Notes under the pieces: generated by a model
What the model was told of the DNA's origin: nothing
Seen by the model: the letters and a program-made list of their open reading frames with translations, nothing else
Database searches by the model: none
Program-made: the position numbers and the translations under genes
From: a virus
Virus record (IMG/VR): IMGVR_UViG_3300033064_003457
Span: 1 to 64,000 of that record
Length of the DNA stretch: 64,000 bases
Reading direction: 5' to 3' (one strand)
Shown here: positions 1 through 64,000 of the stretch, piece after piece
Layout of the letters: each line of letters opens with the position of its first letter
How positions within the stretch are numbered: position 1 is the first letter of the stretch

Positions 1-148
1 AAAAATAAAAATAAAATATTGATAGCTTTATGTATTCTCTATAGTAACTCTTTAAATCTCTCTCTTCGTTAAAACAATCAACAAACTTAAATTTGTAATA
101 TAAAGGACACTTAATGTATGATATTAATTCGTTTATACTTATTCTCAT
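1..148 (-). CDS. Partial CDS (runs off the left edge), N-terminus of a RecB/AddB/PD-(D/E)xK-like protein
   Basis: Not in the ORF track. ATG at 148 lies just after the primase-helicase stop and translates MRISINELISYIKCPLYYKFKFVD, matching the S-x3-L-x2-Y-x2-CP-x2-Y start typical of this family. The frame is open to the window edge. Confidence 0.55.
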   Translation of the reverse strand, partial: MRISINELISYIKCPLYYKFKFVDCFNEERDLKSYYREYIKLSIFYFYF

Positions 149-151
149 ATT

Positions 152-3100
152 TTAAACTTTTAAAAATGGGTTACCGCCAGCCTCTGGGTGGCGCTTGTCT
201 TGTACCTGCTTAATGGCAGCAGAGTAATCTTTCTTCCACTCTCGGATCTCATCCTCACCACACTCAAAGAAGATAGATCTTTCTGGTACAAATTTATAAT
301 ATAATATATCCTTATACTCGCTTATCTTATTTTTTTGTATATCTATCTCTAACACTGGGCGCCTTACTGGCTCCCCACCTACGGTGTCTGTCCATATAGT
401 ACTGGCCTTATCTCGTGATGCGTGTAGGTCATTATATATCATACCGATAAGATTATTGTCATACTCCATTTGCTTTGACTCAGAAATATCTTGAAGCATA
501 GGTCTTTGATTTTTTGCCCCACCCATAAGCTTCCTAATCTCCATAGTACAGATAGCAGTAAAGTGAAGCTTGTTCTTCATCGAATGTATTCTTGCCGAGG
601 CATGCTTAAATCTTATTCTTTCATCCTTCTGCCGTTCATCTCCAAGCTTATGAAAGTTATCTAAAAAGAATACTATCTCCTTATTCGGATAGTTATCCTT
701 GGCCCAACGTATCCACCCCTCTGCAAAATCAAGTGTATTACCGTGGCTGTTATCTTTAAGGGAAAACTTATTTTGCTCAACAAGTCTTCTCACAGCATCC
801 CACCCTTGCACTAATTTTTTTCTATCCTCATCATTGCTGATGTTTTGAGATGGGTGAGTTATTTGCTTTATTTTTAATCCGCTTTCTATGGCAACTAGTC
901 TTGTCATGGCTTGTTGCCTAGAGTCATCTATTGACATAAAAAGAGTCATTATGTTGTCATTGTGCTTAGATAAGTTCAAGGCCAGGCTAAGCATAAAACC
1001 AGTATTGTGTACGACAATGTCATTTGCTATAAAGTTATTAGTTCTATTGACAACCAAATCGTAACACTGATGAATACCTATTCCTTGAACATCTGTTATC
1101 TCATCAAATGATATGTCTCCATCACAAATGGACTCCAGAAAGTTATCATCTAAATACTCTGCTATTTTTTTAAGTAAATTAGGATTTATATTATTGTTAA
1201 ATGATACATTATATTTTTTTGTTCTTTTTTTATTTCTACTTTTATCATAATATTCTGTATCATTACAAACATTATCTAATAACATGTTCATTGGAATCTT
1301 CTTGTCAGAGCACTTATCTTTTATAACAGACCAAAGTTCCTTAGGAAAATAATTCTTATAAGAATATCTTTTATTATCATAGCATTTATTTTTATTTAAA
1401 TATTTTTTAATTGCATTCGATTTATACTTCAATGGCAAATTAATCTTTTGATTAAATTTTAGTATATTATTATAATCTCCGATAGATATCGTAAACCTAT
1501 CGAAACATTTACCATTGAGTTTAACTTTACCAGAAGATATCTTTGTTTTTATCCCGAGTCTAAGTAGAAGAGAATGTATCTGTTTGATCAGATTATAATT
1601 ACATAACGACAAACCCAACTCTACTCTTTTCCCGTTGTTGTAGAACCAACCATCACAAGCATAAAAAGCGCCAATGAAAGAAGAAATTATATCATTAGTA
1701 CCACTAAATATTTCATCTGGAACAAATTTGTTATGACTATTCCTACCAAGCAATCCATATTGTCTTAAAAAATCTAATGCTGGGTTAACCTTTTGGCCAG
1801 AATACGAAGCATAAAGAGTATTCTTATCATATCTAAAACTAGGAATACCATTAAAAACTTTTCTTACTAAACTCTTGAACAAACCCAATAACTCTTTATC
1901 AGTATTAGAAAAGCCTGCAGCTTTTGTTATTGATCCATCCGATAAAAATAATCCTAAAAGCAATGACTCTTCTTTAGAGATGCTATCTACACCTTCTATA
2001 TCATATCTTTTTGGCACAGCTATTTTATCGCCGACAGTAAGATCCTTAACCATCTTCCAGCCATTAATAGTATAATATGGATGTGTTTCAGAGGATTCGT
2101 CAACCAGCCCACTCGCTGTTTTTACCTTATAACATCGTAATTTACCAGAGTCAACCCAGTCACTTGCCTTTGACTTAACTATCCTGTGGTTATCCATAGT
2201 CATAATATTTGTCAATTTATTTTTACATATATATTCTATAGTTTTGTACGTACCATCGGATAAAAGCACTGGTGTATCAAACTTTTTACATTTGCCAGTA
2301 TTACTATCCCCAGCAAAGGTTATCATTGTGTCTTGTTTAGGAATGCCAGATAGGACGGTATCTAGATTCTCAAAGCCCGTCTTCCACCCCTGAAGCCCTG
2401 GTTTTCGCGAGGAGAACTCATCCTTAATGATATCTATCGATGATAAAACCTCATTAGAAGCGTGAATGTCCTCACCAGCAAGCGATTGAAGTTGTCTTAT
2501 GTCGTCGGCTGCAGCTTCTAATATGTATGTTGGGTTGTCTGGTGTATATTTAATGTCATCAGCGACCTGTTTCAACCTCAACTGTATCTGGTTGTCTTTC
2601 CTGGCGTCTTCTATGTTAATCAATTTATCTATCTGTCTAACTATCGTCTTCAGCCTTATTCCTGTAGACTCTGAAAGCTCTCTGGCCATTAACTCTCTAT
2701 GAATCTCATTTGGATCATTGAGGATTAGTGGTATTAGCTTATCACACACATCTTCTGGCTTAGACTCATAATCAAACCTACTTAATCTCCACTGGAATGG
2801 AGTAAGCAGTGAGAGTTTGTTAAAATTATCAACACCATAAGCGTTAATATAATCATCTGGGTCACTATTATCGTTAGGTAGCTTTAGCACTCTTATTCTT
2901 ATTGTCTCGTCACCCCTAAAGTAATCATCTAGCAGTTTTTGTGTTCTTAGCTGTCCTGGCTCGTCACCGTCAAGGGCTAATATGCAATCAGAAATACCCA
3001 ATCCCCTTAGCAGCCTTATGTGATCCCTGGTTAATGCCGTACCGCCGATAGCACAGATATTAGTCATTCCATACTTATAGGCTGTAACAAAATCAGGATA

Positions 3101-3883
3101 TCCTTCAAATATATATAGTGGTGTTGGGTTTTTAAGTGCAACGTTAAGACCATACAAAATGTTGCTCTTGTTATAAATGGGACACTTAGAGCTAGTATTG
3201 ATAAACTTTAGCTTTTTAGATGTCTTATCGTGAGACATATCCCTTCCAGAAAACCCTACAACCCTGCCCTTCTCGTCAGATATAGAGAATATTAACATTC
3301 TCTCATTGAAAATTGATCTATTTAAATCTATATCTCCTACAAACTTAGCATCAAATCCCCTATGCTCCATCCTAGATAGGAACTCGCTATGGCTACGCAC
3401 AGTACCTATTTTTAGCTCTCTACATAGCGTTACAGGCCATTTCCTGCTACTTATGTACTCTAGGGGTTGATACTCTGATATGATATCTGCTGCCACAGAA
3501 TAAGCACTATGCACTCTTCTAGTGTACATTTCCTCCGGAGTAGCTTCTATGGTGTCATAGTCTATACCGTACTTGTTAGCCAAATATAGAACGTTTCCTT
3601 CTATGAACCCTTCCCCACTTAGTGGTTTTGACTCAAGGAAGTTGGCAGCATCAAATATGTCTGACCCTGCACCACAGGAAAAACAGAAGAACTTTTGTTC
3701 TTTTGTACCCTTAATGAAACTACAATTTCCTAGACGGCGATCATTGTGGTCGGGATGTATGCATAAAAATCCACCACTTCCGTCTATATCTATGTTTCTT
3801 TCCTCAAGATACCTTCTTAGGAAGGGCCTTATCTTAGCCATGAGATCATCTAAATTAGTAATCTTATCTACCATCAGATGCAC
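152..3883 (-). CDS. Fused DnaG-type primase / DnaB-type (SF4) helicase containing an intein
   Basis: N-terminal Zn-binding motif (CIHPDH...CFSC), TOPRIM motifs (FEGYPD, DGDEPG), Walker A GDSNTGK/T split by an intein, FFLDNFH (Walker B-like), and DnaB-like C-terminal motifs RPMLQDISESKQMEYD and IQKNK. Confidence 0.93.
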   Translation of the reverse strand: MHLMVDKITNLDDLMAKIRPFLRRYLEERNIDIDGSGGFLCIHPDHNDRRLGNCSFIKGTKEQKFFCFSCGAGSDIFDAANFLESKPLSGEGFIEGNVLYLANKYGIDYDTIEATPEEMYTRRVHSAYSVAADIISEYQPLEYISSRKWPVTLCRELKIGTVRSHSEFLSRMEHRGFDAKFVGDIDLNRSIFNERMLIFSISDEKGRVVGFSGRDMSHDKTSKKLKFINTSSKCPIYNKSNILYGLNVALKNPTPLYIFEGYPDFVTAYKYGMTNICAIGGTALTRDHIRLLRGLGISDCILALDGDEPGQLRTQKLLDDYFRGDETIRIRVLKLPNDNSDPDDYINAYGVDNFNKLSLLTPFQWRLSRFDYESKPEDVCDKLIPLILNDPNEIHRELMARELSESTGIRLKTIVRQIDKLINIEDARKDNQIQLRLKQVADDIKYTPDNPTYILEAAADDIRQLQSLAGEDIHASNEVLSSIDIIKDEFSSRKPGLQGWKTGFENLDTVLSGIPKQDTMITFAGDSNTGKCKKFDTPVLLSDGTYKTIEYICKNKLTNIMTMDNHRIVKSKASDWVDSGKLRCYKVKTASGLVDESSETHPYYTINGWKMVKDLTVGDKIAVPKRYDIEGVDSISKEESLLLGLFLSDGSITKAAGFSNTDKELLGLFKSLVRKVFNGIPSFRYDKNTLYASYSGQKVNPALDFLRQYGLLGRNSHNKFVPDEIFSGTNDIISSFIGAFYACDGWFYNNGKRVELGLSLCNYNLIKQIHSLLLRLGIKTKISSGKVKLNGKCFDRFTISIGDYNNILKFNQKINLPLKYKSNAIKKYLNKNKCYDNKRYSYKNYFPKELWSVIKDKCSDKKIPMNMLLDNVCNDTEYYDKSRNKKRTKKYNVSFNNNINPNLLKKIAEYLDDNFLESICDGDISFDEITDVQGIGIHQCYDLVVNRTNNFIANDIVVHNTGFMLSLALNLSKHNDNIMTLFMSIDDSRQQAMTRLVAIESGLKIKQITHPSQNISNDEDRKKLVQGWDAVRRLVEQNKFSLKDNSHGNTLDFAEGWIRWAKDNYPNKEIVFFLDNFHKLGDERQKDERIRFKHASARIHSMKNKLHFTAICTMEIRKLMGGAKNQRPMLQDISESKQMEYDNNLIGMIYNDLHASRDKASTIWTDTVGGEPVRRPVLEIDIQKNKISEYKDILYYKFVPERSIFFECGEDEIREWKKDYSAAIKQVQDKRHPEAGGNPFLKV
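1004..2290 (-). mobile_element. Intein (429 aa) with LAGLIDADG homing endonuclease, inserted in helicase Walker A
   Basis: Begins CKKFDTPVLLSDG after GK and ends NNFIANDIVVHN before T. Block B SETHPYY and LAGLIDADG-like motifs LLGLFLSDGS and FIGAFYACDG are present. Removal restores GDSNTGKT. Confidence 0.93.
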
Positions 3884-4085
3884 CTCGCGCTCTTAATACT
3901 GTTAGTTTAAGGTCCTGAGCAACATACTCACTTTCACCAAATAACGCTTTCTGTAACAACATATTGTATGCCTTGATTACCTTGTCTAGGGCTCTAGGGT
4001 CTATATTAAAAGAACCACTCTGTGACACAACAAACCATTCCCGTTCACATCTCATCCAACTATCTTCTTGCACTTCTGCCTCCAT
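3864..4085 (-). CDS. Hypothetical protein (73 aa)
   Basis: First ORF downstream of the minus-strand promoter; overlaps the primase-helicase start. Confidence 0.6.
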   Translation of the reverse strand: MEAEVQEDSWMRCEREWFVVSQSGSFNIDPRALDKVIKAYNMLLQKALFGESEYVAQDLKLTVLRARGASDGR

Positions 4086-4118
4086 TTTTTATTCTATCCA
4101 TTATTTCTACCTGGCTCT

Positions 4119-4147
4119 ATTATACCACATATTTGATCATTCTTCAA
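4119..4147 (-). promoter_or_regulatory. sigma70/SigA-type promoter for the primase-helicase operon
   Basis: Minus strand TTGAAG-N17-TATAAT with an extended -10 (TGGTATAAT). Confidence 0.75.
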
Positions 4148-4178
4148 CTATTTTTTATCTATTTTTTATAAAAAGTTG

Positions 4179-4207
4179 TTGAACATATATTATAAATATG
4201 GTATAAT
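4179..4207 (+). promoter_or_regulatory. sigma70/SigA-type promoter for the Cas4-like nuclease gene
   Basis: TTGAAC-N17-TATAAT with an extended -10 (TGGTATAAT); SD AAGGAG precedes the ATG at 4259. Confidence 0.75.
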
Positions 4208-4258
4208 CACTATGTGGGATCAATTGGACAAAATAATTAACATAACAAAAGGAGAAAA

Positions 4259-5113
4259 ATGGAGTTAATCAAAGCCGTAGACAAGTACCTCGAGAACCCT
4301 CACCTAAAAAGACAAGCAAGAAAAAGAACCGGATGGTATCCATCCCAGGCATCATGTACAGTGACCAATGAATACAATGAAAACGTTGTAGTTGGTGGCT
4401 GTTTAAGAGCCATGTATTGGCAGAGCAAAGGTGTATCAAGGACAAACCCCATGACTGCTAGAGGATACAGGATAACAAGTATCGGCAAAAAAGTAGAAGA
4501 GATAGAAGTGCTAAGATACAAAGAAATGGGAATATGGCGTGGTAACAATATAAAGTTTTTTAATGATAAATATAAAATATCTGGTGAGGCCGATGCTATA
4601 ATTTATGACAAAGTACTCGATGGTGACATCGGAGTAGAAATAAAAACAGGTTATGGTTATAAATTTCAGAAAGAAGTCTTTGGGTCAACATATAGAAAGG
4701 GCAAACCAAAGATAGAACATCTTATGCAAGTTATGCTATATATTGATTATTTTAAACTTTTGTTTAAGATGGTTTATGTAGACAGGGGTAACGCTCAGAG
4801 AGGAGAGTTTGATGTTACACTAAACTCTGATGGAACACCAAACGTAGATGGAAAAAAACTTACTAATGGACTATCATTGCCTGGCATAATACACAGGTTT
4901 GATACTGTAGCTAAATGTCTGGAAGATGGTGTTCTCCCTGAAAGAGATTACCAATTAAAATATAACAAAGATAGATTACAATTTTTATGTGATTCTAATA
5001 GATTGAATAAGAAAGAGAAGGAAGAGTTTTTGAAGAATAAAAATGTTGATTCTGGTGACTGGCAGTGTGCTTATTGTGATTATAAAGATTATTGTTGGAA
5101 GGAGAATAAATGA
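4259..5113 (+). CDS. Cas4-like / RecB-family PD-(D/E)xK exonuclease with a probable Fe-S cluster
   Basis: Motifs GCLRAMYW, ISGEADAI, VEIKT and QVMLY, plus C-terminal CAYCDYKDYC (1+3 Cys arrangement). Confidence 0.8.
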   Translation: MELIKAVDKYLENPHLKRQARKRTGWYPSQASCTVTNEYNENVVVGGCLRAMYWQSKGVSRTNPMTARGYRITSIGKKVEEIEVLRYKEMGIWRGNNIKFFNDKYKISGEADAIIYDKVLDGDIGVEIKTGYGYKFQKEVFGSTYRKGKPKIEHLMQVMLYIDYFKLLFKMVYVDRGNAQRGEFDVTLNSDGTPNVDGKKLTNGLSLPGIIHRFDTVAKCLEDGVLPERDYQLKYNKDRLQFLCDSNRLNKKEKEEFLKNKNVDSGDWQCAYCDYKDYCWKENK

Positions 5114-5331
5114 TTAGAAAGTTATTAGAGCAATGGCTAGTAGTAAAAGTTATTAAGCCTGCATGGGTTTTCTTAGAACCAATAATTGAACTTAGTATAT
5201 ATGTTTCTATAGCCTGCATATTAAGCAACTTACTAAGTATAACGTTCATGCATAGTATTATTATTGTATTTACATATTTTGTTTTGAACTTAACTAGAAC
5301 ATACTTGACTATATTAAGAGATAAAACATAA
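5110..5331 (+). CDS. Small putative membrane protein (73 aa)
   Basis: ATGA overlap with the upstream gene, SD GGAG, two hydrophobic stretches. Confidence 0.5.
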   Translation: MIRKLLEQWLVVKVIKPAWVFLEPIIELSIYVSIACILSNLLSITFMHSIIIVFTYFVLNLTRTYLTILRDKT

Positions 5332-5440
5332 CGTAATGTAACGTAACGTGTTATTCACTAGTTGTTAATAATATAATAGCTAGTGTGTAACATGTAACGT
5401 TAAGTTACGTAACGTTAAGTATATATAGATATATATATAT
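5329..5440. repeat. AT-rich intergenic tract with TAACGT repeats and an (AT)n run between convergent transcription units
   Basis: TAACGT at 5329, 5339, 5344, 5395 and 5410; GTAACGTTAAGT direct repeat at 5394 and 5409; followed by ATATATAGATATATATATAT. Confidence 0.7.
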
Positions 5441-5703
5441 TATAGATTATCTACAACTACTTTTAGCATCCTTAGCTGAGCTTTTATCTTGCTCATGTTT
5501 GACTCTAGAGTAGACACTCGTGTGGTTGTGTCAGCAAGAATCTCTTCCCACCTATAGTACCAGTCGGTAACAGTCTTGTTTGCAACATAACTGTCCAACT
5601 CGGTGTCTACGTCATCTAAAGCGGTAGTCAGGTAATCTATCATATACTCGACATAAGCCCCGCTAGACATTGCCCCAGTAGCTGCTATGATTGGAAGGTC
5701 CAT
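5440..5703 (-). CDS. Small coiled-coil protein, last gene of the structural block
   Basis: SD GGAGAG; heptad-like C-terminus. Confidence 0.6.
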   Translation of the reverse strand: MDLPIIAATGAMSSGAYVEYMIDYLTTALDDVDTELDSYVANKTVTDWYYRWEEILADTTTRVSTLESNMSKIKAQLRMLKVVVDNL

Positions 5704-5711
5704 TTTCTCTC

Positions 5712-6050
5712 CTAAAAATTATCCCTTAATGATTTTTTAATATTAGCTATGTCTTCTTGTAGAGTTTCTATGCTACTCTCATCTGTGTCTAGGCTGGTAG
5801 ACAGTGATTGCAATGTAGTGTTGATAGCCCCTTGCTGGCTATTGATATTAGAGTCTAAACCACACCTAGTCATCTTAGAGTTTATTTTAGACATTCTGTC
5901 AAACACATCTGTAACACCTTGAGATGATGGAAAAGATTTTGTGCCAACGTACTGTACCCCGCTTATTCCATAGAGCGACCCTTCTTCTACTGTGTCTGGG
6001 CTTGGTAGTGTTATGTCACCTAAGTTTGTGCTTATTATTATTACTGCCAT
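5712..6050 (-). CDS. Short paralog of the C-terminus of the 788-aa fibre protein
   Basis: EGSLYGISGVQYVG...SSQGVT...LDSNINS...IETLQEDIANI aligns with EGILYGVSGVQYVG...SSQSVT...LDSRISS...IKQLQLDIADI. Confidence 0.7.
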   Translation of the reverse strand: MAVIIISTNLGDITLPSPDTVEEGSLYGISGVQYVGTKSFPSSQGVTDVFDRMSKINSKMTRCGLDSNINSQQGAINTTLQSLSTSLDTDESSIETLQEDIANIKKSLRDNF

Positions 6051-8416
6051 TAGCTTAACCCCCTAACCTCATCGATAATATCTGCTATATCTAGTTGAAG
6101 CTGTTTTATTTCTTCATCGATAGAATCCAAGTCTACTGCCATTCCACCCAATGTATCGTTGATAGATGTTTGTAAACTCGATATTCTTGAATCCAAAGCA
6201 AGCAAAGAAAAATCTGCGCTTAAATCAGTTAAGGTATTATATAGATTGGTTACGCTTTGTGACGAAGAATAGTCTAGCGATCCTACATACTGGACACCAC
6301 TAACACCATACAGTATGCCTTCCGATACGTTAGTTTGGCCTGGTACAACAAAATTACCTGTTTCTGTATCAAAATTAAAAGACACATTGTCTATTACATC
6401 ATTTATTGATGGATAGTCGCAAGAAGCTGAGTATGTGCCGGTAAATTCTGTACCATCAGCGCCGTAGGATGTCCCAATCTTTACGTTTGCCTCTCCAGGT
6501 TCGGTAAAATTTCCAGTATACTCACTACCGTTGCCATAGGTAACACCGCTCTGCACATCATCTTCAGACGGCGAAGTAAACGTGCCAGAATATGTTCCAC
6601 TAGCGAATGTTATGCCGTCCTGGACATCACCAGCACTAGGGTAGTCCGCATCAAACGCACCAGTAAACTCGCTTGCGTTACCATATGTTTCCCCTGATTT
6701 AACCGATGCCTCGTCTGGTACTACAAAGGTTCCGTTAAGCTCAATGCTCCCAGAGCCATAAGCCACCCCATATTCTACGTCACCGACTGACGCTGGCGAC
6801 AACTCTCCAACCCTACTTTCCTCACTGAAAACAGTTCCTTCCCTAACGTCGCCAGAATAAGGATAGAGCCCATCTATCCCTGCACATATTGTAGGAAAAC
6901 CTCCTTCCCACATGCAAAAATTTCCTCCACAAGTGTCCTTTCCAACAACAGATAGGTCTTCCATGTATACATACCCTGTTGTCCCTCTAGCCTCAACCCA
7001 TAGCTCAGCAGCTCCAGATTGTGATATGTTGTAGGATGGTACAGATACTGAAAACTCTTCATAGTCAGTAGAGGCATCTATGGCACTATAACTACAGGCT
7101 GGATTTCCAAGAAAGTATACAATAGCCCTAATATCACCATTAAAATCAGCTGTTTTTTTAATATAAAATTTTACTTCTAATGAAGTACCATTTACTACCT
7201 GTATTGGCAGCTTCATTCTTATGTATTCTGAGGCGCTTGTTGGCTCAAATCTAGCCGATTGCCCACTCCTAGATTCATCTCCAGTGTAATGACGCAATAT
7301 TCCATGCCTATACAGGGCCATGTCGTTTCCCGCAGTATTAACGCCTTGACAAGTAATAAGCGGGTCTGGTGAATTATGTGAAGAGTAAAATGTAACATTA
7401 GGGTCGCCACCAGCTGATGTTGTGATACCCTCTATTACCAAGCAAGACAATGACCGATAATAAATATCTATATCACAGTTTACCATAGTTATATTTTGTA
7501 AGTACGGCAATGTTCCAGCTACGTATATTGGCGTAGGCGATCTCATTATCGTTGCGTTAACAGCTCTGTTTGATCCACAATCATAGGCGGTACTTATAGC
7601 AATTGAATCAGTAAAGCTATTCATTGTATCAATCACAACATTACCAGTTGACCGATATAGCCTTATTCCGCTATCGTTGAGGTAGCACTGTGAAGTTTCA
7701 TAGTTTGATATTGTGATGTCTGTTACGGTGTCACAGTAAAAGTTAGAATCACCGCTAGCCAGTGAAGAAATATTAGTAAAGCTACTTCCAGTTGCAGTCC
7801 TGAAATATATCCCATTCAAATATCTGCAAAAACCAATATCTCGTAAGTGGATATAACTATCTCCACCAGTATACATTTGTATGCCATAACCATACTTGTT
7901 TGCACCGCTCTGGAAAAACCATGTCTCACCATCCTGCGCTTCGTTTGTTAGGTTCCATCCCCCAGAAATAACCAATAGGCTTTGTAGCGATGTCCCGTCG
8001 CTTGCTGGCTGCTGTACTATTTCAGCTCCAGTGGCGGCAGTCCCTGTATCAGTAACGCCAAGTTTATAGGCTGAGGTTGTCTCACTGGTTCCAGCGTATA
8101 TAGCCGCTAACGTTATTGTGTCTGATGTTATCGATTCTATTTCCCACCACGTCTCTGAGCTAATGTTTTTACCCACAAAATCCTTAGAAGATAGGACTCC
8201 AGTGAGATCTTGTGCTGTAGTTATTGATGTAGTACCGTCAGTAAATGTGAGATTGCCAGATAGCAGGGTGTGAGCTGGGCTCTTGGCGCACCTAACTTCA
8301 TCGCCACCAGCAAGACCAGTGGATGCCTTATATATGTTTTTATATGGGTTACCAGCAGATCCGTCTCCTGTGTCATCGTTGCCAGAGGTAAAATCGCAGT
8401 AATTGATTGTGGCCAT
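6050..8416 (-). CDS. Putative tail fibre/spike or surface protein with a beta-helix-like region, internal repeats and a C-terminal coiled coil
   Basis: N-terminal GNDDTGDGSAGNPYKNI motif typical of beta-helix proteins; S/T/G/N-rich; about 8 repeats of P-x3-(D/N)V-x2-G-x2-(Y/F)G...(F/Y)TG. Confidence 0.6.
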   Translation of the reverse strand: MATINYCDFTSGNDDTGDGSAGNPYKNIYKASTGLAGGDEVRCAKSPAHTLLSGNLTFTDGTTSITTAQDLTGVLSSKDFVGKNISSETWWEIESITSDTITLAAIYAGTSETTSAYKLGVTDTGTAATGAEIVQQPASDGTSLQSLLVISGGWNLTNEAQDGETWFFQSGANKYGYGIQMYTGGDSYIHLRDIGFCRYLNGIYFRTATGSSFTNISSLASGDSNFYCDTVTDITISNYETSQCYLNDSGIRLYRSTGNVVIDTMNSFTDSIAISTAYDCGSNRAVNATIMRSPTPIYVAGTLPYLQNITMVNCDIDIYYRSLSCLVIEGITTSAGGDPNVTFYSSHNSPDPLITCQGVNTAGNDMALYRHGILRHYTGDESRSGQSARFEPTSASEYIRMKLPIQVVNGTSLEVKFYIKKTADFNGDIRAIVYFLGNPACSYSAIDASTDYEEFSVSVPSYNISQSGAAELWVEARGTTGYVYMEDLSVVGKDTCGGNFCMWEGGFPTICAGIDGLYPYSGDVREGTVFSEESRVGELSPASVGDVEYGVAYGSGSIELNGTFVVPDEASVKSGETYGNASEFTGAFDADYPSAGDVQDGITFASGTYSGTFTSPSEDDVQSGVTYGNGSEYTGNFTEPGEANVKIGTSYGADGTEFTGTYSASCDYPSINDVIDNVSFNFDTETGNFVVPGQTNVSEGILYGVSGVQYVGSLDYSSSQSVTNLYNTLTDLSADFSLLALDSRISSLQTSINDTLGGMAVDLDSIDEEIKQLQLDIADIIDEVRGLS

Positions 8417-8432
8417 TAATGTCTCCCGCTAT

Positions 8433-9635
8433 TTATGTTGTGGTAGTATAAGTTAATGTTATAGAATCAAACAAAGGGCTACTAGAGTCTCCTGTCTCCT
8501 GGGCTATCTCAATCATCACCCAGATACTATCTGTAGCATAGGTAGTTATCTCCAGCTGACTATCTACTGTTATCGGAGAGTTAGAAGACGTCCACACTGG
8601 TGTGTCTGAATCAAAATCATCTTGAGAGATGTATAAATATGCTTTATATTTTATGTTATCGTACCCAGGATCTGTTCTCAACGATGTTATTTTTGATAAC
8701 AATCCTGTCTCGTAGCTTGGTAATGTAAACTTAACACCTATCTTGCCACTTGGTTTATATTCAACCTTTTCTATCCCTATCTCCTGAGCCCCATAGACAA
8801 ATGTTTTATAATCTTCTTCTAGCTCATTGTTGCGTTGTCTAAGATAGAATCGCATTTTTGTTGGCTGAATATTGTTAAAAGAATACATCTTGCTTCTTAT
8901 GTTGTTTTCTCCATCGACAGGAAATGTTGGTAGTATGTTATCTTGAGAGGTTAGGGTATCATACTCAACATCAGTTACATCTATAGTCCCGTCGGGGTAT
9001 GGCTTAAAAAATACCTTGTTGACATATGGGTTACTCATAGATGGTAATGTTAATTCTAACTCACAGGATATTGAGTCCTTGACATGGTCTCTATTAAATC
9101 TTACCTTTCTTTCCCACACTGACTCATCTGTTCCATCAAAAGCATTAAGTACGCTAAGCTCTTCCACCTTAACGTTTCCATCTTCATCGCTAGGAGTAAC
9201 ATCTACAGATAGGTCTGGCATCCTATATATCTTTCCATCAGATATGCCTATCGTGTATACTTTTGAAAAACTATTACTAACAGGAAGGGTTACTATGCCA
9301 AACTGAGTGTCTACAACACATTTTTCCCCGTCAGGGAGATCCTCTGGATAGGTTGTATCCTTCGTTAGATAGAAGTCCTCATGGAACATCTTGTACCCCG
9401 ACGCAGCCCTATCATAAGCGGACACAAGACCGCTGACAGCATATAGCCTAGAGCTTATTGCTCCAGTATCATGCCTTATCCGTGACTCTATGTTATTTAA
9501 ATCTACAACTAGTGAAGATATATCGGCGAAAGCAGTATTTAAATCGTATAAAATCTGCTCAAAATTCGTGTTCATATCCGCCGAAGAAGTATTACCTCTC
9601 CATGTTGATTTAATCGGCGTAAATGTTGGCGGCAT
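8433..9635 (-). CDS. Virion structural protein, paralog of the 17.7-24.6 kb proteins
   Basis: N-terminal SSADMNTNFEQILYDL and C-terminal SPLFDSITLTY motifs are shared with the paralogs; SD AGGAGG. Confidence 0.6.
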   Translation of the reverse strand: MPPTFTPIKSTWRGNTSSADMNTNFEQILYDLNTAFADISSLVVDLNNIESRIRHDTGAISSRLYAVSGLVSAYDRAASGYKMFHEDFYLTKDTTYPEDLPDGEKCVVDTQFGIVTLPVSNSFSKVYTIGISDGKIYRMPDLSVDVTPSDEDGNVKVEELSVLNAFDGTDESVWERKVRFNRDHVKDSISCELELTLPSMSNPYVNKVFFKPYPDGTIDVTDVEYDTLTSQDNILPTFPVDGENNIRSKMYSFNNIQPTKMRFYLRQRNNELEEDYKTFVYGAQEIGIEKVEYKPSGKIGVKFTLPSYETGLLSKITSLRTDPGYDNIKYKAYLYISQDDFDSDTPVWTSSNSPITVDSQLEITTYATDSIWVMIEIAQETGDSSSPLFDSITLTYTTTT

Positions 9636-9646
9636 TCTTATCCCTC

Positions 9647-10564
9647 CTATTTATAAAGACACTTCCTGTTTTTATATATATGTTTTTGTGCATAATATGT
9701 TTTCCAGCACATCCCAGGGCAAGTGTTTTGTTTTTCACAATCGTTACATCCATACCAATCTAGTACCTGTTGGTATCCATAATCAAGATACTCTAAATCG
9801 TTACACAATCTATCCCATTCCTTATCTTCTATCCAAGATGGCTTCCTAGTAAATCCAGCACATGTAAAAACGCCCCTTGATGTTATCGCTTTTAAATGAT
9901 TAGATACACATCTTACTGCTGGAAAATCAGATTTTAATTTAATGTTTTTATAGGAGAAAGAAAATCCGTCCATCATAACCGGTTCTTCCCAATCTATAGC
10001 TGCATACTTACTTAATTTCTTTATGTACGGAACGTAGTCATCCTTGCTAGTCATCAATATTCCTATGCGAAGGATATTGTCAAGTCTTTCTAAATTTTCC
10101 CAGTATCTCTTTTCTTTTTCTCTAGTTTTTATTCTCTCGGTGCTAAATGGAACTAAAATATTTACATTAAATTTCTTGCTTAATATTTTAGCAAAATCTA
10201 CACCACTCTTGCTTATGTTCTCTAGTGACAGTGGAATATCGAAGCACCCCCTATCTCCTATAAATTTGTGTACTATTGAGAACAGATTTGTTAGCTTTCT
10301 TCTGTACACTGGGTCAACAACTAGCTGATCCATAAAAAGCTCACCACCAAATATTCTTACTATTATATGTGAACTATCATAGTCGTATTTTGACAATGTG
10401 CTAATTACATTATTGTAGAGCTTTCCCCAATCTCTGTCGCCAACTACACTCTTGTTAAGGAAACAAAACTTGCATCCGCCAGTGCATAGAGATGTTGGTA
10501 CTATACTTATTTCTCTCCATGGATGATTTCTTCGACGCTCCATTATGCTACATGTTTGTGTCAT
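9647..10564 (-). CDS. Radical SAM enzyme with a SPASM-like C-terminus (rSAM-D)
   Basis: CTGGCKFC (CxxxCxxC), FGGELF, C-terminal CNDCEKQNTCPGMC. Confidence 0.85.
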   Translation of the reverse strand: MTQTCSIMERRRNHPWREISIVPTSLCTGGCKFCFLNKSVVGDRDWGKLYNNVISTLSKYDYDSSHIIVRIFGGELFMDQLVVDPVYRRKLTNLFSIVHKFIGDRGCFDIPLSLENISKSGVDFAKILSKKFNVNILVPFSTERIKTREKEKRYWENLERLDNILRIGILMTSKDDYVPYIKKLSKYAAIDWEEPVMMDGFSFSYKNIKLKSDFPAVRCVSNHLKAITSRGVFTCAGFTRKPSWIEDKEWDRLCNDLEYLDYGYQQVLDWYGCNDCEKQNTCPGMCWKTYYAQKHIYKNRKCLYK

Positions 10565-11648
10565 TTAAAACTCCATAGTTGCTATGCACCCATTCAACAA
10601 ATCTTTTGGCACCTATACATTCATCGCTATCATCATACTCATCCTTGTATACCTCGGATAAGCATCTACCGGCATAATCACAGACAAGACAATCTGCTCG
10701 GTTATTAACTAGGCGTTGCTTGTACAGAAACGACTTTCTTTTATCTGAATTTACTATATCCTCAAAAGAAGACTTGTCGCTCAATCTTCCAAACTCTTGG
10801 AGGTACTCTTCCTTGTCACTATTATATCCCATATACAAAAATCTCATTCCTCCATCGATGAACACAACCTCGCCACCAAGAGCAGTTCCTATGTCATTTC
10901 GATGCGCTACATCATATATCATTCCACTTTTTTCTTTATGGCCACGCTTAATGATTTCCTCGTGTACTGCTATGGAAAAATCAGAGAACTCAGACATGTT
11001 AGTTGCGTATTTATTCCACAGATGCCGTTGTCCTTTGATTGGTATAAACTGCTTTAGGCTAAAGCCAGCCAGGCAACCAAGATTCTCTAGAACATCAACA
11101 TAATTTTGTGGACCCAACTCTAGCATTGTCTTGTTAACCACAGACATAACACAGACTCTTACTCCTGCCATGCGTAGTTCTTTAACATTCCTAAATAACT
11201 TTTTGTTGTATTCTTCTCCGCGCATTAATCCATCATAGCTGACAGCTGACAATTCTTCTCCATTACTCTTTTCTGACATATATTTTAATAGAGATATCCA
11301 ACCGTCATTCATTTTTTGCAATGACGTATATATATCAAAGACAGCGTTGCTATAGAATTCTTCTATGTTTGTTAGCATAGACCTTATGTACTCTGGAGAT
11401 AATGTTTGTGGCTCAGCTCCATACAGAGTGAACTTAATCCTGTTCCATTTTGACCTATAATCTTTCATTGATTCCAAAAGATTTCTAAGATCAGATATAG
11501 ACATGTCTGAAGACTTATCCTCCTTAGACATAGCCTTAAGATAACAAGATGGGCAATTATTAAAGCATCTGTATGTTATCCATAGGTGGGGATTAAAGTA
11601 TCCTGTTTCTATGCTTAGTATCGGTTGAGACGTAGCCATGTCTATCAC
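10548..11648 (-). CDS. Radical SAM enzyme with a partial SPASM-like C-terminus (rSAM-C)
   Basis: CFNNCPSC, variant YGAEP motif, C-terminal CLVCDYAGRC...EC. Confidence 0.85.
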   Translation of the reverse strand: MIDMATSQPILSIETGYFNPHLWITYRCFNNCPSCYLKAMSKEDKSSDMSISDLRNLLESMKDYRSKWNRIKFTLYGAEPQTLSPEYIRSMLTNIEEFYSNAVFDIYTSLQKMNDGWISLLKYMSEKSNGEELSAVSYDGLMRGEEYNKKLFRNVKELRMAGVRVCVMSVVNKTMLELGPQNYVDVLENLGCLAGFSLKQFIPIKGQRHLWNKYATNMSEFSDFSIAVHEEIIKRGHKEKSGMIYDVAHRNDIGTALGGEVVFIDGGMRFLYMGYNSDKEEYLQEFGRLSDKSSFEDIVNSDKRKSFLYKQRLVNNRADCLVCDYAGRCLSEVYKDEYDDSDECIGAKRFVEWVHSNYGVLNDTNM

Positions 11649-12739
11649 GAGCAGTACCCCTCGTCTCGTATATAGTTTTTTATGTAATTAGAAAAACTAT
11701 CGTTATGTTGAATGTGGTGAGATATAACAGAAAAAAAACTTTTACTCTCATAGCATTCCTTACTCTGACAGCACCCGCCATTGCAAGCTGGGAAGAATTC
11801 ACACTCCATGCATTCCTTTCTTTGGAATCTTTCTCTTATGGCCATGTCTCTTCTTTTGGTAGAATTAGCAAAATCACTGAAGTTATCATCAAGTGTGCAT
11901 ATTGGATTATCTTTACTAGTATTGGGGCAGGTGCCAACAGTCCCATCAGAGTTTATTGTCATAACAGTCAACATACAATCGCGACCAGAACAACCGATAT
12001 ATCTCCCATCAAAAAAAGATTTTGCTTTACGTACAATCTCATTCTTAGGAAACTTTGTATACAAATTACTTTCTATCAAGTAGTTAGCAAATTCTGCTTT
12101 CCATTCACCGTAGCGCTTGGTGTCTATTGCTATTTTATTCCAGTTTTTATCGGCCAGTCCATTCCTTGTTACCGGTTCAAAATGAAAACCATATATATTA
12201 TTATCGACAAGAAAATGTATTAAATCTTTAGGCTCATTCTCTCTGATATAATCGTTCGATAATGTTATAACTAAATACACATCTAACCCATCTTTCTTAC
12301 ATTTTTTTATATTTTCTAACCAGACCTTTTCATGGCGCTTGTCTTTGTTAACAAATCTAATTCCAGGAGAGTATGATGTTCCAACTTGACCATTTAATCT
12401 TTTCTTTATAAAATTAACCAATGGAGTATTGTACATCAATAGATTAGTCTGTATAGAAAAATCCATGTCCAAGAACGGTAGCGATGATTTTATAGTCTTA
12501 TATATGTTTTCTAGTTTTTTTACTCCTAGCAATGTTGGCTCTCCGCCATGGAACACAACATCTATAAACATACCCTGCCTATTCTTATCTATGTATTGTC
12601 CCATGGATGCCAAGAATGGACTTAATCTTTCTTCTTCCAATACAGAGCTTGTGTCCCCCGATGCATTATAACAATGCAAACACTTAAGATTGCACTGCTC
12701 AGTTGGTTTTATGTATAGTGTCATCCTATTTTTTAACAT
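11645..12739 (-). CDS. Radical SAM/SPASM enzyme, peptide/protein maturase-like (rSAM-B)
   Basis: KPTEQCNLKCLHCY, FHGGEPTL, SIQTNL, and SPASM CSGRDC...DGTVGTC...CMECEFFPACNGGC. Confidence 0.92.
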   Translation of the reverse strand: MLKNRMTLYIKPTEQCNLKCLHCYNASGDTSSVLEEERLSPFLASMGQYIDKNRQGMFIDVVFHGGEPTLLGVKKLENIYKTIKSSLPFLDMDFSIQTNLLMYNTPLVNFIKKRLNGQVGTSYSPGIRFVNKDKRHEKVWLENIKKCKKDGLDVYLVITLSNDYIRENEPKDLIHFLVDNNIYGFHFEPVTRNGLADKNWNKIAIDTKRYGEWKAEFANYLIESNLYTKFPKNEIVRKAKSFFDGRYIGCSGRDCMLTVMTINSDGTVGTCPNTSKDNPICTLDDNFSDFANSTKRRDMAIRERFQRKECMECEFFPACNGGCCQSKECYESKSFFSVISHHIQHNDSFSNYIKNYIRDEGYCS

Positions 12740-13643
12740 ATGATATCCCCTTTAATTTTGAAAAGAACCGCTTTGCAGATTCACAATAATTTGTATCATC
12801 ATAGGATTCAACCATCCAGTTACGTATTGTACATCCCCTACACAGATTAAAGTGATCGCATATAAAACACTTCTTTGGTATATCATATTTTAAGTCTTTT
12901 CTCTCTTTTCTCATGTCACCCATTACTGGACATGGGTACGAAGAAAAGTCTGTCTCTATATTAACCATTACATCATCATTGATACATGTTTTTATGTATG
13001 GGCAGATATCGTTTCCACCTTTTAGTGAGTTAAGTATATTTGTAAACGGCTGTATTTCATGGAACCCACTCTCTATCCATGCATCTATCAATCTAGTATA
13101 TATATCAAACACATCTGAAACTTTCAATATTCTTTCTTTGTGCCTGGCGGCTAGGCCAGATGGAACAATATAGTTTATCTTTAGTGGAAAATCCTTTGCT
13201 ATAGAGCTACTTACCCATTCTTCTGCTTTAAGCAAAGATACGTTCTTGTTGGTATCTAATACTATTAGGACAGGCGGTGAGTACCCAACCACTTCCCTAA
13301 CCATCTCGTATGCAGTAAAAAAATCAGCCACGATATCAAACTTGTCACCACTGACTGACAGTCCCTGGAAATTTTTATGTGTTAGCACGCAATCCCACGA
13401 AGAGTCATATAGCATGATGTTTGACTGCAAAGAAAACTTAAGCCCCTTATCCAGTAGTTCTGAGTAATATTCAGGAGGTAGCATCATTGGCTCTCCCCCA
13501 ATAAGAAGAACATTTTCTGACTTATATGTATCGTACAGTCTTACTATATCTCTCTGCTCTATGTATCCGTCTCCACTAGTAGAACAAAACCAACATTTAT
13601 TATTACAATTTAATACATTTTTAATAACTAAAAATTTATTCAC
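12726..13643 (-). CDS. Radical SAM/SPASM enzyme (rSAM-A)
   Basis: CNNKCWFC, GGEPMM, LQSN, and SPASM CPYIKTC...YPC...CFICDHFNLCRGC...YC. Confidence 0.9.
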   Translation of the reverse strand: MNKFLVIKNVLNCNNKCWFCSTSGDGYIEQRDIVRLYDTYKSENVLLIGGEPMMLPPEYYSELLDKGLKFSLQSNIMLYDSSWDCVLTHKNFQGLSVSGDKFDIVADFFTAYEMVREVVGYSPPVLIVLDTNKNVSLLKAEEWVSSSIAKDFPLKINYIVPSGLAARHKERILKVSDVFDIYTRLIDAWIESGFHEIQPFTNILNSLKGGNDICPYIKTCINDDVMVNIETDFSSYPCPVMGDMRKERKDLKYDIPKKCFICDHFNLCRGCTIRNWMVESYDDTNYCESAKRFFSKLKGISYVKK

Positions 13644-14598
13644 TTCTTACCTCTATAGGGAAAAGATCCCGCTTGCTTTTGCAGTTGCTTGTTATTACAT
13701 AATTGCCATCCTTTAATACGCTTAATATATCGCTATCCGACATCCCATCGATACTGTCAATGTGCACTGGCTGTTTTTCATTGTTATTAATGTATCTTTC
13801 TGTAAGTAATGAATAGTCTACTGTAGGAGCCAAAGCATTTATTACCATACCCTTAAATATTGATATAGCATAGTCAAATTTCTTGTCTGTAGGATATGCT
13901 CTATATGGATTGTACTTCATGTCTCTCATCACAAAAGCTAACGGAACATACAGCCCTGATTTAATTCTATATTGGCAATCTTCTATCTTGCTATTATTGT
14001 TGCCAGAATGATAGTCGTATGCCACATCAAAAAGATACTTACAGTGGTGCTTAAAATCATCCACGAATTGCCTATTGGTATCTATCATGTGCAGTAGCAT
14101 CCACTTGGACCATTCGTTGATAAATTCAAAAGTATACTTATCTTTTATGTAAGTATAATATATGAATTTGTTTAGCACAGTACTTACTATTTCATCCCAC
14201 TTATCAAATATGTCTATATCATAAAAATGTCTCATGTACAAAGCATATAGTGATACTAGAACTATTATTTTTGCCGGATAAACTATCTTCTTCATATCTG
14301 TATCTATGTAACTTACAAGCAATTCTTCCATTTGACTGTCTGTGACATTCTTTATTAATATATTAATATTAATATTATTTGACAGATTTATAATATGTCT
14401 TCCTGACAGGTCAAGGCTTTCGAACTCAGCAAACGTTGTATTTAGTGCATTGCTGTTAGTCATCTCTAGCTCCAAGAGCTTCTCAAATATCTTATAGTCT
14501 ATTGGATAATCTAGCTTTATTATGTAATCTGTGGCGTCGTTGTAGTGATTCATTAAATACGATATCTTGTCTATATATTTTACCTTACTTTTTACCAT
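13636..14598 (-). CDS. Hypothetical protein (320 aa) in the rSAM cassette
   Basis: Overlaps both neighbours; no motif recognised. Confidence 0.7.
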   Translation of the reverse strand: MVKSKVKYIDKISYLMNHYNDATDYIIKLDYPIDYKIFEKLLELEMTNSNALNTTFAEFESLDLSGRHIINLSNNININILIKNVTDSQMEELLVSYIDTDMKKIVYPAKIIVLVSLYALYMRHFYDIDIFDKWDEIVSTVLNKFIYYTYIKDKYTFEFINEWSKWMLLHMIDTNRQFVDDFKHHCKYLFDVAYDYHSGNNNSKIEDCQYRIKSGLYVPLAFVMRDMKYNPYRAYPTDKKFDYAISIFKGMVINALAPTVDYSLLTERYINNNEKQPVHIDSIDGMSDSDILSVLKDGNYVITSNCKSKRDLFPIEVRSE

Positions 14599-14854
14599 TT
14601 ATAACTATACCCCCATCAACCATATCAAACCCTAAGCTATCAATTTTTCTAGACAAACTGTCAGGTATCTCTGAGTTTATTTGTATCTTAATACTATTAG
14701 CTATACACTCAACATCAAAACTAATATTATCGCTCTTTAGCAATTGTACTAGAAATGTTATCTTTACTATCTGGCTATTAGTAAAGCTATCATAGCTGTT
14801 ATCAATACAATCAAAAAGCTTATTTTCTAATTCATAAATTTTCAATGACATCAA
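14585..14854 (-). CDS. Hypothetical protein (89 aa) in the rSAM cassette
   Basis: Overlaps both neighbours; SD-like GGGAGA upstream. Confidence 0.6.
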   Translation of the reverse strand: MMSLKIYELENKLFDCIDNSYDSFTNSQIVKITFLVQLLKSDNISFDVECIANSIKIQINSEIPDSLSRKIDSLGFDMVDGGIVINGKK

Positions 14855-15281
14855 TTATCTCCCGTTGATAGTAAAATAATTCAACAGTCTCATCTGTTGA
14901 CTTTCTTTCTTTCCTTATAACGTCACCACACTCTATTACGTTTTCACCATATTTTTTAATCTCAGATTTATAGTCTTCAAGATTAGATACTATGGTAATA
15001 TTGTAATCCCTAATACTTATCGGCTTAAGCCTTACAAGACTCCTTAGGGTATATTCATCGCCGTCTTTGCTATGGATAAAAGGCATTGAGTAAAATAGAG
15101 ATTCTACTAAAACAAGAAGTAGTCTGGCCCTTGACCCACTGTTTAGATACTGGTGGGTAATGACCTCTTTTAACTTAGGTATAAATTCATCATCTACGTA
15201 TGCTGCGTTAGCAGGACAATACTCAGTCCAGGTGTCTATTGTTGGTATCTTATTGTTAGGCCAAAGTAAAATTAGTCTCAT
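14832..15281 (-). CDS. Hypothetical protein (about 149 aa) in the rSAM cassette
   Basis: Start reassigned to the ATG at 15281 (MRLILLW), giving an ATGA overlap with the upstream stop and a GAGG SD. Confidence 0.65.
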   Translation of the reverse strand: MRLILLWPNNKIPTIDTWTEYCPANAAYVDDEFIPKLKEVITHQYLNSGSRARLLLVLVESLFYSMPFIHSKDGDEYTLRSLVRLKPISIRDYNITIVSNLEDYKSEIKKYGENVIECGDVIRKERKSTDETVELFYYQREIIDVIENL

Positions 15282-16201
15282 CGTATGGGCCTCGCTTCTT
15301 CTGGTGCTTTTCCTAAAGGATAATAGCTTAAAACAAATAACTGCATTTCGTCTACAGGTATATGTGGTCTTGATGGTACGAACACAAGAAAGTTCCCATC
15401 TATCCCTCTGCTTATCCATCTAGAGAAAACATCCTTTTTTAATCTAACTAATATGCTGTCAGTTTTTTCTGTATAGAATAATCCAGTTAAACTGTCCAAG
15501 ACCTGTAATATGGCTCTTGGTTTATAATATTTTTTGAAATTATTTTTAATCTTAACGTAATAATCTCTGCCCATTGGTCTATAGTAAACAGATCCTTCCT
15601 TGATCACGAATGAACATATCATGGAATTAAAGTTTACACACATATTTAGTCCATGGTCATTATGCATTTTTATCAGTTCTTTTTCTCCATCCTTATCGTG
15701 AGCTAGTACTACATGAAGAGCCGTCCTATTTATCTTAAGCTGGTCTATTGGTATTTCTGTCCTCATATATGTATGGTCTACTGGTGCGGCATATTTATCT
15801 GCCTTTTGTGCGTAGTGAAAAAATCCATGCTGGAGTATCTGCATCGGTAAATTGCAATAAAATAATGACAAATTTTCCTTTGTAAACGTAGATAACTTAA
15901 ATGGCTCTTCCCACGAAGATAAACTTGGACCGCTTATTCCATCATCCCTAACCTCTAGTAGCCTATCCCATCCATCTTTATACCATTGCCAACAAACCTG
16001 GAACCAGTTGGCGAACATATCAAAGTACTCGAAATTTCTTGGTGTAAAGTCTAGATTAAAGTACTCTACAGCATCATCGTTTTTATCAACGTCAAAGTGA
16101 GACCATACTCCTTCATCTATTTTTTTCATGGGGACTCTATCTTTGTCACCACCGAACAATTGTGTATAGTAATCTGCTAGTTTTGTAAATTTTTCACTCA
16201 T
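15278..16201 (-). CDS. Hypothetical protein (about 307 aa) in the rSAM cassette
   Basis: Likely start is the ATG at 16201 (MSEKF), just after the previous stop; aromatic-rich, no motif recognised. Confidence 0.7.
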   Translation of the reverse strand: MSEKFTKLADYYTQLFGGDKDRVPMKKIDEGVWSHFDVDKNDDAVEYFNLDFTPRNFEYFDMFANWFQVCWQWYKDGWDRLLEVRDDGISGPSLSSWEEPFKLSTFTKENLSLFYCNLPMQILQHGFFHYAQKADKYAAPVDHTYMRTEIPIDQLKINRTALHVVLAHDKDGEKELIKMHNDHGLNMCVNFNSMICSFVIKEGSVYYRPMGRDYYVKIKNNFKKYYKPRAILQVLDSLTGLFYTEKTDSILVRLKKDVFSRWISRGIDGNFLVFVPSRPHIPVDEMQLFVLSYYPLGKAPEEARPIR

Positions 16202-16203
16202 TG

Positions 16204-16764
16204 TTATCTTTTGCCTCTCTTGCAACTAGAGTAACAGCTAGAATGACAGCTGGAATGACACTCGCTTATTACTATATATTCAGTCCCTGCACTTGGAAAA
16301 AGAGTAGTGTTGTGTATGGCACATCCATCAACTATTATTTCTAATATATCCCTAGATGGACTTAATACTATATTTTGTATCTTGCCACCTGCTACTGGTG
16401 CTGTTATGTACGCTGGAATGGCAGTGGTAAAGCTTCCATCCCTTCTGCCTTCAACATCACTAGAGACTGCTGTCCTTCCATAATTCCATTCTCCGCTGGA
16501 GAGTCTCCTTCTACAGCTATCATATTTTCTCATGAAATTATATTTTGTTACAATACCATCGCTATCAGAGAAGTGAGCTGCACGTATTGCTATGCCAGAA
16601 GTTACTGTTCTGCTAACAGTAGTTTGTGTCGACTGTAATAGAACAGACGGAGTTATAGTGCCAGTAGTAGAAGATATGTTAACATTATTACAGCTAGTAA
16701 TAAGGTTATTTAATGTTCCTCTCGCAGAATTCCAATCTGTCGCTGATACTTTTCTTACAGACAT
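16204..16764 (-). CDS. Candidate rSAM substrate: S/T-rich protein with C-terminal CHSSCHSSCYSSCKRGKR
   Basis: Strong SD GGAGG; first gene of the cassette; imperfect 12-nt tandem repeat encoding C-(H/Y)-S-S three times plus a basic tail. Confidence 0.7.
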   Translation of the reverse strand: MSVRKVSATDWNSARGTLNNLITSCNNVNISSTTGTITPSVLLQSTQTTVSRTVTSGIAIRAAHFSDSDGIVTKYNFMRKYDSCRRRLSSGEWNYGRTAVSSDVEGRRDGSFTTAIPAYITAPVAGGKIQNIVLSPSRDILEIIVDGCAIHNTTLFPSAGTEYIVISECHSSCHSSCYSSCKRGKR

Positions 16765-16779
16765 ATATTTCCTCCGTTA

Positions 16780-17079
16780 TTAGTATACAGGACCCTGTTC
16801 AGCCTCTATATATATTCTTTTCTCAAATCTTTTTTCATAATCGTATAATTGGTTACGTAGATCAAACATGCTATCGCTATACCCTGACGGCATTATGTAC
16901 CCAGAAGACAGCACTTCAAGGCTATCTCCGGTGGACGTTAGCTTATCATATGATGTCCGTAGATCAACCAATATTTCTGACAGCGTTGAGGCTATTTTGC
17001 TAGACTCTGTTTTGCCATAGTAGGCATGGTTTCTCTTTGTCGTTGTCACTATGCTATCAAAGTTATCTATAAAAGACAT
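16780..17079 (-). CDS. Small virion-associated protein (99 aa)
   Basis: YGKTESSKIASTLSEILVDL resembles the N-terminal motif of the paralog family; SD GAGG. Confidence 0.55.
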   Translation of the reverse strand: MSFIDNFDSIVTTTKRNHAYYGKTESSKIASTLSEILVDLRTSYDKLTSTGDSLEVLSSGYIMPSGYSDSMFDLRNQLYDYEKRFEKRIYIEAEQGPVY

Positions 17080-17089
17080 TCTTAACCTC

Positions 17090-17713
17090 TTATTTTGAAG
17101 AACACAATACAGTTATCGCTGTGGCCACAGATAGCGTTATGTCTAGCCTATCCATACTCTTGTGTTCTATTGTTTTCGGATAAAATACTTCTCCAGCAGA
17201 TGTGTCAAATACTTCTACCAGCGGATATACTCCAAGATTGTGATCAACCTGGAAAAAAGTGTTAGATGAGTATTCTTGCGAAAAGTAACCGCTAGAAGCT
17301 GGTTGCCATGTTCCTGATCCTACAGCGTCTGCCGTAAGCACATATCCTGGAATGGCTGTGCCTCCTAGCTGGAACTCATCAGTATATAGATATTCAAATA
17401 TTCCTGATGGAGCAAATACCCCATAGCTGAATATTCCAGAAACAGATTTTACATACTCTCCAGTAAAAATACCAGATCCGCCCATATCGTAAACACCAGA
17501 CGGCGTATATATTCCATGAGTAAATATACCAGACGCACTATATACATCGGTGAATATTCCAGATCCTATATATGCATAGTCAAAGTATCCAGATGGAGCA
17601 CTGAACGTATCGCATCCAAGGTGCCAGCATCTTACGGCCCTATCCTTCAGGTCACCATCTCGCTTTAGCATATGTTTAGAGAAATTATTTAATCTGTCTT
17701 GATACTCTGCCAC
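17090..17713 (-). CDS. Fibre-like protein with about 10-aa xSG(I/V/Y)(F/Y) repeats
   Basis: APSGYF, IGSGIF, SASGIF, TPSGVY, GGSGIF, SVSGIF, APSGIF; GYVLTADAVGSGTWQPA fibre-type motif; C-terminal VDHNLGVYPLVEV (HNLG-type small beta domain). Confidence 0.65.
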   Translation of the reverse strand: MAEYQDRLNNFSKHMLKRDGDLKDRAVRCWHLGCDTFSAPSGYFDYAYIGSGIFTDVYSASGIFTHGIYTPSGVYDMGGSGIFTGEYVKSVSGIFSYGVFAPSGIFEYLYTDEFQLGGTAIPGYVLTADAVGSGTWQPASSGYFSQEYSSNTFFQVDHNLGVYPLVEVFDTSAGEVFYPKTIEHKSMDRLDITLSVATAITVLCSSK

Positions 17714-17714
17714 C

Positions 17715-20051
17715 TTAATACCCCAATTTTATAGTGTAAGAATTTAGTGTAGGCGTTGTTATCGGCGATGAATCATCGTTTCTTGATAATACAGCCTTTA
17801 AGTATATATCATTTGTCTGTGTAGATATATATTTGTATGACAACACATATGTCTCAGCCCCATCAGGACAAAGCATGTCATCTGAAGAAGAGGACCATAG
17901 TGACGTTTGTGGCTTATAGTTTACCACTATTTCTTTATTGCTATCGCCATCATAATCAATAACACAGAACCTAGAGTGATTTGATTTTAATGTGTTGTTT
18001 TTCAACTCAAACCAGCTAACCTCTTGTAACTTCTCGGCATATGCAAATTGTCTATACACTTTTTGATATAAATATTTGTCATCATTAACACTATAGAATC
18101 TATCATTATCTTCACGTGGCTCAGCAGTCGTTACAACTTTATGCCAGCCTGGTGGTATATGAAAAAATGTTTCTGATGACAGATCTATTATTCCCTCGGT
18201 TGTAGTTATAGTTGTAAAGTTTCCAGCATCTTGCTCTGCAACGGTAAATGGAGTTATGTTAATATCTAGCCCATCGCTGTTCAATATATATATATATGTA
18301 GTATACTCAGTTGGCTCAGACTCTTCATCATCGTACTTATAGTCCACATATACAGTGTTTGATGGAGACTGTGGATCGTCCGATATATTGCTACCAGTAG
18401 TCTTAGTTATTATTTTTGTAGAATAGCTCACTTCATAATCACTAGAATTTACATATACATAGCCTGGATTTTCTCCAGGTTCGCTCTTAACTACGATAGA
18501 GCCCCTTATCAGTCCTTCACCATCTATGGCAGCAGAGGTAGGATATGTCAAAGTTATAGTGCTACCGATATCAAACGAATGCTCTTCATTGTAAATAGCA
18601 ACCCTCTTGACATCATACTTTGGAGTTACTTGCCAATTGTTTTTTCCTCTATAGATCTCAACGCTATCTCTAACTGGTTCATACGGAAACTCATACACTT
18701 TATAAAAATCCACACCCTTATAAGACTCTAGAGTAGCCCCATAGCTAGACTCGTCCCACTGTATGTCTGGAACATTAGTAAAGAATGAGACATGTCTAAA
18801 ATCAACAAGTTGCTGTTCTGTTGGTTCTTGTGAATTTACTGGACTAACTGAAACCCAATTATATTCTGTAGGATCATCCTCGCCTTCTTCACCAAGGGAT
18901 AGGTAATAATCTATTTTTGTTTCTGGCTGTATATCCTCTTCTGTTATTAGCACAGCTTTATCTATAGTACTTTCTTCTCCGGTAGGATCTTCCATTGTAA
19001 AAACATTGGAATATAATGTCGACGTTTTATTATAAGCCATCTCTAGGATTTCAATATTTTTAAATCCCACCGTGTATAGGTATGTTGATATATTTTCACT
19101 AGCTGCCATCTGGTCTTCTATGTCCTTAGTTACTACAAACTTTAAATATTTTGCCCTTAGTTCCTCAAAGTTCCATATGGTTTTCTTGTTGTCAGTTACT
19201 AGCTTATTTCCTACACCATATCCGATAGGTAATCTCTTAAAGTTTATATTATCTAGCGACCATAGAGGTTCAACCTTCATGTGATTGGATGATTGCCCCC
19301 GCATCTCTATCCTAGAAATATATGTACCCATATCAAGCTTAGGTGTTAGGTCTACAATGAAAGACACCACCAAGGCCCCACCTTTTGTGCTAATTATGCT
19401 TTGTGCCCACGAAGTGTTTATGTCACTAAAGGCATAACCAAACTTGCTATCCAACATAAGATGGTTAGATATTATGTTGTCGGCATATTCTTCGTCTGCT
19501 AGTATTGGATAATTCACAACATCAAAGTAGTGTGACATGTCTAATTTTTTTATTCCTTGGCGACTTTCCCTCAGGGTTACTATCCCCGCGTCTGTATTGA
19601 CTTCACAAGTAGAATATTCTAAGTTTATATTGCTTCTATCTATAAAACTATCATGAAATGAGTATAGATAACCTTCAGTGTCCTCCGCTACCAACAGAAG
19701 ATCATCAAGGTTTCCTTCCAGTTTTTTAATCTCATGCATAAGTTTTTGTCTTTCAGTGTCGTAATAATCAAAATCTTCTAGTATTATAGTGAACTGATCT
19801 ACTAGTTCCTCATACAGATTGTTTAAGTCATTGCTCAATTCTTTTAAGTTGTCATTGTACTTGTCAATATCCCATGCCTTCCTATAGTTTTGTGTGCGTA
19901 ATTTGAACGATGGCATACCAACGCTTATCATTTTATAGAATTTGCTTAGTTGTGATACTATGTGCTCCATAGTCGGAACATAGCCCTCTTTCATTCTCTC
20001 TTCTATGATTCTATTGACTTCTTTTTTTACTTGTCTGGATGCTATACTCAT
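17715..20051 (-). CDS. Large virion (baseplate/fibre-associated) protein, paralog family
   Basis: Contains DKYNDNLKELSNDL; ends TPTLNSYTIKLGY. Confidence 0.6.
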   Translation of the reverse strand: MSIASRQVKKEVNRIIEERMKEGYVPTMEHIVSQLSKFYKMISVGMPSFKLRTQNYRKAWDIDKYNDNLKELSNDLNNLYEELVDQFTIILEDFDYYDTERQKLMHEIKKLEGNLDDLLLVAEDTEGYLYSFHDSFIDRSNINLEYSTCEVNTDAGIVTLRESRQGIKKLDMSHYFDVVNYPILADEEYADNIISNHLMLDSKFGYAFSDINTSWAQSIISTKGGALVVSFIVDLTPKLDMGTYISRIEMRGQSSNHMKVEPLWSLDNINFKRLPIGYGVGNKLVTDNKKTIWNFEELRAKYLKFVVTKDIEDQMAASENISTYLYTVGFKNIEILEMAYNKTSTLYSNVFTMEDPTGEESTIDKAVLITEEDIQPETKIDYYLSLGEEGEDDPTEYNWVSVSPVNSQEPTEQQLVDFRHVSFFTNVPDIQWDESSYGATLESYKGVDFYKVYEFPYEPVRDSVEIYRGKNNWQVTPKYDVKRVAIYNEEHSFDIGSTITLTYPTSAAIDGEGLIRGSIVVKSEPGENPGYVYVNSSDYEVSYSTKIITKTTGSNISDDPQSPSNTVYVDYKYDDEESEPTEYTTYIYILNSDGLDINITPFTVAEQDAGNFTTITTTEGIIDLSSETFFHIPPGWHKVVTTAEPREDNDRFYSVNDDKYLYQKVYRQFAYAEKLQEVSWFELKNNTLKSNHSRFCVIDYDGDSNKEIVVNYKPQTSLWSSSSDDMLCPDGAETYVLSYKYISTQTNDIYLKAVLSRNDDSSPITTPTLNSYTIKLGY

Positions 20052-20054
20052 TTA

Positions 20055-22289
20055 TTATAGACCTCCGAAAGGATATATTTGTAATGCATACTTAGATAAA
20101 ACTGGCGTATAGCTCTCTGCGTCAGCTATGGTTGTCGGTCTGCTAAGCACGGCCCTGAATCTTACCTCATAAACAGGGTACCCTATGTCGACATAAGATA
20201 ACGGGTTATCTCTGGCTTCTGGGCTTATATCAGAGTTTATATTAATTACCTCTGGTATATTGTTTATGCCATCGGTGCTAATTGTAGTGCGATGATTTTT
20301 TGGTGATATCCTATACCACGTTGTACCATCGTCAGCCGATACATAGTACTTTATCCACTCATTTTCCGTGCCAGATAAACCAGCAGATGTATAAAATACC
20401 CTTGGTATCTGTTCATCTACAGCCAACGTTATCTTAGATATTGGCTTAGGAGAGGTGTACGGCTCAGAAACAACTTCGCTCGTTTCTGCAAACTTATAAG
20501 CATACATGTTAATGTCTCTTATCCCTATTGCGAATCTTGCTTTATCTTCTTTTGCTTTTACCCATTGTCTTTTTATTGTCTGTGGACCAACAGTTGTTTC
20601 TGTCTTTTTTGACGAACCAAATAGTCCTCCTAACAATAAACCAGCTATCATACCTATTGGTCCACCTACTAATCCGCCCAACATAAACCCAGCTATCCCA
20701 CCAGCTGCCGCTCCAATAGTACTAGCTAACCCAGTGCTATCAGATCCTCCTATATCTATTGCGCCAGGCTCAAGATCTAGAACATCAAACCCGCAAACAA
20801 GACCTATTAGATATGGTATCTCTGCTGTCTTTTTTACTACCTGTGTTGACGTTGATGTTTTAGCTCCGCCAAAGAACTTCTTCTTTGTTGTAGTTGATGT
20901 TATTACTTGTTCTGTTTCTACCATAAGAACATCGTATGGTTTGTTGTATGACCTAGTTTGACGTATAATAAATTTTAGACATTTTACTTTTCTTGCCGCA
21001 AATACCCATATGCCTTGTCCTGCGAATTTGAATCTGTCAGGTGCCAATGTATCTTTGACCATACTAGGTGTAAGTTCCTGGTTTGCTTCTTTTGTAAGAA
21101 CAATATCATATTCATGGTCATCAAAACCTTCTAGTTCTTCAAACACTTCCCCGTCGGCAGAGGTTTGTATGGATAGTACTTCCATGTAAAGTTCTTTACC
21201 AAAGTTGTTAGGCAACAAGCTTATCCAGTTCATCTGCTCAGTTCTTTCTAGATGCACTGTAAAGCTAACAGAAAGGAACTCTCTGGCACTAGTTTCTGTT
21301 ACTGGTATATAATCTTCTATAAGGTTACCATACTCTTTGGTTACTACTGTATCGCCAACTATCTCTATGTTTGGTGAGTTTATCTCATTGTTAACAAGTT
21401 CATTAAATTCAGCTGCAGTTATCTGGTCTCCACTGTATCTATTACGATATCCTTGGATTGGGTTGGTAACCATTTCTACTTCCCAGAATGTATCTGGGGT
21501 ATCATCAAACATTTGCAACCTTCTTGCCATTAGAGCTTCTTCAGCTGCTCCATTCTCCCAAAGAGTTTTCCCATCTTCAGCGTATGATATGTGCCAATTT
21601 CCACCTTCTGGCCTAGACTCATTCTTGAGCCCGTAATACAATCCTTCATACCCTCCAGTCTGAGAATGAGGGTTCCAATCTGGTATTGATTCTTGTATTC
21701 CTGTAACCTTTTCCACCAAAGGAGACCTGTTGGTGTTGCTTATTCTTTTTAGCGTTATAACTCCTTGATGTGAGATTAACTCTGCTTCTTGTGCCCCAGG
21801 AGTTATCTTACTGAAATCTATCTTACTATTATCTACAAGAGAATCTACCCCAAATATAGAATTAGACTTTGCCCCCTCTGAATAGAATGAATAGTCTATA
21901 GATTTAGATGCTAGCTTCCTTACCTTATTAGTAAGCATTTGTTTTTCTATTTCTCCATAATTAAAGTTCTTTACCATAACAGAAGACAATGAATTTTCTT
22001 CAGCGTATCCCACACCTATATCATCATGTAATTCCTGCATAGTATCATTGTAGTCTCTTGATACTGGTGGAGATTCTTTTTTTTGATATCGTAGCTTTAA
22101 TGTTGGCTTGCCAAGGTTAGAAAAAAAATCTTTGAATGCCTTATATAGCGCAGTAAATATAGAGTTTTCACTCTGAGTATCTTTTCTGTCTAGCTTATCT
22201 TTACGCTTAGCACTAATTACAGCCAGAAGATTCTCTGCTTTTTTTATATTTAATTTAGTGTCAGTTAATCTTAGGTATTCATTTCCCAT
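20055..22289 (-). CDS. Large virion protein, paralog family, with an internal glycine-zipper hydrophobic segment
   Basis: Contains RDYNDTMQELHDDI and GAAAGGIAGFMLGGLVGGPIGMIAGLLLGGLFG; ends TPVLSKYALQIYP. Confidence 0.6.
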   Translation of the reverse strand: MGNEYLRLTDTKLNIKKAENLLAVISAKRKDKLDRKDTQSENSIFTALYKAFKDFFSNLGKPTLKLRYQKKESPPVSRDYNDTMQELHDDIGVGYAEENSLSSVMVKNFNYGEIEKQMLTNKVRKLASKSIDYSFYSEGAKSNSIFGVDSLVDNSKIDFSKITPGAQEAELISHQGVITLKRISNTNRSPLVEKVTGIQESIPDWNPHSQTGGYEGLYYGLKNESRPEGGNWHISYAEDGKTLWENGAAEEALMARRLQMFDDTPDTFWEVEMVTNPIQGYRNRYSGDQITAAEFNELVNNEINSPNIEIVGDTVVTKEYGNLIEDYIPVTETSAREFLSVSFTVHLERTEQMNWISLLPNNFGKELYMEVLSIQTSADGEVFEELEGFDDHEYDIVLTKEANQELTPSMVKDTLAPDRFKFAGQGIWVFAARKVKCLKFIIRQTRSYNKPYDVLMVETEQVITSTTTKKKFFGGAKTSTSTQVVKKTAEIPYLIGLVCGFDVLDLEPGAIDIGGSDSTGLASTIGAAAGGIAGFMLGGLVGGPIGMIAGLLLGGLFGSSKKTETTVGPQTIKRQWVKAKEDKARFAIGIRDINMYAYKFAETSEVVSEPYTSPKPISKITLAVDEQIPRVFYTSAGLSGTENEWIKYYVSADDGTTWYRISPKNHRTTISTDGINNIPEVININSDISPEARDNPLSYVDIGYPVYEVRFRAVLSRPTTIADAESYTPVLSKYALQIYPFGGL

Positions 22290-24592
22290 TATATTGTCCT
22301 CAATTTTAAAGTATAGTCTTTACAAATGGGTGTCTCCGATATATTTTTCCTTATATTGTTACGTAATAGAGCTTTCAGCTGTATATAATCATTAAGGTAT
22401 TTATATATTATTTTTATTTCCCTTCCGTCCAACGGAGTATTGAAATATACATTGTTCCCACTGTGAAAATATTCAAAATTTGGGTAGCTTGCGGCATTGT
22501 ATGACGTAAGTGCTGGCCGTATATCATTATAATAGTCAGTTCTGTTCTCGGCAGCATGCCCATCAACAGTTATTGTAAACATATCATAGTAAGATCCATA
22601 TTCTATATCAAACTTATTAAAGCCACTCACGTTAAGCCATCTACCAGCCTCATACGAAAATCCCGGGCCAGACTTACCAGCCTGTGCTGTGTCGTTTATT
22701 ACGTCGTAGTCTATATATGGATAGTGAGATAGCTCTATTTTGTATTGTCTTGTGGAGTTGTCAGTGAATGTTTCTTCAGTTTCTATTAGTGAATCATTAG
22801 CAAAGCTTACGACTACTCCGCTAGGAGTAACATCTGATGTTCCTTTTGGCTGATAAGAGATAGTATATGATGCACTAGCGTTGTACCACCCAGAAGCAAC
22901 AGCCACTGATCCATCAGAGCTAGAATATGTCCAATCAACAGCAGGCATATCCTCATCGTTCCTATACATGCCAACTGGGCTTGATTCTGCTGGGAACCGC
23001 AATATTCCTACCCTAGTAAGTGGGTCTATGTCTACTCTTTCTTTTGTTATATAGTGTCCAGATGGCAATATGTTCTTCCATTCATCTTTTCTTGTGGCTA
23101 CCTGGTATTCTATTGACGCCCCAGACGGGAGAACTTCCACTGCGTCTAGTCTGGTTTCTAGGATAGCTCCATTGGCTTTGTATTGAGGACTTACATACTC
23201 CCCTCTCTCTAGATACCATATGTGCTTTATGTCTATATTATACGCTCCATATAGGTACTCGTATTTTCTTACCTCGATAAGTTCTTTGTCTGGATCATCC
23301 TTTTCTCGCAAAATATCCATAGACAATTCTTCTGCACCAACCTTAGACGCCTTTGTCATCTCTTGGGTGGTAGCTTTGAATATTGTCTTTGACATGCTGC
23401 TACCAGCACTATCTTCTGTCTTGCCCAACTCTTTAGTCTTTTCTTTATATTTTTCTATCTCATCAGTGTAAGCCCTGAACCCAGTTATGTAATCTATCAT
23501 ATCCTGTGTGGCTTGGATTGGGGCATTGGTAGATGTAGAAAGGGAATATTCCCTATCTACTATCTGTTGCCACATCTGAGCATTGTTTACTATATATTTT
23601 GGTATATTATATGTATTTATACTAGGATTTTTTTGGTTTATTACTATCCTAATCTCCTTGGCATATATTTCTGTGAAATTAAATTCTATTGCCGATACAG
23701 ATGTTTGTTCTGTTATATCTAGCTCTGACCAAGAGTCAGCGATTGCCTCTCTATATTCTATTTTGAATATCCTAAGCGGGTAGTTAGTGAATGGCAATAT
23801 CTTTATATGGTTTATAGGCTCGGTCCTAAACAACCTTATTGTAACTTCGCATATGGTACCAAACTCTAAATTGCCATTATATATTTGTCGGATTGGTTCA
23901 TCAGTAAGTATTACTTCGCCCCAGAATGTCTGCATGCTTTCGTCTATAGCTTTTTCCTTGCGGTGTTCCTCTGTCTCTAGCGTCCCCATTATACCGCCAC
24001 CATATCTAGAGATGCTGATCTCTGCTGCAGCTAGTCCATTTATACTAAGGGTAGAATTGTCCATACCAAATGGCAACTTCAGTGAATTTGTGTCTGTATC
24101 AATCCAAGCTTTATATGGTCCATCTTCTGCCTGATTATCATCCTTATAAAAGGTATTAAACTTTGCATCTGTTATCCCGGTCTTATTTTCTTTGATAACT
24201 TTGTATACCATTATGTCGTTTTCTACTTTGCGCAATGCCGACCTTACATCTCTTAACGTAGCGTCATTGATGAGCTTATGTGTTTTTATGGTACGGTTTA
24301 TAGTATTGTTTTGCTTGAACAAAGCCCCCAAATCAACATAGGCCTCTTCCATGGTATTATTATAATCCACAGATGATACCTTACTATACTTTTCTGCTTT
24401 TCTAAGCTGTATCAACGGATTACCTAGAGGATTTTTAAGCTCAGCGACTAATTCCTCTAGTTTGTTTTGTAGCGTTTTATCGTCAGGAGACACACCAGCA
24501 TCATCATACTTCGTTTTTAATATTTGAAGTAACCTGTCCTGTTGTATCTTAGGTATTATACTGTAATATGATTCAATGTAAGATTTTCTCAT
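22289..24592 (-). CDS. Large virion protein, paralog family
   Basis: Contains VDYNNTMEEAYVDL; ends TPICKDYTLKLRTI. Confidence 0.6.
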   Translation of the reverse strand: MRKSYIESYYSIIPKIQQDRLLQILKTKYDDAGVSPDDKTLQNKLEELVAELKNPLGNPLIQLRKAEKYSKVSSVDYNNTMEEAYVDLGALFKQNNTINRTIKTHKLINDATLRDVRSALRKVENDIMVYKVIKENKTGITDAKFNTFYKDDNQAEDGPYKAWIDTDTNSLKLPFGMDNSTLSINGLAAAEISISRYGGGIMGTLETEEHRKEKAIDESMQTFWGEVILTDEPIRQIYNGNLEFGTICEVTIRLFRTEPINHIKILPFTNYPLRIFKIEYREAIADSWSELDITEQTSVSAIEFNFTEIYAKEIRIVINQKNPSINTYNIPKYIVNNAQMWQQIVDREYSLSTSTNAPIQATQDMIDYITGFRAYTDEIEKYKEKTKELGKTEDSAGSSMSKTIFKATTQEMTKASKVGAEELSMDILREKDDPDKELIEVRKYEYLYGAYNIDIKHIWYLERGEYVSPQYKANGAILETRLDAVEVLPSGASIEYQVATRKDEWKNILPSGHYITKERVDIDPLTRVGILRFPAESSPVGMYRNDEDMPAVDWTYSSSDGSVAVASGWYNASASYTISYQPKGTSDVTPSGVVVSFANDSLIETEETFTDNSTRQYKIELSHYPYIDYDVINDTAQAGKSGPGFSYEAGRWLNVSGFNKFDIEYGSYYDMFTITVDGHAAENRTDYYNDIRPALTSYNAASYPNFEYFHSGNNVYFNTPLDGREIKIIYKYLNDYIQLKALLRNNIRKNISETPICKDYTLKLRTI

Positions 24593-25175
24593 TTTTCCCC
24601 AAACATTTTAATGTATTATCAATACTTAGATCTTTGCAATTAAATACCTCTATGAGTTCATCCGGCACTTGTCTCCCGTTGTCAATATACCACTTTATTC
24701 TTGTAGAAAACTTAGTATCCCAATAATGTCTATCAAGGTCATATCTTTCATTTTCTGTTATATCCGTAAACTTAGGCTTAAGGTAACTTACCGCTGAAAA
24801 AAATTCTTTTGCTTCACTAGATACCTCTCTAAGCGATCTGCTACTAATAGCAATAGACATCATATTGTTTTCTAAATCTATCTTCGCCACAGCTATGTCT
24901 AAGTCATAATCTTCAGGCCTATACTTTTCCAGCCTAGCTATTTTTCTTTTTGTTCTTTCTATCTCTATTTTTGATTTATTTATATCATTTATGGCTATCT
25001 TCATACCTCTTATTCTCTTATGTAGTTCACGTAAAGCTTGCTTGTATTTCCCCCATTCTGTTATCCCATTATCACCACCAAGTATAAAGTTGTGTATTTG
25101 AAATTTTGAATGGTTAAGCTGAAGATCCTTAAACAATTCATTGTAATTATTATTAAATAAACTTAAATCTTTCAT
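24573..25175 (-). CDS. Hypothetical coiled-coil protein, possible fibre chaperone
   Basis: Coupled to the Kelch gene by an ATGA overlap; long helical charged segment. Confidence 0.55.
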   Translation of the reverse strand: MKDLSLFNNNYNELFKDLQLNHSKFQIHNFILGGDNGITEWGKYKQALRELHKRIRGMKIAINDINKSKIEIERTKRKIARLEKYRPEDYDLDIAVAKIDLENNMMSIAISSRSLREVSSEAKEFFSAVSYLKPKFTDITENERYDLDRHYWDTKFSTRIKWYIDNGRQVPDELIEVFNCKDLSIDNTLKCLGKNEKILH

Positions 25176-26287
25176 TCTAACTTAAATCCTCCTCCGCACG
25201 ATCCACCACGAGCAGGTTCTGGCAAATCACTCCTAAATACCCATGAGTCAGTATAGGTTGAGTATCTACTTACACTTTTAGAGGCACTACTAACTCCGTC
25301 ATACCCACCATTGCTGAATCCATACATGCCTTTTAATCCAAAGCCGGCAGCACCCTGTTGAGATGTGGCCATAGCTGTTCTTGATAACCAAGAGTTTAGA
25401 TTATTGTCATATTCATCGCAATCATCAATAACACCATTCCTGAACCCACCAGTTATATATGCTTTACCGTTGGCTGTGAAAGAAGATGGCCTCTTCCTAG
25501 CCGGCTCAGGACAATCTGTCATAGTTCCCCAGGTATTGTTGCTTTTGTCATACCTGAAACAGCTCTTAGTATCCTCACCTCCAGAAGCTTTGCCAGCAAT
25601 AACAAAGCCATAATTAGTTCCTATATTTGCACAGGCGTGAGCATAGCGCGCATACGTAATATTAGTCATGACTGACCATGAATCATCATTATTGCTGTAC
25701 TCATCGCAATCATTAAATGGCCCAGCTGCTATACCACCGACAACATAGCCATTATTATTGTTTAGACTAAAAGAATTTACATCTCTAGTCCCATGATCTA
25801 AGGCAGCCCTACTATCCCATGAGTTCAATGTGTCGTTATATCTGTCGCAAATAGCAAGATCTAGTGGGGCAGGGATAACATCTTTGTATCCACCGACCAC
25901 AACACCTATAGTATAACCCAATGAAAAAGCTGACCCTAACTTTCTTGCGGGAGATGGCATATCGGTCCTACTTTCCCAGACACCGGAATCTTCATTGAAT
26001 CTGTCGCAATCCTGAAGAGAGTAATCTGATCCACCACCACCATCCCATCCTCCGCCAGCGATAAAACCCCTGTGGGCCACATCTATATATTTGAAACATT
26101 TTATTACACCACTTGCGCTTATCCTGTTGGGTAATGACTTGTCTTCGTTTGGCTCAGTCAAGATTACCCCATAAACTAAACCATTCTTGCCTACTCTCAG
26201 TTGGTATGGGTTAGGATCATCATCAACAGCAACTGCATAGATTCCAGACGCTGTCATTGTTCTCAGGCCTATATCAACTTCAGACAT
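25172..26287 (-). CDS. Kelch-repeat beta-propeller protein, putative receptor-binding/tail appendage
   Basis: About six repeats of hydrophobic-GG...CD(R/E)(F/Y)...W...(M/L)PxPAR. Confidence 0.8.
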   Translation of the reverse strand: MSEVDIGLRTMTASGIYAVAVDDDPNPYQLRVGKNGLVYGVILTEPNEDKSLPNRISASGVIKCFKYIDVAHRGFIAGGGWDGGGGSDYSLQDCDRFNEDSGVWESRTDMPSPARKLGSAFSLGYTIGVVVGGYKDVIPAPLDLAICDRYNDTLNSWDSRAALDHGTRDVNSFSLNNNNGYVVGGIAAGPFNDCDEYSNNDDSWSVMTNITYARYAHACANIGTNYGFVIAGKASGGEDTKSCFRYDKSNNTWGTMTDCPEPARKRPSSFTANGKAYITGGFRNGVIDDCDEYDNNLNSWLSRTAMATSQQGAAGFGLKGMYGFSNGGYDGVSSASKSVSRYSTYTDSWVFRSDLPEPARGGSCGGGFKLE

Positions 26288-26874
26288 TATACATCAGTCC
26301 TTATCCAAAGTAACCCGGTTGATGGCGTAACTGGATCCGAAGTTCTATTGTCTAGACACATGTTCTTCATTTGCATGTTTTGGATGTCTAGATCATCAGC
26401 TGTTATTAATTCTACGTCTCCTCCAGACTCTTGCCACAACAACCTGGAATCTACATATATCTTAGGCACAACATCTTGATCGTTGCTGGGGCCATCGTAT
26501 ACCCTCAATAGGTCAAAATAACCATTTCCCATTGGAATTGATGACGAACCAAAGCCAGGAACGCCACTTGCACTTGATAGCATATCTCCACTTAGTGTTA
26601 ACTCAACAGAACCATTGTTCCATGTAAGATACGTTACTCCGCCTAAATCTCCACCGTCATTATACTGTAGTTGCATATCTGAACCGCCAGGAGTAGCACC
26701 AACACCAGTAAGACTACTTCCATCACCGTAATATGTCTTAGCATAGATTTTATTGCCAACTTCTAGGTTATCAAAAACACCAGATGCGAATGCAGTGCTT
26801 AATGTACCAACGTCGTGTAGACCACTAGCACTAGGCACAACTGCTTCATATGTTGTTATGTAGTCATATCTCAT
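26287..26874 (-). CDS. Tail fibre-like protein
   Basis: YYGDGSSLTGV, PGGSDMQLQYNDGG, DVVPKIYVDS and SDPVTPSTGLLWIRTD are typical phage fibre motifs. Confidence 0.65.
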   Translation of the reverse strand: MRYDYITTYEAVVPSASGLHDVGTLSTAFASGVFDNLEVGNKIYAKTYYGDGSSLTGVGATPGGSDMQLQYNDGGDLGGVTYLTWNNGSVELTLSGDMLSSASGVPGFGSSSIPMGNGYFDLLRVYDGPSNDQDVVPKIYVDSRLLWQESGGDVELITADDLDIQNMQMKNMCLDNRTSDPVTPSTGLLWIRTDV

Positions 26875-26875
26875 A

Positions 26876-28900
26876 TTATATATAGTTTATTATTGGGTAT
26901 TCTCCAAGAGCCATATGCTTTAATATCTTTTCCCTAATTTCATCTTCCTCGAAGCTACCACCATTTGATTGCAATAATACTTTTGGCACATTTATAACTA
27001 ATACTCCATTGGAAGGAAACGCCTTGCCGTCAAAATAACCAACATCCCAATAGAATTGTGCTTCTGGTTGTATTTCTTCAACATTTGCCAGGTCTTGGAT
27101 GGCAGACTTGCTTAATCCGCCTCCCCTAGTACGAACATCAGTAACTTCTACATCGGCAACCTTACAGTGTGGCCCTACCGAAACGCTACCTAACCTAAAA
27201 TCATAAGAACCAGATGGTGTTCCAGTAAAATTATGATACAACGATTCGCTACATACAACTTCATTGGCATCTATGTCAATATATGGTCTTAAAAAAACAT
27301 GTGCTACTGTACCAGAGGCGTACATTCCATAACTATGTCCCGGAGTAGGATTAAGATCTAGCTCAAGATATGGTAACGATTCACCTGTAGGAAAAGGATA
27401 CCCACTACCAACAAAACCGTCATACTCATAGTAGTCTGATTCATATGCATAGTCAACTACTATATCATCCCTATGATTTAATATCTGAGCTACCTTTACT
27501 GTTCCATTGTAAACATCCCAATCAAGTATGCTGTTCTGTGATAAGGAACTGTCATTTACTTTAATATGCATATAGCTTGATGGAGGAAACCCTGGATCGT
27601 CACTATTGTATAATACATCGCTAGGATCTATATATACAGGAGTTCTGTATAGCTGTATTTCCTGCTGACCTAATAGGTCTGGCCTTTCAGATATTACATC
27701 TTTGCGCGGTTTACCATGGGTCATGCTCCATAATTGTGTATTGTACTCTGGAACAGCGTATTCCCACATGGTACCTTGTCCTGATGGCACAGCTGACCCA
27801 TCAGCTAGCATTCTTCTTCTGAACCTTCCATTCTTAACCTGTAAGTACCAGTTATCATCTATGTCTGCATTGTTAGGCTTTTTTAAATATATAGAGTTAT
27901 ACGCTCTTGGCTTAAGATAATAATACGATCTTATGGCAGTGAATGTGGCCCTATCACCATTTTTTAAATAATTATCTGAATTAACATCTACACTTACTCC
28001 AGGGATGCCTGTTATCGTTGTTCCTATAGTAAAATTTGTTTGGCTACCCCAAGTGTCAGCAGTAGACGATGTAAGGTAATCATTGGCTGGAGCACCATCT
28101 CTAGTTTTATCTCTCTTAATACTAAATGTAGTTGTACTGGTGGCATCTAGAGTATATGTTACAGTAACACCAAGCGCATATTCTTTTACTATTGCTAGGT
28201 CTGGCTTAATTGTGGTTGGAGCAGCCTCAAAGGAAATACCAATAGAATTGATAAGCTCAGACAGTGTAGGGACTGGTGGAACAACACAGCTCCATAGTCC
28301 ATCTCCCAATTCTAACAATGAGTATTGCTCAGTGGCTATCAGGGGGTTACCTAATACAAAAAACTGCCTAGCGTTAAGTGACTCATGCCAGCTAGGATAG
28401 ATTGTACTACCGTCTATATTGCATCTATTGTATCTTACTTTATAAATCACATATTCTGTATTTTTGAAATCTGTTAATACTTCTATCTTGTACACATTCT
28501 TCATCTGTCTTTCAGCGCGAACTATGTAGTTTATGCCCTTCAATATATTTTCATTTTGATCTGTAATATATACCTGTTTTGTAGGATTCTCTCCATATGT
28601 ATAATGGTAGAATCTACCTATATGGTTAAAGTATAGAGGTGCAGCATCCTTGTCATTCGTTGATGGAGTTGTCACATTCGTAACGTCAAAATCAATCACA
28701 GTTAACGCTGGCATGTGTCCACCGGAATCAACATAGGACTCCACCAAAGAAGAATCTAGCTGGGCTACATTCTCTTCCCACTCATAAGAATGGTCTACTA
28801 ATGATATATTTCTTTCTGGGTCAAGCCCAGGCACGTCTATCATGGCCAAAGCAAACCCTGATGGTGAAATGTGTCGTCCTACTCTAAAGGTTACAGACAT
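26876..28900 (-). CDS. Virion structural (baseplate-peripheral) protein
   Basis: Position in the baseplate block; beta-rich; C-terminal DVRTRGGGL...YWDVG segment. Confidence 0.55.
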   Translation of the reverse strand: MSVTFRVGRHISPSGFALAMIDVPGLDPERNISLVDHSYEWEENVAQLDSSLVESYVDSGGHMPALTVIDFDVTNVTTPSTNDKDAAPLYFNHIGRFYHYTYGENPTKQVYITDQNENILKGINYIVRAERQMKNVYKIEVLTDFKNTEYVIYKVRYNRCNIDGSTIYPSWHESLNARQFFVLGNPLIATEQYSLLELGDGLWSCVVPPVPTLSELINSIGISFEAAPTTIKPDLAIVKEYALGVTVTYTLDATSTTTFSIKRDKTRDGAPANDYLTSSTADTWGSQTNFTIGTTITGIPGVSVDVNSDNYLKNGDRATFTAIRSYYYLKPRAYNSIYLKKPNNADIDDNWYLQVKNGRFRRRMLADGSAVPSGQGTMWEYAVPEYNTQLWSMTHGKPRKDVISERPDLLGQQEIQLYRTPVYIDPSDVLYNSDDPGFPPSSYMHIKVNDSSLSQNSILDWDVYNGTVKVAQILNHRDDIVVDYAYESDYYEYDGFVGSGYPFPTGESLPYLELDLNPTPGHSYGMYASGTVAHVFLRPYIDIDANEVVCSESLYHNFTGTPSGSYDFRLGSVSVGPHCKVADVEVTDVRTRGGGLSKSAIQDLANVEEIQPEAQFYWDVGYFDGKAFPSNGVLVINVPKVLLQSNGGSFEEDEIREKILKHMALGEYPIINYI

Positions 28901-28909
28901 TAATACTCC

Positions 28910-29212
28910 TTATGGTGCGTATGTACAATATCCATCTGCTGATAAATGTACACTGCTTGTATTTACATCATCTATTTGTATAGTACCATTAACTATGTGC
29001 GACGTGGTTACGCTACTCGCAGCTAGCATGGTTCCACTTATGACACTCGCTGGTATTTGACTAGCCGCAATAGTTCCTGCTACGTTGGTAAAATTAACCT
29101 GTACACCGTAAGTGCCGTCATGCGTATGAGAGTTAATTGCTGCAACCATAGCATTCATTTTTGCAGAGGCTAGTTTTTCATATAATGCATATGTACCACT
29201 ATATACAGCCAT
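28910..29212 (-). CDS. Small fibre-like protein
   Basis: SHTHDG (HxH) and short beta-spiral-like repeats (IPASVISGTMLAASSVTTSHIVNGTI). Confidence 0.55.
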   Translation of the reverse strand: MAVYSGTYALYEKLASAKMNAMVAAINSHTHDGTYGVQVNFTNVAGTIAASQIPASVISGTMLAASSVTTSHIVNGTIQIDDVNTSSVHLSADGYCTYAP

Positions 29213-29221
29213 TGGTTCCTC

Positions 29222-30091
29222 CTATGTTAGATAATCTAACATGTCTAATAAAGATCTATCTAATACAAATGGCTCAGAGGTGCTATAGTACTGTAGTATT
29301 TGTACTATATCATATATACCAGATGCATCTTGATAATAAGCTTTTATGTTTTGTACTCCAGTATTGTATTTTGTAGCTAAGTACTTTATTCTTGCTATGC
29401 CACCAGAGTCAGTGTCTTTTATTACCTCGATAGGGTATCCACTGCCATCTGCAGCCTGTACTGTCCCATCTGCTGATTCAAAGTACCCTAACTCTGTATA
29501 GTCCCCAACGTCTTGTATCTCAAAAACTATAGGTGCCTCAGCCACCCTATCATAGTTGGCATCATAAAGTGTAGCTGTCAGCTCTGCTCTTCTATAGCCA
29601 TCTGCCCATAATGAGCTTTGTGATGTAGCTAAGTATAGCGCATCTGGAGAACTTATAGTAGAGTAATGGATGAACCCACCCTCCCTTATTTCTCCTCTGG
29701 CCGGATGAATGTCTATAGTATCTAATGTGTAATACCCACTAGGTCCTGCTTCATATTCTATAAAAACATTTTCAGTTAACGTTTTGTTAAAAACCAGTTT
29801 ACCACTAGAGTCAGGATGCAATGCAAACTCATCTAAAGAGGTATCGTACACGCCAGCTGGTGTTAGCGTGAAATCACCAAAACCAACCTTGGTATATTTA
29901 CCACTGCCACCTATCCTAGCCCAAGGATCTTGAGCTGTAGTTGTTTCATTCCCTGATGATGTGACAACTATTGGTGCATTTTGAGTAACAGCATGGTCTA
30001 GCGCACAGTAAGACACACCTGTGCTTGCTGACTCATAAGCCTTTTGAGAGTATAGGTAATATTCGTTATATAGAAATCCGCTAGCTGTCAT
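29222..30091 (-). CDS. Virion protein with an Ig-like (Big_1-like) domain
   Basis: LWADG...AELTATLYDAN...IVF...TDSGGIARIKY pattern. Confidence 0.55.
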   Translation of the reverse strand: MTASGFLYNEYYLYSQKAYESASTGVSYCALDHAVTQNAPIVVTSSGNETTTAQDPWARIGGSGKYTKVGFGDFTLTPAGVYDTSLDEFALHPDSSGKLVFNKTLTENVFIEYEAGPSGYYTLDTIDIHPARGEIREGGFIHYSTISSPDALYLATSQSSLWADGYRRAELTATLYDANYDRVAEAPIVFEIQDVGDYTELGYFESADGTVQAADGSGYPIEVIKDTDSGGIARIKYLATKYNTGVQNIKAYYQDASGIYDIVQILQYYSTSEPFVLDRSLLDMLDYLT

Positions 30092-30099
30092 ATTGTTCC

Positions 30100-31404
30100 T
30101 TATAGGTTAAATACCCCTGATGGATAAGAAGAATAAAAATAACCAGAATGTATATCTAGATACCAAGAAAAACCACTTATTCCAGGGTTCCAAACTTCTC
30201 TTGCTTGTTCCTTCACCCATAAATCATCGTTGTCCCCAATTCCAGGACTTTGCCACTTTTCATATAGACCACTAGCATCAGGATCCCAAATATGAGGCAA
30301 ATAAGAGTATCCTATTCCTTCTTCATCTACGCTATCCCAATACCCCTCATCTGCTATTATGTTGCCCCAGAATATAGGGTTTCTAGAATACACTTCAGAT
30401 ACATATGTCTCTAGTGGTGTATTTATAGCATTGTTATCTTCATTTAATAAATTTCCAGAATAATTTGGGTTAGCTAAATCATCTAATTTCTCTATAGTTA
30501 TATCACTGTAGGTTAACCCAAGCTCTCTAGCTATCCCATATTTTAAGCCAGCATATGTTGCACTAGCCGGATTCTGATATACGTCTGATAGCCTATCTTT
30601 GTAATCACTATTGTTTTCTCCATAGTTTCTTTCAAGCCCTAGCAATAGTCCTAGCTCATCAAAATAGTTCCATACGTTAAATGCCTCTGTGGTAGCAACT
30701 ATAAGATTGATTGTAGCGCTTACGATATCGCTCACAATGCCCGACGTAGATCCAACTACGGATGATATTGCTTCTATATAGTTATCTCCACTTACTAGTG
30801 GCATATTGTACTGCCATATTACCCCAGAAATTCCATTAGGGTAGCTAGCTTCGCTCCAATCTCCGTCATTATTTCGTATAAAAACATGCAATGATGTCTC
30901 TTTAGTGCCAGTTATTAATTGCCAGAAATCATCAGCAGGAGAAGTAACTGTATCTATTGTAGGCGGGTAAGGACTACTTACAAATAGATTAAACTCATAA
31001 ACATCAGACCAACTAGAATAGTTTAGTCCGTCATATGATCTTATTCTAGCATAATGAAGTCCCTCGCGAGAGAGTTGGCTTTCGGTTGGCAATAGATATG
31101 TCTGGTCCTCAGCCGAAAATCCATCTAAGTCTATGTCTGGATTAGAAAAATCATTAGCCCCAAAGTTTATTTGCAGCTGATATGTTATTACATCTGAATC
31201 AGAAGCAGATATGTTCCATGTAAATGTAGGGTCAACCCAGCTTATAGTATATGTGCCACTCACTAACTCTGCACTTTGTATCGCTAAAGATGTCGGCGTT
31301 GGCGCTGGATAATCAATTCCATACTTAGCTCCAGAGCCATAGCCTACATTGTTATATTTGTTTGTAGATGTGCTGTAATATCCGTAAGAATAAGACCGAG
31401 CCAT
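30100..31404 (-). CDS. Baseplate wedge-like protein with FN3/Ig-like domains
   Basis: FDELGLLLGLERNYGENNSDYKDRL (wedge-type LD..G...R..E....YR.R motif); YARIRSYDGLNYSSWS (FN3-like). Confidence 0.6.
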   Translation of the reverse strand: MARSYSYGYYSTSTNKYNNVGYGSGAKYGIDYPAPTPTSLAIQSAELVSGTYTISWVDPTFTWNISASDSDVITYQLQINFGANDFSNPDIDLDGFSAEDQTYLLPTESQLSREGLHYARIRSYDGLNYSSWSDVYEFNLFVSSPYPPTIDTVTSPADDFWQLITGTKETSLHVFIRNNDGDWSEASYPNGISGVIWQYNMPLVSGDNYIEAISSVVGSTSGIVSDIVSATINLIVATTEAFNVWNYFDELGLLLGLERNYGENNSDYKDRLSDVYQNPASATYAGLKYGIARELGLTYSDITIEKLDDLANPNYSGNLLNEDNNAINTPLETYVSEVYSRNPIFWGNIIADEGYWDSVDEEGIGYSYLPHIWDPDASGLYEKWQSPGIGDNDDLWVKEQAREVWNPGISGFSWYLDIHSGYFYSSYPSGVFNL

Positions 31405-31415
31405 TATCTAACCCC

Positions 31416-32576
31416 TTATGTTATGCTTACCACGATTCCACTTTCTACTTTAATTGTTTTTCCGTCTGTAGTTGTAAAGCTACCATTAGCCCCTGTACTG
31501 GCCCCAGTAGTATACTGAGCAGCATACATTGTATCAAAACTACCAGTATCAAAAGTAACTGCTTGGCTACCAACTGTTCTTAATCCGCTAGCCTCAGGCA
31601 TGATATTGCCACTAGCAGTAGCACTACCTTGTAGGAATATATCATTGCTTAACTCAAACTGATCATCAGTATTGTTCCACCTTAGCCATTCACCATCAAA
31701 CGTGTCATTATAGAAATAATACCATGAGTCAGAGTTAGGACCATCAGAATTTACTCCCATCCAGACACCACTACAAGATATTTCTTCTGCCCATACCCTG
31801 TTTGTGTCCACCAATTCTCTAACGCTGATACTACCAGGGACATCGAGGTCTCCAACAAGCAGATCATTGATATCAACCCCATGAGGATTGGTATCTGACT
31901 GGGCTACCCCACCGCGAGAATCTATATGCCCTTGTACGCTGGCAGGGGTACACGAACCAGGTGGAGTAACAAATATTGAATCTGCAAAATGTGCAGCATT
32001 ATGATTGTCTTGATGAGTCTTAATGTCTAGTATCGTAGGCGCTCCAGACGCAAGCCAGTTATCACCCATTATATCGTTGCTTATTCCATCTGGCACTATT
32101 GATCTGGACGATATCCTGTGTCCATCAAATCCACTCGCAGCTATTCTCTGCTCCATGGTGTTTAATCTACCACCTACGGTAGGCCAGCCAGCCTTAAGGT
32201 TTATCCCTAATTCTGTTTCTACATTTTCTATCTCTGTTTGGAGTTCATTAACGTGTTCAGCCATTATGTCATCACCAAGAGTAGTATACCTAGCCTCTAT
32301 GGCAGAACCTAAATCCGTCGAATAAAAAGTTACTTTACCATCATCGTAATCTACTAAAAATTGTCCTGCTGCGGTTGGAGTAGAAAGTACCTCTGTCCAT
32401 TCAGCGCCGCCAGATGCAAAGACATGTGTTGTATCAACATCCTTTGGTACATGGTCAAGATACATTGTGTACGGCGATGATAATGGTACGTTAAAATACT
32501 CTCCACTTACATACCACCCGCTTGCACTCTTATCTATTTTAGTAGTGTAAGTTGGAATGTCTGCGGGATAACCCAT
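31416..32576 (-). CDS. Tail fibre / baseplate-attached protein
   Basis: QFLVDYDDGKVTF, IMAEHVNELQ, NPHGV, and C-terminal FTTTDGKTIKVESGIVVSIT. Confidence 0.55.
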   Translation of the reverse strand: MGYPADIPTYTTKIDKSASGWYVSGEYFNVPLSSPYTMYLDHVPKDVDTTHVFASGGAEWTEVLSTPTAAGQFLVDYDDGKVTFYSTDLGSAIEARYTTLGDDIMAEHVNELQTEIENVETELGINLKAGWPTVGGRLNTMEQRIAASGFDGHRISSRSIVPDGISNDIMGDNWLASGAPTILDIKTHQDNHNAAHFADSIFVTPPGSCTPASVQGHIDSRGGVAQSDTNPHGVDINDLLVGDLDVPGSISVRELVDTNRVWAEEISCSGVWMGVNSDGPNSDSWYYFYNDTFDGEWLRWNNTDDQFELSNDIFLQGSATASGNIMPEASGLRTVGSQAVTFDTGSFDTMYAAQYTTGASTGANGSFTTTDGKTIKVESGIVVSIT

Positions 32577-32593
32577 TGCTTATTACCTCCTAA

Positions 32594-33568
32594 TTATGTG
32601 TTAGATATAAAAACACCCGACTGATAATTTTCTCTAAAATACACATATCGATTATCTTTGTCTAGTATAAAATAATCATGTCTTGGCTCCAAGCCATATA
32701 TCCTATTTTTACCAGTATCACATAACCATATATTTTTTTCTTCGTCAATTATTATACCAGAAGGTTCATGCTCAATACCATCGGTTATTTCGAATACAGC
32801 TAGCAAATCTAACGTATCATTTCGTGGTATTTGAGTTCTTGTGCTTGTGATATTTATAAAATACTTATTGTCTAAATGTCCTACCCACCATAGCATGTGG
32901 TCAGAATAAAACATGTCTATTGGATACCCAGACCCAGTTGGAGGGTATGACTCATAGTCCCCCATTGATTCTCTGTCTTGTTTTCTTATTCCACCATCAG
33001 CATAACACCAAGAAATATCATGCTCAACTTTCCATATGTCTATATACTTTTGACCTAAATCTATTATACCGCTTGGTTTTGTATGCCATTCTATACTATC
33101 TACATTGGAAGCATAGTCGCCAGAACTCATAACTTCTAGCCTGGTAGGCAATACATCATAATAAAACTCTTCTAAGTTATTTATTTCTTTCAGCCATATG
33201 TTGCTTACACCACTAGGTTCACATCCTGATGGAGCAGTTATGCACCTAAGTCCCGAAGCAGAAGCGTCAGTTAGGTTTATGTCGGAGCCTAACTTAGATC
33301 TATAGATAACATCTATCTCATCAACTGGGGCTATATCTAAGAACTTACCCTTAAACACGTCATCCATCTTTTCTTCCAGATTTTCCAGATCTATCGCTGC
33401 CGATGAAAAAAACTGTTGGCCCCTAGACCTATTGTTGCTTCTTATATGCATCCATGGAGGAAACATATTAGACAGCTTTTGTGTAACATGGCTTCTATAG
33501 TAACCACTAGCAGCTATGTTGTCTCCTGGGTTAACATATGTTCTATCACAACTGATTGGATAAGTCAT
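32594..33568 (-). CDS. Baseplate-associated protein
   Basis: Follows the baseplate J-like gene; LSNMFPPW resembles wedge N-termini. Confidence 0.5.
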   Translation of the reverse strand: MTYPISCDRTYVNPGDNIAASGYYRSHVTQKLSNMFPPWMHIRSNNRSRGQQFFSSAAIDLENLEEKMDDVFKGKFLDIAPVDEIDVIYRSKLGSDINLTDASASGLRCITAPSGCEPSGVSNIWLKEINNLEEFYYDVLPTRLEVMSSGDYASNVDSIEWHTKPSGIIDLGQKYIDIWKVEHDISWCYADGGIRKQDRESMGDYESYPPTGSGYPIDMFYSDHMLWWVGHLDNKYFINITSTRTQIPRNDTLDLLAVFEITDGIEHEPSGIIIDEEKNIWLCDTGKNRIYGLEPRHDYFILDKDNRYVYFRENYQSGVFISNT

Positions 33569-33576
33569 TTGATCTC

Positions 33577-34710
33577 CTATAATATTCTAATGGCTTCTGA
33601 CGAGTCTGGATTAGGGTAGAACATCTCATCCCAATATATCTCTACATTTCCTAAGAAATGAGGTTGCTCTCTAAAATAATAACAGCTCACTACATGGTCT
33701 TTTATCTTTGTGTCTACATCCATTATCTGTTGTCTAAGTTCATTCAGGATGAATTCTCCACCTAAAGGTATGTTGACTATATACTTTTCTACAGCTGTTC
33801 TTACATTGCCCCTTATGTTTGTTTTTTCAAAATCTGTTGTATTGCTTAAAAACATTAATTTGATATCTAGATTCACTGGAACAATTGTAGGAGATATGGC
33901 GGTACCCTTTACTCCTAGCGCATGAGCGCTGTCTATAGCGTTCTGTACATTCCCTACTAAGGCGCTATTAGCAATACCCTCCACAGGTATAACTATAAGA
34001 TCATATGACCCTATCCCTCTAGCGTAGGGCTTTATAACAACATCAGATACTCCAGGAACTGATAACGCTGCCAATCTCACTGCTATCTCGTTAGCTTTCT
34101 CTGCTGCCAATGTTGCGTTAGATAATCTATACCTATAGTTTGAATCTGCTTCTGTGTCAGTACCACTAGCTATGGCCTTGTTGTTGGTTGTATATACACC
34201 ATCCACCCCAAGGTCTGTTACTATCAGTGTATTTTTGCCAACATTATATTTAGTACCCTTATCTTCTGCAATTATAGGAACATAGACTTCAGTGTCACCG
34301 ACTGAAAATGCAGTATTTTCTGAAACATAAAACGTTATTACACCATCACTCGTTCTGACGTATGTGTTGGCTGGTATTATGTCCGTTGGTATTCTATCAT
34401 GGAGTGTACCTGCAGTAACATAGAAACGCTGTGTATTGTCTGCCGCCCCTAGCTCTGCTTTGGCCGATACCAACCTTTGCATATTAAACATTTGTCCTAT
34501 AAGATCCAAGAAGTATCCTTCTGCAGTAGAAAGAAAGCTCATGGCCATGTTAATGTCTAATACATCATAATATTCTGCTATATTCTTATTTATAATTTCT
34601 ATCAGAGATCTAGTCACTCCACCTATACTGGTATTAGTTATATCAGTATTAGTTTCTAGAAATGATAAAGCATCTTGTACTAATTCTCCATATTCTTTTT
34701 TAAATAGCAT
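33577..34710 (-). CDS. Baseplate J-like wedge protein
   Basis: STAEGYFLDLIG, GTKYNVG, SGTDTEADSNYRYR and ALSVPGVSDV are baseplate J motifs; start taken at ATG 34710 with SD AGGAG. Confidence 0.88.
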   Translation of the reverse strand: MLFKKEYGELVQDALSFLETNTDITNTSIGGVTRSLIEIINKNIAEYYDVLDINMAMSFLSTAEGYFLDLIGQMFNMQRLVSAKAELGAADNTQRFYVTAGTLHDRIPTDIIPANTYVRTSDGVITFYVSENTAFSVGDTEVYVPIIAEDKGTKYNVGKNTLIVTDLGVDGVYTTNNKAIASGTDTEADSNYRYRLSNATLAAEKANEIAVRLAALSVPGVSDVVIKPYARGIGSYDLIVIPVEGIANSALVGNVQNAIDSAHALGVKGTAISPTIVPVNLDIKLMFLSNTTDFEKTNIRGNVRTAVEKYIVNIPLGGEFILNELRQQIMDVDTKIKDHVVSCYYFREQPHFLGNVEIYWDEMFYPNPDSSEAIRIL

Positions 34711-34711
34711 T

Positions 34712-35131
34712 TTATTCTCCTGGTATATTGGTAACACCCTCTACCATGTCTAACACATAATCAGGTGTAACATTGAGTTGCTCTATCCCGTCATTAACAA
34801 AAATATAAAAAACTATTTTTTCCAGCGCCACCGGAACTCCCCTAACATATAGATCCATATTTCTAACCATGCCATCAGCTGTTAACGAATGTACTATCTT
34901 GGATTCGCCAACCTTAGCAGTTTCTTTTGTGTTAGGTTCTCCGATTAACTCATCTATGTCTGCACCTACATTTGGATGCGGCTCAAACTCACCATAGCTT
35001 GTTCTTACCCTAAAGGTTATATCTTGCTTAAGCACTCCTGATGCTGCTATAAGAGATAGATCACTCCCTGAGGCCAAAGATAGATCTCCGCTTGGTGTAA
35101 GACATATATCTATTTTGTCATATAGACCCAT
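34712..35131 (-). CDS. Baseplate wedge protein (gp25/gp46-like)
   Basis: GDLSL...LKQDITFRVRTSYGE..HPNVGADIDELIG; located before baseplate J. Confidence 0.75.
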   Translation of the reverse strand: MGLYDKIDICLTPSGDLSLASGSDLSLIAASGVLKQDITFRVRTSYGEFEPHPNVGADIDELIGEPNTKETAKVGESKIVHSLTADGMVRNMDLYVRGVPVALEKIVFYIFVNDGIEQLNVTPDYVLDMVEGVTNIPGE

Positions 35132-35141
35132 AGTTTATCTC

Positions 35142-35660
35142 CTAAGCATTAATAAATTCTGTAAATGGTTTCATGAAATCTTTGAACATACCTATATACC
35201 CTGGTATCCTATACAAATATTGTGGCTCTACCCTATGAACATGCTTCATGCTAATAGTGTGTATATGGCCATCTGGGGCAGGGTCTGTTATAATGGGCAT
35301 TTTGCCGTCACCTATAACACTACTTATGTCTAGGCCTTGAGATCCTGCCATTTTATAGGCTACTTCCTTTACCAATGATTCTGCCATTACTGTTTCAGTA
35401 TGAGTAAATAACTTATATGAGTTAGGATTCTCTGTGTATTCTGCTTTCTTAATAGACTTGCCCTTGCTGGTCATATACAAATCACCCTGTATGGTTATCC
35501 CGTTGTCACCAACCTGTATACCATTAACAAGATTTCTGCTTGTTATTGTTACATTGTCATCGTCTATAATAACCGCAGACGCCTTTTCAGCATCTTTACT
35601 AGCTATTGCAACTTTTCCCTCGTGGGTATTAAAAAATAATCTTTCAAAATTTATACTCAT
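35142..35660 (-). CDS. Putative central spike C-terminal protein
   Basis: Short beta-strand repeats followed by HIH and HVH (HxH metal-binding tip motifs); location between hub and gp25-like genes. Confidence 0.5.
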   Translation of the reverse strand: MSINFERLFFNTHEGKVAIASKDAEKASAVIIDDDNVTITSRNLVNGIQVGDNGITIQGDLYMTSKGKSIKKAEYTENPNSYKLFTHTETVMAESLVKEVAYKMAGSQGLDISSVIGDGKMPIITDPAPDGHIHTISMKHVHRVEPQYLYRIPGYIGMFKDFMKPFTEFINA

Positions 35661-36049
35661 TATGCACCAAGTTTTTCGTCTATCAATTCTATCTGTTGAG
35701 CCTTTATATCATCCATGTCATCCCTGTCCCATTCATCAAAAGAATTTATAAATGTCTGTGGTATAAGAAATCCTATAGAGCTTGGAGAATTGTCTTGAGG
35801 TATATTTAGCACTAAAGCATAGAACTTTTCTTTCAAATGCAAATCCCACCATCTCATCGGTCTATTACCACATATGACATTAAACTCAACTTTTTCTGTA
35901 TTGTCATCATCAGACACAAATGGTGCAACTTGCATAACCAAACCCATGCCTTTTATGTCTACTACTTTTGTAATCCTACACACAGAAAATGGCTGGTATT
36001 TAAATAAATCATTGTCTATCTTTCCTCTTATGGCGTCTATTGGTCTCAT
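35660..36049 (-). CDS. Hypothetical baseplate protein, possibly an OB-fold spike N-terminal part
   Basis: Likely start at 36049 (ATGA overlap, SD GGAG); CRITKV-type beta strands. Confidence 0.45.
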   Translation of the reverse strand: MRPIDAIRGKIDNDLFKYQPFSVCRITKVVDIKGMGLVMQVAPFVSDDDNTEKVEFNVICGNRPMRWWDLHLKEKFYALVLNIPQDNSPSSIGFLIPQTFINSFDEWDRDDMDDIKAQQIELIDEKLGA

Positions 36050-39000
36050 TTGCGACTCCACCAATCGGACAGCTTTCTTGTGAACAAAGTCCATCTAGAC
36101 TTAATATACTTGACTGTATCTCTATTGCGCAAATCGAATCTCTGCACGAATCCGTCTATAGCCTCTACTAACGTATCTTTTCTAAATCCTTCTATTCCGG
36201 CTATATATGGTCTGCCGGCGTATAGTAGTGGAGTAAAACTTATTGGCTCTCTTCTATCTACTGATAAAGCAGATAAAGAAAATATCAATCTTGCCCATAG
36301 CTCTGGCACTTTCTGTATAGAACGGAATGGCCACATAGTCCCAGAACTAAATGGTAACATGTGCCCTAAACGAAATGGCGACATCTTTCCCAATGGTATA
36401 TTTTCTAGGACTCTTAGGTTATCCATTCTCCTTGATAATGCATCAGAATATGATCCAGCCACTAGTGTTGCCCCTTTTGATAATATGTTGTTTACATAGC
36501 ACACCAGATCTGGCACTATTGTAGTAACAAAACCAGTATCTCTACTAAAATGATGTGTTACTTGCTCTACCTCTACCGGCCCATACATGTCATTAAAAAA
36601 ATCATTCATAAAAACAAAATCATAAGGCTTGATCGACGGATCGCCAAGTAGCGTAAGCCCACCAACATACATCTCTCTCATCCCTAGCCATAGATTGCTT
36701 AGGGAATAAAGCCACGCCAATGTTATGTCATGAGCATTTCTTTCTGATATTTTTTGTTCCTTTATTTTCTCTGGCCATATATCATCGTCTGCCTGAGCAG
36801 ATACTGTTTCAGCTGGTCCTAATTGTCCCTTCCTCTTAGAGTTAACCCATTCACTATCGCTACCATAACGCACAGTTGCTTTGTTATACATATATTGGTC
36901 AGAAGCAACAATATTGTTAGCGATTATATGGTGGACACTGTCCTTATAGTGATAGGTTCTTACTAACTTTCTATATTGGTCTCTATTGTATTCTTCAGTC
37001 CTTACTGCATTGTAGTCATTCACAAGCTCTGTCTCAGTGTATATCTTTCCATTGCTATCAGAATATCTATTTTCATTGCTTTCGTACTGTATAGATATGG
37101 TGTTTCCTTTAACGCTCCCTTTAAAGTCAAGATTCTTTCCAGACGCCAACGAATTAGATATAAACTTCACAGCATTTATCTTTGTTAGATCGTTTTCATT
37201 CTTACTGTTAAGATTGGATAGCGCTGTAGTGTCTAAAAAGTTTATAGCATTTTCGGAAGAAGCCTGCAAGAAACTAGTTCCACCAGAGATAGAAGATACT
37301 ACAGATTCTATATTTTTCTTTATTTTTTTATCGCTGGTACTATTATAAATATCTGTAAGATGGCTACCCAATATGTTTGCGTTTTTTCTTAAATTCTGTT
37401 GTGGCACTATCTCATATTTCCCTCTAACCATAGAAAGCTCATTTATTTTTTCCTCAGGAGTGCTTGTTCTTGTATCAAAATCAAACTCCTTATATATTCT
37501 GTTTTTTCTATTTGTGTAATAGTATGTACCATCTGCTGGACCAAAGTATATTGTGGCTCTATAGTCAAATGGCAATACAGCGCTGATGTATCCTGGCATT
37601 CTTCTAGTCATATCCTGAAATACATCCCATACTGTTTTGCCCTGAGCTATAAACGTACCCTTTGCTCCACCAAATATATTGTATAAATACGTCTGTTCTG
37701 GATGGTATATATTATCATCCTTAGGGTCGTTCCGCAATTCATATAAGTGTCTAAATGCAGGAAGATTTCTATGCCAACTTTCCCAATGGAAGTTAGATAG
37801 ATCTTTATTAAGAAAACCAGCCTCTACCTTCTTGCGCAATCCAGCAACTTTTTGTTGGCTAGTAAATTTTCCTAACCATTCCCATCTTCCAAAATGTAAT
37901 AAGTGTGGGCTCTTTACTGCTTTATCTAATATCTTAAACATTGCTACCCTGAATTCTGTGTAATTGTCTTTTGATGTAGGAGTAAGTAGCTCTACTCCAT
38001 ATCCCTGTGCTACTATATTCATGGTATCACCAGTGCTTACCTCAGCCACCATACCATTAAATACGATATCCAATAAATTTGGATCCGAGCTATATCCCAT
38101 CTTTATCTGAATGCGTGTTCCTGGTTTTAGTATGAACTGGTCAATCCGTTGTTCTAGCGCTGTCTCTTGTTTATCTATATCAAAAGATTCTGTAGGTCCT
38201 TTCTTACGATTTTTTGTTGCCTCATCATACAAACCATAATCTGAAGAATCGAGAACACCATATGTGTTTAGCAAACTTATTACGGCAGTGTCTGCTGCTT
38301 CTTTTCTTGATTTAATTATATCTATGCTATTAATAGCTCCGTATTCATACGGATCATCATATAACCCCCACTCCTCTGAATCCTCTTCAATGAAATATAA
38401 TTTAAATGTTGGAAATGCCCTAACCATCCTTAGGTCATTATCTTTTTGTTGATCTCTTATTCTTTTTGCTATTGTACCTAAGTGTTCTTTGCTTAACCTA
38501 TCATAGCTATATGTTTTTGTTATATTTGTTATTTGGCTATCGTCAATACTCCTGTCATCTCCAGCCGTAGCAATCTTTGATATTCCAATAACACTTTCAG
38601 TCTGGTCTTCTTTTGTCGATACTGGCTGACCCATTACTTCTTGTCTTTTGGCTGTATTTTTTTTTAGGTTCTCGTTGACAACCTTGGCTATAAGCATACC
38701 AAAAACCACCTTACCAACAACATATCTATCAACAACCTTCTTAAGTTTCATTAATGGACCAACATACGCCTCAGCATCGTTTATAAATTTTTCTTTACTA
38801 TCTATATCTTCAGGTATTAGCTGTATGTCTTTGTTTTCTAGTTTTTTGGCAATATCTTTTTCGCTAGGTGCCTTTTTCTCTTTATAATTTTTATTACTGT
38901 GAAGCATCTTCTCAAAAGTATCCATGCTTCTTTTTATGGCTTTATGTAGATTCGTATCACCATCTATCTGTTCCCATAGATATCTTTTATACATAAAAAA

Positions 39001-41520
39001 ATCAGGATCTACATCTGACCAATCGGACTGGAGTGGTTGTCTGTCTTGCTTGCCACCCATCCCAGATTTCTTATATGTATTTTTTAAATATAATCCATTG
39101 GTAATGTCTGAATACTTAGGTAACTCTAAATCTGGATAGCAGTAAGATCTTCTTAGTGGGCTATCAGCATCCCTAGAATTTTCTAGGTGCTGTACTAATA
39201 ACGGATGCTCAGTTTCGTTTAGTATCATTTTTTTTATATCATCTTCGTGCTCGATAGCTAGAACCCCAGCTATACTATCTAGGCTATTATTAAATAGCAG
39301 ACCATCGTCTTTACCATTGAAAGAATCAATAAAATCAAGAGAATAGTCCTTAACAATAGACGATCTACCGCTAGGACTAAGATTGGTTGTGTTTGCTGGA
39401 GACTTGTTTGACAATGCTGATTTTTCTATTCCTTGCTGAGCTTCTGATAGTTTCTTCCAGTCTCTATACCCTTGATTCCATTCATTCCAGTGAGAGATAA
39501 TCAAGTTGTTTTCTTTATTAGAGCCATAAAGCCATCCATCATTCTGGTTAGACAATGTTTTGTAGTAGTAACCATATTCAGCATATTGCCCAGAAAATCT
39601 ACCATTTGCTGCATACTTATGAGACTTGTCAAGCATCCATCTGGCAGCTTTTTTAATTTCTTCGTCACTAGTTATGCCTTGTCTTTTAAGTTTTTGGGCC
39701 TCTCTTGTCTCTAGCTTGTATTCCGACAACATTATAGACAACGAATATAACCCAGGATTTTCTGGTACCGTGTCTATGTTAAAAGAATTGATGGCAAAAT
39801 ATCTCATACCACAAAACTGTAATAGCTCATTTTTTATTAGTATGAAATTATTTCTTGTTATATTATTATTTGTTCTTGATGCTCCACCAGTTTTTTCTAT
39901 CATCTTACTAAACTCATTAACTTTTGATATGTTTGTGGCGAACATGTTTATTGATACATCAGTGTTATAGCTACCTAAATATTGGCACGTAGGATTCTTG
40001 TGTGACAATATCGGCAAGAACTGAATTATGTTTTTGAAGGATATAGATATGCCAGATATTTCTAATCCATCTCCTATCTCCATCTCATCAGTAGCAACTG
40101 AATCAGTGCTATCTTCATTATCATCAACTGGGCTTATATTCTCTATGTATGCTATCGTTGTTTTGCTATCGCCAGCAACCTTTTTAAGATTAAGTTTTTT
40201 ATTGTCTTCTGTTTCACTCAAAAATCTTCTAGCGTACCAATCAATGAATAGGGAACACTCCCACACATTCTGTGTCCACCTGTCTTCTCCTCCATCTGCT
40301 ATAAAAGCAAAGTCCTCAGAGAATGGTTCATAGTTAAATATGTAAAGAGATATTCTACAAGCAAGCGTCTCCGGAAAGTCTGGTACAGTTGAGATTGAAA
40401 GTTGTGACAGTACTCCAACTATTGGCTTGTTAAGCATTCTTTCCTGCAAACATTCTTTTCGCAGGCGTGAACTTTGTGTTGATAGATCCTCTAAGCTACT
40501 TTGTAATCCATCCAGTTTTGATATATCTCTCTCTAGAGCTACAAGGCTTTTCTCATCTGAGTTGTTAACATTGATCTCTTTCCGCAATAAAGTAGCAAAG
40601 CTAACAGTTTTTTCGTTATTAGGTTTTACTCTTATATCTTCGTCAGCTATGGAACTTGGTGGTATCTCACTGGGGTTTTTGAAATAAGACTCTACGAGTG
40701 TCATCATTGATTCTTGACTAATATACCCTCTGTCTTGCAGTCTTTTTAGTATACCTGTTATATCGTTTTCAGCTGTCTTGCTTTCGCTGCTAACCTTAAC
40801 TAGATCCTCAACAATGGTATCTTTGTTGCTACTCTCGGAGTTGTACTGGATATTAAACGGGGTAAGAATATTTTCTAAATAACTATTCTTAATTGGTAAA
40901 AATGGTGTAGTCTTGTATTGTGCCAATAGTGGTCTTAGTTTGTTATTTATATCATCAAGGCCATTGAAAACAATATCGAGATCCACTCTTGTAGTAGACC
41001 TTCCAGAAGACAGTATTGTTTCACCTACGCTTCTTAATGTATCAAACCTAAAATTTTGTCTTTCGTCAGATACGCTTATCTGGCTAGGAGGTATAGAAAG
41101 AAAAACAGTACCTATGGAGAAACTATCTTCACGTGAGAATTCTTTTGACTCAATTTGTTTTTGGATACGAAGCTTTTCTTCACTAATAACATTATTATCT
41201 TTTGAGTCATTAGCTGTGTCTTTGCTATCTTTCTTTACTTCAGCGTACTTCCTATTAAACTCATCATAGTTATACCTTAGATTAAGAAGCTCAGAGTCTG
41301 ATTTCCCAGTAGATGTTTTTAGATCCCTATAGTGAGATGCTTCTACCAAATCATCAGTAGTATAACTCCGAAGGGAAACTTTGCTTTTGTAATTGTTTTT
41401 CCATTGATCATAATTATTAGAGTACAGATTATACTCAGCAAGAAAATCGTATATATTTTCTGTGTCAGAGAGTTTTAATTTAGAAATTTTTGTGTATTCT
41501 TCTAGATTATATGTGCCCAT
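36046..41520 (-). CDS. Very large baseplate hub / tail protein (1824 aa)
   Basis: LKPGTRIQIKMGYS...VFNGMVAEV...IVAQGYGVEL and LLGDPSIKPYD...VEQVTHHFS..GFVTTI are hub (gp27/gpD-like) motifs. Confidence 0.7.
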   Translation of the reverse strand: MGTYNLEEYTKISKLKLSDTENIYDFLAEYNLYSNNYDQWKNNYKSKVSLRSYTTDDLVEASHYRDLKTSTGKSDSELLNLRYNYDEFNRKYAEVKKDSKDTANDSKDNNVISEEKLRIQKQIESKEFSREDSFSIGTVFLSIPPSQISVSDERQNFRFDTLRSVGETILSSGRSTTRVDLDIVFNGLDDINNKLRPLLAQYKTTPFLPIKNSYLENILTPFNIQYNSESSNKDTIVEDLVKVSSESKTAENDITGILKRLQDRGYISQESMMTLVESYFKNPSEIPPSSIADEDIRVKPNNEKTVSFATLLRKEINVNNSDEKSLVALERDISKLDGLQSSLEDLSTQSSRLRKECLQERMLNKPIVGVLSQLSISTVPDFPETLACRISLYIFNYEPFSEDFAFIADGGEDRWTQNVWECSLFIDWYARRFLSETEDNKKLNLKKVAGDSKTTIAYIENISPVDDNEDSTDSVATDEMEIGDGLEISGISISFKNIIQFLPILSHKNPTCQYLGSYNTDVSINMFATNISKVNEFSKMIEKTGGASRTNNNITRNNFILIKNELLQFCGMRYFAINSFNIDTVPENPGLYSLSIMLSEYKLETREAQKLKRQGITSDEEIKKAARWMLDKSHKYAANGRFSGQYAEYGYYYKTLSNQNDGWLYGSNKENNLIISHWNEWNQGYRDWKKLSEAQQGIEKSALSNKSPANTTNLSPSGRSSIVKDYSLDFIDSFNGKDDGLLFNNSLDSIAGVLAIEHEDDIKKMILNETEHPLLVQHLENSRDADSPLRRSYCYPDLELPKYSDITNGLYLKNTYKKSGMGGKQDRQPLQSDWSDVDPDFFMYKRYLWEQIDGDTNLHKAIKRSMDTFEKMLHSNKNYKEKKAPSEKDIAKKLENKDIQLIPEDIDSKEKFINDAEAYVGPLMKLKKVVDRYVVGKVVFGMLIAKVVNENLKKNTAKRQEVMGQPVSTKEDQTESVIGISKIATAGDDRSIDDSQITNITKTYSYDRLSKEHLGTIAKRIRDQQKDNDLRMVRAFPTFKLYFIEEDSEEWGLYDDPYEYGAINSIDIIKSRKEAADTAVISLLNTYGVLDSSDYGLYDEATKNRKKGPTESFDIDKQETALEQRIDQFILKPGTRIQIKMGYSSDPNLLDIVFNGMVAEVSTGDTMNIVAQGYGVELLTPTSKDNYTEFRVAMFKILDKAVKSPHLLHFGRWEWLGKFTSQQKVAGLRKKVEAGFLNKDLSNFHWESWHRNLPAFRHLYELRNDPKDDNIYHPEQTYLYNIFGGAKGTFIAQGKTVWDVFQDMTRRMPGYISAVLPFDYRATIYFGPADGTYYYTNRKNRIYKEFDFDTRTSTPEEKINELSMVRGKYEIVPQQNLRKNANILGSHLTDIYNSTSDKKIKKNIESVVSSISGGTSFLQASSENAINFLDTTALSNLNSKNENDLTKINAVKFISNSLASGKNLDFKGSVKGNTISIQYESNENRYSDSNGKIYTETELVNDYNAVRTEEYNRDQYRKLVRTYHYKDSVHHIIANNIVASDQYMYNKATVRYGSDSEWVNSKRKGQLGPAETVSAQADDDIWPEKIKEQKISERNAHDITLAWLYSLSNLWLGMREMYVGGLTLLGDPSIKPYDFVFMNDFFNDMYGPVEVEQVTHHFSRDTGFVTTIVPDLVCYVNNILSKGATLVAGSYSDALSRRMDNLRVLENIPLGKMSPFRLGHMLPFSSGTMWPFRSIQKVPELWARLIFSLSALSVDRREPISFTPLLYAGRPYIAGIEGFRKDTLVEAIDGFVQRFDLRNRDTVKYIKSRWTLFTRKLSDWWSRK

Positions 41521-41522
41521 AA

Positions 41523-43760
41523 TTATCTGTTGAGGTATTCAGCAAACTCCCTTTGTATGCTATGTGAATTAACTTTTCTGCTATTATCTGTTACGTTCAA
41601 ATCTATGTTGGCATTGTTTACACCCAACGCATTACGTGACAATGAACTCATAGTATGAGCAAGCCCATTGTATTCAAGAGTATTATTATTGTCTTCTGTT
41701 TCTATGTTTACATTTGTATCATATCCAGGCTGTCTGTTAACTACTCTTACTGGAGAATTATTAGTCGGAGCGGCCTCTGTGGGGAATCTATCCGATGGCT
41801 CTCCATACATACTAGATGGTATGTCTCCTGGATCCATTAATGGTCTCTTACGCGAAGACCTTGTAGCACTCCAAAGAAACAGTGCTCCTGCTGCTAGGGC
41901 TATTCCCATTAGGCCATACTTTAGCTTACTTGCTGCACCTCCGGCTAAACCCTTCTCTATTGTTTTAGAGTCCTTTATGAAATCTGTCATTGGTTTTCTA
42001 GGAAATCTTGAGACCAATGATTCTTTTGCTTTCTGAGTTGCCTTGATATATTTATCCCCTCTTCCACGAACTATATCGTCAAGGACCTCTTGAACAGCGG
42101 CTTCTTTCCCAGTACCAGCCATTCCTGGCAACGGCCTTGTCCACGCAAGCTTGTATTTATCTGGCACTTCTTTCCATCCAAACCTTTCTGTCTTGAATGT
42201 ACCAGGACTTGTTTCTACTGTTTTATATGCTGCTGCTTCATGAGGAAAAACCTTTACAAAATATTCACCTTTCTTGGGATATATTCTAGCAAACATTTCT
42301 GTCTTTAACAACCCCTGAGTCCCACGATCAATTTCTCTAGCATAGTCATGTTGTAACCAACCAAGCGATTGGCCTGATTCTGTTACTGCTTCTGTGGCAA
42401 ATTTATGATAAGTTTCATGGAACCATTCGGGTCTTCTTACCAGCCTAACCTTAAATAGATCAGGGGCAGACGCTTCTGAGCCAAACTTCTCAGCATAGCT
42501 TTTCATCACTGGTCCAAGAAATTGTGCTCTTTTTGTTTGCTGTGATATAATAGTAGCATATTCAGGCTTTGATAATTCTGCTACCTTTGCGGTTATACCA
42601 CCAGAAAGCTGTAGTCGTGTACCTACTGATGATTTCTCTACAAGCTCCCTTGCTCCCTCGTATCCACGTATGTTGAGTTTTTCTAGTCCTCCGCCAGACA
42701 GGTCTTCTATGTTTTTAATTATATTTTTTTGGAATTGGCTCGCGGCTGATGCATCTATTCTTTTCTTTGGTATCCTAACTGGCTTTATCTGCCCTTTTCT
42801 CGGACCTCTAGTGACTAGTTCATTCTTAAGAGCTTCCTCACCACCGATGCCCTCAATGGCCTTGGATAGATACTCTTCAGCCCTGTCACTAATACCAGCA
42901 GTTTTTCTTATTGAGCCTATGGCTCTTTCATAAAATTCATCGTCACCAAACATTGACTTTACCATTTTGGTAGATACTGCTTTACCAGGGAACGCTTCTT
43001 CTATCCTTAACCTCATCCACTGCAACTTTCTAAGTAGTGAACTAGGCTTGGCTTTAGCTAACTCCTCAGCTACTGGCTCTAGTGATCTTTCCAGTACTCT
43101 GCCAGTTATTCTTCTACCACCAAGGAGTAATGGCTTGCCAGTTTTTTCACTAGCAAGATATTTGGTTTGCCCAAACATCTGATGTACTCCAGACAATGCC
43201 TGTTCCTGGGTCATGTATATCTTCTTCATTGAAGATAGCGTTGGCCTTCCCATGTAATACGAACCTTTTGGTACTGGCCCCAATCCATAGGAATATATAG
43301 GTAATGAATGCCCTCCAGATGTATACTTGGTAAACAACCCTCTCTCTATACCTACCATTTCTTCTGCGAAACTAGACTGGGATATGGAGCTCTTACGTAT
43401 TATTCCTTTTCTCATAGGGTCTAACACTTGTGCCCCACCACCAACAGCAGCATATCCTTGCTGTTCCATGAACTCAGGTGAGTACGCCCTTGGAGATATA
43501 CCTCTAAAAAAACTGTCTCTAGTAGCTGCATGGCTCGATAGCCATTTATTAACACCACCACTTCCAGCAACTTCGTTCTTAGAATAGAACTCACTCCAGC
43601 CACGACCACCGGAGCTAGCCGAAATTGCCTCCATCTCTTCATTTATCCTTGGGCCTAGTCCACGTGTTTGAGTTGATGGCATCCAGTAGTTTTCTTCAAA
43701 GTTAAACTCACCAGGCCTGCCTTCAGAGTATGAGTATCCTGTAAATTTCTTTTTAAGCAT
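41523..43760 (-). CDS. Basic tail-associated protein (745 aa), tape-measure-like or ejected protein
   Basis: K/R/G-rich, one hydrophobic segment (GLMGIALAAGALFLW); lies between the TMP-like gene and the hub. Confidence 0.45.
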   Translation of the reverse strand: MLKKKFTGYSYSEGRPGEFNFEENYWMPSTQTRGLGPRINEEMEAISASSGGRGWSEFYSKNEVAGSGGVNKWLSSHAATRDSFFRGISPRAYSPEFMEQQGYAAVGGGAQVLDPMRKGIIRKSSISQSSFAEEMVGIERGLFTKYTSGGHSLPIYSYGLGPVPKGSYYMGRPTLSSMKKIYMTQEQALSGVHQMFGQTKYLASEKTGKPLLLGGRRITGRVLERSLEPVAEELAKAKPSSLLRKLQWMRLRIEEAFPGKAVSTKMVKSMFGDDEFYERAIGSIRKTAGISDRAEEYLSKAIEGIGGEEALKNELVTRGPRKGQIKPVRIPKKRIDASAASQFQKNIIKNIEDLSGGGLEKLNIRGYEGARELVEKSSVGTRLQLSGGITAKVAELSKPEYATIISQQTKRAQFLGPVMKSYAEKFGSEASAPDLFKVRLVRRPEWFHETYHKFATEAVTESGQSLGWLQHDYAREIDRGTQGLLKTEMFARIYPKKGEYFVKVFPHEAAAYKTVETSPGTFKTERFGWKEVPDKYKLAWTRPLPGMAGTGKEAAVQEVLDDIVRGRGDKYIKATQKAKESLVSRFPRKPMTDFIKDSKTIEKGLAGGAASKLKYGLMGIALAAGALFLWSATRSSRKRPLMDPGDIPSSMYGEPSDRFPTEAAPTNNSPVRVVNRQPGYDTNVNIETEDNNNTLEYNGLAHTMSSLSRNALGVNNANIDLNVTDNSRKVNSHSIQREFAEYLNR

Positions 43761-46700
43761 ATATTGTTTCCCTCATAGAGGCAGCGTACTCGCTCTTTCT
43801 GTTGCGTTTTATGTTAAGCTTTAACTTAATATTATCAGCACTGGATGGTGTTCTAACTATATTTATTCTTGTTCCTACAAACCCCTGGTTTACTAACTCA
43901 TCATGCAATATATTCTGTAGGGAAGATAGGTTATTGTTCTTGTGTATGTCTTCTATTGTTGGAACATACGGTCTTCTCTCTAGTTGTCGTCCTTGAGACT
44001 CCCATAAGTTGAAATCATGAATGTCCATGCCTTCGTTCTTTACAACCTTGTATTTAACATCATCTATGTCTACGTCTGGATGCCAACCAACCCAATTAGC
44101 CGAAGGTAGGTGATGGGTCTTGAAGAAATCAACAGTATCCCTAGCTGCGGTATCTTCAACGTTGTATTGCTGTGGCGCACCATCTTTCTTGTCTCTCATG
44201 TTCCATTGGGCTTTATACAACTTTTGCATTTGGTCTGGAACCATTGCTAATATTTCATCCCTTTCCGATCCTTCTGCCTCTACAAATGAATCAAAGAATG
44301 CCCTTTCGCGTTTAGGAATAGAAGCTATAGGAAAAGTGCTGTCAAGATTTGTCCCAACCATTGTTTTATTGGATAGCTTCTTGTACTTATTACGTAGACT
44401 CATCTTTCCTTGATCCTTAGCAATCCCAGATAGCTGTAAATATTTAACATATTTCATTTTGTCGAAGTACTCTTCATACTCTCTTCTTTGGGACTCTTCG
44501 TTAGGAACAAACTCTTTTCCAAAAAGATCAGCAAATCTACCCCTTACTTTGTTTGTCCATGGCATAACAAAATCTCTTATTGGATGCCCCCAACTAGTAA
44601 ACTCACTACCGTATAGCCGATAGTCTTTGTACGTTGATGCTGCTGTTCTATATGGAAAGAACTTGCTTATTGGTGCTAGTGGAGTGGCTTCTGTTAATGC
44701 TGCAGCGTTAGTTATTGATGCAGACACATGGCGATATATAGTGCTAACCGGCCTAATAAATCCAGGGACATCTTCGGACGGTTCCAGCTCAAGAAATTCG
44801 TATTCTTTCATCGTTTCGCTACGTTGTGATATCTTTTTTTGCACTTGCCCTGACCAATAGTCATCATCCCTTGTCATTGACTTTGCCAGGTACCTATAAT
44901 GCTTATACTCATTGGAATATGGGGCAACATCGGCTAATATCATAAATCTGTCTACAGCATCATATGTTGCAGGAACACCAGAATGTAGTCTATTAAGCGA
45001 TTCATACCCAGCCCCAGGTAGTCTTGCTTCACCCATAGGTATTTTTACGTAAGGGTCACCGTGCTTGTAGTCTAGATAATAATCACTGCCTGGCATCCAA
45101 TCGGGCATTTCATTTTGTATAGGGTTCCACTCATCTATACCCCTTCTTCTATGTGGCAAGAACCTACGTAAGAACTCTGTGGCTAATGGGTCGCCAGCCT
45201 CTACATCCCAGTAGCTTCTTTCGTATCCAGTAGCCCTTCTAGCGCTCTGGATAATTGGGCCATTTGGCAATAGATCAGATCTACCTGTTAACCTCGCAAC
45301 TAACTGCTGAGCCATAAACCCCCTAAAACCCATTTGCTCAGTTAACGTGTACATTGCCTCTGAGGCCTTCCATTTAGTTTCATCTGGAGATATGGCAGGA
45401 AACGTTTCTTCGGAAGATAACTCACCCATGCCAAGCATTGATCCTGCCCCAGCAACAACATCTCTGTCCTGAACCATGCCCTGAGGAACACCCCAGTAAC
45501 CAGTATGCATTGGCCTTTGTGGCTTTATGACCTCACCTATAGTTGTATTGCCTAACCATGCAAATGGCATTGTTGGCTCAAATAATTCACCTGTTGTAGG
45601 GTATGGCCTGTCTTTATAGTGCTTTTTTTCCCAATAATACGGATCCCACAACTTACCAGTAAGTATTGGAGCCAGTACTGGAGATAGCGGTGAACCTTGG
45701 CCCCAGTATTCTGCTTCGGAATTCCAAAGCTGTCCTTTGTACTGGTACTTGCTTTTCATCAATGGATACCAATGAGGTCTCCAGTATTGTATCTTTCCAC
45801 CACCCCAAGGATTTCTCCCCAATGGCCAATACCTTCCCTTTCTTATTGGTATATCTCTCTCTCCAGTATATATCTCGTGTAGCTCTTCTGGAGTTTGTGT
45901 TATGTCTCCCCAAAGAAGCAACGCAAGGGCTATACCAAAAGCCAAACCAGTTCTTGCCCCTTTTGTACCACCAAATTTCTTCCCCGCAGCTGCAGCCCAT
46001 AGTGGTGCTGTGGCTTGAGCTATTTTTGCTGCTGGGCTCATTAACGTTCCAGGAAAGGCTGCTTCCATCGTTTCAGCAAAACGTCTAATCCCAGTGAGCT
46101 CTAGAGCAGTCTGCTGGGTCTCTCTTCCTGAGGTATACATTTTAGCAACAATATCAGTAGGACCCCATCCTCCGGTTGCTTGGCTGGCAAGAAAGTTAAC
46201 AAAATTATAGGAAGTATACATTCCTATACCGGCGCCTACAACTCTGCCCCATTTTCCTAAGTATCTAGCAAAATATTCTCCCCATGATCCCTCAGAGGCT
46301 CCGAAAGATTTAGCTATTCCACTAGTAACACGGTTTAAGCGAGAAGATACACCTATGCCAAAAGTCTCTTCCAGTGGCATACCAAAGGCTGTGCCTTCGG
46401 TCCATATCATAGCTATTCTTTTTGCTGCTCCACCAGCTGGAGAAAGATACGCCCCTGCTGGTTTTTTACCAAGCATACCACCAAGAGCCATACCTGGCTT
46501 AGCATATACTCTAGGATCAATAGGGAATGGCATTCCAGATGCTGGATGCTTTTGGCCAAACTCACCTAGCTTACGAACTGTTCTTTCTACCTTCTGCAAT
46601 AATCCAGACCCATGCCTAGAGTACATTTCCCCTATACCAAGCTTTGTTTGGGCTCTATACAGCCTATAAGCTGCGTGAGTAGACTTGCTCCTTAGCTGTT

Positions 46701-47628
46701 GCTTAGCTAATATTTTGAATGTTTGTTTGTAAGAAGTCTCTATCCCGCTAGCTTGACTTTTGAAAAACTTTTTTGGGGTTAGTATTTTCGGAGCAGACTT
46801 TCTTATTATGCTGGCTTGTTTGGCAAGTTCTTTTATGCTTGATTCTTTGGATGTACCGGCACCAAACCCTCTTACGTATCTAGCAAAAGCTAAGCGTCTT
46901 TCTTCTTCTAACATAACGCTCTTGCTTGGCATTCTTACTGAGCGCACAAACGCTCTTATATTTTTATGCTCCGCAGCAACATCACCAGTTCGTCTAGCGG
47001 CTTCCATTCTTGCGCCTGGCAAGCTTCTTAACGCAAGACGCATGTTCTTTACGCTTGCTTTTATTTCCCCTGACTCTCCTATAGTATGTAGAACACCTCC
47101 GGAGAATACTCCACCATACTTACCAACAGTCTCCTTGCCTATACCTAGTGTAGCGTTTGGTCCAACCAATCCAGCTGCTGGCCCTCTCATGAACGTATTC
47201 CACTTTGTCCACCCTTCCAGGTTTTGTTTCACGCTACTTGGAAGTTTGACAAAATCAAGCTTAAGCCCCATCTTTGGAGCTGAAGCTATAGCCATATTTA
47301 ATTGTTCTTGAGCAGTAGGAAATGGCTTAAGTACTGCTTCTGACCAACCACGTACAACCGACGGTATTTTTTTAAATCTTGACTGTGATAATTTTGTTTT
47401 TAAAACGTACTTATCAAACCTGTCAAAACCCTTACCTAGCCTTTTAGCAGAAGACGAAAAGTAACGAGTTAATGCTATCTTTCTTCTAGCTAAGATAAAT
47501 CCAGCCGCAGTAGCTATTAATGGAAGAGCATTACCTATACCTCCGCCATCCCCCTCAAGTCTCTTCTGAGAAGCGATTTGGTCGTCAATGTTTAATAAAT
47601 AATCTTCTCTGTTTGGTGGCATGGGCAT
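43753..47628 (-). CDS. Tape-measure-like protein (1291 aa)
   Basis: Directly follows the tail chaperones; A/G/K-rich helical N-half with hydrophobic segments. Confidence 0.55.
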   Translation of the reverse strand: MPMPPNREDYLLNIDDQIASQKRLEGDGGGIGNALPLIATAAGFILARRKIALTRYFSSSAKRLGKGFDRFDKYVLKTKLSQSRFKKIPSVVRGWSEAVLKPFPTAQEQLNMAIASAPKMGLKLDFVKLPSSVKQNLEGWTKWNTFMRGPAAGLVGPNATLGIGKETVGKYGGVFSGGVLHTIGESGEIKASVKNMRLALRSLPGARMEAARRTGDVAAEHKNIRAFVRSVRMPSKSVMLEEERRLAFARYVRGFGAGTSKESSIKELAKQASIIRKSAPKILTPKKFFKSQASGIETSYKQTFKILAKQQLRSKSTHAAYRLYRAQTKLGIGEMYSRHGSGLLQKVERTVRKLGEFGQKHPASGMPFPIDPRVYAKPGMALGGMLGKKPAGAYLSPAGGAAKRIAMIWTEGTAFGMPLEETFGIGVSSRLNRVTSGIAKSFGASEGSWGEYFARYLGKWGRVVGAGIGMYTSYNFVNFLASQATGGWGPTDIVAKMYTSGRETQQTALELTGIRRFAETMEAAFPGTLMSPAAKIAQATAPLWAAAAGKKFGGTKGARTGLAFGIALALLLWGDITQTPEELHEIYTGERDIPIRKGRYWPLGRNPWGGGKIQYWRPHWYPLMKSKYQYKGQLWNSEAEYWGQGSPLSPVLAPILTGKLWDPYYWEKKHYKDRPYPTTGELFEPTMPFAWLGNTTIGEVIKPQRPMHTGYWGVPQGMVQDRDVVAGAGSMLGMGELSSEETFPAISPDETKWKASEAMYTLTEQMGFRGFMAQQLVARLTGRSDLLPNGPIIQSARRATGYERSYWDVEAGDPLATEFLRRFLPHRRRGIDEWNPIQNEMPDWMPGSDYYLDYKHGDPYVKIPMGEARLPGAGYESLNRLHSGVPATYDAVDRFMILADVAPYSNEYKHYRYLAKSMTRDDDYWSGQVQKKISQRSETMKEYEFLELEPSEDVPGFIRPVSTIYRHVSASITNAAALTEATPLAPISKFFPYRTAASTYKDYRLYGSEFTSWGHPIRDFVMPWTNKVRGRFADLFGKEFVPNEESQRREYEEYFDKMKYVKYLQLSGIAKDQGKMSLRNKYKKLSNKTMVGTNLDSTFPIASIPKRERAFFDSFVEAEGSERDEILAMVPDQMQKLYKAQWNMRDKKDGAPQQYNVEDTAARDTVDFFKTHHLPSANWVGWHPDVDIDDVKYKVVKNEGMDIHDFNLWESQGRQLERRPYVPTIEDIHKNNNLSSLQNILHDELVNQGFVGTRINIVRTPSSADNIKLKLNIKRNRKSEYAASMRETIYA

Positions 47629-47673
47629 AAAAAAAGAGGAGTCCAGCTAATGGTTTAGCTAGTGGCTCCTCTT
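47629..47673 (-). terminator. Intrinsic terminator between chaperone 2 and the tape-measure-like gene
   Basis: Minus strand AGAGGAGCCACTAGCTAA-ACCA-TTAGCTGGACTCCTCT followed by a T tract. Confidence 0.75.
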
Positions 47674-48248
47674 GGTGGTTGACGCGTAATAGGAATTTTC
47701 TTGTTTCCTATAAGCATCTGATTTTCTTTTTCAAAATCTATGGTTTTAGTTTCTTGCTGTTTTTGCACGTCTAACTTGACATCTAGTATATTTTCAGCCA
47801 ATGCCAAATAGTGCAAAAGAGTAGGATAATCTAAATCATCCAAGCCTCTTGGTGTTAGTTGAGGGAAAGCCTTGCATATCAATAAGGTAATCTGATTATT
47901 CAATAAAGAAATATTATTTCTTTCTACAGCTAAGTCCTGTTCAAACTTTTTGTCCTCAGCAAATCCAGATGCTACTATAATACATTCTAGCAAATACTCG
48001 ATCTCTCCAGCCAATACGCTGTCTAACGAGTTATCATTGCTCTTATATAATAAGCTGTTATCGATGATTATGTTCTCTCCATCTATAACACCATTATCTC
48101 TAAGAGACAAGATCCCTATGTACTCCCCCCGGGTAAGTGCTCTAAATATATAAATATTATCTGATATTTTTAAATAGTAAATAGAACAGTATTTTTTCTT
48201 CCAGAAGAGTATATCATCTGCTAAATGAGATATACCATTAATTTGCAA
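47655..48248 (-). CDS. Tail assembly chaperone-like protein 2
   Basis: WKKKY...YIFRALTRGEY...AGEI...SGF resembles chaperone 1 (WKSKH...YVYRPIRRVEY...AGTI...SNF); TTG start with SD GGAG. Confidence 0.65.
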   Translation of the reverse strand: MQINGISHLADDILFWKKKYCSIYYLKISDNIYIFRALTRGEYIGILSLRDNGVIDGENIIIDNSLLYKSNDNSLDSVLAGEIEYLLECIIVASGFAEDKKFEQDLAVERNNISLLNNQITLLICKAFPQLTPRGLDDLDYPTLLHYLALAENILDVKLDVQKQQETKTIDFEKENQMLIGNKKIPITRQPPRGATS

Positions 48249-48256
48249 AATCTCTC

Positions 48257-48598
48257 CTATAGCTTTATCGGTTCTTCAGAAATACCAAAATTAGACGCTG
48301 CCATTATTAAATCAACCAACGTTGATATAGTCCCAGCCTTTTGTGCTGACAGCTTAGTTGCATCAATCTCTGGCCATAAAATACACATTTGAGCTACCTT
48401 TTCTTCAGCAAATGTTTTTGATTCTTGTAGATTCCCTAATCCTAAAATTTGCTTGTATTCGACTCTACGTATAGGTCTATAAACATATTTCTCTGTGTCA
48501 CTGAAAGGAGCTACGTAAACGTCTCCGTGCTTACTTTTCCATTCATCAATCTTTTCTTGGGTTGGTCCCCCATTAATACCTAAAGGGCTATCTGCCAT
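48257..48598 (-). CDS. Tail assembly chaperone
   Basis: IDEWKSKHGDVY motif; canonical position between the tube and tape-measure genes. Confidence 0.7.
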   Translation of the reverse strand: MADSPLGINGGPTQEKIDEWKSKHGDVYVAPFSDTEKYVYRPIRRVEYKQILGLGNLQESKTFAEEKVAQMCILWPEIDATKLSAQKAGTISTLVDLIMAASNFGISEEPIKL

Positions 48599-48614
48599 GA
48601 TTACTTCTCCTTAC

Positions 48615-49358
48615 TTATCTAGTGGTCCCAATGTACTTATCAGTGTCCTTTGCTATAAAATCGTATTGCTCCATAACGGGTTGACCACCAACCCTGATAA
48701 CTTGTGATTCCCCCACAAGATGGACACCTATTAATGTTTTTGCTGTAGACTGTAACTGGTCTCTTAGTGTTCTTGCTTCAGTACCGGCAGTGTTACCATA
48801 TGTTATAAGTATGTTAAATCCATCCGGTATGTTTGCAGATTGTTGAATATCTGGTGCAAGATTTTCTAATGTGCTGTCATCTTCATCGGCCCCAGCAATG
48901 CCTCCTCCCCATATTGTTTCCTCGTAAGCCTTGGCTAGTTCTAAAAAGTCTGGACTACTTCCTATGTCCTGTAAGTCAGCAGTAGTGGTTGGTCCGAATG
49001 TGCCATTCTTTAAATGCAAACCAACTAATTTTCTAACTTCCGGCCACGACCCGTTATCCTTAGTATTGCCATATAGATTCTTAATTGAATCTACTATTGC
49101 TGATAGGTATCCTCTCTGTCTAAAGTTTATAACAAAACTTCCGCTAATCATTATCGTACCTTTAGCTACAGCATCAAAGGTTTGAGAGGCATACCCATAT
49201 ATGGGTCTTTTATTCTGAACTCTTTGGAATTGTATAGAGTTGATATCGTCTAATAAGATATTACCAAACCAAACTGTTGTTTGAGATCCTGAATAAAAAT
49301 CAAACTTATTAGTTGAGCCTAGATCATATTGTGTTCCGAATCCAGTAGTTAATGTCAT
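48615..49358 (-). CDS. Tail tube-fold paralog 3
   Basis: FYSGSQ...KRPIYGY...KGTIMISGSFVINF...FNILITYGN aligns with the tube protein. Confidence 0.65.
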   Translation of the reverse strand: MTLTTGFGTQYDLGSTNKFDFYSGSQTTVWFGNILLDDINSIQFQRVQNKRPIYGYASQTFDAVAKGTIMISGSFVINFRQRGYLSAIVDSIKNLYGNTKDNGSWPEVRKLVGLHLKNGTFGPTTTADLQDIGSSPDFLELAKAYEETIWGGGIAGADEDDSTLENLAPDIQQSANIPDGFNILITYGNTAGTEARTLRDQLQSTAKTLIGVHLVGESQVIRVGGQPVMEQYDFIAKDTDKYIGTTR

Positions 49359-50134
49359 TGTAACGCACTCCTATGAGAGCTCATACGTTTTTTAGACTCA
49401 TTCATAAGAATATCACTACCAGTTTGTAGCCCAGGAACAGTCTTGTTGTTCTTGAACGGAGGCCCCTTATGTAGCATATCTATGTCAGAAGCAACGTATG
49501 TATTGGTTTGCTCAGCTATCATATCATCAACACTAAAAGTGCTTCCTTCATTTATTATCCTTATACCGTATATCCCCATAGTTGATACATCGCCATATTC
49601 ATTATTGCATGTTATTATTATGTTGAATGGTGGTATCTGATCTATCAATAGCGTGGATGGATCATACTCTGTAACATAGGAAGACTTTAATGCTTCCGAT
49701 AAAACATATTGGTCTAATGTTGTCCATATCATACTACCAGCTATAGTCCTATCTCCGCGAGTATAGCCAGATACGTATGTATGCCCTAGTGATTTAACCG
49801 GCTGTACATCCCTGAACGTGCTATAACTAATTGTTTGTAGCGTCCCTAAAACACCTATGACCGGCTCTGTGGTAGAATGAGGACCAACAATGTCCTCTCC
49901 CCTTATTTCTTGTGGTGGTATATGGATATAAGCTACAATGTCAGCACCAGAGAATGAATTAAAATAACCGTTATTGTTACTCCAATAGCTCTGTGTACCT
50001 TGTATGGCCCGAGTCCTAGCTACCCTTTCGTTCTCTGTCTGGTTGTTACCATACCCCTTGTCGCCTAATGGCCACCAGTATGGTGCATGAACCAAACTAT
50101 TTATATCATTAGACCAGCTACTCAAGAATCCCAT
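49355..50134 (-). CDS. Tail tube-fold paralog 2
   Basis: NSFSGADI, LQTISYS, RGDRTIAGS, DQIPPFNI, NEYG and NEGSTFSVDD are shared with the 50183 gene. Confidence 0.7.
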   Translation of the reverse strand: MGFLSSWSNDINSLVHAPYWWPLGDKGYGNNQTENERVARTRAIQGTQSYWSNNNGYFNSFSGADIVAYIHIPPQEIRGEDIVGPHSTTEPVIGVLGTLQTISYSTFRDVQPVKSLGHTYVSGYTRGDRTIAGSMIWTTLDQYVLSEALKSSYVTEYDPSTLLIDQIPPFNIIITCNNEYGDVSTMGIYGIRIINEGSTFSVDDMIAEQTNTYVASDIDMLHKGPPFKNNKTVPGLQTGSDILMNESKKRMSSHRSALQ

Positions 50135-50149
50135 TTGTATCTCCTTGGA

Positions 50150-50171
50150 CCGGGGCCAATTAAGACCCCGG
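50150..50171 (-). other. GC-rich hairpin after the tail tube gene
   Basis: CCGGGGTC-TTAATT-GGCCCCGG; no T tract. Confidence 0.55.
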
Positions 50172-50182
50172 AATTGTGTCTA

Positions 50183-50794
50183 TTAAGCAGTACCGCCAGA
50201 ACCAGCCCATGTCGAATTCGATGAAACATCAGAATAAGATGCAGTCCACGGTAATATTTCCCGCGCTACAAAGGTCATTTGCTGTTCGGTGACTATATCG
50301 TCTATAGATATTCCAGATCCTTCATTGAGTATTTCTACTCCACGCACTGACATTTGTGCTATCTGCCCATATTCATTAGCAGCAGTAAGCACTACATCAA
50401 ACGGTGGTATCTGATCTGGATACCATGGGGGTTGCCAAGAATTGTCAGTATTCACATCTTGCCATACCTGGCTTCCCCTTTCTTCGTCAGAATTGTGTTT
50501 TTGAATATCTGTATCATGAGCAAAAAACCATCCTGACCTATCTTCCATATTTTTAAAAACTTCAAGCAAAGCATTTCTATCAAATACCGTAAAGATTAAA
50601 GTTCCCGCAATACCTCTCTTCCCTCTAGAAAAGGATCGAGGATCTGCAGAGCCCATTGTATAAATCGGAGCCTTCTCTCTCGTTACGGAATATGAAACAC
50701 CCTGCAATTCGCCGACAACCTTCCCACCGAATGTAGCCTTAATATCTACACCAGAGAAAGAATTATAGCTTCTTGTATATTCGCTTACAGGCAT
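50183..50794 (-). CDS. Tail tube protein
   Basis: Immediately follows the sheath gene; strong SD AGGAGG; downstream hairpin suggests high expression. Confidence 0.75.
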   Translation of the reverse strand: MPVSEYTRSYNSFSGVDIKATFGGKVVGELQGVSYSVTREKAPIYTMGSADPRSFSRGKRGIAGTLIFTVFDRNALLEVFKNMEDRSGWFFAHDTDIQKHNSDEERGSQVWQDVNTDNSWQPPWYPDQIPPFDVVLTAANEYGQIAQMSVRGVEILNEGSGISIDDIVTEQQMTFVAREILPWTASYSDVSSNSTWAGSGGTA

Positions 50795-50819
50795 GTTATC
50801 TTCCCTCCTTTTCTAATTT

Positions 50820-52178
50820 TTATTCAGAAGTCAAAGCTACGATTATTCTAACTTCCTGTAGCTCAAATGCCGGAACTAATATCAACTCAACAGTAGCTTT
50901 ACCAAGTACCTGATCTGTTGGTGACGACCATACATTAAAATTAAACCTTCTTAATGCTCCCTGTTCTTGCATAGTTTTTAGTGCGTTTTCTATCGCTGTA
51001 GCCATAGCATTTCTTTGTGGGGCGTTATTAGGCTCACCTATAAACTGGTCAGCCGTCTCCCTAACATAGTTAACCGCATCATGTACAATTCTAACTGTGC
51101 TCAAACGAACAAAGTCAGATCTATAATAGGCGCTTATGTTATATGCTCCTGTCATTGCGCTAGCAATTACAATCCCTTTTGGTTTTGACATCAGAGTTAC
51201 AAATCTACTACCAGCCAGTCTATTTGCTTGGCCTTGAGATATTCCTTGTTGTAATGTAACTCCATAAACTATCTTGTTTGTTGGTGCGCTCTTAGCTGGT
51301 AACGATGATATCAAACCAGCGTATGAAGCAGCTCCATCAGCATTATAGTAACCTATAGTTGGATATAAATCAGAAGCAGCATCATTAGCAGCCCTTACAT
51401 TAGAGGCTACTACAGAAATGTATGCACCGATATCAACCCTATTACCCTTAGAATCAGTAACATCACCACCTGCATAATTCGGTGGCTGTGTCTCATCAGT
51501 TCTAGCAACAAAACAATAATTACCTGGGGTGCCAGTAGCAGTTTCAGTGGTTCCATCATAGTAACCACAATTACTGTAGTCCTCTAGGCTACTTACCCAG
51601 TCCTCAACTTCAGTTAATGTCGGTGTTCCAGATGCGCTAGTAGTAGCTCCATCAACTCCGATAACACCTAAGCATGTGTTGTTATTTACAGTCGCTTGAT
51701 AGCAAAAATTTGCTAACTGATAACCAAAACTCCACTGAGTTCCTGGTCCACCATGATAGTCAGCTGTTATTGAATCATCTAAGTGGGCTATTAAAGGAAC
51801 AACCATATCAACAGGATAATTAAGTAAGGTATCATAGGCTTCTCCAAGATATCCATATCTATCATTGACTTCAAGCAATGAGCCAGAGCCAACTGGTAAT
51901 ATATTCATTAGTTCTATATCACGTCCGCCAGCTACATAGCACTCATATAATCCCTTACATAGTTCGCTGACGCTCCCATCGGAATTGAGGAATGTTTTAT
52001 ACGCATCCGTAAGCGAATTTTTAGAGATAGAATACGGGATATAAGGTTTAGCATCTTCATTTGTTGAGGTAGTCATACCCAACAGGAGGATTTTGGGACC
52101 AGAGGGAGGTCTACTAATACGTAGCCCCTGGTCTAGTACTTCTACCGTTGCGCCTGGTAGATTAGCAAAGGTTGGCAT
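50820..52178 (-). CDS. Tail sheath protein
   Basis: N-terminal LPGATVEVLD; C-terminal RLSTVRIV...FIGEPN...VELILVPAFELQEVRI sheath signature. Confidence 0.9.
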   Translation of the reverse strand: MPTFANLPGATVEVLDQGLRISRPPSGPKILLLGMTTSTNEDAKPYIPYSISKNSLTDAYKTFLNSDGSVSELCKGLYECYVAGGRDIELMNILPVGSGSLLEVNDRYGYLGEAYDTLLNYPVDMVVPLIAHLDDSITADYHGGPGTQWSFGYQLANFCYQATVNNNTCLGVIGVDGATTSASGTPTLTEVEDWVSSLEDYSNCGYYDGTTETATGTPGNYCFVARTDETQPPNYAGGDVTDSKGNRVDIGAYISVVASNVRAANDAASDLYPTIGYYNADGAASYAGLISSLPAKSAPTNKIVYGVTLQQGISQGQANRLAGSRFVTLMSKPKGIVIASAMTGAYNISAYYRSDFVRLSTVRIVHDAVNYVRETADQFIGEPNNAPQRNAMATAIENALKTMQEQGALRRFNFNVWSSPTDQVLGKATVELILVPAFELQEVRIIVALTSE

Positions 52179-52202
52179 GTTAACTCCTCCTTTTATTTTT
52201 GT

Positions 52203-53150
52203 TTATACATAAGCTGTAAGACCATCATCTAATATTTCAGTTTTACCAGAAGGTGGCAACTCTGTGTACCCGACCCCAAGAAACCCAGAAGGTACAGCAT
52301 TTGCCAGCTCTAGATATAAATCTATTTGTTTAAGATCGTGTTCTCTGATTATTGTTATCTTTTCAGTCTTAAAATAATAGATAACACTTCTAACTGCTAA
52401 ATCATTTCTCCACTTTCTTACAGCCTCGTCTTCTCTTCTCATCCAATAAAGTATTTCATTTACTCCATTTTTTTTCCAAACCCAGATATATTTGAACATA
52501 AAATCTTCGAACCATGCTATAAGATCATCAGCCCTATTATTTGTTCTGGACCAACAATCGAATTGCAGAAGATTGTCAAACCATTGGCCTAACACCTGTA
52601 TGTGACAATCTCTATAATCTGGGTCTACTAACTCTTGCCTAACTCTAGGTTTTATTTCTGATGGTGGATCAAATGGGTGCTTACCAATGGTTCCAGGCTC
52701 TCTCCTGTTAACTCTAAAGGTTATAGTGTCAACCCATTCTGAGGTAGGCTTATCTTTATATTCCTCTGAATAATCTGAAACAAAGTTAACCATTCTATTC
52801 TCAGACAACTCTAATCTATTGAGCCTAGATGGTGCAGTTGTTCCAGATATTTTTATTAAATTAGTACTTTCGTCTATTATGTCTGTTATGATATAGTATT
52901 CACCAGTACTTAGATTTTTGATAGAATCATTAACGCTTAAGTACCTGGCGTTAGGCATAGCTATTATCCATTCTGACCTGTCAGATACAATCCATTTTCC
53001 CTGAAAATCTATTAAGCTTTGATATATATAGGTTGTAATATCATTCAGGGTCGCTTTTCTATCAGCCTGGCGGATATCTGCCCTTGTAAGATTAGTCAGA
53101 AAATAATAGTCATCGGTGTAAGATTCAAGCCTGCTACCATAATCAGACAC
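52203..53150 (-). CDS. Tail completion/terminator-like protein
   Basis: Gene order (before the sheath); QFDCWSRTNNRADDLIAWFE pattern. Confidence 0.55.
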   Translation of the reverse strand: MSDYGSRLESYTDDYYFLTNLTRADIRQADRKATLNDITTYIYQSLIDFQGKWIVSDRSEWIIAMPNARYLSVNDSIKNLSTGEYYIITDIIDESTNLIKISGTTAPSRLNRLELSENRMVNFVSDYSEEYKDKPTSEWVDTITFRVNRREPGTIGKHPFDPPSEIKPRVRQELVDPDYRDCHIQVLGQWFDNLLQFDCWSRTNNRADDLIAWFEDFMFKYIWVWKKNGVNEILYWMRREDEAVRKWRNDLAVRSVIYYFKTEKITIIREHDLKQIDLYLELANAVPSGFLGVGYTELPPSGKTEILDDGLTAYV

Positions 53151-53746
53151 TATAATACCTCCATCTTAACAGCAACTCTCCAGTACTCTATTCTTCCCTT
53201 TTTGTCTCTGAGGGGCTCCGCAACTGATACGTTATGCATTTCTTGGTGTTCGTATGGTCTCACTGGATTGCCGTCAGCATCATTAGTTATTTCTATTATC
53301 TTGTCTTCTTTTTTTGGATTAACATAATATTCGAAATAATACACTATGGCTAAAACACTCATAATACCTACTGGAGTTTTTTCTTTCTCTTCAGCCAGCC
53401 CTATGGCCGGTGCAACCATCCTTCTTCTTACTAAATATAGTTCATCTTCATACACCCATCCAGAACCACCACAGATAGTACAGTTCTCGTCAGGCTCATC
53501 GTACTTTCTAAAGTCATCACTATATTTTTTATTTCCAGAACCACGCTTATTCCAACAAGAACACCTTTGAGCTTTGTCCATTCTCCTTAATAACACCCAG
53601 TGACCTCTCTGTGGACTGTTTGCATCTCCAGCTAAAAATGTATTCATTTCAGAGCGTATATCTACTTCTGTCTCTCCGGCTATAGTATCGTATAGTGGTA
53701 CCCCATTAGGTACAATACCACGCTTAGGCCAAATTTTTATGCTCAT
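53150..53746 (-). CDS. Head closure/neck protein with a Zn-finger-like insertion
   Basis: RCSCW...CTICGGSGW; position after the adaptor gene. Confidence 0.55.
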   Translation of the reverse strand: MSIKIWPKRGIVPNGVPLYDTIAGETEVDIRSEMNTFLAGDANSPQRGHWVLLRRMDKAQRCSCWNKRGSGNKKYSDDFRKYDEPDENCTICGGSGWVYEDELYLVRRRMVAPAIGLAEEKEKTPVGIMSVLAIVYYFEYYVNPKKEDKIIEITNDADGNPVRPYEHQEMHNVSVAEPLRDKKGRIEYWRVAVKMEVL

Positions 53747-53748
53747 AA

Positions 53749-55125
53749 TTAGCTCCAGTCAGAATATACTCCAGGAGATTTAAGGATTCTTTCTGTCCTT
53801 TTATTTGCCCCGAGCCTGCCATCTTCAGGAACACTCCATGTTCTAACGCCTCTCATTGGAGGTGTTGCTGGATTGGCTACGCCCTTAATAACCATCTTTG
53901 CTCTAGCCCTTCTGTATTTGCCTAACAATTGTTTTAGCCAAGCATTGCTACACTCTAAAGCCTTAGCTATAGAACTCTTTACGCCATCCTGAACCTCAGT
54001 CCCTTCCTGGATTGAGAAATCTCCCAATCTTTTCATTTCTCCGGCACCCGATGAGGCCATGTCTAATAATCTGGCGTGTAAAAGATCGTATTGAGTTTTG
54101 CAAAATACCCACATTTTTGCTGCAAACGTTGGAGAACTTAGCGCCCATTGAGACTGATCATACATAACATTTGCTATATTATATGCCTCTAGGGAGTTAA
54201 GGTATATCGTCCTATTAATAACATCGTCGTTAACATCACGGATAAATGGTCCTATTGCTGTTCTTATTTTTTTTACTGTGCTATACAAAGGATAGTAACA
54301 AGTAGTAAACATAAACTCATAGTCATCACTAAGTAAGTTGCCCTGATAATCTTTTACATCCTCAGAAACAGTTACTGTTACTTCGTTGTTCACTCTCCAT
54401 GTCGTATGATTGTCTTGATACGTAGATGGAGTCCATGTAATGGTATCACCAGTTACGTTGGCAACAGTTCCGCTAGGAGTTGCTGTTGTGGTTGATGGGT
54501 CTCCGTCTACAGCCTCAACAGACAATGCTATCCAGTCTTGCTCTACAGCAGTACCACTAGCTAATAGTCTATTGAATTTTACACTGACGCTATCGCCCCA
54601 TGTAACAGTTGTGTGATCGCTGCTCTCTGTACCTAGATTTGTACCATAGTTTCCTGGTGTAGTTTTTGTAATAGCAAAAGATGTTTGAGATCTTGGCTCT
54701 AAAACCTTGGCTACTGGAGAACTGGCCACAGGTGTGTCTGGTTGCGTTTCTGGAATCGTGTCTTCTGGTGCCTCGTACAACTCTGTACCAGTAGTAAAAT
54801 ACCAAGTAGCAGTTGTAACTAAGCTCTCTGATGATGCGTTCTTTACACATGTACTAGATTGATCTGCACCTACCACTACAACATTATAGGTAGTGTTTTC
54901 ATCGAATATACTATCAGGGGTTATAGTAGCAGTATAGGTAGAACTACTGTACCCTATCGTTTTATCAATAAGCTCATAGTCTGAAGACCTGTAGACCAAT
55001 ATAGTGTTATCTGTCAGCGTGCTAGAGTCAACGTTTTGATCAAACACTAGATATATAAGCTGATTTAAGTATATATTAGTAGCGTTTATTGCTGGTATTC
55101 TACTACTTAATTGTGGTGCAGCCAT
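53749..55125 (-). CDS. Head-tail adaptor-like protein with N-terminal Ig-like (Big_5-like) domains
   Basis: P...ATNI...IYLVFDQNVDSSTL...TITP...ENTTYNVVV pattern; C-terminal YSTVKKIR...KRLGDFSI adaptor-like region. Confidence 0.6.
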   Translation of the reverse strand: MAAPQLSSRIPAINATNIYLNQLIYLVFDQNVDSSTLTDNTILVYRSSDYELIDKTIGYSSSTYTATITPDSIFDENTTYNVVVVGADQSSTCVKNASSESLVTTATWYFTTGTELYEAPEDTIPETQPDTPVASSPVAKVLEPRSQTSFAITKTTPGNYGTNLGTESSDHTTVTWGDSVSVKFNRLLASGTAVEQDWIALSVEAVDGDPSTTTATPSGTVANVTGDTITWTPSTYQDNHTTWRVNNEVTVTVSEDVKDYQGNLLSDDYEFMFTTCYYPLYSTVKKIRTAIGPFIRDVNDDVINRTIYLNSLEAYNIANVMYDQSQWALSSPTFAAKMWVFCKTQYDLLHARLLDMASSGAGEMKRLGDFSIQEGTEVQDGVKSSIAKALECSNAWLKQLLGKYRRARAKMVIKGVANPATPPMRGVRTWSVPEDGRLGANKRTERILKSPGVYSDWS

Positions 55126-55137
55126 GTTTATCCTTTT

Positions 55138-55635
55138 TTATTCTGTTCCCTTAGTCAAACTAATCTCTATTTTTTCTTGACCTTCTTCTACTACGTTAGA
55201 AACACCAGCCAGTTTGTCTAAATATCTTTCGAATAATTTTATTACGCTAGACCTAGGCTCTGATCCTTTATTCTTTCCTTTCTTTTCTTCCTCTAATAGA
55301 GACTCTAGTTTTTTAAGCTTTTCGCTATTCTTAAGCTTCTTGCTATCCATCAAGCTATCTATGTAGATCATTATATTTTTTCTTCCATTATCTAATACAG
55401 AACTATCATCCTTATCTACTGTGGTTACTTCTTTTTTATCTTCAGGCCAACCTACAGATAGGTCACCCATGCGAATTGATACGTTGATTCTCGCTAGTAT
55501 GTCATCGCTTATATCCTCAGGTATTATTGCTGTTTCTTTTCCCGGTTTTAAATTAATTCCCTTGTCACCTTGGAAGAAGAATAATCTTCTCTTCTTATTT
55601 AAACTTACCCTACTGCCTTTCTTAGCAACACTCAT
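55138..55635 (-). CDS. Hypothetical protein downstream of the capsid gene
   Basis: Start reassigned to ATG 55635 (MSVAKK, SD GGAGGA). Confidence 0.6.
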   Translation of the reverse strand: MSVAKKGSRVSLNKKRRLFFFQGDKGINLKPGKETAIIPEDISDDILARINVSIRMGDLSVGWPEDKKEVTTVDKDDSSVLDNGRKNIMIYIDSLMDSKKLKNSEKLKKLESLLEEEKKGKNKGSEPRSSVIKLFERYLDKLAGVSNVVEEGQEKIEISLTKGTE

Positions 55636-55664
55636 ATAAAAATCCTCCGATATATTACAAATCC

Positions 55665-55703
55665 AGTGACTAGGGGAGGAATTACCCTCCCCAAGATCAC
55701 TGA
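55665..55703 (-). other. Long hairpin after the major capsid gene (stabiliser/attenuator)
   Basis: CAGTGA-TCTT-GGGGAGGG-TAAT-TCCTCCCC-TAG-TCACTG. Confidence 0.6.
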
Positions 55704-55711
55704 AAAACAAT

Positions 55712-58226
55712 TTATGTAGTAGTTACACCTGTCTGATCTATGGTAGGTAACGCGCCAGAACCAGCCTGCCAATTAAGCATATCTTCAATAGCGTATGCTT
55801 TAGCAATGCTTGTGTTCTTAGCAACGGCAACTGCGTTGCCTTCGTTAAGAATACCTAAACCGTATCTTTCTCTAAACTTGATAGATCTAATATCTCTATT
55901 CGGGTCATCCCATTCTTCATTAGTTACATCTTCGTCAACAACAAGGATACCAAGTTCATTGGTATCGCACATAATTATATCAGTTGTTGCCGCAGTTGCA
56001 CCAGAACCAGCTGTATAAGAACAGAACGGACTTACTATGATCCGTAATGGTGCTGGGAAAAGATTAGGTACATTAGAGAAGGTTGAAGACATTGAAGTGG
56101 CTTGCGCCGTAGGTCCAACGTTAACTCCACCAGTATACCAGCTTTTCGCCAAACCAGCTTGCCCCTGTAGAGGGGAGAAGATCGGTCCACCGTTAGCAAA
56201 ACCAAAAGCTCTTAAAATAGGATCACGTGCAAAAGTTAACCAGCCAAGAGGGCTCATTAAAAGAGCATTAGGCACAAAACCCTGTCTTACTATATTAGCA
56301 TACATAACTAACAAATCATCTAAAGTGATTGTAGCATTTCCATTACCTGCAGAATCACGTCCTGATGTTTGTAGGTTGTTAACATTATAATCAAAAGTAG
56401 TAGCACCTTCATTAGTGATCATGTTAAAAATCTTTGTTTCTTTATGCCGCGCCAGTGCTCTACCCGCAGCTTTAATATGCCTTAAGTGTTACCCATAATT
56501 ATGGGGTCTAAACATTTCTGCTAGACTCTTGTGCTCTCACACAAGAACGGACTATATCATCATGCCCTTTAGCATGCCAGTCGCTGTTTTTATCGATTTT
56601 ATATTTCATAGAAGGAATTATATATTTAGATATTTGAGGAGATAATTTATCAAATTCTGTTCCGTTAGTCCTCAATCTGTACTTATCTCTTGTTTTGCTT
56701 ACTTTAAAATTTACTCCCAAAATATTCTTTAAGTGTTTGGCTAGAATGAGTTGATCTTCTATAGGATAGCAATCGGTACACAATGTAGCATCCCATCCAG
56801 CGCTTCTATACTTACCTATTCTATCGTGGTTACATCTATCTTTTTTCGTACATTTTTTAAAATGATGAAAAAGATTGCCATCATCCATCCACATTATGGC
56901 AAAACTTTGAGGGGTTATATAATTTAGTATATCTTTTGTTATTCTTTTATTGTTATTTATATATATTCTATTATATATATCCCTATACCAAGGATGCGCT
57001 CTACTTGTAGACGTAATCATTATTCTATCATCACAATAAGTTCCGATAGGTGAGTATTTATGCACTCTCATTTTTGTTACATCACTTAATAAATTTGTTT
57101 TCCAGGTTAGGTATTCTTCCTGTTTTCCGGAGTGGCACATAGAATAGTGCACGCTATTGCCTCTCTTGCATAAATAACCATCCCCAAGAATCATTCCAAC
57201 TATGATATCTTTTGTTTCTTTCTTGCTTGTTTTCAACATGGAATTTCTCCCAATAATTAGTTATCGATAAATTTAGTCTCTACGGGTTCCCTTATTGGGC
57301 TTCCCACGGTATTGCCCTCGACTTTACGTTAGGGGTTTCACCGTTTTCAACTGGTTTATTGAGCACACAAGAAATTCTCTCTATGCTCATTACATCGTAT
57401 TGACTATATCGTAACATCTCATCAGTAATTCTTACCTTGACACCAGATTTCCCGATGAATGCTGTACAATTTTGTTGCTACACGCGACCTGTTATATCTT
57501 CACCACAACAAGGACATATTAATTTGTGACCAGGAAGATGCTTTGAAACTGTTGTAAGTTCCAATTTTGTGTGGCTCGATCATTTCTGCCGAGCTCTGCA
57601 TGTTTCCATGCAGTTCAGACTATCGCTTCGCACATAAGTGCGTCCCATTGCTTAGTCGTTGCAGCTGCACAGATCTCTGAGATCTTGCTTGCTGTGGATT
57701 GCCATAGCTTTCGCCTTAGGGTTCCCCAATTAATCAAACGGGATTTAAACACGGCTACTTTGTTAACCGTACCAGCTACTTCGAGTTTTCTTTCCGGATA
57801 TTCTCCGCCTTCTGGAATATCTTCAGCTGTAAAAGCACCAGCTGCTGGGAAAGTAATCTGTTGCCCGGCAGAAAATCTGATAGTATGTAACAAACTAGTA
57901 CCAACTAACAAGGGTTCCATGGCTTCCTTAACTACATTGGAAACAACTCTTCCAATGAGTATTGAAGCATCTGGGGTAGAAAGAGCATCAACTAAATCTT
58001 TATAACCAATTTTCTGATCTCTCTTAGAGGTATCATACTGGTCATTCTGATTTTCGTAACCATTGTTACGCCAAATTTTCCATGTATTGTCATACTTGTC
58101 TTGCAATTTACCATCGGAAAATTCAGAACTCTTACCTTCTACGCCTGCAGATTTCAATTGCTTGGTCACCTTGGCAGTTATTGTATCTACTAATTCTTCA
58201 TTCACTACCAACTTGTCGTCTGCCAT
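55712..58226 (-). CDS. Major capsid protein (437 aa after splicing): complement(join(55712..56480,57383..57466,57766..58226))
   Basis: Removing two introns gives one continuous frame: ...RKLEVAGTV-TAFIGKSGVKVRITDEMLRYSQYDVMS-MHIKAAGRALARHKETKIFNMITNEG..., with HK97-like features (IPEGGEYPE, KSGVKVRITDEM, PNALLMSP, KFRERYGLGIL). Exon lengths 461+84+769=1314 nt. Confidence 0.9.
56481..57382 (-). mobile_element. Group I intron 2 in the capsid gene (902 nt) carrying a LAGLIDADG homing endonuclease
   Basis: 5' exon ends GAGCAU, pairing with intron GUGCUC (U.G at the splice site); core motifs GAGACTA and GATATAGTCC; intron ends in G (…CTTAAG); splicing restores the frame. Confidence 0.9.
56508..57239 (-). 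CDS. Intron-encoded LAGLIDADG homing endonuclease
   Basis: IVGMILGDGYL and FAIMWMDDGN motifs, HSGKQEEYL, MKYKI; SD GGGAG; the 3' end overlaps the intron core. Confidence 0.9.
   Translation of the reverse strand: MLKTSKKETKDIIVGMILGDGYLCKRGNSVHYSMCHSGKQEEYLTWKTNLLSDVTKMRVHKYSPIGTYCDDRIMITSTSRAHPWYRDIYNRIYINNNKRITKDILNYITPQSFAIMWMDDGNLFHHFKKCTKKDRCNHDRIGKYRSAGWDATLCTDCYPIEDQLILAKHLKNILGVNFKVSKTRDKYRLRTNGTEFDKLSPQISKYIIPSMKYKIDKNSDWHAKGHDDIVRSCVRAQESSRNV
57467..57765 (-). mobile_element. Group I intron 1 in the capsid gene (299 nt), no intact ORF
   Basis: 5' exon ends ACGGU, pairing with intron GCCGU (U.G); core GCAACGACTAAG ... GCGATAGTCT; stem TGCATG-GAAA-CATGCA; intron ends in G (…AAATTG); splicing restores GTT ACA GCA. 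Confidence 0.88.
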
Positions 58227-58265
58227 AACTATATTTCCTCCTTTATTTTTATATTTTAACCTCAA

Positions 58266-59048
58266 CTAGGCTACCATTAACTGAATTAACATCTTTTCGC
58301 TATAAGCTGTGCTATTATCGTAGTCATATAAATGCTGAGGTATACCACCAGTATCAGAGCCAGAAAGACCAAGCCCAGGTACTGTTTGAACTTTATCTAA
58401 ATTATCAACTGCAGCAACTGTAGATCTCTGAATACATCTACCAACAATCTGTGTTACATCGTCAGTGTTATCTCTCCAGATTATATATCCACCATTGATA
58501 TCTGCCTGTACTAAATCTCCAGGATTAATAGTACCAGAAGCATCGCATCCAGACTTTATAGGAACTTCAATTAGGTAATCACAAAGAACTGCTACCTTAT
58601 CCTGTACTTGATAGTTGTTATACTTAGTTAACCCAGTTGGGCTTGCGCTATCAAACCCTTGATTAAGATTCTGATAATAATCATAAGGTGCTACACCTAC
58701 TGGTTTATTGCCTGGGGCATAAGCCGTGGTTGTTTTTGCCGCAGAAACGTATGTGTCATGTCCACCATCATCATAATCGATAGTAAGCCCTACATCACTA
58801 GCAACGTAAGTGTACTGGTGAGAAGCTCCACCGTTTGCCCACACAAGATCTCCACTGGCGTCTATAGCTACTACAATACCAGCCTTAATAACAACCCAGT
58901 CGTTCAAGTATTGATCCTGTACTGATACAGGAAGATACTGAGCTGGTTTTGCTTCAAATGCTGGCCTTTCTCCTTGAGATATTTCCATGAATTCTCGTAC
59001 TAAGTTACTATTGCGTTCATATCCTCTTGGGACCCTATTGTCAGCCAT
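58266..59048 (-). CDS. Capsid-associated (decoration/minor capsid) protein
   Basis: Between protease and MCP; SD AGGAGG; beta-rich (INPGDLVQAD...QIVGR). Confidence 0.6.
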   Translation of the reverse strand: MADNRVPRGYERNSNLVREFMEISQGERPAFEAKPAQYLPVSVQDQYLNDWVVIKAGIVVAIDASGDLVWANGGASHQYTYVASDVGLTIDYDDGGHDTYVSAAKTTTAYAPGNKPVGVAPYDYYQNLNQGFDSASPTGLTKYNNYQVQDKVAVLCDYLIEVPIKSGCDASGTINPGDLVQADINGGYIIWRDNTDDVTQIVGRCIQRSTVAAVDNLDKVQTVPGLGLSGSDTGGIPQHLYDYDNSTAYSEKMLIQLMVA

Positions 59049-59076
59049 TATTTACTTCCTCCTTTTTCCTCGTTTA

Positions 59077-60600
59077 CTACACACCCTTACCGAAGAGCTT
59101 ATTGAGAGTCTCTTTTTTAGTCGTTGGCTCGCTAGTTGCAATGTCTTCGACCTCGTTGGTCTTATCAACATGAACAGCTGCCGGAGAATCTACTAGCTCA
59201 CTTAAGGGATTTGTAGCAATTAGTTGTTCTTGTTCTAATCGTAAATCATTAATTTGATCTTTGAGAGACTCTAAACTTCTCTGTGAAAATTCCTCTACCT
59301 TACTATCGCGGGCATCTGGGGTCTTAATACCCACAACATCTGGTTTTCTTAGTAATTTCTTAAGATCATATAGTCTCTCAGAAACATTTTTTTGTAACTC
59401 TGACTTAGACGCTATACTTTCATCTAACAATCTTTTATTGTCTTCATTGTTTTTTGATAAGTCTCCCTCTAGTTCTTTAATCTTTGCGGTGAGGGCATCT
59501 TTTTCACCAGCACATTTGCTTAATTCGTCAGCTCCATCATTACATGATGCTCCTTCTTTGGCTTTAGTGAGTTCATCAACAACCTTATCATGCTCTTCCT
59601 TAGAAACGCTACTATCCTTATATGTATTAAATTCCTTCTGTAGCGTATCCAATTTAAGATCGCACCCAGCCTCAGATCCACTGTCTTTTTTTGCAACTTC
59701 TTCATCTATTAGTTGCTTAACAACTTCAGACTCTAGTAGTTGGTCTTTGGTTAATTCTTCTAATTTCACTTCGTCCTCCTTATTGGATTGTGCTATCTTA
59801 TTGGATTTGTCGAGAAGATGAAGAATAATATCGTCATCCTCGCCTGATTCATCATCCAATAAACTATATAGATTCTTATTACCAGAATCAAAACCCACAA
59901 ATATCTTTTCCTTAGGGTTGTCGGCATATAACGATATCTCTGCGTTACCGTCAGAACGAATACCATCAACCATCAGTGCCTCTTTAACTCCAGCAAACTC
60001 ATCGGCAGGGATATTGACAAAAGATACTTCTTTATAATTAAGATCACCAGTAGTAACGTAGGCTAATTCCTTGTCATACTTTGTACCAAGAATATGTTCG
60101 CATGGTCCTTCCTTGCTCCAGTCTGAGTTACAGATAGAACAAAAAGCATGGTTAGTTGACATCCGAACCGATACAGTGTCATACCTACCATCTAATATTT
60201 TTCTTATTGCTTCTTTATCTGTTATTCTTACAGTGAGCCTAACAAAGCCATATCCGTCGCTTTCCTTTAGTATAGGTCTGTACTGACTATCTTGTACTGA
60301 TCTTTCTGTGTTTATATATTTTGCTTTAATAACTCTACCTATAGGGTCTGAGTTTTCATCATGGTTAGTCAACACTGGCTTCTTATATGGAGCAGTCCAA
60401 CTTCTGATGCCCTTCTGCATGGATTCTGGAGGATAAATTCTATTGTTTATCAAAGTTCCTGCGTGAGAAGCGTCTATCTCACATACCAAGCTATAGTCTT
60501 TCTTGACCTCATCAGAGTCAGACAACATAAGTTTTTTGTCCTTATCTTCTATGTTCAGCCCTATGGTAAATTTGTCGTATAACTCTAACTGTTTTCCCAT
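59077..60600 (-). CDS. Prohead protease with a C-terminal scaffold
   Basis: PVLTNHD...PIGRV...ILDGRYDTVSV...CSIC...CEH...KEVSFVNIPAD, followed by an acidic coiled coil; start at ATG 60600 (SD AGGAG). Confidence 0.85.
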   Translation of the reverse strand: MGKQLELYDKFTIGLNIEDKDKKLMLSDSDEVKKDYSLVCEIDASHAGTLINNRIYPPESMQKGIRSWTAPYKKPVLTNHDENSDPIGRVIKAKYINTERSVQDSQYRPILKESDGYGFVRLTVRITDKEAIRKILDGRYDTVSVRMSTNHAFCSICNSDWSKEGPCEHILGTKYDKELAYVTTGDLNYKEVSFVNIPADEFAGVKEALMVDGIRSDGNAEISLYADNPKEKIFVGFDSGNKNLYSLLDDESGEDDDIILHLLDKSNKIAQSNKEDEVKLEELTKDQLLESEVVKQLIDEEVAKKDSGSEAGCDLKLDTLQKEFNTYKDSSVSKEEHDKVVDELTKAKEGASCNDGADELSKCAGEKDALTAKIKELEGDLSKNNEDNKRLLDESIASKSELQKNVSERLYDLKKLLRKPDVVGIKTPDARDSKVEEFSQRSLESLKDQINDLRLEQEQLIATNPLSELVDSPAAVHVDKTNEVEDIATSEPTTKKETLNKLFGKGV

Positions 60601-60641
60601 ATGTTTCTCCTTAACATTACTGTCCAAGCTTTACTACGTAA

Positions 60642-61313
60642 TTATACACCGGTATAGTTTGCCGTAAGATTCATGGCTGCCGACGCAGCTCCCCCAGAAT
60701 TATTCTGTAGCCATACATAATAATCTGTGTTATTTTTTAATTTCCATGTAGTCGTAGGAGCGTTAATCCCTAAGGTTAAATCACCTATCACTGAATCCCA
60801 TATCTTATATGATCCACTAGCAGTAACTGTAGGATTGTTAAGAAACTCAGCTGTCATAGAGTGCGTAGTTGTCCTGTCCATATTGTGTGACGATATTGCC
60901 ACACCACTTGCTGATACTGTAGGATTCTCCCACAATTCTACCCACCATTCACCTCCACCGGTAAATGATAATTGTGTAGTTATGTTGTCTCGCTTAGGAC
61001 AGATTAAAAGAGATACGGCTTCAGCATCTGCGATGTCATGCCAAACCTTACTCACACTATACATCTCTCCTTTTTCTGTAAGGTGCCTGTCTAAATCTAC
61101 CGTAGTTAACCCATCCTTGTGTATGTAAGCCCCAATGTCCACTGGAACACCACTAGGCCAGTTCTCAGTATTAATCTGTACTTGGCCATTGATAGCTATA
61201 TCTCCAGAGGCCGGTAAAACCACCTTGAACATATCGAGGTCATTATGGTATCCTAAGTGTCTTGCTGTTAGATCGCTAATCCTCAATGAATCTATCAATG
61301 GATCATATCCCAT
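60642..61313 (-). CDS. Hypothetical virion-associated protein (223 aa)
   Basis: SD AGGAG; internal repeat ENPTVSASG / NNPTVTASG; beta-rich. Confidence 0.55.
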   Translation of the reverse strand: MGYDPLIDSLRISDLTARHLGYHNDLDMFKVVLPASGDIAINGQVQINTENWPSGVPVDIGAYIHKDGLTTVDLDRHLTEKGEMYSVSKVWHDIADAEAVSLLICPKRDNITTQLSFTGGGEWWVELWENPTVSASGVAISSHNMDRTTTHSMTAEFLNNPTVTASGSYKIWDSVIGDLTLGINAPTTTWKLKNNTDYYVWLQNNSGGAASAAMNLTANYTGV

Positions 61314-61325
61314 AATCTTCTCCTA

Positions 61326-61484
61326 TTATTTTTCTTTGGCTGGGCTTTTTTTCTTATTAGCCCCACTTTTGCTATACCTTTTATTAAGGTCTAATTGTAC
61401 TTGTTTAAAATATTCTGCATTTTGACCTTTGCTCGGATCGTAAGGACCGACACCAGCCGTTGAACCACCTATGCTAGCTCCCAT
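61326..61484 (-). CDS. Small protein (52 aa) missed by the ORF track
   Basis: SD GGAGG then ATG; translates MGASIGGSTAGVGPYDPSKGQNAEYFKQVQLDLNKRYSKSGANKKKSPAKEK; fills the gap after the portal. Confidence 0.6.
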   Translation of the reverse strand: MGASIGGSTAGVGPYDPSKGQNAEYFKQVQLDLNKRYSKSGANKKKSPAKEK

Positions 61485-63312
61485 CTTGAACCTCCATATT
61501 AAACTCAGAGTCTATTAAATTAAAAATTCTATAACGTAACGACTCAAATATTCCTGCCACCCTAGATGGCATATCGTCACGCATATGTCTCTTTTGTATA
61601 TCTCTATCTATAGCTTCTGCTAAATCTCCTAGTATGCTTTTTAATTCTTTTTCTATATGTTTTAACTTTTTAGAACCAGATAACTTCAATCTTATATCTT
61701 CGTAGGTAAGCATCGCTATTGGACGCAATTTTTCTAAATCGAAATTGCTGAAATCTTTGATATCATTAAGCATATCTACTACATCTAACCTAGTAAGGTA
61801 CCAAGAATGGTCCACTAAAGCTTTTAGTTGGTCTTTTTTGCTTTTTGTTTTTGCTTTTTTTGTACCATGTTGATTTTGGGGTTGTTCTCTATTGATAGTT
61901 GCCTTTTTCTTTTTTTCTTCCTTGGACACCTTTTCGACCAATGCTCCCTTGGCTTCAGAGGTAAATGGTTCGTCTACAGCTAGTATAATTGCTTTTGGCT
62001 TTGTAACTCTTTCAAAGTACATGTCGCTACGTTGTTTTTCGCTAACTGGATCAAGCCCGATTAGGTCCCTTAGCTCTGTTTCTGTTATAGCATCATGTTC
62101 GTACTTAAAGACAGAATGATTCTCAACTTGCAACATACTGTCTATATCTATTTCATTAAACTTTAGCTTTACGAAGTTATCTTCCTTTTCGTCCAACTGA
62201 AAACCACCTTCGAACAATAGCTCTTTAATCATGAACTCATTAACGAACGTCTCTGCAACATCTTGAAAATCTTTGCATCTATCTGTAAGCATTTTATCTA
62301 TTACAGTAGCAGTAGATCTATTAGCAGAGTCGCCTCTTCCGAGAGCTACCTCTGAGATTCCTAATCCTGCAAGTACACGAGATTCAAAATAATCTAAATA
62401 CTTAGATGCATCTAGTGCCTTTCCTTGGGCACCAAGGCTTCTTATTTCATGCCTTTCTGGTGTAACTATACTTCCTTCAGTAGGCATGTCTTCTATTTGG
62501 TCTTTTACTATGTCTATTTCTGTTGTGCCGTCATCGTACAGTTCTGCAGGATTATCCTCAGTCCCTACTATATATTGGTGTAGGGGGAATAGATGCTGAC
62601 TAATTAGCATCTCTATGTTCTCTTCCATTCTTCTCAACGATCTTATGTCGTCTAGCACTGGTATAATATATGGAGTACCAAATGCAAAGCCCTCTTTTCT
62701 GTCATAATAGACATGAACCACGTCTTCTGCTCTAAATTCCGGGGTCTTAGGATTTCCAGTTACCTTCTGCTGATATTTTAAAATCTTACCATACTCTGTT
62801 CGCTTAATTAACATTGACGTAGGATCCATAGGAAAGTATGCCGCGATTGGATTTAGTGCTGATCTATAATTGCCACCTATTGGTGTTCCAGATGAGAATC
62901 TCTTGTCCCTTACCTTTACCATAAAAGCGTTAGAGTATGAAACTAAATTCTGCAATACACTTCTAAGCAACATATCAAACGTCATGCCAGAAACATTAGC
63001 CATTTCTCGTAATCTACGTCTGATGTAGTTCGTGGCCTCTTCATCCCTAGAACTTATTTTATAGCCTTCCTTCAAACATAGCTCTATGTGCTTGCCAAAT
63101 GCTTGTCTGACATATGACTCTATGTCAATTATTTTTGATATCTCACCTAGGTTATACTCAGCTCTTTCAAACTGGGCTCTAGATTGGGTAGAACCAGTAG
63201 CCGAACCGTAAACAACGCCCCTAGAACTTATCCTGGGAACTATTATCGACTTTCTAGTGTTTTTATTTGTAGTTTTGTTTACTATTGACTGGCTAATAGA
63301 GAATAGATTCAT
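61474..63312 (-). CDS. Portal protein
   Basis: YSNAFMVK, PMDPTSM, EDVVH...FGTPYI, GDSANRSTA, KLKFNEID and ITETELRDLIGLDP portal motifs; located upstream of protease and MCP. Confidence 0.88.
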   Translation of the reverse strand: MNLFSISQSIVNKTTNKNTRKSIIVPRISSRGVVYGSATGSTQSRAQFERAEYNLGEISKIIDIESYVRQAFGKHIELCLKEGYKISSRDEEATNYIRRRLREMANVSGMTFDMLLRSVLQNLVSYSNAFMVKVRDKRFSSGTPIGGNYRSALNPIAAYFPMDPTSMLIKRTEYGKILKYQQKVTGNPKTPEFRAEDVVHVYYDRKEGFAFGTPYIIPVLDDIRSLRRMEENIEMLISQHLFPLHQYIVGTEDNPAELYDDGTTEIDIVKDQIEDMPTEGSIVTPERHEIRSLGAQGKALDASKYLDYFESRVLAGLGISEVALGRGDSANRSTATVIDKMLTDRCKDFQDVAETFVNEFMIKELLFEGGFQLDEKEDNFVKLKFNEIDIDSMLQVENHSVFKYEHDAITETELRDLIGLDPVSEKQRSDMYFERVTKPKAIILAVDEPFTSEAKGALVEKVSKEEKKKKATINREQPQNQHGTKKAKTKSKKDQLKALVDHSWYLTRLDVVDMLNDIKDFSNFDLEKLRPIAMLTYEDIRLKLSGSKKLKHIEKELKSILGDLAEAIDRDIQKRHMRDDMPSRVAGIFESLRYRIFNLIDSEFNMEVQDGS

Positions 63313-63314
63313 TG

Positions 63315-64000
63315 TTATTTCCCCTGGTTTTTGGCGTTTATCCATTCCTTAATCAATACTCTGTCATCGCTTACTAGTCTCCGTAGACAGGTATCCATCT
63401 TTTCGCTTCTTGATGTCCCAACAGACGTGGTGAGTATGCCAGATTCAGATTTCACAGATGTTCCCTGCTGTGTATCTTCATCTCCACTATCGGTGGTATC
63501 CTGTATGAAGCTATTAAAGGAGTTAGGATTTTCTTCCTCAGTGTATTTGTATTGCTCGCTTGGGCCTAAATCGTAAGCATCCATCAATCTCTTTATTTCC
63601 TCACCGGTAGGCGAAGAACCTGTTCCGCATATAGCAGATCTATTAAGCGCTGACGATACTAGATCTAAAAGGTTTATAAATGTTCCAAGTCCTTTTTGCT
63701 CTTTTATGATAGTTAATTTAAGTCCATTTCCTATGTTCTTTAGTTCGTTCTGTTTATACCATTTTTTTATCAATTTAGCCAGCAGTCTTTCTACATAGTC
63801 AATGGTATTAACCACATAATTATTTACAAATTCATCAACTGGTGTACAAACAAATATTTTCTGCCACCTAGGATCTGGATTGTTCACCCATTTTTTAACT
63901 GGATCTATAAGACTTTGAAATACTTGAGTAACCAATGAAACTAACTGATGTGTTATTATGTTTCTAAATATATTATTAGTTATGTTTTTTATTGATATGT
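63315..64000 (-). CDS. Hypothetical protein, partial (frame open to the right edge)
   Basis: No stop codon between 63935 and 64000 in this frame. Confidence 0.6.
   Translation of the reverse strand, partial: ISIKNITNNIFRNIITHQLVSLVTQVFQSLIDPVKKWVNNPDPRWQKIFVCTPVDEFVNNYVVNTIDYVERLLAKLIKKWYKQNELKNIGNGLKLTIIKEQKGLGTFINLLDLVSSALNRSAICGTGSSPTGEEIKRLMDAYDLGPSEQYKYTEEENPNSFNSFIQDTTDSGDEDTQQGTSVKSESGILTTSVGTSRSEKMDTCLRRLVSDDRVLIKEWINAKNQGK

Follow-up and report, generated by a model that had tools for sequence, protein, structure and literature searches.

Why does a phage carry four consecutive radical SAM genes among its tail genes, next to a gene for a protein that ends in a Cys- and His-rich repeat? 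The locus lies in a 64,000-nucleotide stretch of viral DNA (hereafter the window) from a 0305phi8-36-like jumbo myovirus. Nine co-directional ORFs on the minus strand, at 9647-16764, encode a 186-aa Cys/His-tailed protein, four unknown proteins and four CX3CX2C radical SAM enzymes, and the block sits amid tail-fibre-like genes. The answer that we favour, and consider fairly probable, is that the block is a phage-encoded RiPP-like maturation cassette, in which the C-terminal tail of the 186-aa protein would be modified by the four enzymes and the protein then built into the virion. The arguments for such a modification are genomic throughout, for every member of the system.

Layout of the block and the C-terminal tail

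The coordinates of all nine ORFs (Table 1) agree with an earlier note on this DNA, which had described nine overlapping or nearly abutting minus-strand genes. Within the block, neighbouring genes overlap by up to 23 nt or lie up to 2 nt apart, and gaps of 15 nt and 11 nt separate it from the flanking genes. The start of the 315-aa ORF is most likely M9, and the true start of the ORF listed with 195 aa is M47, since its orthologue in L005, a second locus with this type of block, aligns from residue 47. The genes flanking the block at 16780 and 8433 had been described as related virion genes. Their fibre- or virion-like character was confirmed, the gene at 8433 matching a PHROG virion structural protein with E = 2e-26, but their mutual kinship was not (BLASTP E = 0.06). 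The genes upstream of the cassette were tail-fibre-like in every architecture examined.

Table 1. Features of the nine-gene block and its immediate context in the window
Feature	Coordinates	Strand	Remarks
Upstream context: 99-aa ORF and 207-aa fibre-like protein with SGIF repeats	16780..17713	-	
Tail-bearing protein, 186 aa	16204..16764	-	presumed substrate and virion component
18-residue tail CHSSCHSSCYSSCKRGKR	16207..16260	-	encoded by an imperfect 12-nt repeat
Accessory protein, ~307 aa	15278..16201	-	no family match in the searches run
Accessory protein, 149 aa	14832..15281	-	L005 orthologue, 52% identity
Accessory protein, 89 aa	14585..14854	-	36% identity to a 107-aa ORF of L005; weak phrog_30658 match
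Core helper protein, 320 aa	13636..14598	-	directly after the tail gene in the minimal layout
Radical SAM enzyme 1, class B, 305 aa	12726..13643	-	8 C-terminal Cys; class-B profile 77.9 bits
Radical SAM/SPASM enzyme 2, class A, 364 aa	11645..12739	-	class-A profile 219.8 bits
Radical SAM enzyme 3, class C (marginal), 366 aa	10548..11648	-	GAEP; CxxCx5C C-terminus
Radical SAM-like enzyme 4, class D (weak), 305 aa	9647..10564	-	8 C-terminal Cys
Downstream context: 400-aa virion structural protein (phrog_19670) and 788-aa repeat-bearing fibre or spike-like protein	6050..9635	-	

No Pfam, NCBIfam or PHROG family was found for the 186-aa protein, which consists of a conserved body of about 165 aa followed by a C-terminal tail of the form (C-[H/Y]-x-x)3-C-x-R-x-[K/R]-R. 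Its C-terminus was found to be as first reported, CHSSCHSSCYSSCKRGKR, that is, three C-[H/Y]-S-S units followed by an extra Cys and K-R-G-K-R. C169, H170, C173 and H174 are invariant across the homologues; His and Tyr are interchangeable in tails of the window type, and the residues found at the two conserved positions of the tail are Cys, His, Tyr and Asp. The number of repeat units in tails ranges from 2 to 5.

The four radical SAM enzymes

The four enzymes, described in the earlier note as CxxxCxxC proteins with SPASM-like Cys tails, all have the CX3CX2C motif close to the N-terminus, a GGE/GAE motif and a Cys-rich C-terminus. The cluster motifs of enzymes 1 to 4 are CNNKCWFC, CNLKCLHC, CFNNCPSC and CTGGCKFC, accompanied by GGEP, GAEP or GGE, and both the CX3CX2C and the GGE-type motifs were invariant in an alignment with the L005 orthologues. 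With profiles of four enzyme classes, A to D, built without window-type sequences, each window enzyme was found to have a different best class, although classes C and A are barely separated for enzyme 3 (63.7 versus 62.3 bits).

Enzyme 2 scores above the gathering cut-off of Pfam Radical_SAM (PF04055; 35.1 versus 29.5 bits) and above that of the SPASM model TIGR04085 (33.4 versus 27 bits). It shares 31% identity with ORF070 of the cultured phage RSF1, and class A is the class that usually adjoins the tail gene. Enzymes 1 and 3 lie just under the Pfam cut-off (26.8 and 25.5 bits), and enzyme 1 matches phrog_1802 (2e-13) and is 25% identical to RSF1 ORF079. Enzyme 4 gave no Pfam Radical_SAM match, and its L005 orthologue (58% identity) scores 15.6; its assignment is based on the CX3CX2C/GGE motifs, a match to phrog_1802 (4e-6) and the independent profile of class D, its best class (36.3 bits). 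No SPASM model (TIGR04085, PF13186) matched enzymes 1, 3 or 4. By eye, the C-terminal Cys residues of enzymes 1 and 4 include CxxCx5CxxC/CxxxC, and enzyme 3 has only its CxxCx5C plus one more Cys.

The best named models for enzyme 2 were DynA (119.3 bits, 1.7e-34), TIGR04083, anSME, YhhB and PapB, while enzyme 3 scored 44.7 bits with anSME, which is among the top models of both, and 33.6 bits with HxsB. The suggestion that the enzymes are peptide or protein maturases is in line with this profile search, in which the top models were DynA, TIGR04083, anSME and the cyclophane and ranthipeptide maturases. Grouping with cofactor- or nucleotide-related families was not observed: QueE and MoaA were absent among the matches listed, and NrdG-type models scored far lower.

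Occurrence of the tail and cassette in phages and Bdellovibrionota

A (Cys-His-x-Ser)x3-Arg-Gly-Arg-Arg terminus was found in at least 120 IMG/VR contigs, where about 0.01 would be expected by chance, in 27 Bdellovibrionota genomes, and also in cultured Ralstonia, Burkholderia, Agrobacterium, Sinorhizobium and Pseudomonas jumbo phages. Jumbo phages of the same five genera gave the only tblastn matches to the window enzymes. By its residue pattern, the window tail shares the design of (C-H-x-S)3-RGRR tails in at least 184 phage and Bdellovibrionota proteins, although it does not match the strict pattern (at least three C-H-x-S units, R-x-R-R, stop). Main-type loci carry the tail on at least 10 N-terminal domains that are unrelated to one another, and Ser at His+2 is conserved to 80-88%, though the search pattern left this position free.

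Radical SAM-like genes lie alongside the tail gene on the same strand in 113 of 120 loci, at a median distance below 20 nt; where at least 1.5 kb of flank is available on both sides, 52 of 53 loci have radical SAM genes beside the tail gene. The same four enzyme classes recur across main-type loci whose N-terminal domains are unrelated, and the same tail design adjoins multi-radical SAM clusters in RSF1, Atu_ph07, Phosso and pPa_SNUABM_DT01. Co-occurrence of the tail protein with radical SAM clusters in other phages, which the earlier note had put forward as a check, is evidently almost obligate. We conclude that the tail and four-class radical SAM cassette of phages and Bdellovibrionota is a widespread, previously undescribed system. 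Since four enzyme classes are near-obligately linked to the tail gene, phages (and predatory bacteria) probably modify the tail chemically.

Judged by sequence, the window block is a rare, divergent subtype of this larger system, marked by the fourth Cys, Lys for Arg, His-to-Tyr and Cys-to-Asp substitutions and a different accessory set. Only 2 IMG/VR contigs showed the window-type tail pattern. The whole block is kept at 45-59% identity in L005, with an added class I methyltransferase; the flanks of L005 are unrelated to those of the window, yet they also are baseplate and fibre genes. In 7 of 7 further loci the gene after the window-type tail gene is a cassette gene. Natural variation of the subtype narrows which tail residues matter. 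A cupin gene is present in 63 of 120 main-type loci, and 2OG-Fe(II) oxygenases are also partners there; no link of the cupin or f085 families to any window ORF was found by Pfam, PHROG or hhalign. As the window type is without cupin and 2OG-oxygenase genes and its tail differs, the chemistry may not be the same in both types.

The 320-aa protein is probably a divergent member of helper family f073, which lies directly after the tail gene in 94 of 120 main-type loci; hhalign between the two families gave 63% probability and E = 7e-5 over 72 columns, including the LSG..L.LSN.N motif. Its AF2 model (pLDDT 87) gave no match in a Foldseek search. The N-terminal half shows weak likeness to radical SAM/TIM barrels (ChlB Z 5.8, CteB Z 5.6), and the anSME structure 4k36 is among the weak fold matches. 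The ~307-aa accessory protein is present in the window, L005, L007, L008 and L011 and absent in L009, L010 and L012.

Candidate maturation pathway and its alternatives

A protein with this tail has been found in phage particles. Gp170 of Atu_ph07 was detected in purified virions with 8 peptides at 35% coverage (PMC6102473 Table S5), and its mass of 31,894 Da agrees with the proteomics table, while its neighbours gp164-169, gp171 and gp172, and with them the adjoining enzymes, are not listed in the virion proteome (PMC6102473). RSF1 ORF071 is annotated as hypothetical only, not as a virion protein. The window protein and gp170 have unrelated bodies, so a place in the virion is assigned to the former only on account of the common tail and the gene position. 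Maturation of a virion protein in RiPP-like fashion, as proposed in the earlier note, is supported in part, by the enzyme type, by the co-occurrence of tail and radical SAM genes, and by the same-tail protein in Atu_ph07 virions.

For the window itself, we infer that the tail is the substrate, what the chemistry is, in which order the steps occur and that the protein resides in the virion. The 186-aa protein would fold into a body that leaves exposed its C-terminal tail of Cys-(His/Tyr)-x-x units, with R-x-[K/R]-R as the basic end. During infection, this tail would be modified covalently, through 5'-deoxyadenosyl radicals, by the four radical SAM enzymes (classes A-D, of the SPASM or twitch type), each with a role of its own and assisted by the 320-aa protein. 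The likeliest products would be side-chain cross-links that involve His/Tyr together with the residue at +2, as in the H-x-S unit, the Cys thiols, or both. The whole matured protein, and no cleaved peptide, would join the virion periphery in the baseplate or fibre region, and the enzymes would remain outside the particle.

Cys/His repeats are classic metal ligands, and a tail that stays unmodified and binds metal or an Fe-S cluster is a possible, though unlikely, alternative. It might form a Zn/Fe knuckle nucleating an oligomeric fibre tip, or act as a cluster or electron carrier of the enzymes, which would then have another target, be it a neighbouring fibre protein, a glycan or a small molecule. 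All four residues that occur at the two conserved tail positions (Cys, His, Tyr and Asp) are known as metal ligands, at an i/i+4 spacing they would come to lie on one helix face, and the cupins and 2OG oxygenases of the main type also suit small-molecule chemistry. However, the well-conserved Ser at His+2 is no ligand-type position, and no glycosyltransferase or sugar gene was found among the window block ORFs in Pfam, NCBIfam and PHROG searches. The presence of the tail protein in virions without the enzymes argues against a carrier or electron-donor role, and the variable unit number is easier to reconcile with a repeat that is processed unit by unit than with a metal site of fixed make-up. 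We think it quite unlikely that the tail is instead an attachment tag, cross-linked by the enzymes to another virion protein so that diverse adaptor domains are fixed on fibres or baseplate, rather than closed into an internal ring. The occurrence of one tail on so many unrelated bodies is as with sorting or attachment signals, but radical SAM enzymes are not known to form protein-protein cross-links, and SDS-stable fibre oligomers are common without a covalent link. The 31.9-kDa gp170 was present in gel slices 1-9 despite boiling in SDS and was most abundant in slice 1, at the top; proteins of 117-137 kDa also peak in slice 1 (gp20) or slice 2 (gp132 and gp181), yet slice assignments are noisy, a 98-kDa protein peaking in slice 13 (PMC6102473).

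The enzymes belong to families that mature RiPPs, the methyltransferase of L005 could serve as a tailoring enzyme, and HxsA, discussed below, undergoes processing and export. A conventional RiPP or effector pathway, with the 165-aa body as a long leader and the modified C-terminal peptide or protein released against host or competitors, is nevertheless very improbable. The lack of a protease and a transporter in the block, reported earlier, was upheld, and no protease, transporter or immunity gene was found in or adjoining it in any architecture examined. Moreover, the bodies are conserved and of folded-domain size, the virion peptides of gp170 span 35% of the protein, and the genes sit in late structural operons.

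Among known systems, the HXS anti-phage defence system comes closest to the cassette reading: its HxS-repeat protein HxsA is matured by the radical SAM enzymes HxsB/HxsC with HxsD, and the modification was mapped to an S-H-R-S-S unit in which both the His and the Ser at His+2 are required (PMC13128918, Li et al., Nat Commun 2026). Both have a whole protein with tandem His-x-Ser units rich in basic residues, and several radical SAM enzymes with a small or unknown helper alongside; the phage tails, C-[H-x-S] units followed by RGRR, resemble HXS by motif only. The phage cassette differs in lying in a phage or predatory bacterium and not a defence island, in having four enzyme classes instead of two, and in a tail at the extreme C-terminus with an invariant Cys between units. 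The phage tail protein has no peptidoglycan-binding domain, shows no sign of a signal or of processing, and is presumed to end up in the virion instead of the periplasm. The best HxsB scores (TIGR03978, cut-off 370) were 43.5 and 33.6 bits and the best HxsC score (TIGR03977, cut-off 267.9) was 12.1, and no NCBIfam match to HxsA or HxsD models was obtained at E <= 0.1 for the 186-aa protein or the accessory ORFs.

Triceptide enzymes join an aromatic ring to the C-beta of residue i+2. Such a linkage by YhhB, FxsB, GrrM/OscB or AmcB would fit the conserved [H/Y]-x-S unit and the His/Tyr interchange of the window type. The dynobactin maturase DynA, among its reactions, joins His-N to Tyr-C-beta within an H-x-Y unit (PMC10288494). 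Nevertheless, the scores are far under the cut-offs (119 versus 450, 66 versus 445 and 48 versus 370), even for DynA (NF041298), the best named model of enzyme 2, and the known substrates are short leader-core peptides, none with interleaved invariant Cys. Minimal radical SAM/SPASM enzymes without an RRE domain that act on Cys or Ser of a folded protein partner are another likeness: anSME makes the formylglycine of sulfatases, and QhpD makes thioethers in the QHNDH gamma subunit. There, one enzyme serves each system, whereas the phage cassette has four; scores with anSME (TIGR03942, cut-off 349) were 74.0, 44.7 and 18.8 bits, and its C/S-x-P/A-x-R motif is absent from the tail. Campylobacter phages CP220/CPt10 also carry clustered radical SAM genes with no assigned role, 11-12 in number with one five-gene module (PMC2853527), but tblastn with the window enzymes gave no sequence link to them and no tail-bearing protein has been reported there.

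In phages and predators alike, the cassette has fibre or adhesin genes as neighbours, a setting that suggests a role at the cell surface or in entry. A rather doubtful extension is that the matured Cys-His-x-Ser tail is a 'warhead' that phage particles have in common with invasive predators among bacteria, a compact basic module, cross-linked and mounted on lineage-specific adaptors beside fibres, acting at the Gram-negative envelope or the DNA-entry step. If so, it could attach to some component of the envelope, accompany the DNA on ejection, or imitate or oppose the host HxsA gatekeeper, and would represent a new class of enzymatically finished virion organelle. By analogy, the link to HXS defence, with its radical SAM-matured HxS-repeat protein, raises a possible arms-race relationship. 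Virion maturation is generally ascribed to folding, proteolysis and sometimes glycosylation or isopeptide bonds; at least four dedicated radical SAM enzymes finishing a particle protein would be a new kind. Direct testing is possible because cultured phages carry the system, namely RSF1/RSL2, FLC6/8, SURPRISE13, Atu_ph07, Phosso and pPa_SNUABM_DT01, and the hosts of these jumbo phages are plant-associated and clinical Gram-negatives.

Gene content of the radical SAM block

The IMG/VR record spans 75 kb and is about 36% complete by estimate; the window is its first 64 kb, with nearly all genes on the minus strand. The record encodes a gp6-like baseplate wedge and a tail sheath, along with members of several PHROG families annotated as 'virion structural protein'. 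Among phages in culture, its closest relatives are jumbo myoviruses of the Bacillus phage 0305phi8-36 type. Nine block genes are packed tightly between fibre-like genes: the 186-aa tail protein, with the C-terminal end CHSSCHSSCYSSCKRGKR, four further ORFs, and four CX3CX2C radical SAM (rSAM) enzymes. Neighbouring block genes overlap by up to 23 nt or are at most 2 nt apart, and scans for promoter-like and terminator-like sites showed no excess over shuffled sequence, from which we infer that the block belongs to the late structural transcription unit. The four ORFs of about 307, 149, 89 and 320 aa matched neither a Pfam or NCBIfam family nor an informative PHROG. Elsewhere in the window, a 1243-aa primase/DnaB-helicase fusion (152-3883, -) is followed by a Cas4-like exonuclease (phrog_1706, E = 1e-17; 4259-5113, +), the sole sizeable plus-strand gene of that region.

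Features of the window and of related loci
Feature	Source	Position	Strand	Length (aa)	Remarks
Fibre-like gene	window	17090-17713	-	207	upstream of block; repeated SGIF/PSG motifs; no family assigned
Fibre-like flank gene	window	16780-17079	-		upstream of block
Tail protein gene	window	16204-16764	-	186	presumed substrate
Enzyme 1	window	12726-13643	-		class B
Enzyme 2	window	11645-12739	-		class A
Enzyme 3	window	10548-11648	-		class C (barely ahead of A)
Enzyme 4	window	9647-10564	-		class D (weak)
phrog_19670 gene	window	8433-9635	-		downstream of block; fibre-like flank
Fibre-like gene	window	6050-8416	-	788	downstream; about eight 'G.TYG..SE.TG.F' repeats, then C-terminal coiled coil; no family assigned
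Tail gene ORF071	RSF1			186	ends ...CHSSCHSSCHGSRGRR; same terminus
Tail gene gp170	Atu_ph07			296	same terminus
Tail gene CDS 289	Phosso			306	same terminus
Tail gene 00065	pPa_SNUABM_DT01			178	same terminus
Cassette neighbour	Bdellovibrionota, L188	9765-10991	-
Cassette neighbour	Bdellovibrionota, L190	9866-16933	-

Enzyme 2 scored above the Pfam cut-offs for Radical_SAM and SPASM, and the named models that it matches best describe maturases of peptides or proteins (DynA at 1.7e-34, followed by TIGR04083, anSME, YhhB and PapB); its best solved relative is ChlB, a cyclophane-type maturase. The Pfam scores of enzymes 1 and 3 fell slightly below the cut-off, and enzyme 4 was recognised solely via motifs, phrog_1802 and its class profile. 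The earlier note had taken these enzymes for maturases rather than cofactor- or nucleotide-modifying rSAMs, and this stood: among the models shown, the latter families are represented by NrdG-type activases alone, with scores far below those of the maturase models. Profiles of the four rSAM classes of the wider cassette, built without any window-type sequence, assigned each of the four enzymes to a class of its own, with 220 bits for A, 78 for B, 64 for C (barely above A) and 36 for D. PADLOC returned nothing beyond weak viperin-type rSAM matches.

A confident fold was predicted for the 320-aa family (pLDDT 87). Foldseek found no match to this model in the PDB at E <= 0.001, VIA-align retrieved rSAM and TIM barrels at Z 5-6, below the level separating real from generic matches, and hhalign of the family against eight rSAM sequences was negative; a degenerate fifth rSAM is therefore a lead only. 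Profile comparison gave a weak link (63% probability, E = 7e-5) to f073, the helper family encoded 3' of the tail gene in most phages, a position common to both families. No relative was found when the 320-aa profile was searched against cellular genomes, and the predicted complex of this helper with the 186-aa protein scored 0.02.

Distribution in phages and the window subtype

Matches of the window enzymes in tblastn were confined to jumbo phages of Ralstonia, Burkholderia, Agrobacterium, Sinorhizobium and Pseudomonas, at several sites each. The 186-aa protein gave no tblastn match in cultured phages, because the protein bodies share no relationship and low-complexity masking hides the tail; the connection to cultured phages came solely from reading the neighbours of the rSAM matches. 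In RSF1, Atu_ph07, Phosso and pPa_SNUABM_DT01, a cupin gene and an enzyme 2 orthologue directly precede the tail gene, and genes for unknown proteins, another four to six rSAM enzymes and 2OG oxygenases lie 3' of it. RSF1 ORF074 (9662-10765 of locus L015), annotated as hypothetical, has CQFSCKGC and a CxxCx5C C-terminus and is a fifth, unannotated rSAM gene of the cluster; Atu_ph07 gp164 looks class-C, with an annotation that is short at the N-terminus.

For a census, IMG/VR was scanned with a DNA pattern for CHxxCHxxCHxxRxRR-stop. At least 120 contigs matched, against about 0.01 expected by chance, with 143 terminal tail ORFs among the matches listed. Same-strand rSAM-like genes were found at 113 of the 120 loci listed, and in all seven exceptions the sequence 3' of the tail gene is too short; where at least 1.5 kb was present on both sides, an rSAM-like gene occurred at 52 of 53 loci, mostly less than 20 nt away (among the matches listed). 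Over the 120 loci listed, the profiles detected class A at 88, class D at 63, class B at 38 and class C at 26; helper f073 was present at 94 and a cupin at 63. A third layout, in which a gene for a giant fibre-like protein of as many as about 2100 aa is directly followed by two tandem tail genes of about 127 aa and these by five rSAM genes, is found in many phage contigs (L019, L057, L077, L081, L091, L093, L096, L106, L116 and others). The bodies to which the tails are attached fall into at least 10 clusters without detectable mutual similarity among the matches listed.

Relatives of the 186-aa protein itself are few: six from a word search and two more from an exhaustive profile search. All of them end with between two and five Cys-His-x-x units, and C169, H170, C173 and H174 are invariant. 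The entire block recurs in the same gene order, at 45-59% identity, in the IMG/VR contig L005, whose flanks are unlike those of the window yet likewise carry baseplate hub, wedge and tail-collar fibre genes. In all six short metagenome contigs a cassette gene lies directly 3' of the tail gene, belonging to the 307-aa family in three and to the 320-aa family in the other three, and baseplate-J-like and fibre-like genes lie upstream; locus L012 has the order tail gene, 320-aa family, enzyme 1. Since the 320-aa gene directly follows the tail gene in three short contigs, gene order marks it as core and the 307-, 149- and 89-aa genes as optional. With its fourth Cys, K/R ending, lack of cupin and oxygenase, and own accessory genes, the window represents a rare subtype in a different phage lineage.

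Between its homologues of the 149-aa and 89-aa genes, L005 also carries an extra class I SAM methyltransferase (11943-12581, +; PF05175, 39.6 bits), absent from the window, which may be an added tailoring step. In P0009, a 230-aa metagenome protein distantly homologous to the 186-aa body, only two Cys-His units are kept and the C-terminus is an acidic/Tyr-rich stretch of unrelated sequence; this protein may have decayed or may represent an alternative form. Locus L006 proved spurious, as a DNA polymerase had matched through the word DGIVTKY, and the similarity of two giant repeat proteins (P0010, P0011) is confined to short Ig-like stretches. The AlphaFold2 model of the 186-aa protein (8-row alignment) was unusable, with pLDDT 47, and the ESM Atlas model of the 307-aa protein was poor, without usable matches.

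Virion protein gp170 and the candidate role of the tail

In purified Atu_ph07 particles, ESI-MS/MS detected gp170 (31.89 kDa, 8 unique peptides, 35% coverage), whereas gp164-169, gp171 and gp172 (enzymes, cupin and helpers) are all absent from the virion list (PMC6102473, Supplementary Table S5). The computed mass of the tail-bearing ORF is 31,894 Da; this match to gp170, together with those of gp176 and gp177, confirms the numbering of Table S5. gp170 is the first gene of one of three named structural gene clusters (PMC6102473). It was recovered from gel slices 1-9 with its peak in top slice 1; the usual peak for 30-34 kDa proteins is in slices 7-8, and that for 117-137 kDa proteins in slice 1 (gp20) or 2 (gp132 and gp181) (PMC6102473, Table S5). 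gp170 may form an SDS- and heat-stable high-mass species, the slice data being noisy.

The most economical reading of the sequences is that the tail would be the substrate of the enzymes, since it is the sole element common to otherwise unrelated proteins, is always accompanied by the same four classes of enzyme, varies in unit number as an iteratively processed repeat does, and belongs to a protein that in Atu_ph07 is in the particle while the enzymes are not. Its H-x-S unit recalls HxsA, the repeat protein of the HXS defence system, in which rSAM-dependent maturation gives +8 Da on S-H-R-S-S and the His and distal Ser are essential (PMC13128918), and also DynA-type/triceptide chemistry on aromatic-x-X units (PMC10288494). 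Ser at His+2 is 80-88% conserved in the tail units among the matches listed, a position that the search pattern left free. In window-type tails Tyr sometimes replaces His and one Cys is Asp, variation that would suit an aromatic or acceptor role and, equally, metal ligation. Membership in the HXS, DynA, anSME and triceptide families fails on model score; by analogy the cassette would work like these systems, and it is not one of them. rSAM enzymes also act in thymidine hypermodification pathways (PMC8989533), and such a DNA-hypermodification role was rejected, as kinase, transferase and PLP genes are lacking and the enzymes match peptide-maturase models.

Our literature search found no published description of the cassette, nor the tail motif string. 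Phage papers class these rSAM genes as accessory or function-unknown, and a comparative survey of jumbo phages nowhere mentions radical SAM (PMC7824862).

Cassettes in Bdellovibrionota and other cellular contigs

When a single genome from each prokaryote species was searched, the tail pattern occurred in 47 stretches, about 38 of them true terminal tail ORFs. Bdellovibrionota account for 27 of the 47, megabase contigs included. Two Bdellovibrionota regions carry classes A-D, f073 and a further cassette family, f085, with cupin too in one of them (G001), and are flanked by housekeeping genes (serine dehydratase, PBP, helicase). In Bdellovibrionota chromosomes the gene next to the cassette encodes either a fibre protein that carries an intramolecular chaperone domain (Peptidase_S74) or a surface-type RCC1/Big_2 protein of 2355 aa. 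Phage-fibre-like chimeric proteins serve prey recognition in Bdellovibrio (PMC10769870).

The remaining stretches are mostly on MAG contigs of 220-250 kb, which may be mis-binned jumbo phages. Four loci with tail and rSAM genes (L174, L179, L182 and L187) come from contigs 45-250 kb long that had been assigned to Bacilli, to Flavobacteriaceae, to an unclassified 'bacterium' and to a Methanobacteriota MAG; they are probably large phages placed in the wrong bins.

Follow-up and report, generated by a model that had tools for sequence, protein, structure and literature searches.

A probable group I intron of 819 bp with a LAGLIDADG gene interrupts the capsid gene of the Cluster J mycobacteriophage LittleE, and its splicing, shown by RT-PCR and by N-terminal sequencing across the junction, is efficient (PMC3706429). 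A capsid intron of lactococcal phage Tuc2009 is cited in the same work (PMC3706429). In crAss-like phages of the Delta and Zeta groups, group I introns are typical in the gene of the major capsid protein (MCP), with up to four insertions, and one such protein is encoded in five fragments (PMC7886860). In jumbo gut phages, group I introns number about 18 per genome, and about half of the tested ones have metatranscriptomic support (PMC12880540); in phage PhiPA3 the intron homing endonuclease gp210 acts against the intron-less allele of a co-infecting relative (PMC11620839). Subgroup IA2 makes up over half of viral group I introns (PMC11835236).

The gene analysed here lies on a stretch of 64,000 nucleotides, referred to below as the window, which makes up the first 64 kb of the 75-kb virus record IMGVR_UViG_3300033064_003457 of IMG/VR. 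Given that 75 kb correspond to an estimated completeness of about 36%, the source must be a jumbo phage, and it is an uncultured jumbo myophage. Three group I introns were reportedly described by Landthaler and Shub in 1999, a work cited in PMC6669764, within one late gene, orf142, of Staphylococcus phage Twort; these introns are said to belong to subgroup IA2 and to have been demonstrated to splice. Twort orf142 resembles the window gene in that several introns occupy a late gene and leave short internal exons, so that exon skipping is possible, but unlike the window gene it is not a major capsid gene. The resemblance to LittleE extends to an HK97-type MCP, a LAGLIDADG gene, a U at the exon end, a G at the intron end and the existence of intron-less relatives, as well as of a related intron devoid of endonuclease gene. 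LittleE, however, is a temperate siphovirus with a single intron whose endonuclease gene is on the opposite strand, whereas the window phage is a jumbo myovirus with two putative introns 84 nt apart, its endonuclease ORF is on the same strand as the capsid gene, and splicing is predicted. The crAss-like MCP genes share with the window their metagenomic origin and multiple group I introns with endonuclease domains, but they belong to an unrelated phage order and MCP family, and their introns were recognised via protein domains rather than, as here, via RNA structure and covariation. PhiPA3, likewise a jumbo phage, has a group I intron in one of its essential genes; the endonuclease of that phage targets an RNA polymerase gene, and experiments demonstrated the competition, whereas a role in competition is a hypothesis for the window. 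The original prediction that introns in a capsid gene are unusual was thus overstated, since they have been published for LittleE, Tuc2009 and crAss-like phages; what is described for the first time is a two-intron capsid gene in the 0305phi8-36-like capsid lineage.

Table 1. Features of the interrupted capsid gene, of its two predicted introns and of the surrounding head module (positions in the window).
Feature	Position	Strand	Remarks
MCP exon 1	57766..58226	-	461 nt; ATG at 58226; AAGGAGG ribosome-binding site upstream
Group I intron 1 (predicted)	57467..57765	-	299 nt; RF00028, covariation, splice-site contexts
Intron 1 P1	57771-57766/57755-57750	-	
Intron 1 P3	57743-57737/57649-57643	-	
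Intron 1 P6	57694-57662	-	
Intron 1 P7	57659-57653/57622-57617	-	bulged base
Intron 1 P8	57642-57629	-	
Intron 1 P9	57613-57596	-	
Intron 1 P9.1	57594-57574	-	
HNH endonuclease gene remnant	57478..57564	-	last ~28 codons left
Intron 1 terminal G	57467	-	
MCP exon 2	57383..57466	-	84 nt; split codons at both ends
Group I intron 2 (predicted)	56481..57382	-	902 nt; RF00028 half matches, helix tables (window, L006)
Intron 2 P1	57388-57383/57366-57361	-	
Intron 2 P3	57354-57348/56583-56577	-	
Intron 2 P4	57344-57339/57311-57306	-	
Intron 2 P7	57278-57274/56554-56550	-	
Intron 2 P7.1-like helix	57271-57263/56597-56589	-	closes ORF loop
LAGLIDADG homing endonuclease gene	56508..57239	-	243 aa; intact, double-motif, GGGAG ribosome-binding site
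Intron 2 P8	56576-56561	-	
Intron 2 P9	56545-56528	-	
Intron 2 P9.1	56526-56506	-	
Intron 2 P9.2	56505-56492	-	
Intron 2 terminal G	56481	-	
MCP exon 3	55712..56480	-	769 nt including stop codon
Portal gene	61474-63345	-	PHROG 1e-58
516-aa protein		-	head module; weakly similar to head maturation proteases
260-aa protein of no known function		-	head module
Virion proteins and tail sheath gene			same head module as capsid gene

The ORF listing of the window gives two minus-strand capsid fragments (57615-58265 and 55712-56422) separated by an ORF of 243 aa and, as noticed originally, it misses exon 2 altogether. The gene was compared with 15 related viral contigs, 53 metagenome loci and 35 further loci, in most of which the three pieces are contiguous and form one ORF of 432-439 aa. 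When the exons are joined (58226-57766 / 57466-57383 / 56480-55712), codons split at both junctions are restored (GT|T for Val, AT|G for Met), and the frame of 437 aa that had been predicted from precise intron removal is obtained, with a single terminal stop, no frameshift or stop within the exons and no indels at either junction relative to 14 uninterrupted homologs; over 45 additional intron-less loci have the same layout. The placement of exon 2 at 57383-57466 is borne out by its 27 residues TAFIGKSGVKVRITDEMLRYSQYDVMS (encoded at 57465-57385), which are 96-100% identical to the corresponding segment of every close uninterrupted homolog. The alignment with intron-less MCP homologs, proposed originally as a check, also shows the junction peptides AGTV|TAF and VMS|MHIK as exact, continuous matches. 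No part of the protein is more conserved than the segment that holds both insertion sites, in which all close homologs are identical, and DNA variation around the sites is found chiefly at wobble positions.

On its own, exon 3 is 30-33% identical to annotated major head proteins (E-values down to 1e-30), including those of Bacillus phage 0305phi8-36, Moorella phage MTATph1 and Acinetobacter phage ME3. The uninterrupted homolog L002 (80% identical) matches PHROG major head families (2.5e-25), and a profile search yielded 659 relatives. When PDB sequences were searched with two profiles, no significant capsid match was obtained. Given 18 close homologs, AlphaFold produced no usable model (pLDDT 38.5); with 95 diverse homologs taken from the 659 relatives, its model of L002 reached a pLDDT of 81.5, and with Foldseek this model matched HK97 gp5 (E 2e-11, probability 1.0) and many other phage capsids. 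Model, PHROG matches, annotated homologs and the position of the gene in a minus-strand head module, flanked by portal, protease-like and sheath genes (Table 1), together identify its product as a major capsid protein with a predicted HK97 fold. In the L002 model, site 1, where intron 1 is inserted, is inside a long beta-hairpin (strands 151-169), site 2 is where the spine helix (178-207) begins, and exon 2 corresponds to the hairpin's second strand together with the first part of that helix. With its 84 nt, exon 2 could be skipped without loss of frame, giving a product of 409 aa, 28 aa shorter; such a product, without core fold elements, would probably be non-functional.

Both insertions display the features predicted originally, namely a P1 helix that places a U.G pair at the 5′ splice site, P7-type motifs and a terminal G, as documented by helix tables and covariation. 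Each also has a P3/P7 pseudoknot as well as P9 and P10. The 3′ end of exon 1 (...ACGGU, DNA ...ACGGT) takes part in the P1 helix UACGGU/GCCGUG of intron 1, in which the exon-end U pairs with a G of the internal guide; for intron 2, P1 reads GAGCAU/GUGCUC, and the U.G pair is invariant across all copies of both introns. The P7 layout, (A/G)-bulge-GACUA with UAGUC(U/C), places the bulge beside a G-C pair in both introns, and this pair is the predicted G-binding pair. P2 is missing from both introns, and intron 1 has no P7.1/7.2 either. A crude scan of the 75-kb record for the P7 motif matched only the two capsid introns.

For intron 1, six copies were aligned under a hand-drawn structure comprising P1, P3, P6, P7, P8, P9 and P9.1. 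In this alignment, 94.3% of cells are paired, compared to 28-39% when partners are slid by 1-3 columns, 14 pairs show compensatory change, and none of 500 shuffles reached the observed result. Pairing reaches 97-100% in the pseudoknot helices P3 and P7, each of which has two compensatory pairs, and RNAalifold independently recovered P1, P3, P6, P8, P9 and P9.1. The terminal G is kept in 8 copies. Moreover, the first base of exon 2, the wobble base of the split Val codon, is T, C or A among alleles, and the P10 guide triplet located 5′ of the guide sequence tracks it (GUA/UAC, GUG/CAC, GUU/AAC), with 2 of 3 P10 pairs kept in the L043 copy. This covariation with an exon wobble base argues for selection on exon ligation. 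Reading on from exon 1, the first 49 codons of intron 1 contain no stop, a stretch that takes in P1-P8 and reaches the 3′ strand of P7.

Intron 2 is known in one other copy, of 912 nt, on contig L006 from an independent sample, and an exact-pattern search for more copies returned the L006 contig only. Window and L006 share the P1 given above, P3 (CCAGUUG/CGACUGG) and P7 (GACUA/UAGUC with bulge), and both have a P10 of 3 bp, P4, P5, P6, P8, P9, P9.1, P9.2 and the terminal G. The sequences of P4, P5, P7.1, P8, P9, P9.1 and P9.2 differ between the two with pairing kept, as judged from a single comparison of two known copies. A P7.1-like helix, at a position typical of IA introns, lies between P7 and the 3′ strand of P3, with 9 bp in the window and 11 bp in L006, still paired despite two double changes. 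A motif common to the P9.1 loops of both introns, CAGAAAUG, hints at a common ancestry of introns 1 and 2. The exon 2 frame remains open for 30 codons into intron 2.

In the scan with group I models that was suggested originally, both introns match RF00028, but below the curated gathering cut-off of 50 bits, and only when stretches of 341-936 nt were scanned. Rfam gave no group I match in the whole window at the gathering threshold, nor in a 3-kb stretch at E<=10; since matches appear only in short scans, these blanks are best explained as a filter effect. The gathering cut-off is an annotation threshold and does not denote any structural feature. Intron 1, scanned in a 341-nt stretch, matches the full model (57775-57596, 43.5 bits, E 4.9e-10). 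Intron 2 matches in two halves that flank the endonuclease ORF: the 5′ half, with P4-P6 and the 5′ strand of P7 (57347-57272), at 18.9 bits, and the 3′ half, with P8, J8/7, the 3′ strand of P7 and P9 (about 56662-56528), at 31.4 bits (E 5.5e-6). Taking these E-values together with the covariation controls, the predicted group I hallmarks are far beyond chance.

The endonuclease genes of the two introns, which the original prediction did not mention, differ in type and in state of preservation. The 243-aa ORF of intron 2 covers the whole Pfam profile PF03161 (LAGLIDADG_2; 106.8 bits, E 1.5e-30, cut-off 25), matches PHROG at 4e-15, and contains the LAGLIDADG-type motifs ILGDGYL and WMDDGNL; its ortholog in the L006 intron is 47% identical. 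The encoded endonuclease looks active. Its last 30 or so codons overlap the 3′ strands of P7.1 and P3, P8, the 3′ strand of P7 and P9, and extend into P9.1, such that translation of the endonuclease and folding of the ribozyme should be mutually exclusive. An intron at exactly site 1 is found in eight other contigs (L006, L023, L032, L043, L065, L067, L069 and L092), the L092 copy being the sole gain from the further capsid loci, which added no copy of intron 2. Complete copies of intron 1 are 667-683 nt long and encode an intact HNH endonuclease of 152 aa (8e-28 against HNH PHROGs for that of L006). Compared to L065 and L069, 384 nt are missing from the window copy, through a deletion that joins two direct repeats, AAAAT(N)GGA. 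The first repeat is located around the ribosome-binding site of the HNH gene, the second 28 codons ahead of the stop of that gene; an intact HNH catalytic domain is accordingly absent from intron 1 of the window, in which just the C-terminal codons listed in Table 1 persist. The window copy is therefore an endonuclease-less derivative representing a late stage of the homing cycle.

Between the window and the L065 and L069 copies, the core of intron 1 is 98% identical, as against 67-77% for the flanking exons. An intron core so well conserved within such divergent capsid alleles indicates that intron 1 is mobile, and the pattern is the signature expected of recent horizontal transfer by homing. 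Exon identity to L065 and L069 climbs to 88-90% in the last 50 nt, possibly a short co-conversion tract. In blastn searches against cultured phages, intron 1 gave short core-motif matches only, with no close named relative.

Collinear homologs, Rfam matches, covariation and the HK97 fold all favour the originally proposed major capsid gene with two group I introns, and it is very probable that the locus is a three-exon capsid gene whose two mobile introns are spliced out to yield a coat protein of 437 aa. As the introns break the gene, the coat protein would be obtainable only through RNA splicing. The capsid pre-mRNA would be produced from one transcription unit, each intron folding its own ribozyme core. 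An external guanosine would attack 3′ of the U that forms the U.G pair in P1, the freed exon end would then attack after the terminal G with P10 aligning, and the ligated mRNA would be translated into the capsid protein. Intron-less capsid alleles in co-infecting relatives are presumably the cleavage target of the LAGLIDADG enzyme, with repair copying intron 2 into them, and intron 1 would have arrived by the same homing route with its HNH endonuclease, whose gene was then deleted while the ribozyme was kept. We infer the splicing chemistry, the efficiency of splicing and the endonuclease activity as parts of this explanation. The sub-threshold Rfam scores, the blank wider scans and the single comparison behind the covariation of intron 2 count against it, and so may the 384-nt deletion in the 3′ part of the window's copy of intron 1. 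The open exon frames also mean that ribosomes could enter the intron cores and disturb folding. In T4 introns an early in-frame stop is usual. Such a stop is thought to shield many phage introns from ribosomes (PMC3984707).

It is conceivable, if unlikely, that these group I introns are not self-splicing and need a protein helper, such as a LAGLIDADG maturase or a host RNA chaperone; intron 1 in particular may rely on factors supplied in trans. For bacterial and phage introns, maturase activity of LAGLIDADG proteins has been documented, as have host chaperones such as StpA and S12 (PMC3984707), and the missing P2 helices, the sub-threshold Rfam scores and the overlap of the LAGLIDADG ORF with the ribozyme core would all fit such a dependence, whereas the core helices and the G-binding P7 architecture are predicted to be intact and covary, and intron 1 persists without an endonuclease gene. 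That the insertions instead mark a dead capsid gene, in a defective or decaying phage making no functional capsid protein, is very improbable. The exons are free of lesions and their junctions are 100% conserved, the ribozyme helices keep pairing by compensatory change, the same architecture recurs in the independent L006 sample, and no second capsid gene was seen in the head module; in favour of decay are the degraded endonuclease gene of intron 1 and the nature of the contig, an incomplete metagenomic fragment.

T4-like and jumbo phages offer examples of genes that endonuclease insertion has split (PMC2988022; PMC12880540), and the capsid fragments might by analogy be separate polypeptides that assemble without splicing. 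This would require translation of exon 2, which has neither start codon nor ribosome-binding site, and of exon 3, which has no start at its junction and whose first ATG, 20 codons in, has no Shine-Dalgarno sequence; moreover, the cuts would interrupt two elements of the HK97 fold model, its beta-hairpin and its spine helix, and we give this explanation almost no credence. Its variant with inteins is excluded by the in-frame stops 49 and 30 codons into the insertions and by the lack of a Hint domain.

A further idea, offered tentatively and with more doubt than conviction, concerns the whole capsid gene family. At least three group I insertion sites are associated with different endonucleases: site 1 with HNH, site 2 with LAGLIDADG_2, and a site 16 nt upstream of site 2, in L062, with another LAGLIDADG. 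The 100-nt stretch that holds them, encoding the hairpin and the start of the spine helix, could be a contested hotspot, at which the endonucleases serve as weapons between co-infecting jumbo phages. They would then cut a rival's capsid gene, as PhiPA3 gp210 cuts a rival's polymerase gene, rather than being purely selfish passengers.

Gene callers fragment the capsid gene in public protein sets (P0067, P0077, P0095). As they split the gene and default Rfam searches miss the introns, metagenomic capsid genes of this kind will be systematically mis-annotated. Points of added interest are the three sites within 100 nt, the P10 covariation, the dated loss of an endonuclease and the failure of default Rfam. 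The natural series of intron-less, intact-endonuclease and deleted-endonuclease alleles traces the homing cycle, and the locus provides a well-documented case in which the most abundant structural protein of a jumbo phage would depend on two splicing events.

The upstream exon frames of the capsid gene remain open well into both introns, for 49 codons in intron 1, where the first stop falls within the P7 3' strand, and for 30 codons in intron 2, where it lies in the P6a loop, and neither intron carries an early stop codon after its 5' splice site. This leaves the ribozyme cores of both introns potentially open to invading ribosomes. The P9.1 hairpin loops of introns 1 and 2 and of both their counterparts in L006, a contig with a related capsid locus, carry a common motif (CAGAAAUG / UAGAAAUA), which suggests either that introns 1 and 2 are related or that the same tertiary contact is used.

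On metagenome contig Ga0307928_10111633 (locus L062), a capsid gene of this family has a third group I-like intron site, 16 nt upstream of site 2, where the insertion of about 0.84 kb splits a Tyr codon (CAGT|AC) and contains a different LAGLIDADG gene, with a GFFDGDG motif. Another interrupted gene was noted in the same phage record, outside the window (G000:C1:71700-73600, L106); its insertion contains a 209-aa LAGLIDADG ORF and a 181-aa HNH ORF, and gave two partial matches to the Rfam group I intron model RF00028 (27.5 and 25.3 bits). Separately, the second gene downstream of the capsid gene encodes a 458-aa protein that may be a head decoration protein; Pfam assigns it two Big_5 domains (bacterial Ig-like; 7.3e-19).

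Coordinates of intron-associated and neighbouring features
Feature	Location	Strand	Remarks
Exon 1 frame open into intron 1	window 57615-57765		
Exon 2 frame open into intron 2	window 57292-57382		
P9.1 hairpin, intron 1	window 57574-57594		loop with common motif
P9.1 hairpin, intron 2	window 56506-56526		loop with common motif
Group I-like intron, third site	L062:390-1245		U at exon end, terminal G at intron end, LAGLIDADG gene
Cold-shock-like exon	L106 208-450	minus	downstream of insertion
458-aa protein	window 53749-55125		

In public protein sets, the capsid calls P0067 and P0077 are truncated, at about 200 aa, with read-through from exon 1 into intron 1, and the underlying capsid genes are mis-annotated. 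The read-through peptide of P0077 is identical to that of the window and its exon 1 N-terminus differs, indicating that intron 1 is present in further diverged alleles. The public gene call P0095 represents a more divergent capsid allele, with read-through into an L062-type intron. Rfam cmscan reported no group I intron in the 64-kb window at the gathering threshold, nor in a 3-kb stretch at E<=10; the same group I model gave a hit at E 4.9e-10 once the input was only 341 nt. Introns of this type will escape default Rfam scans.
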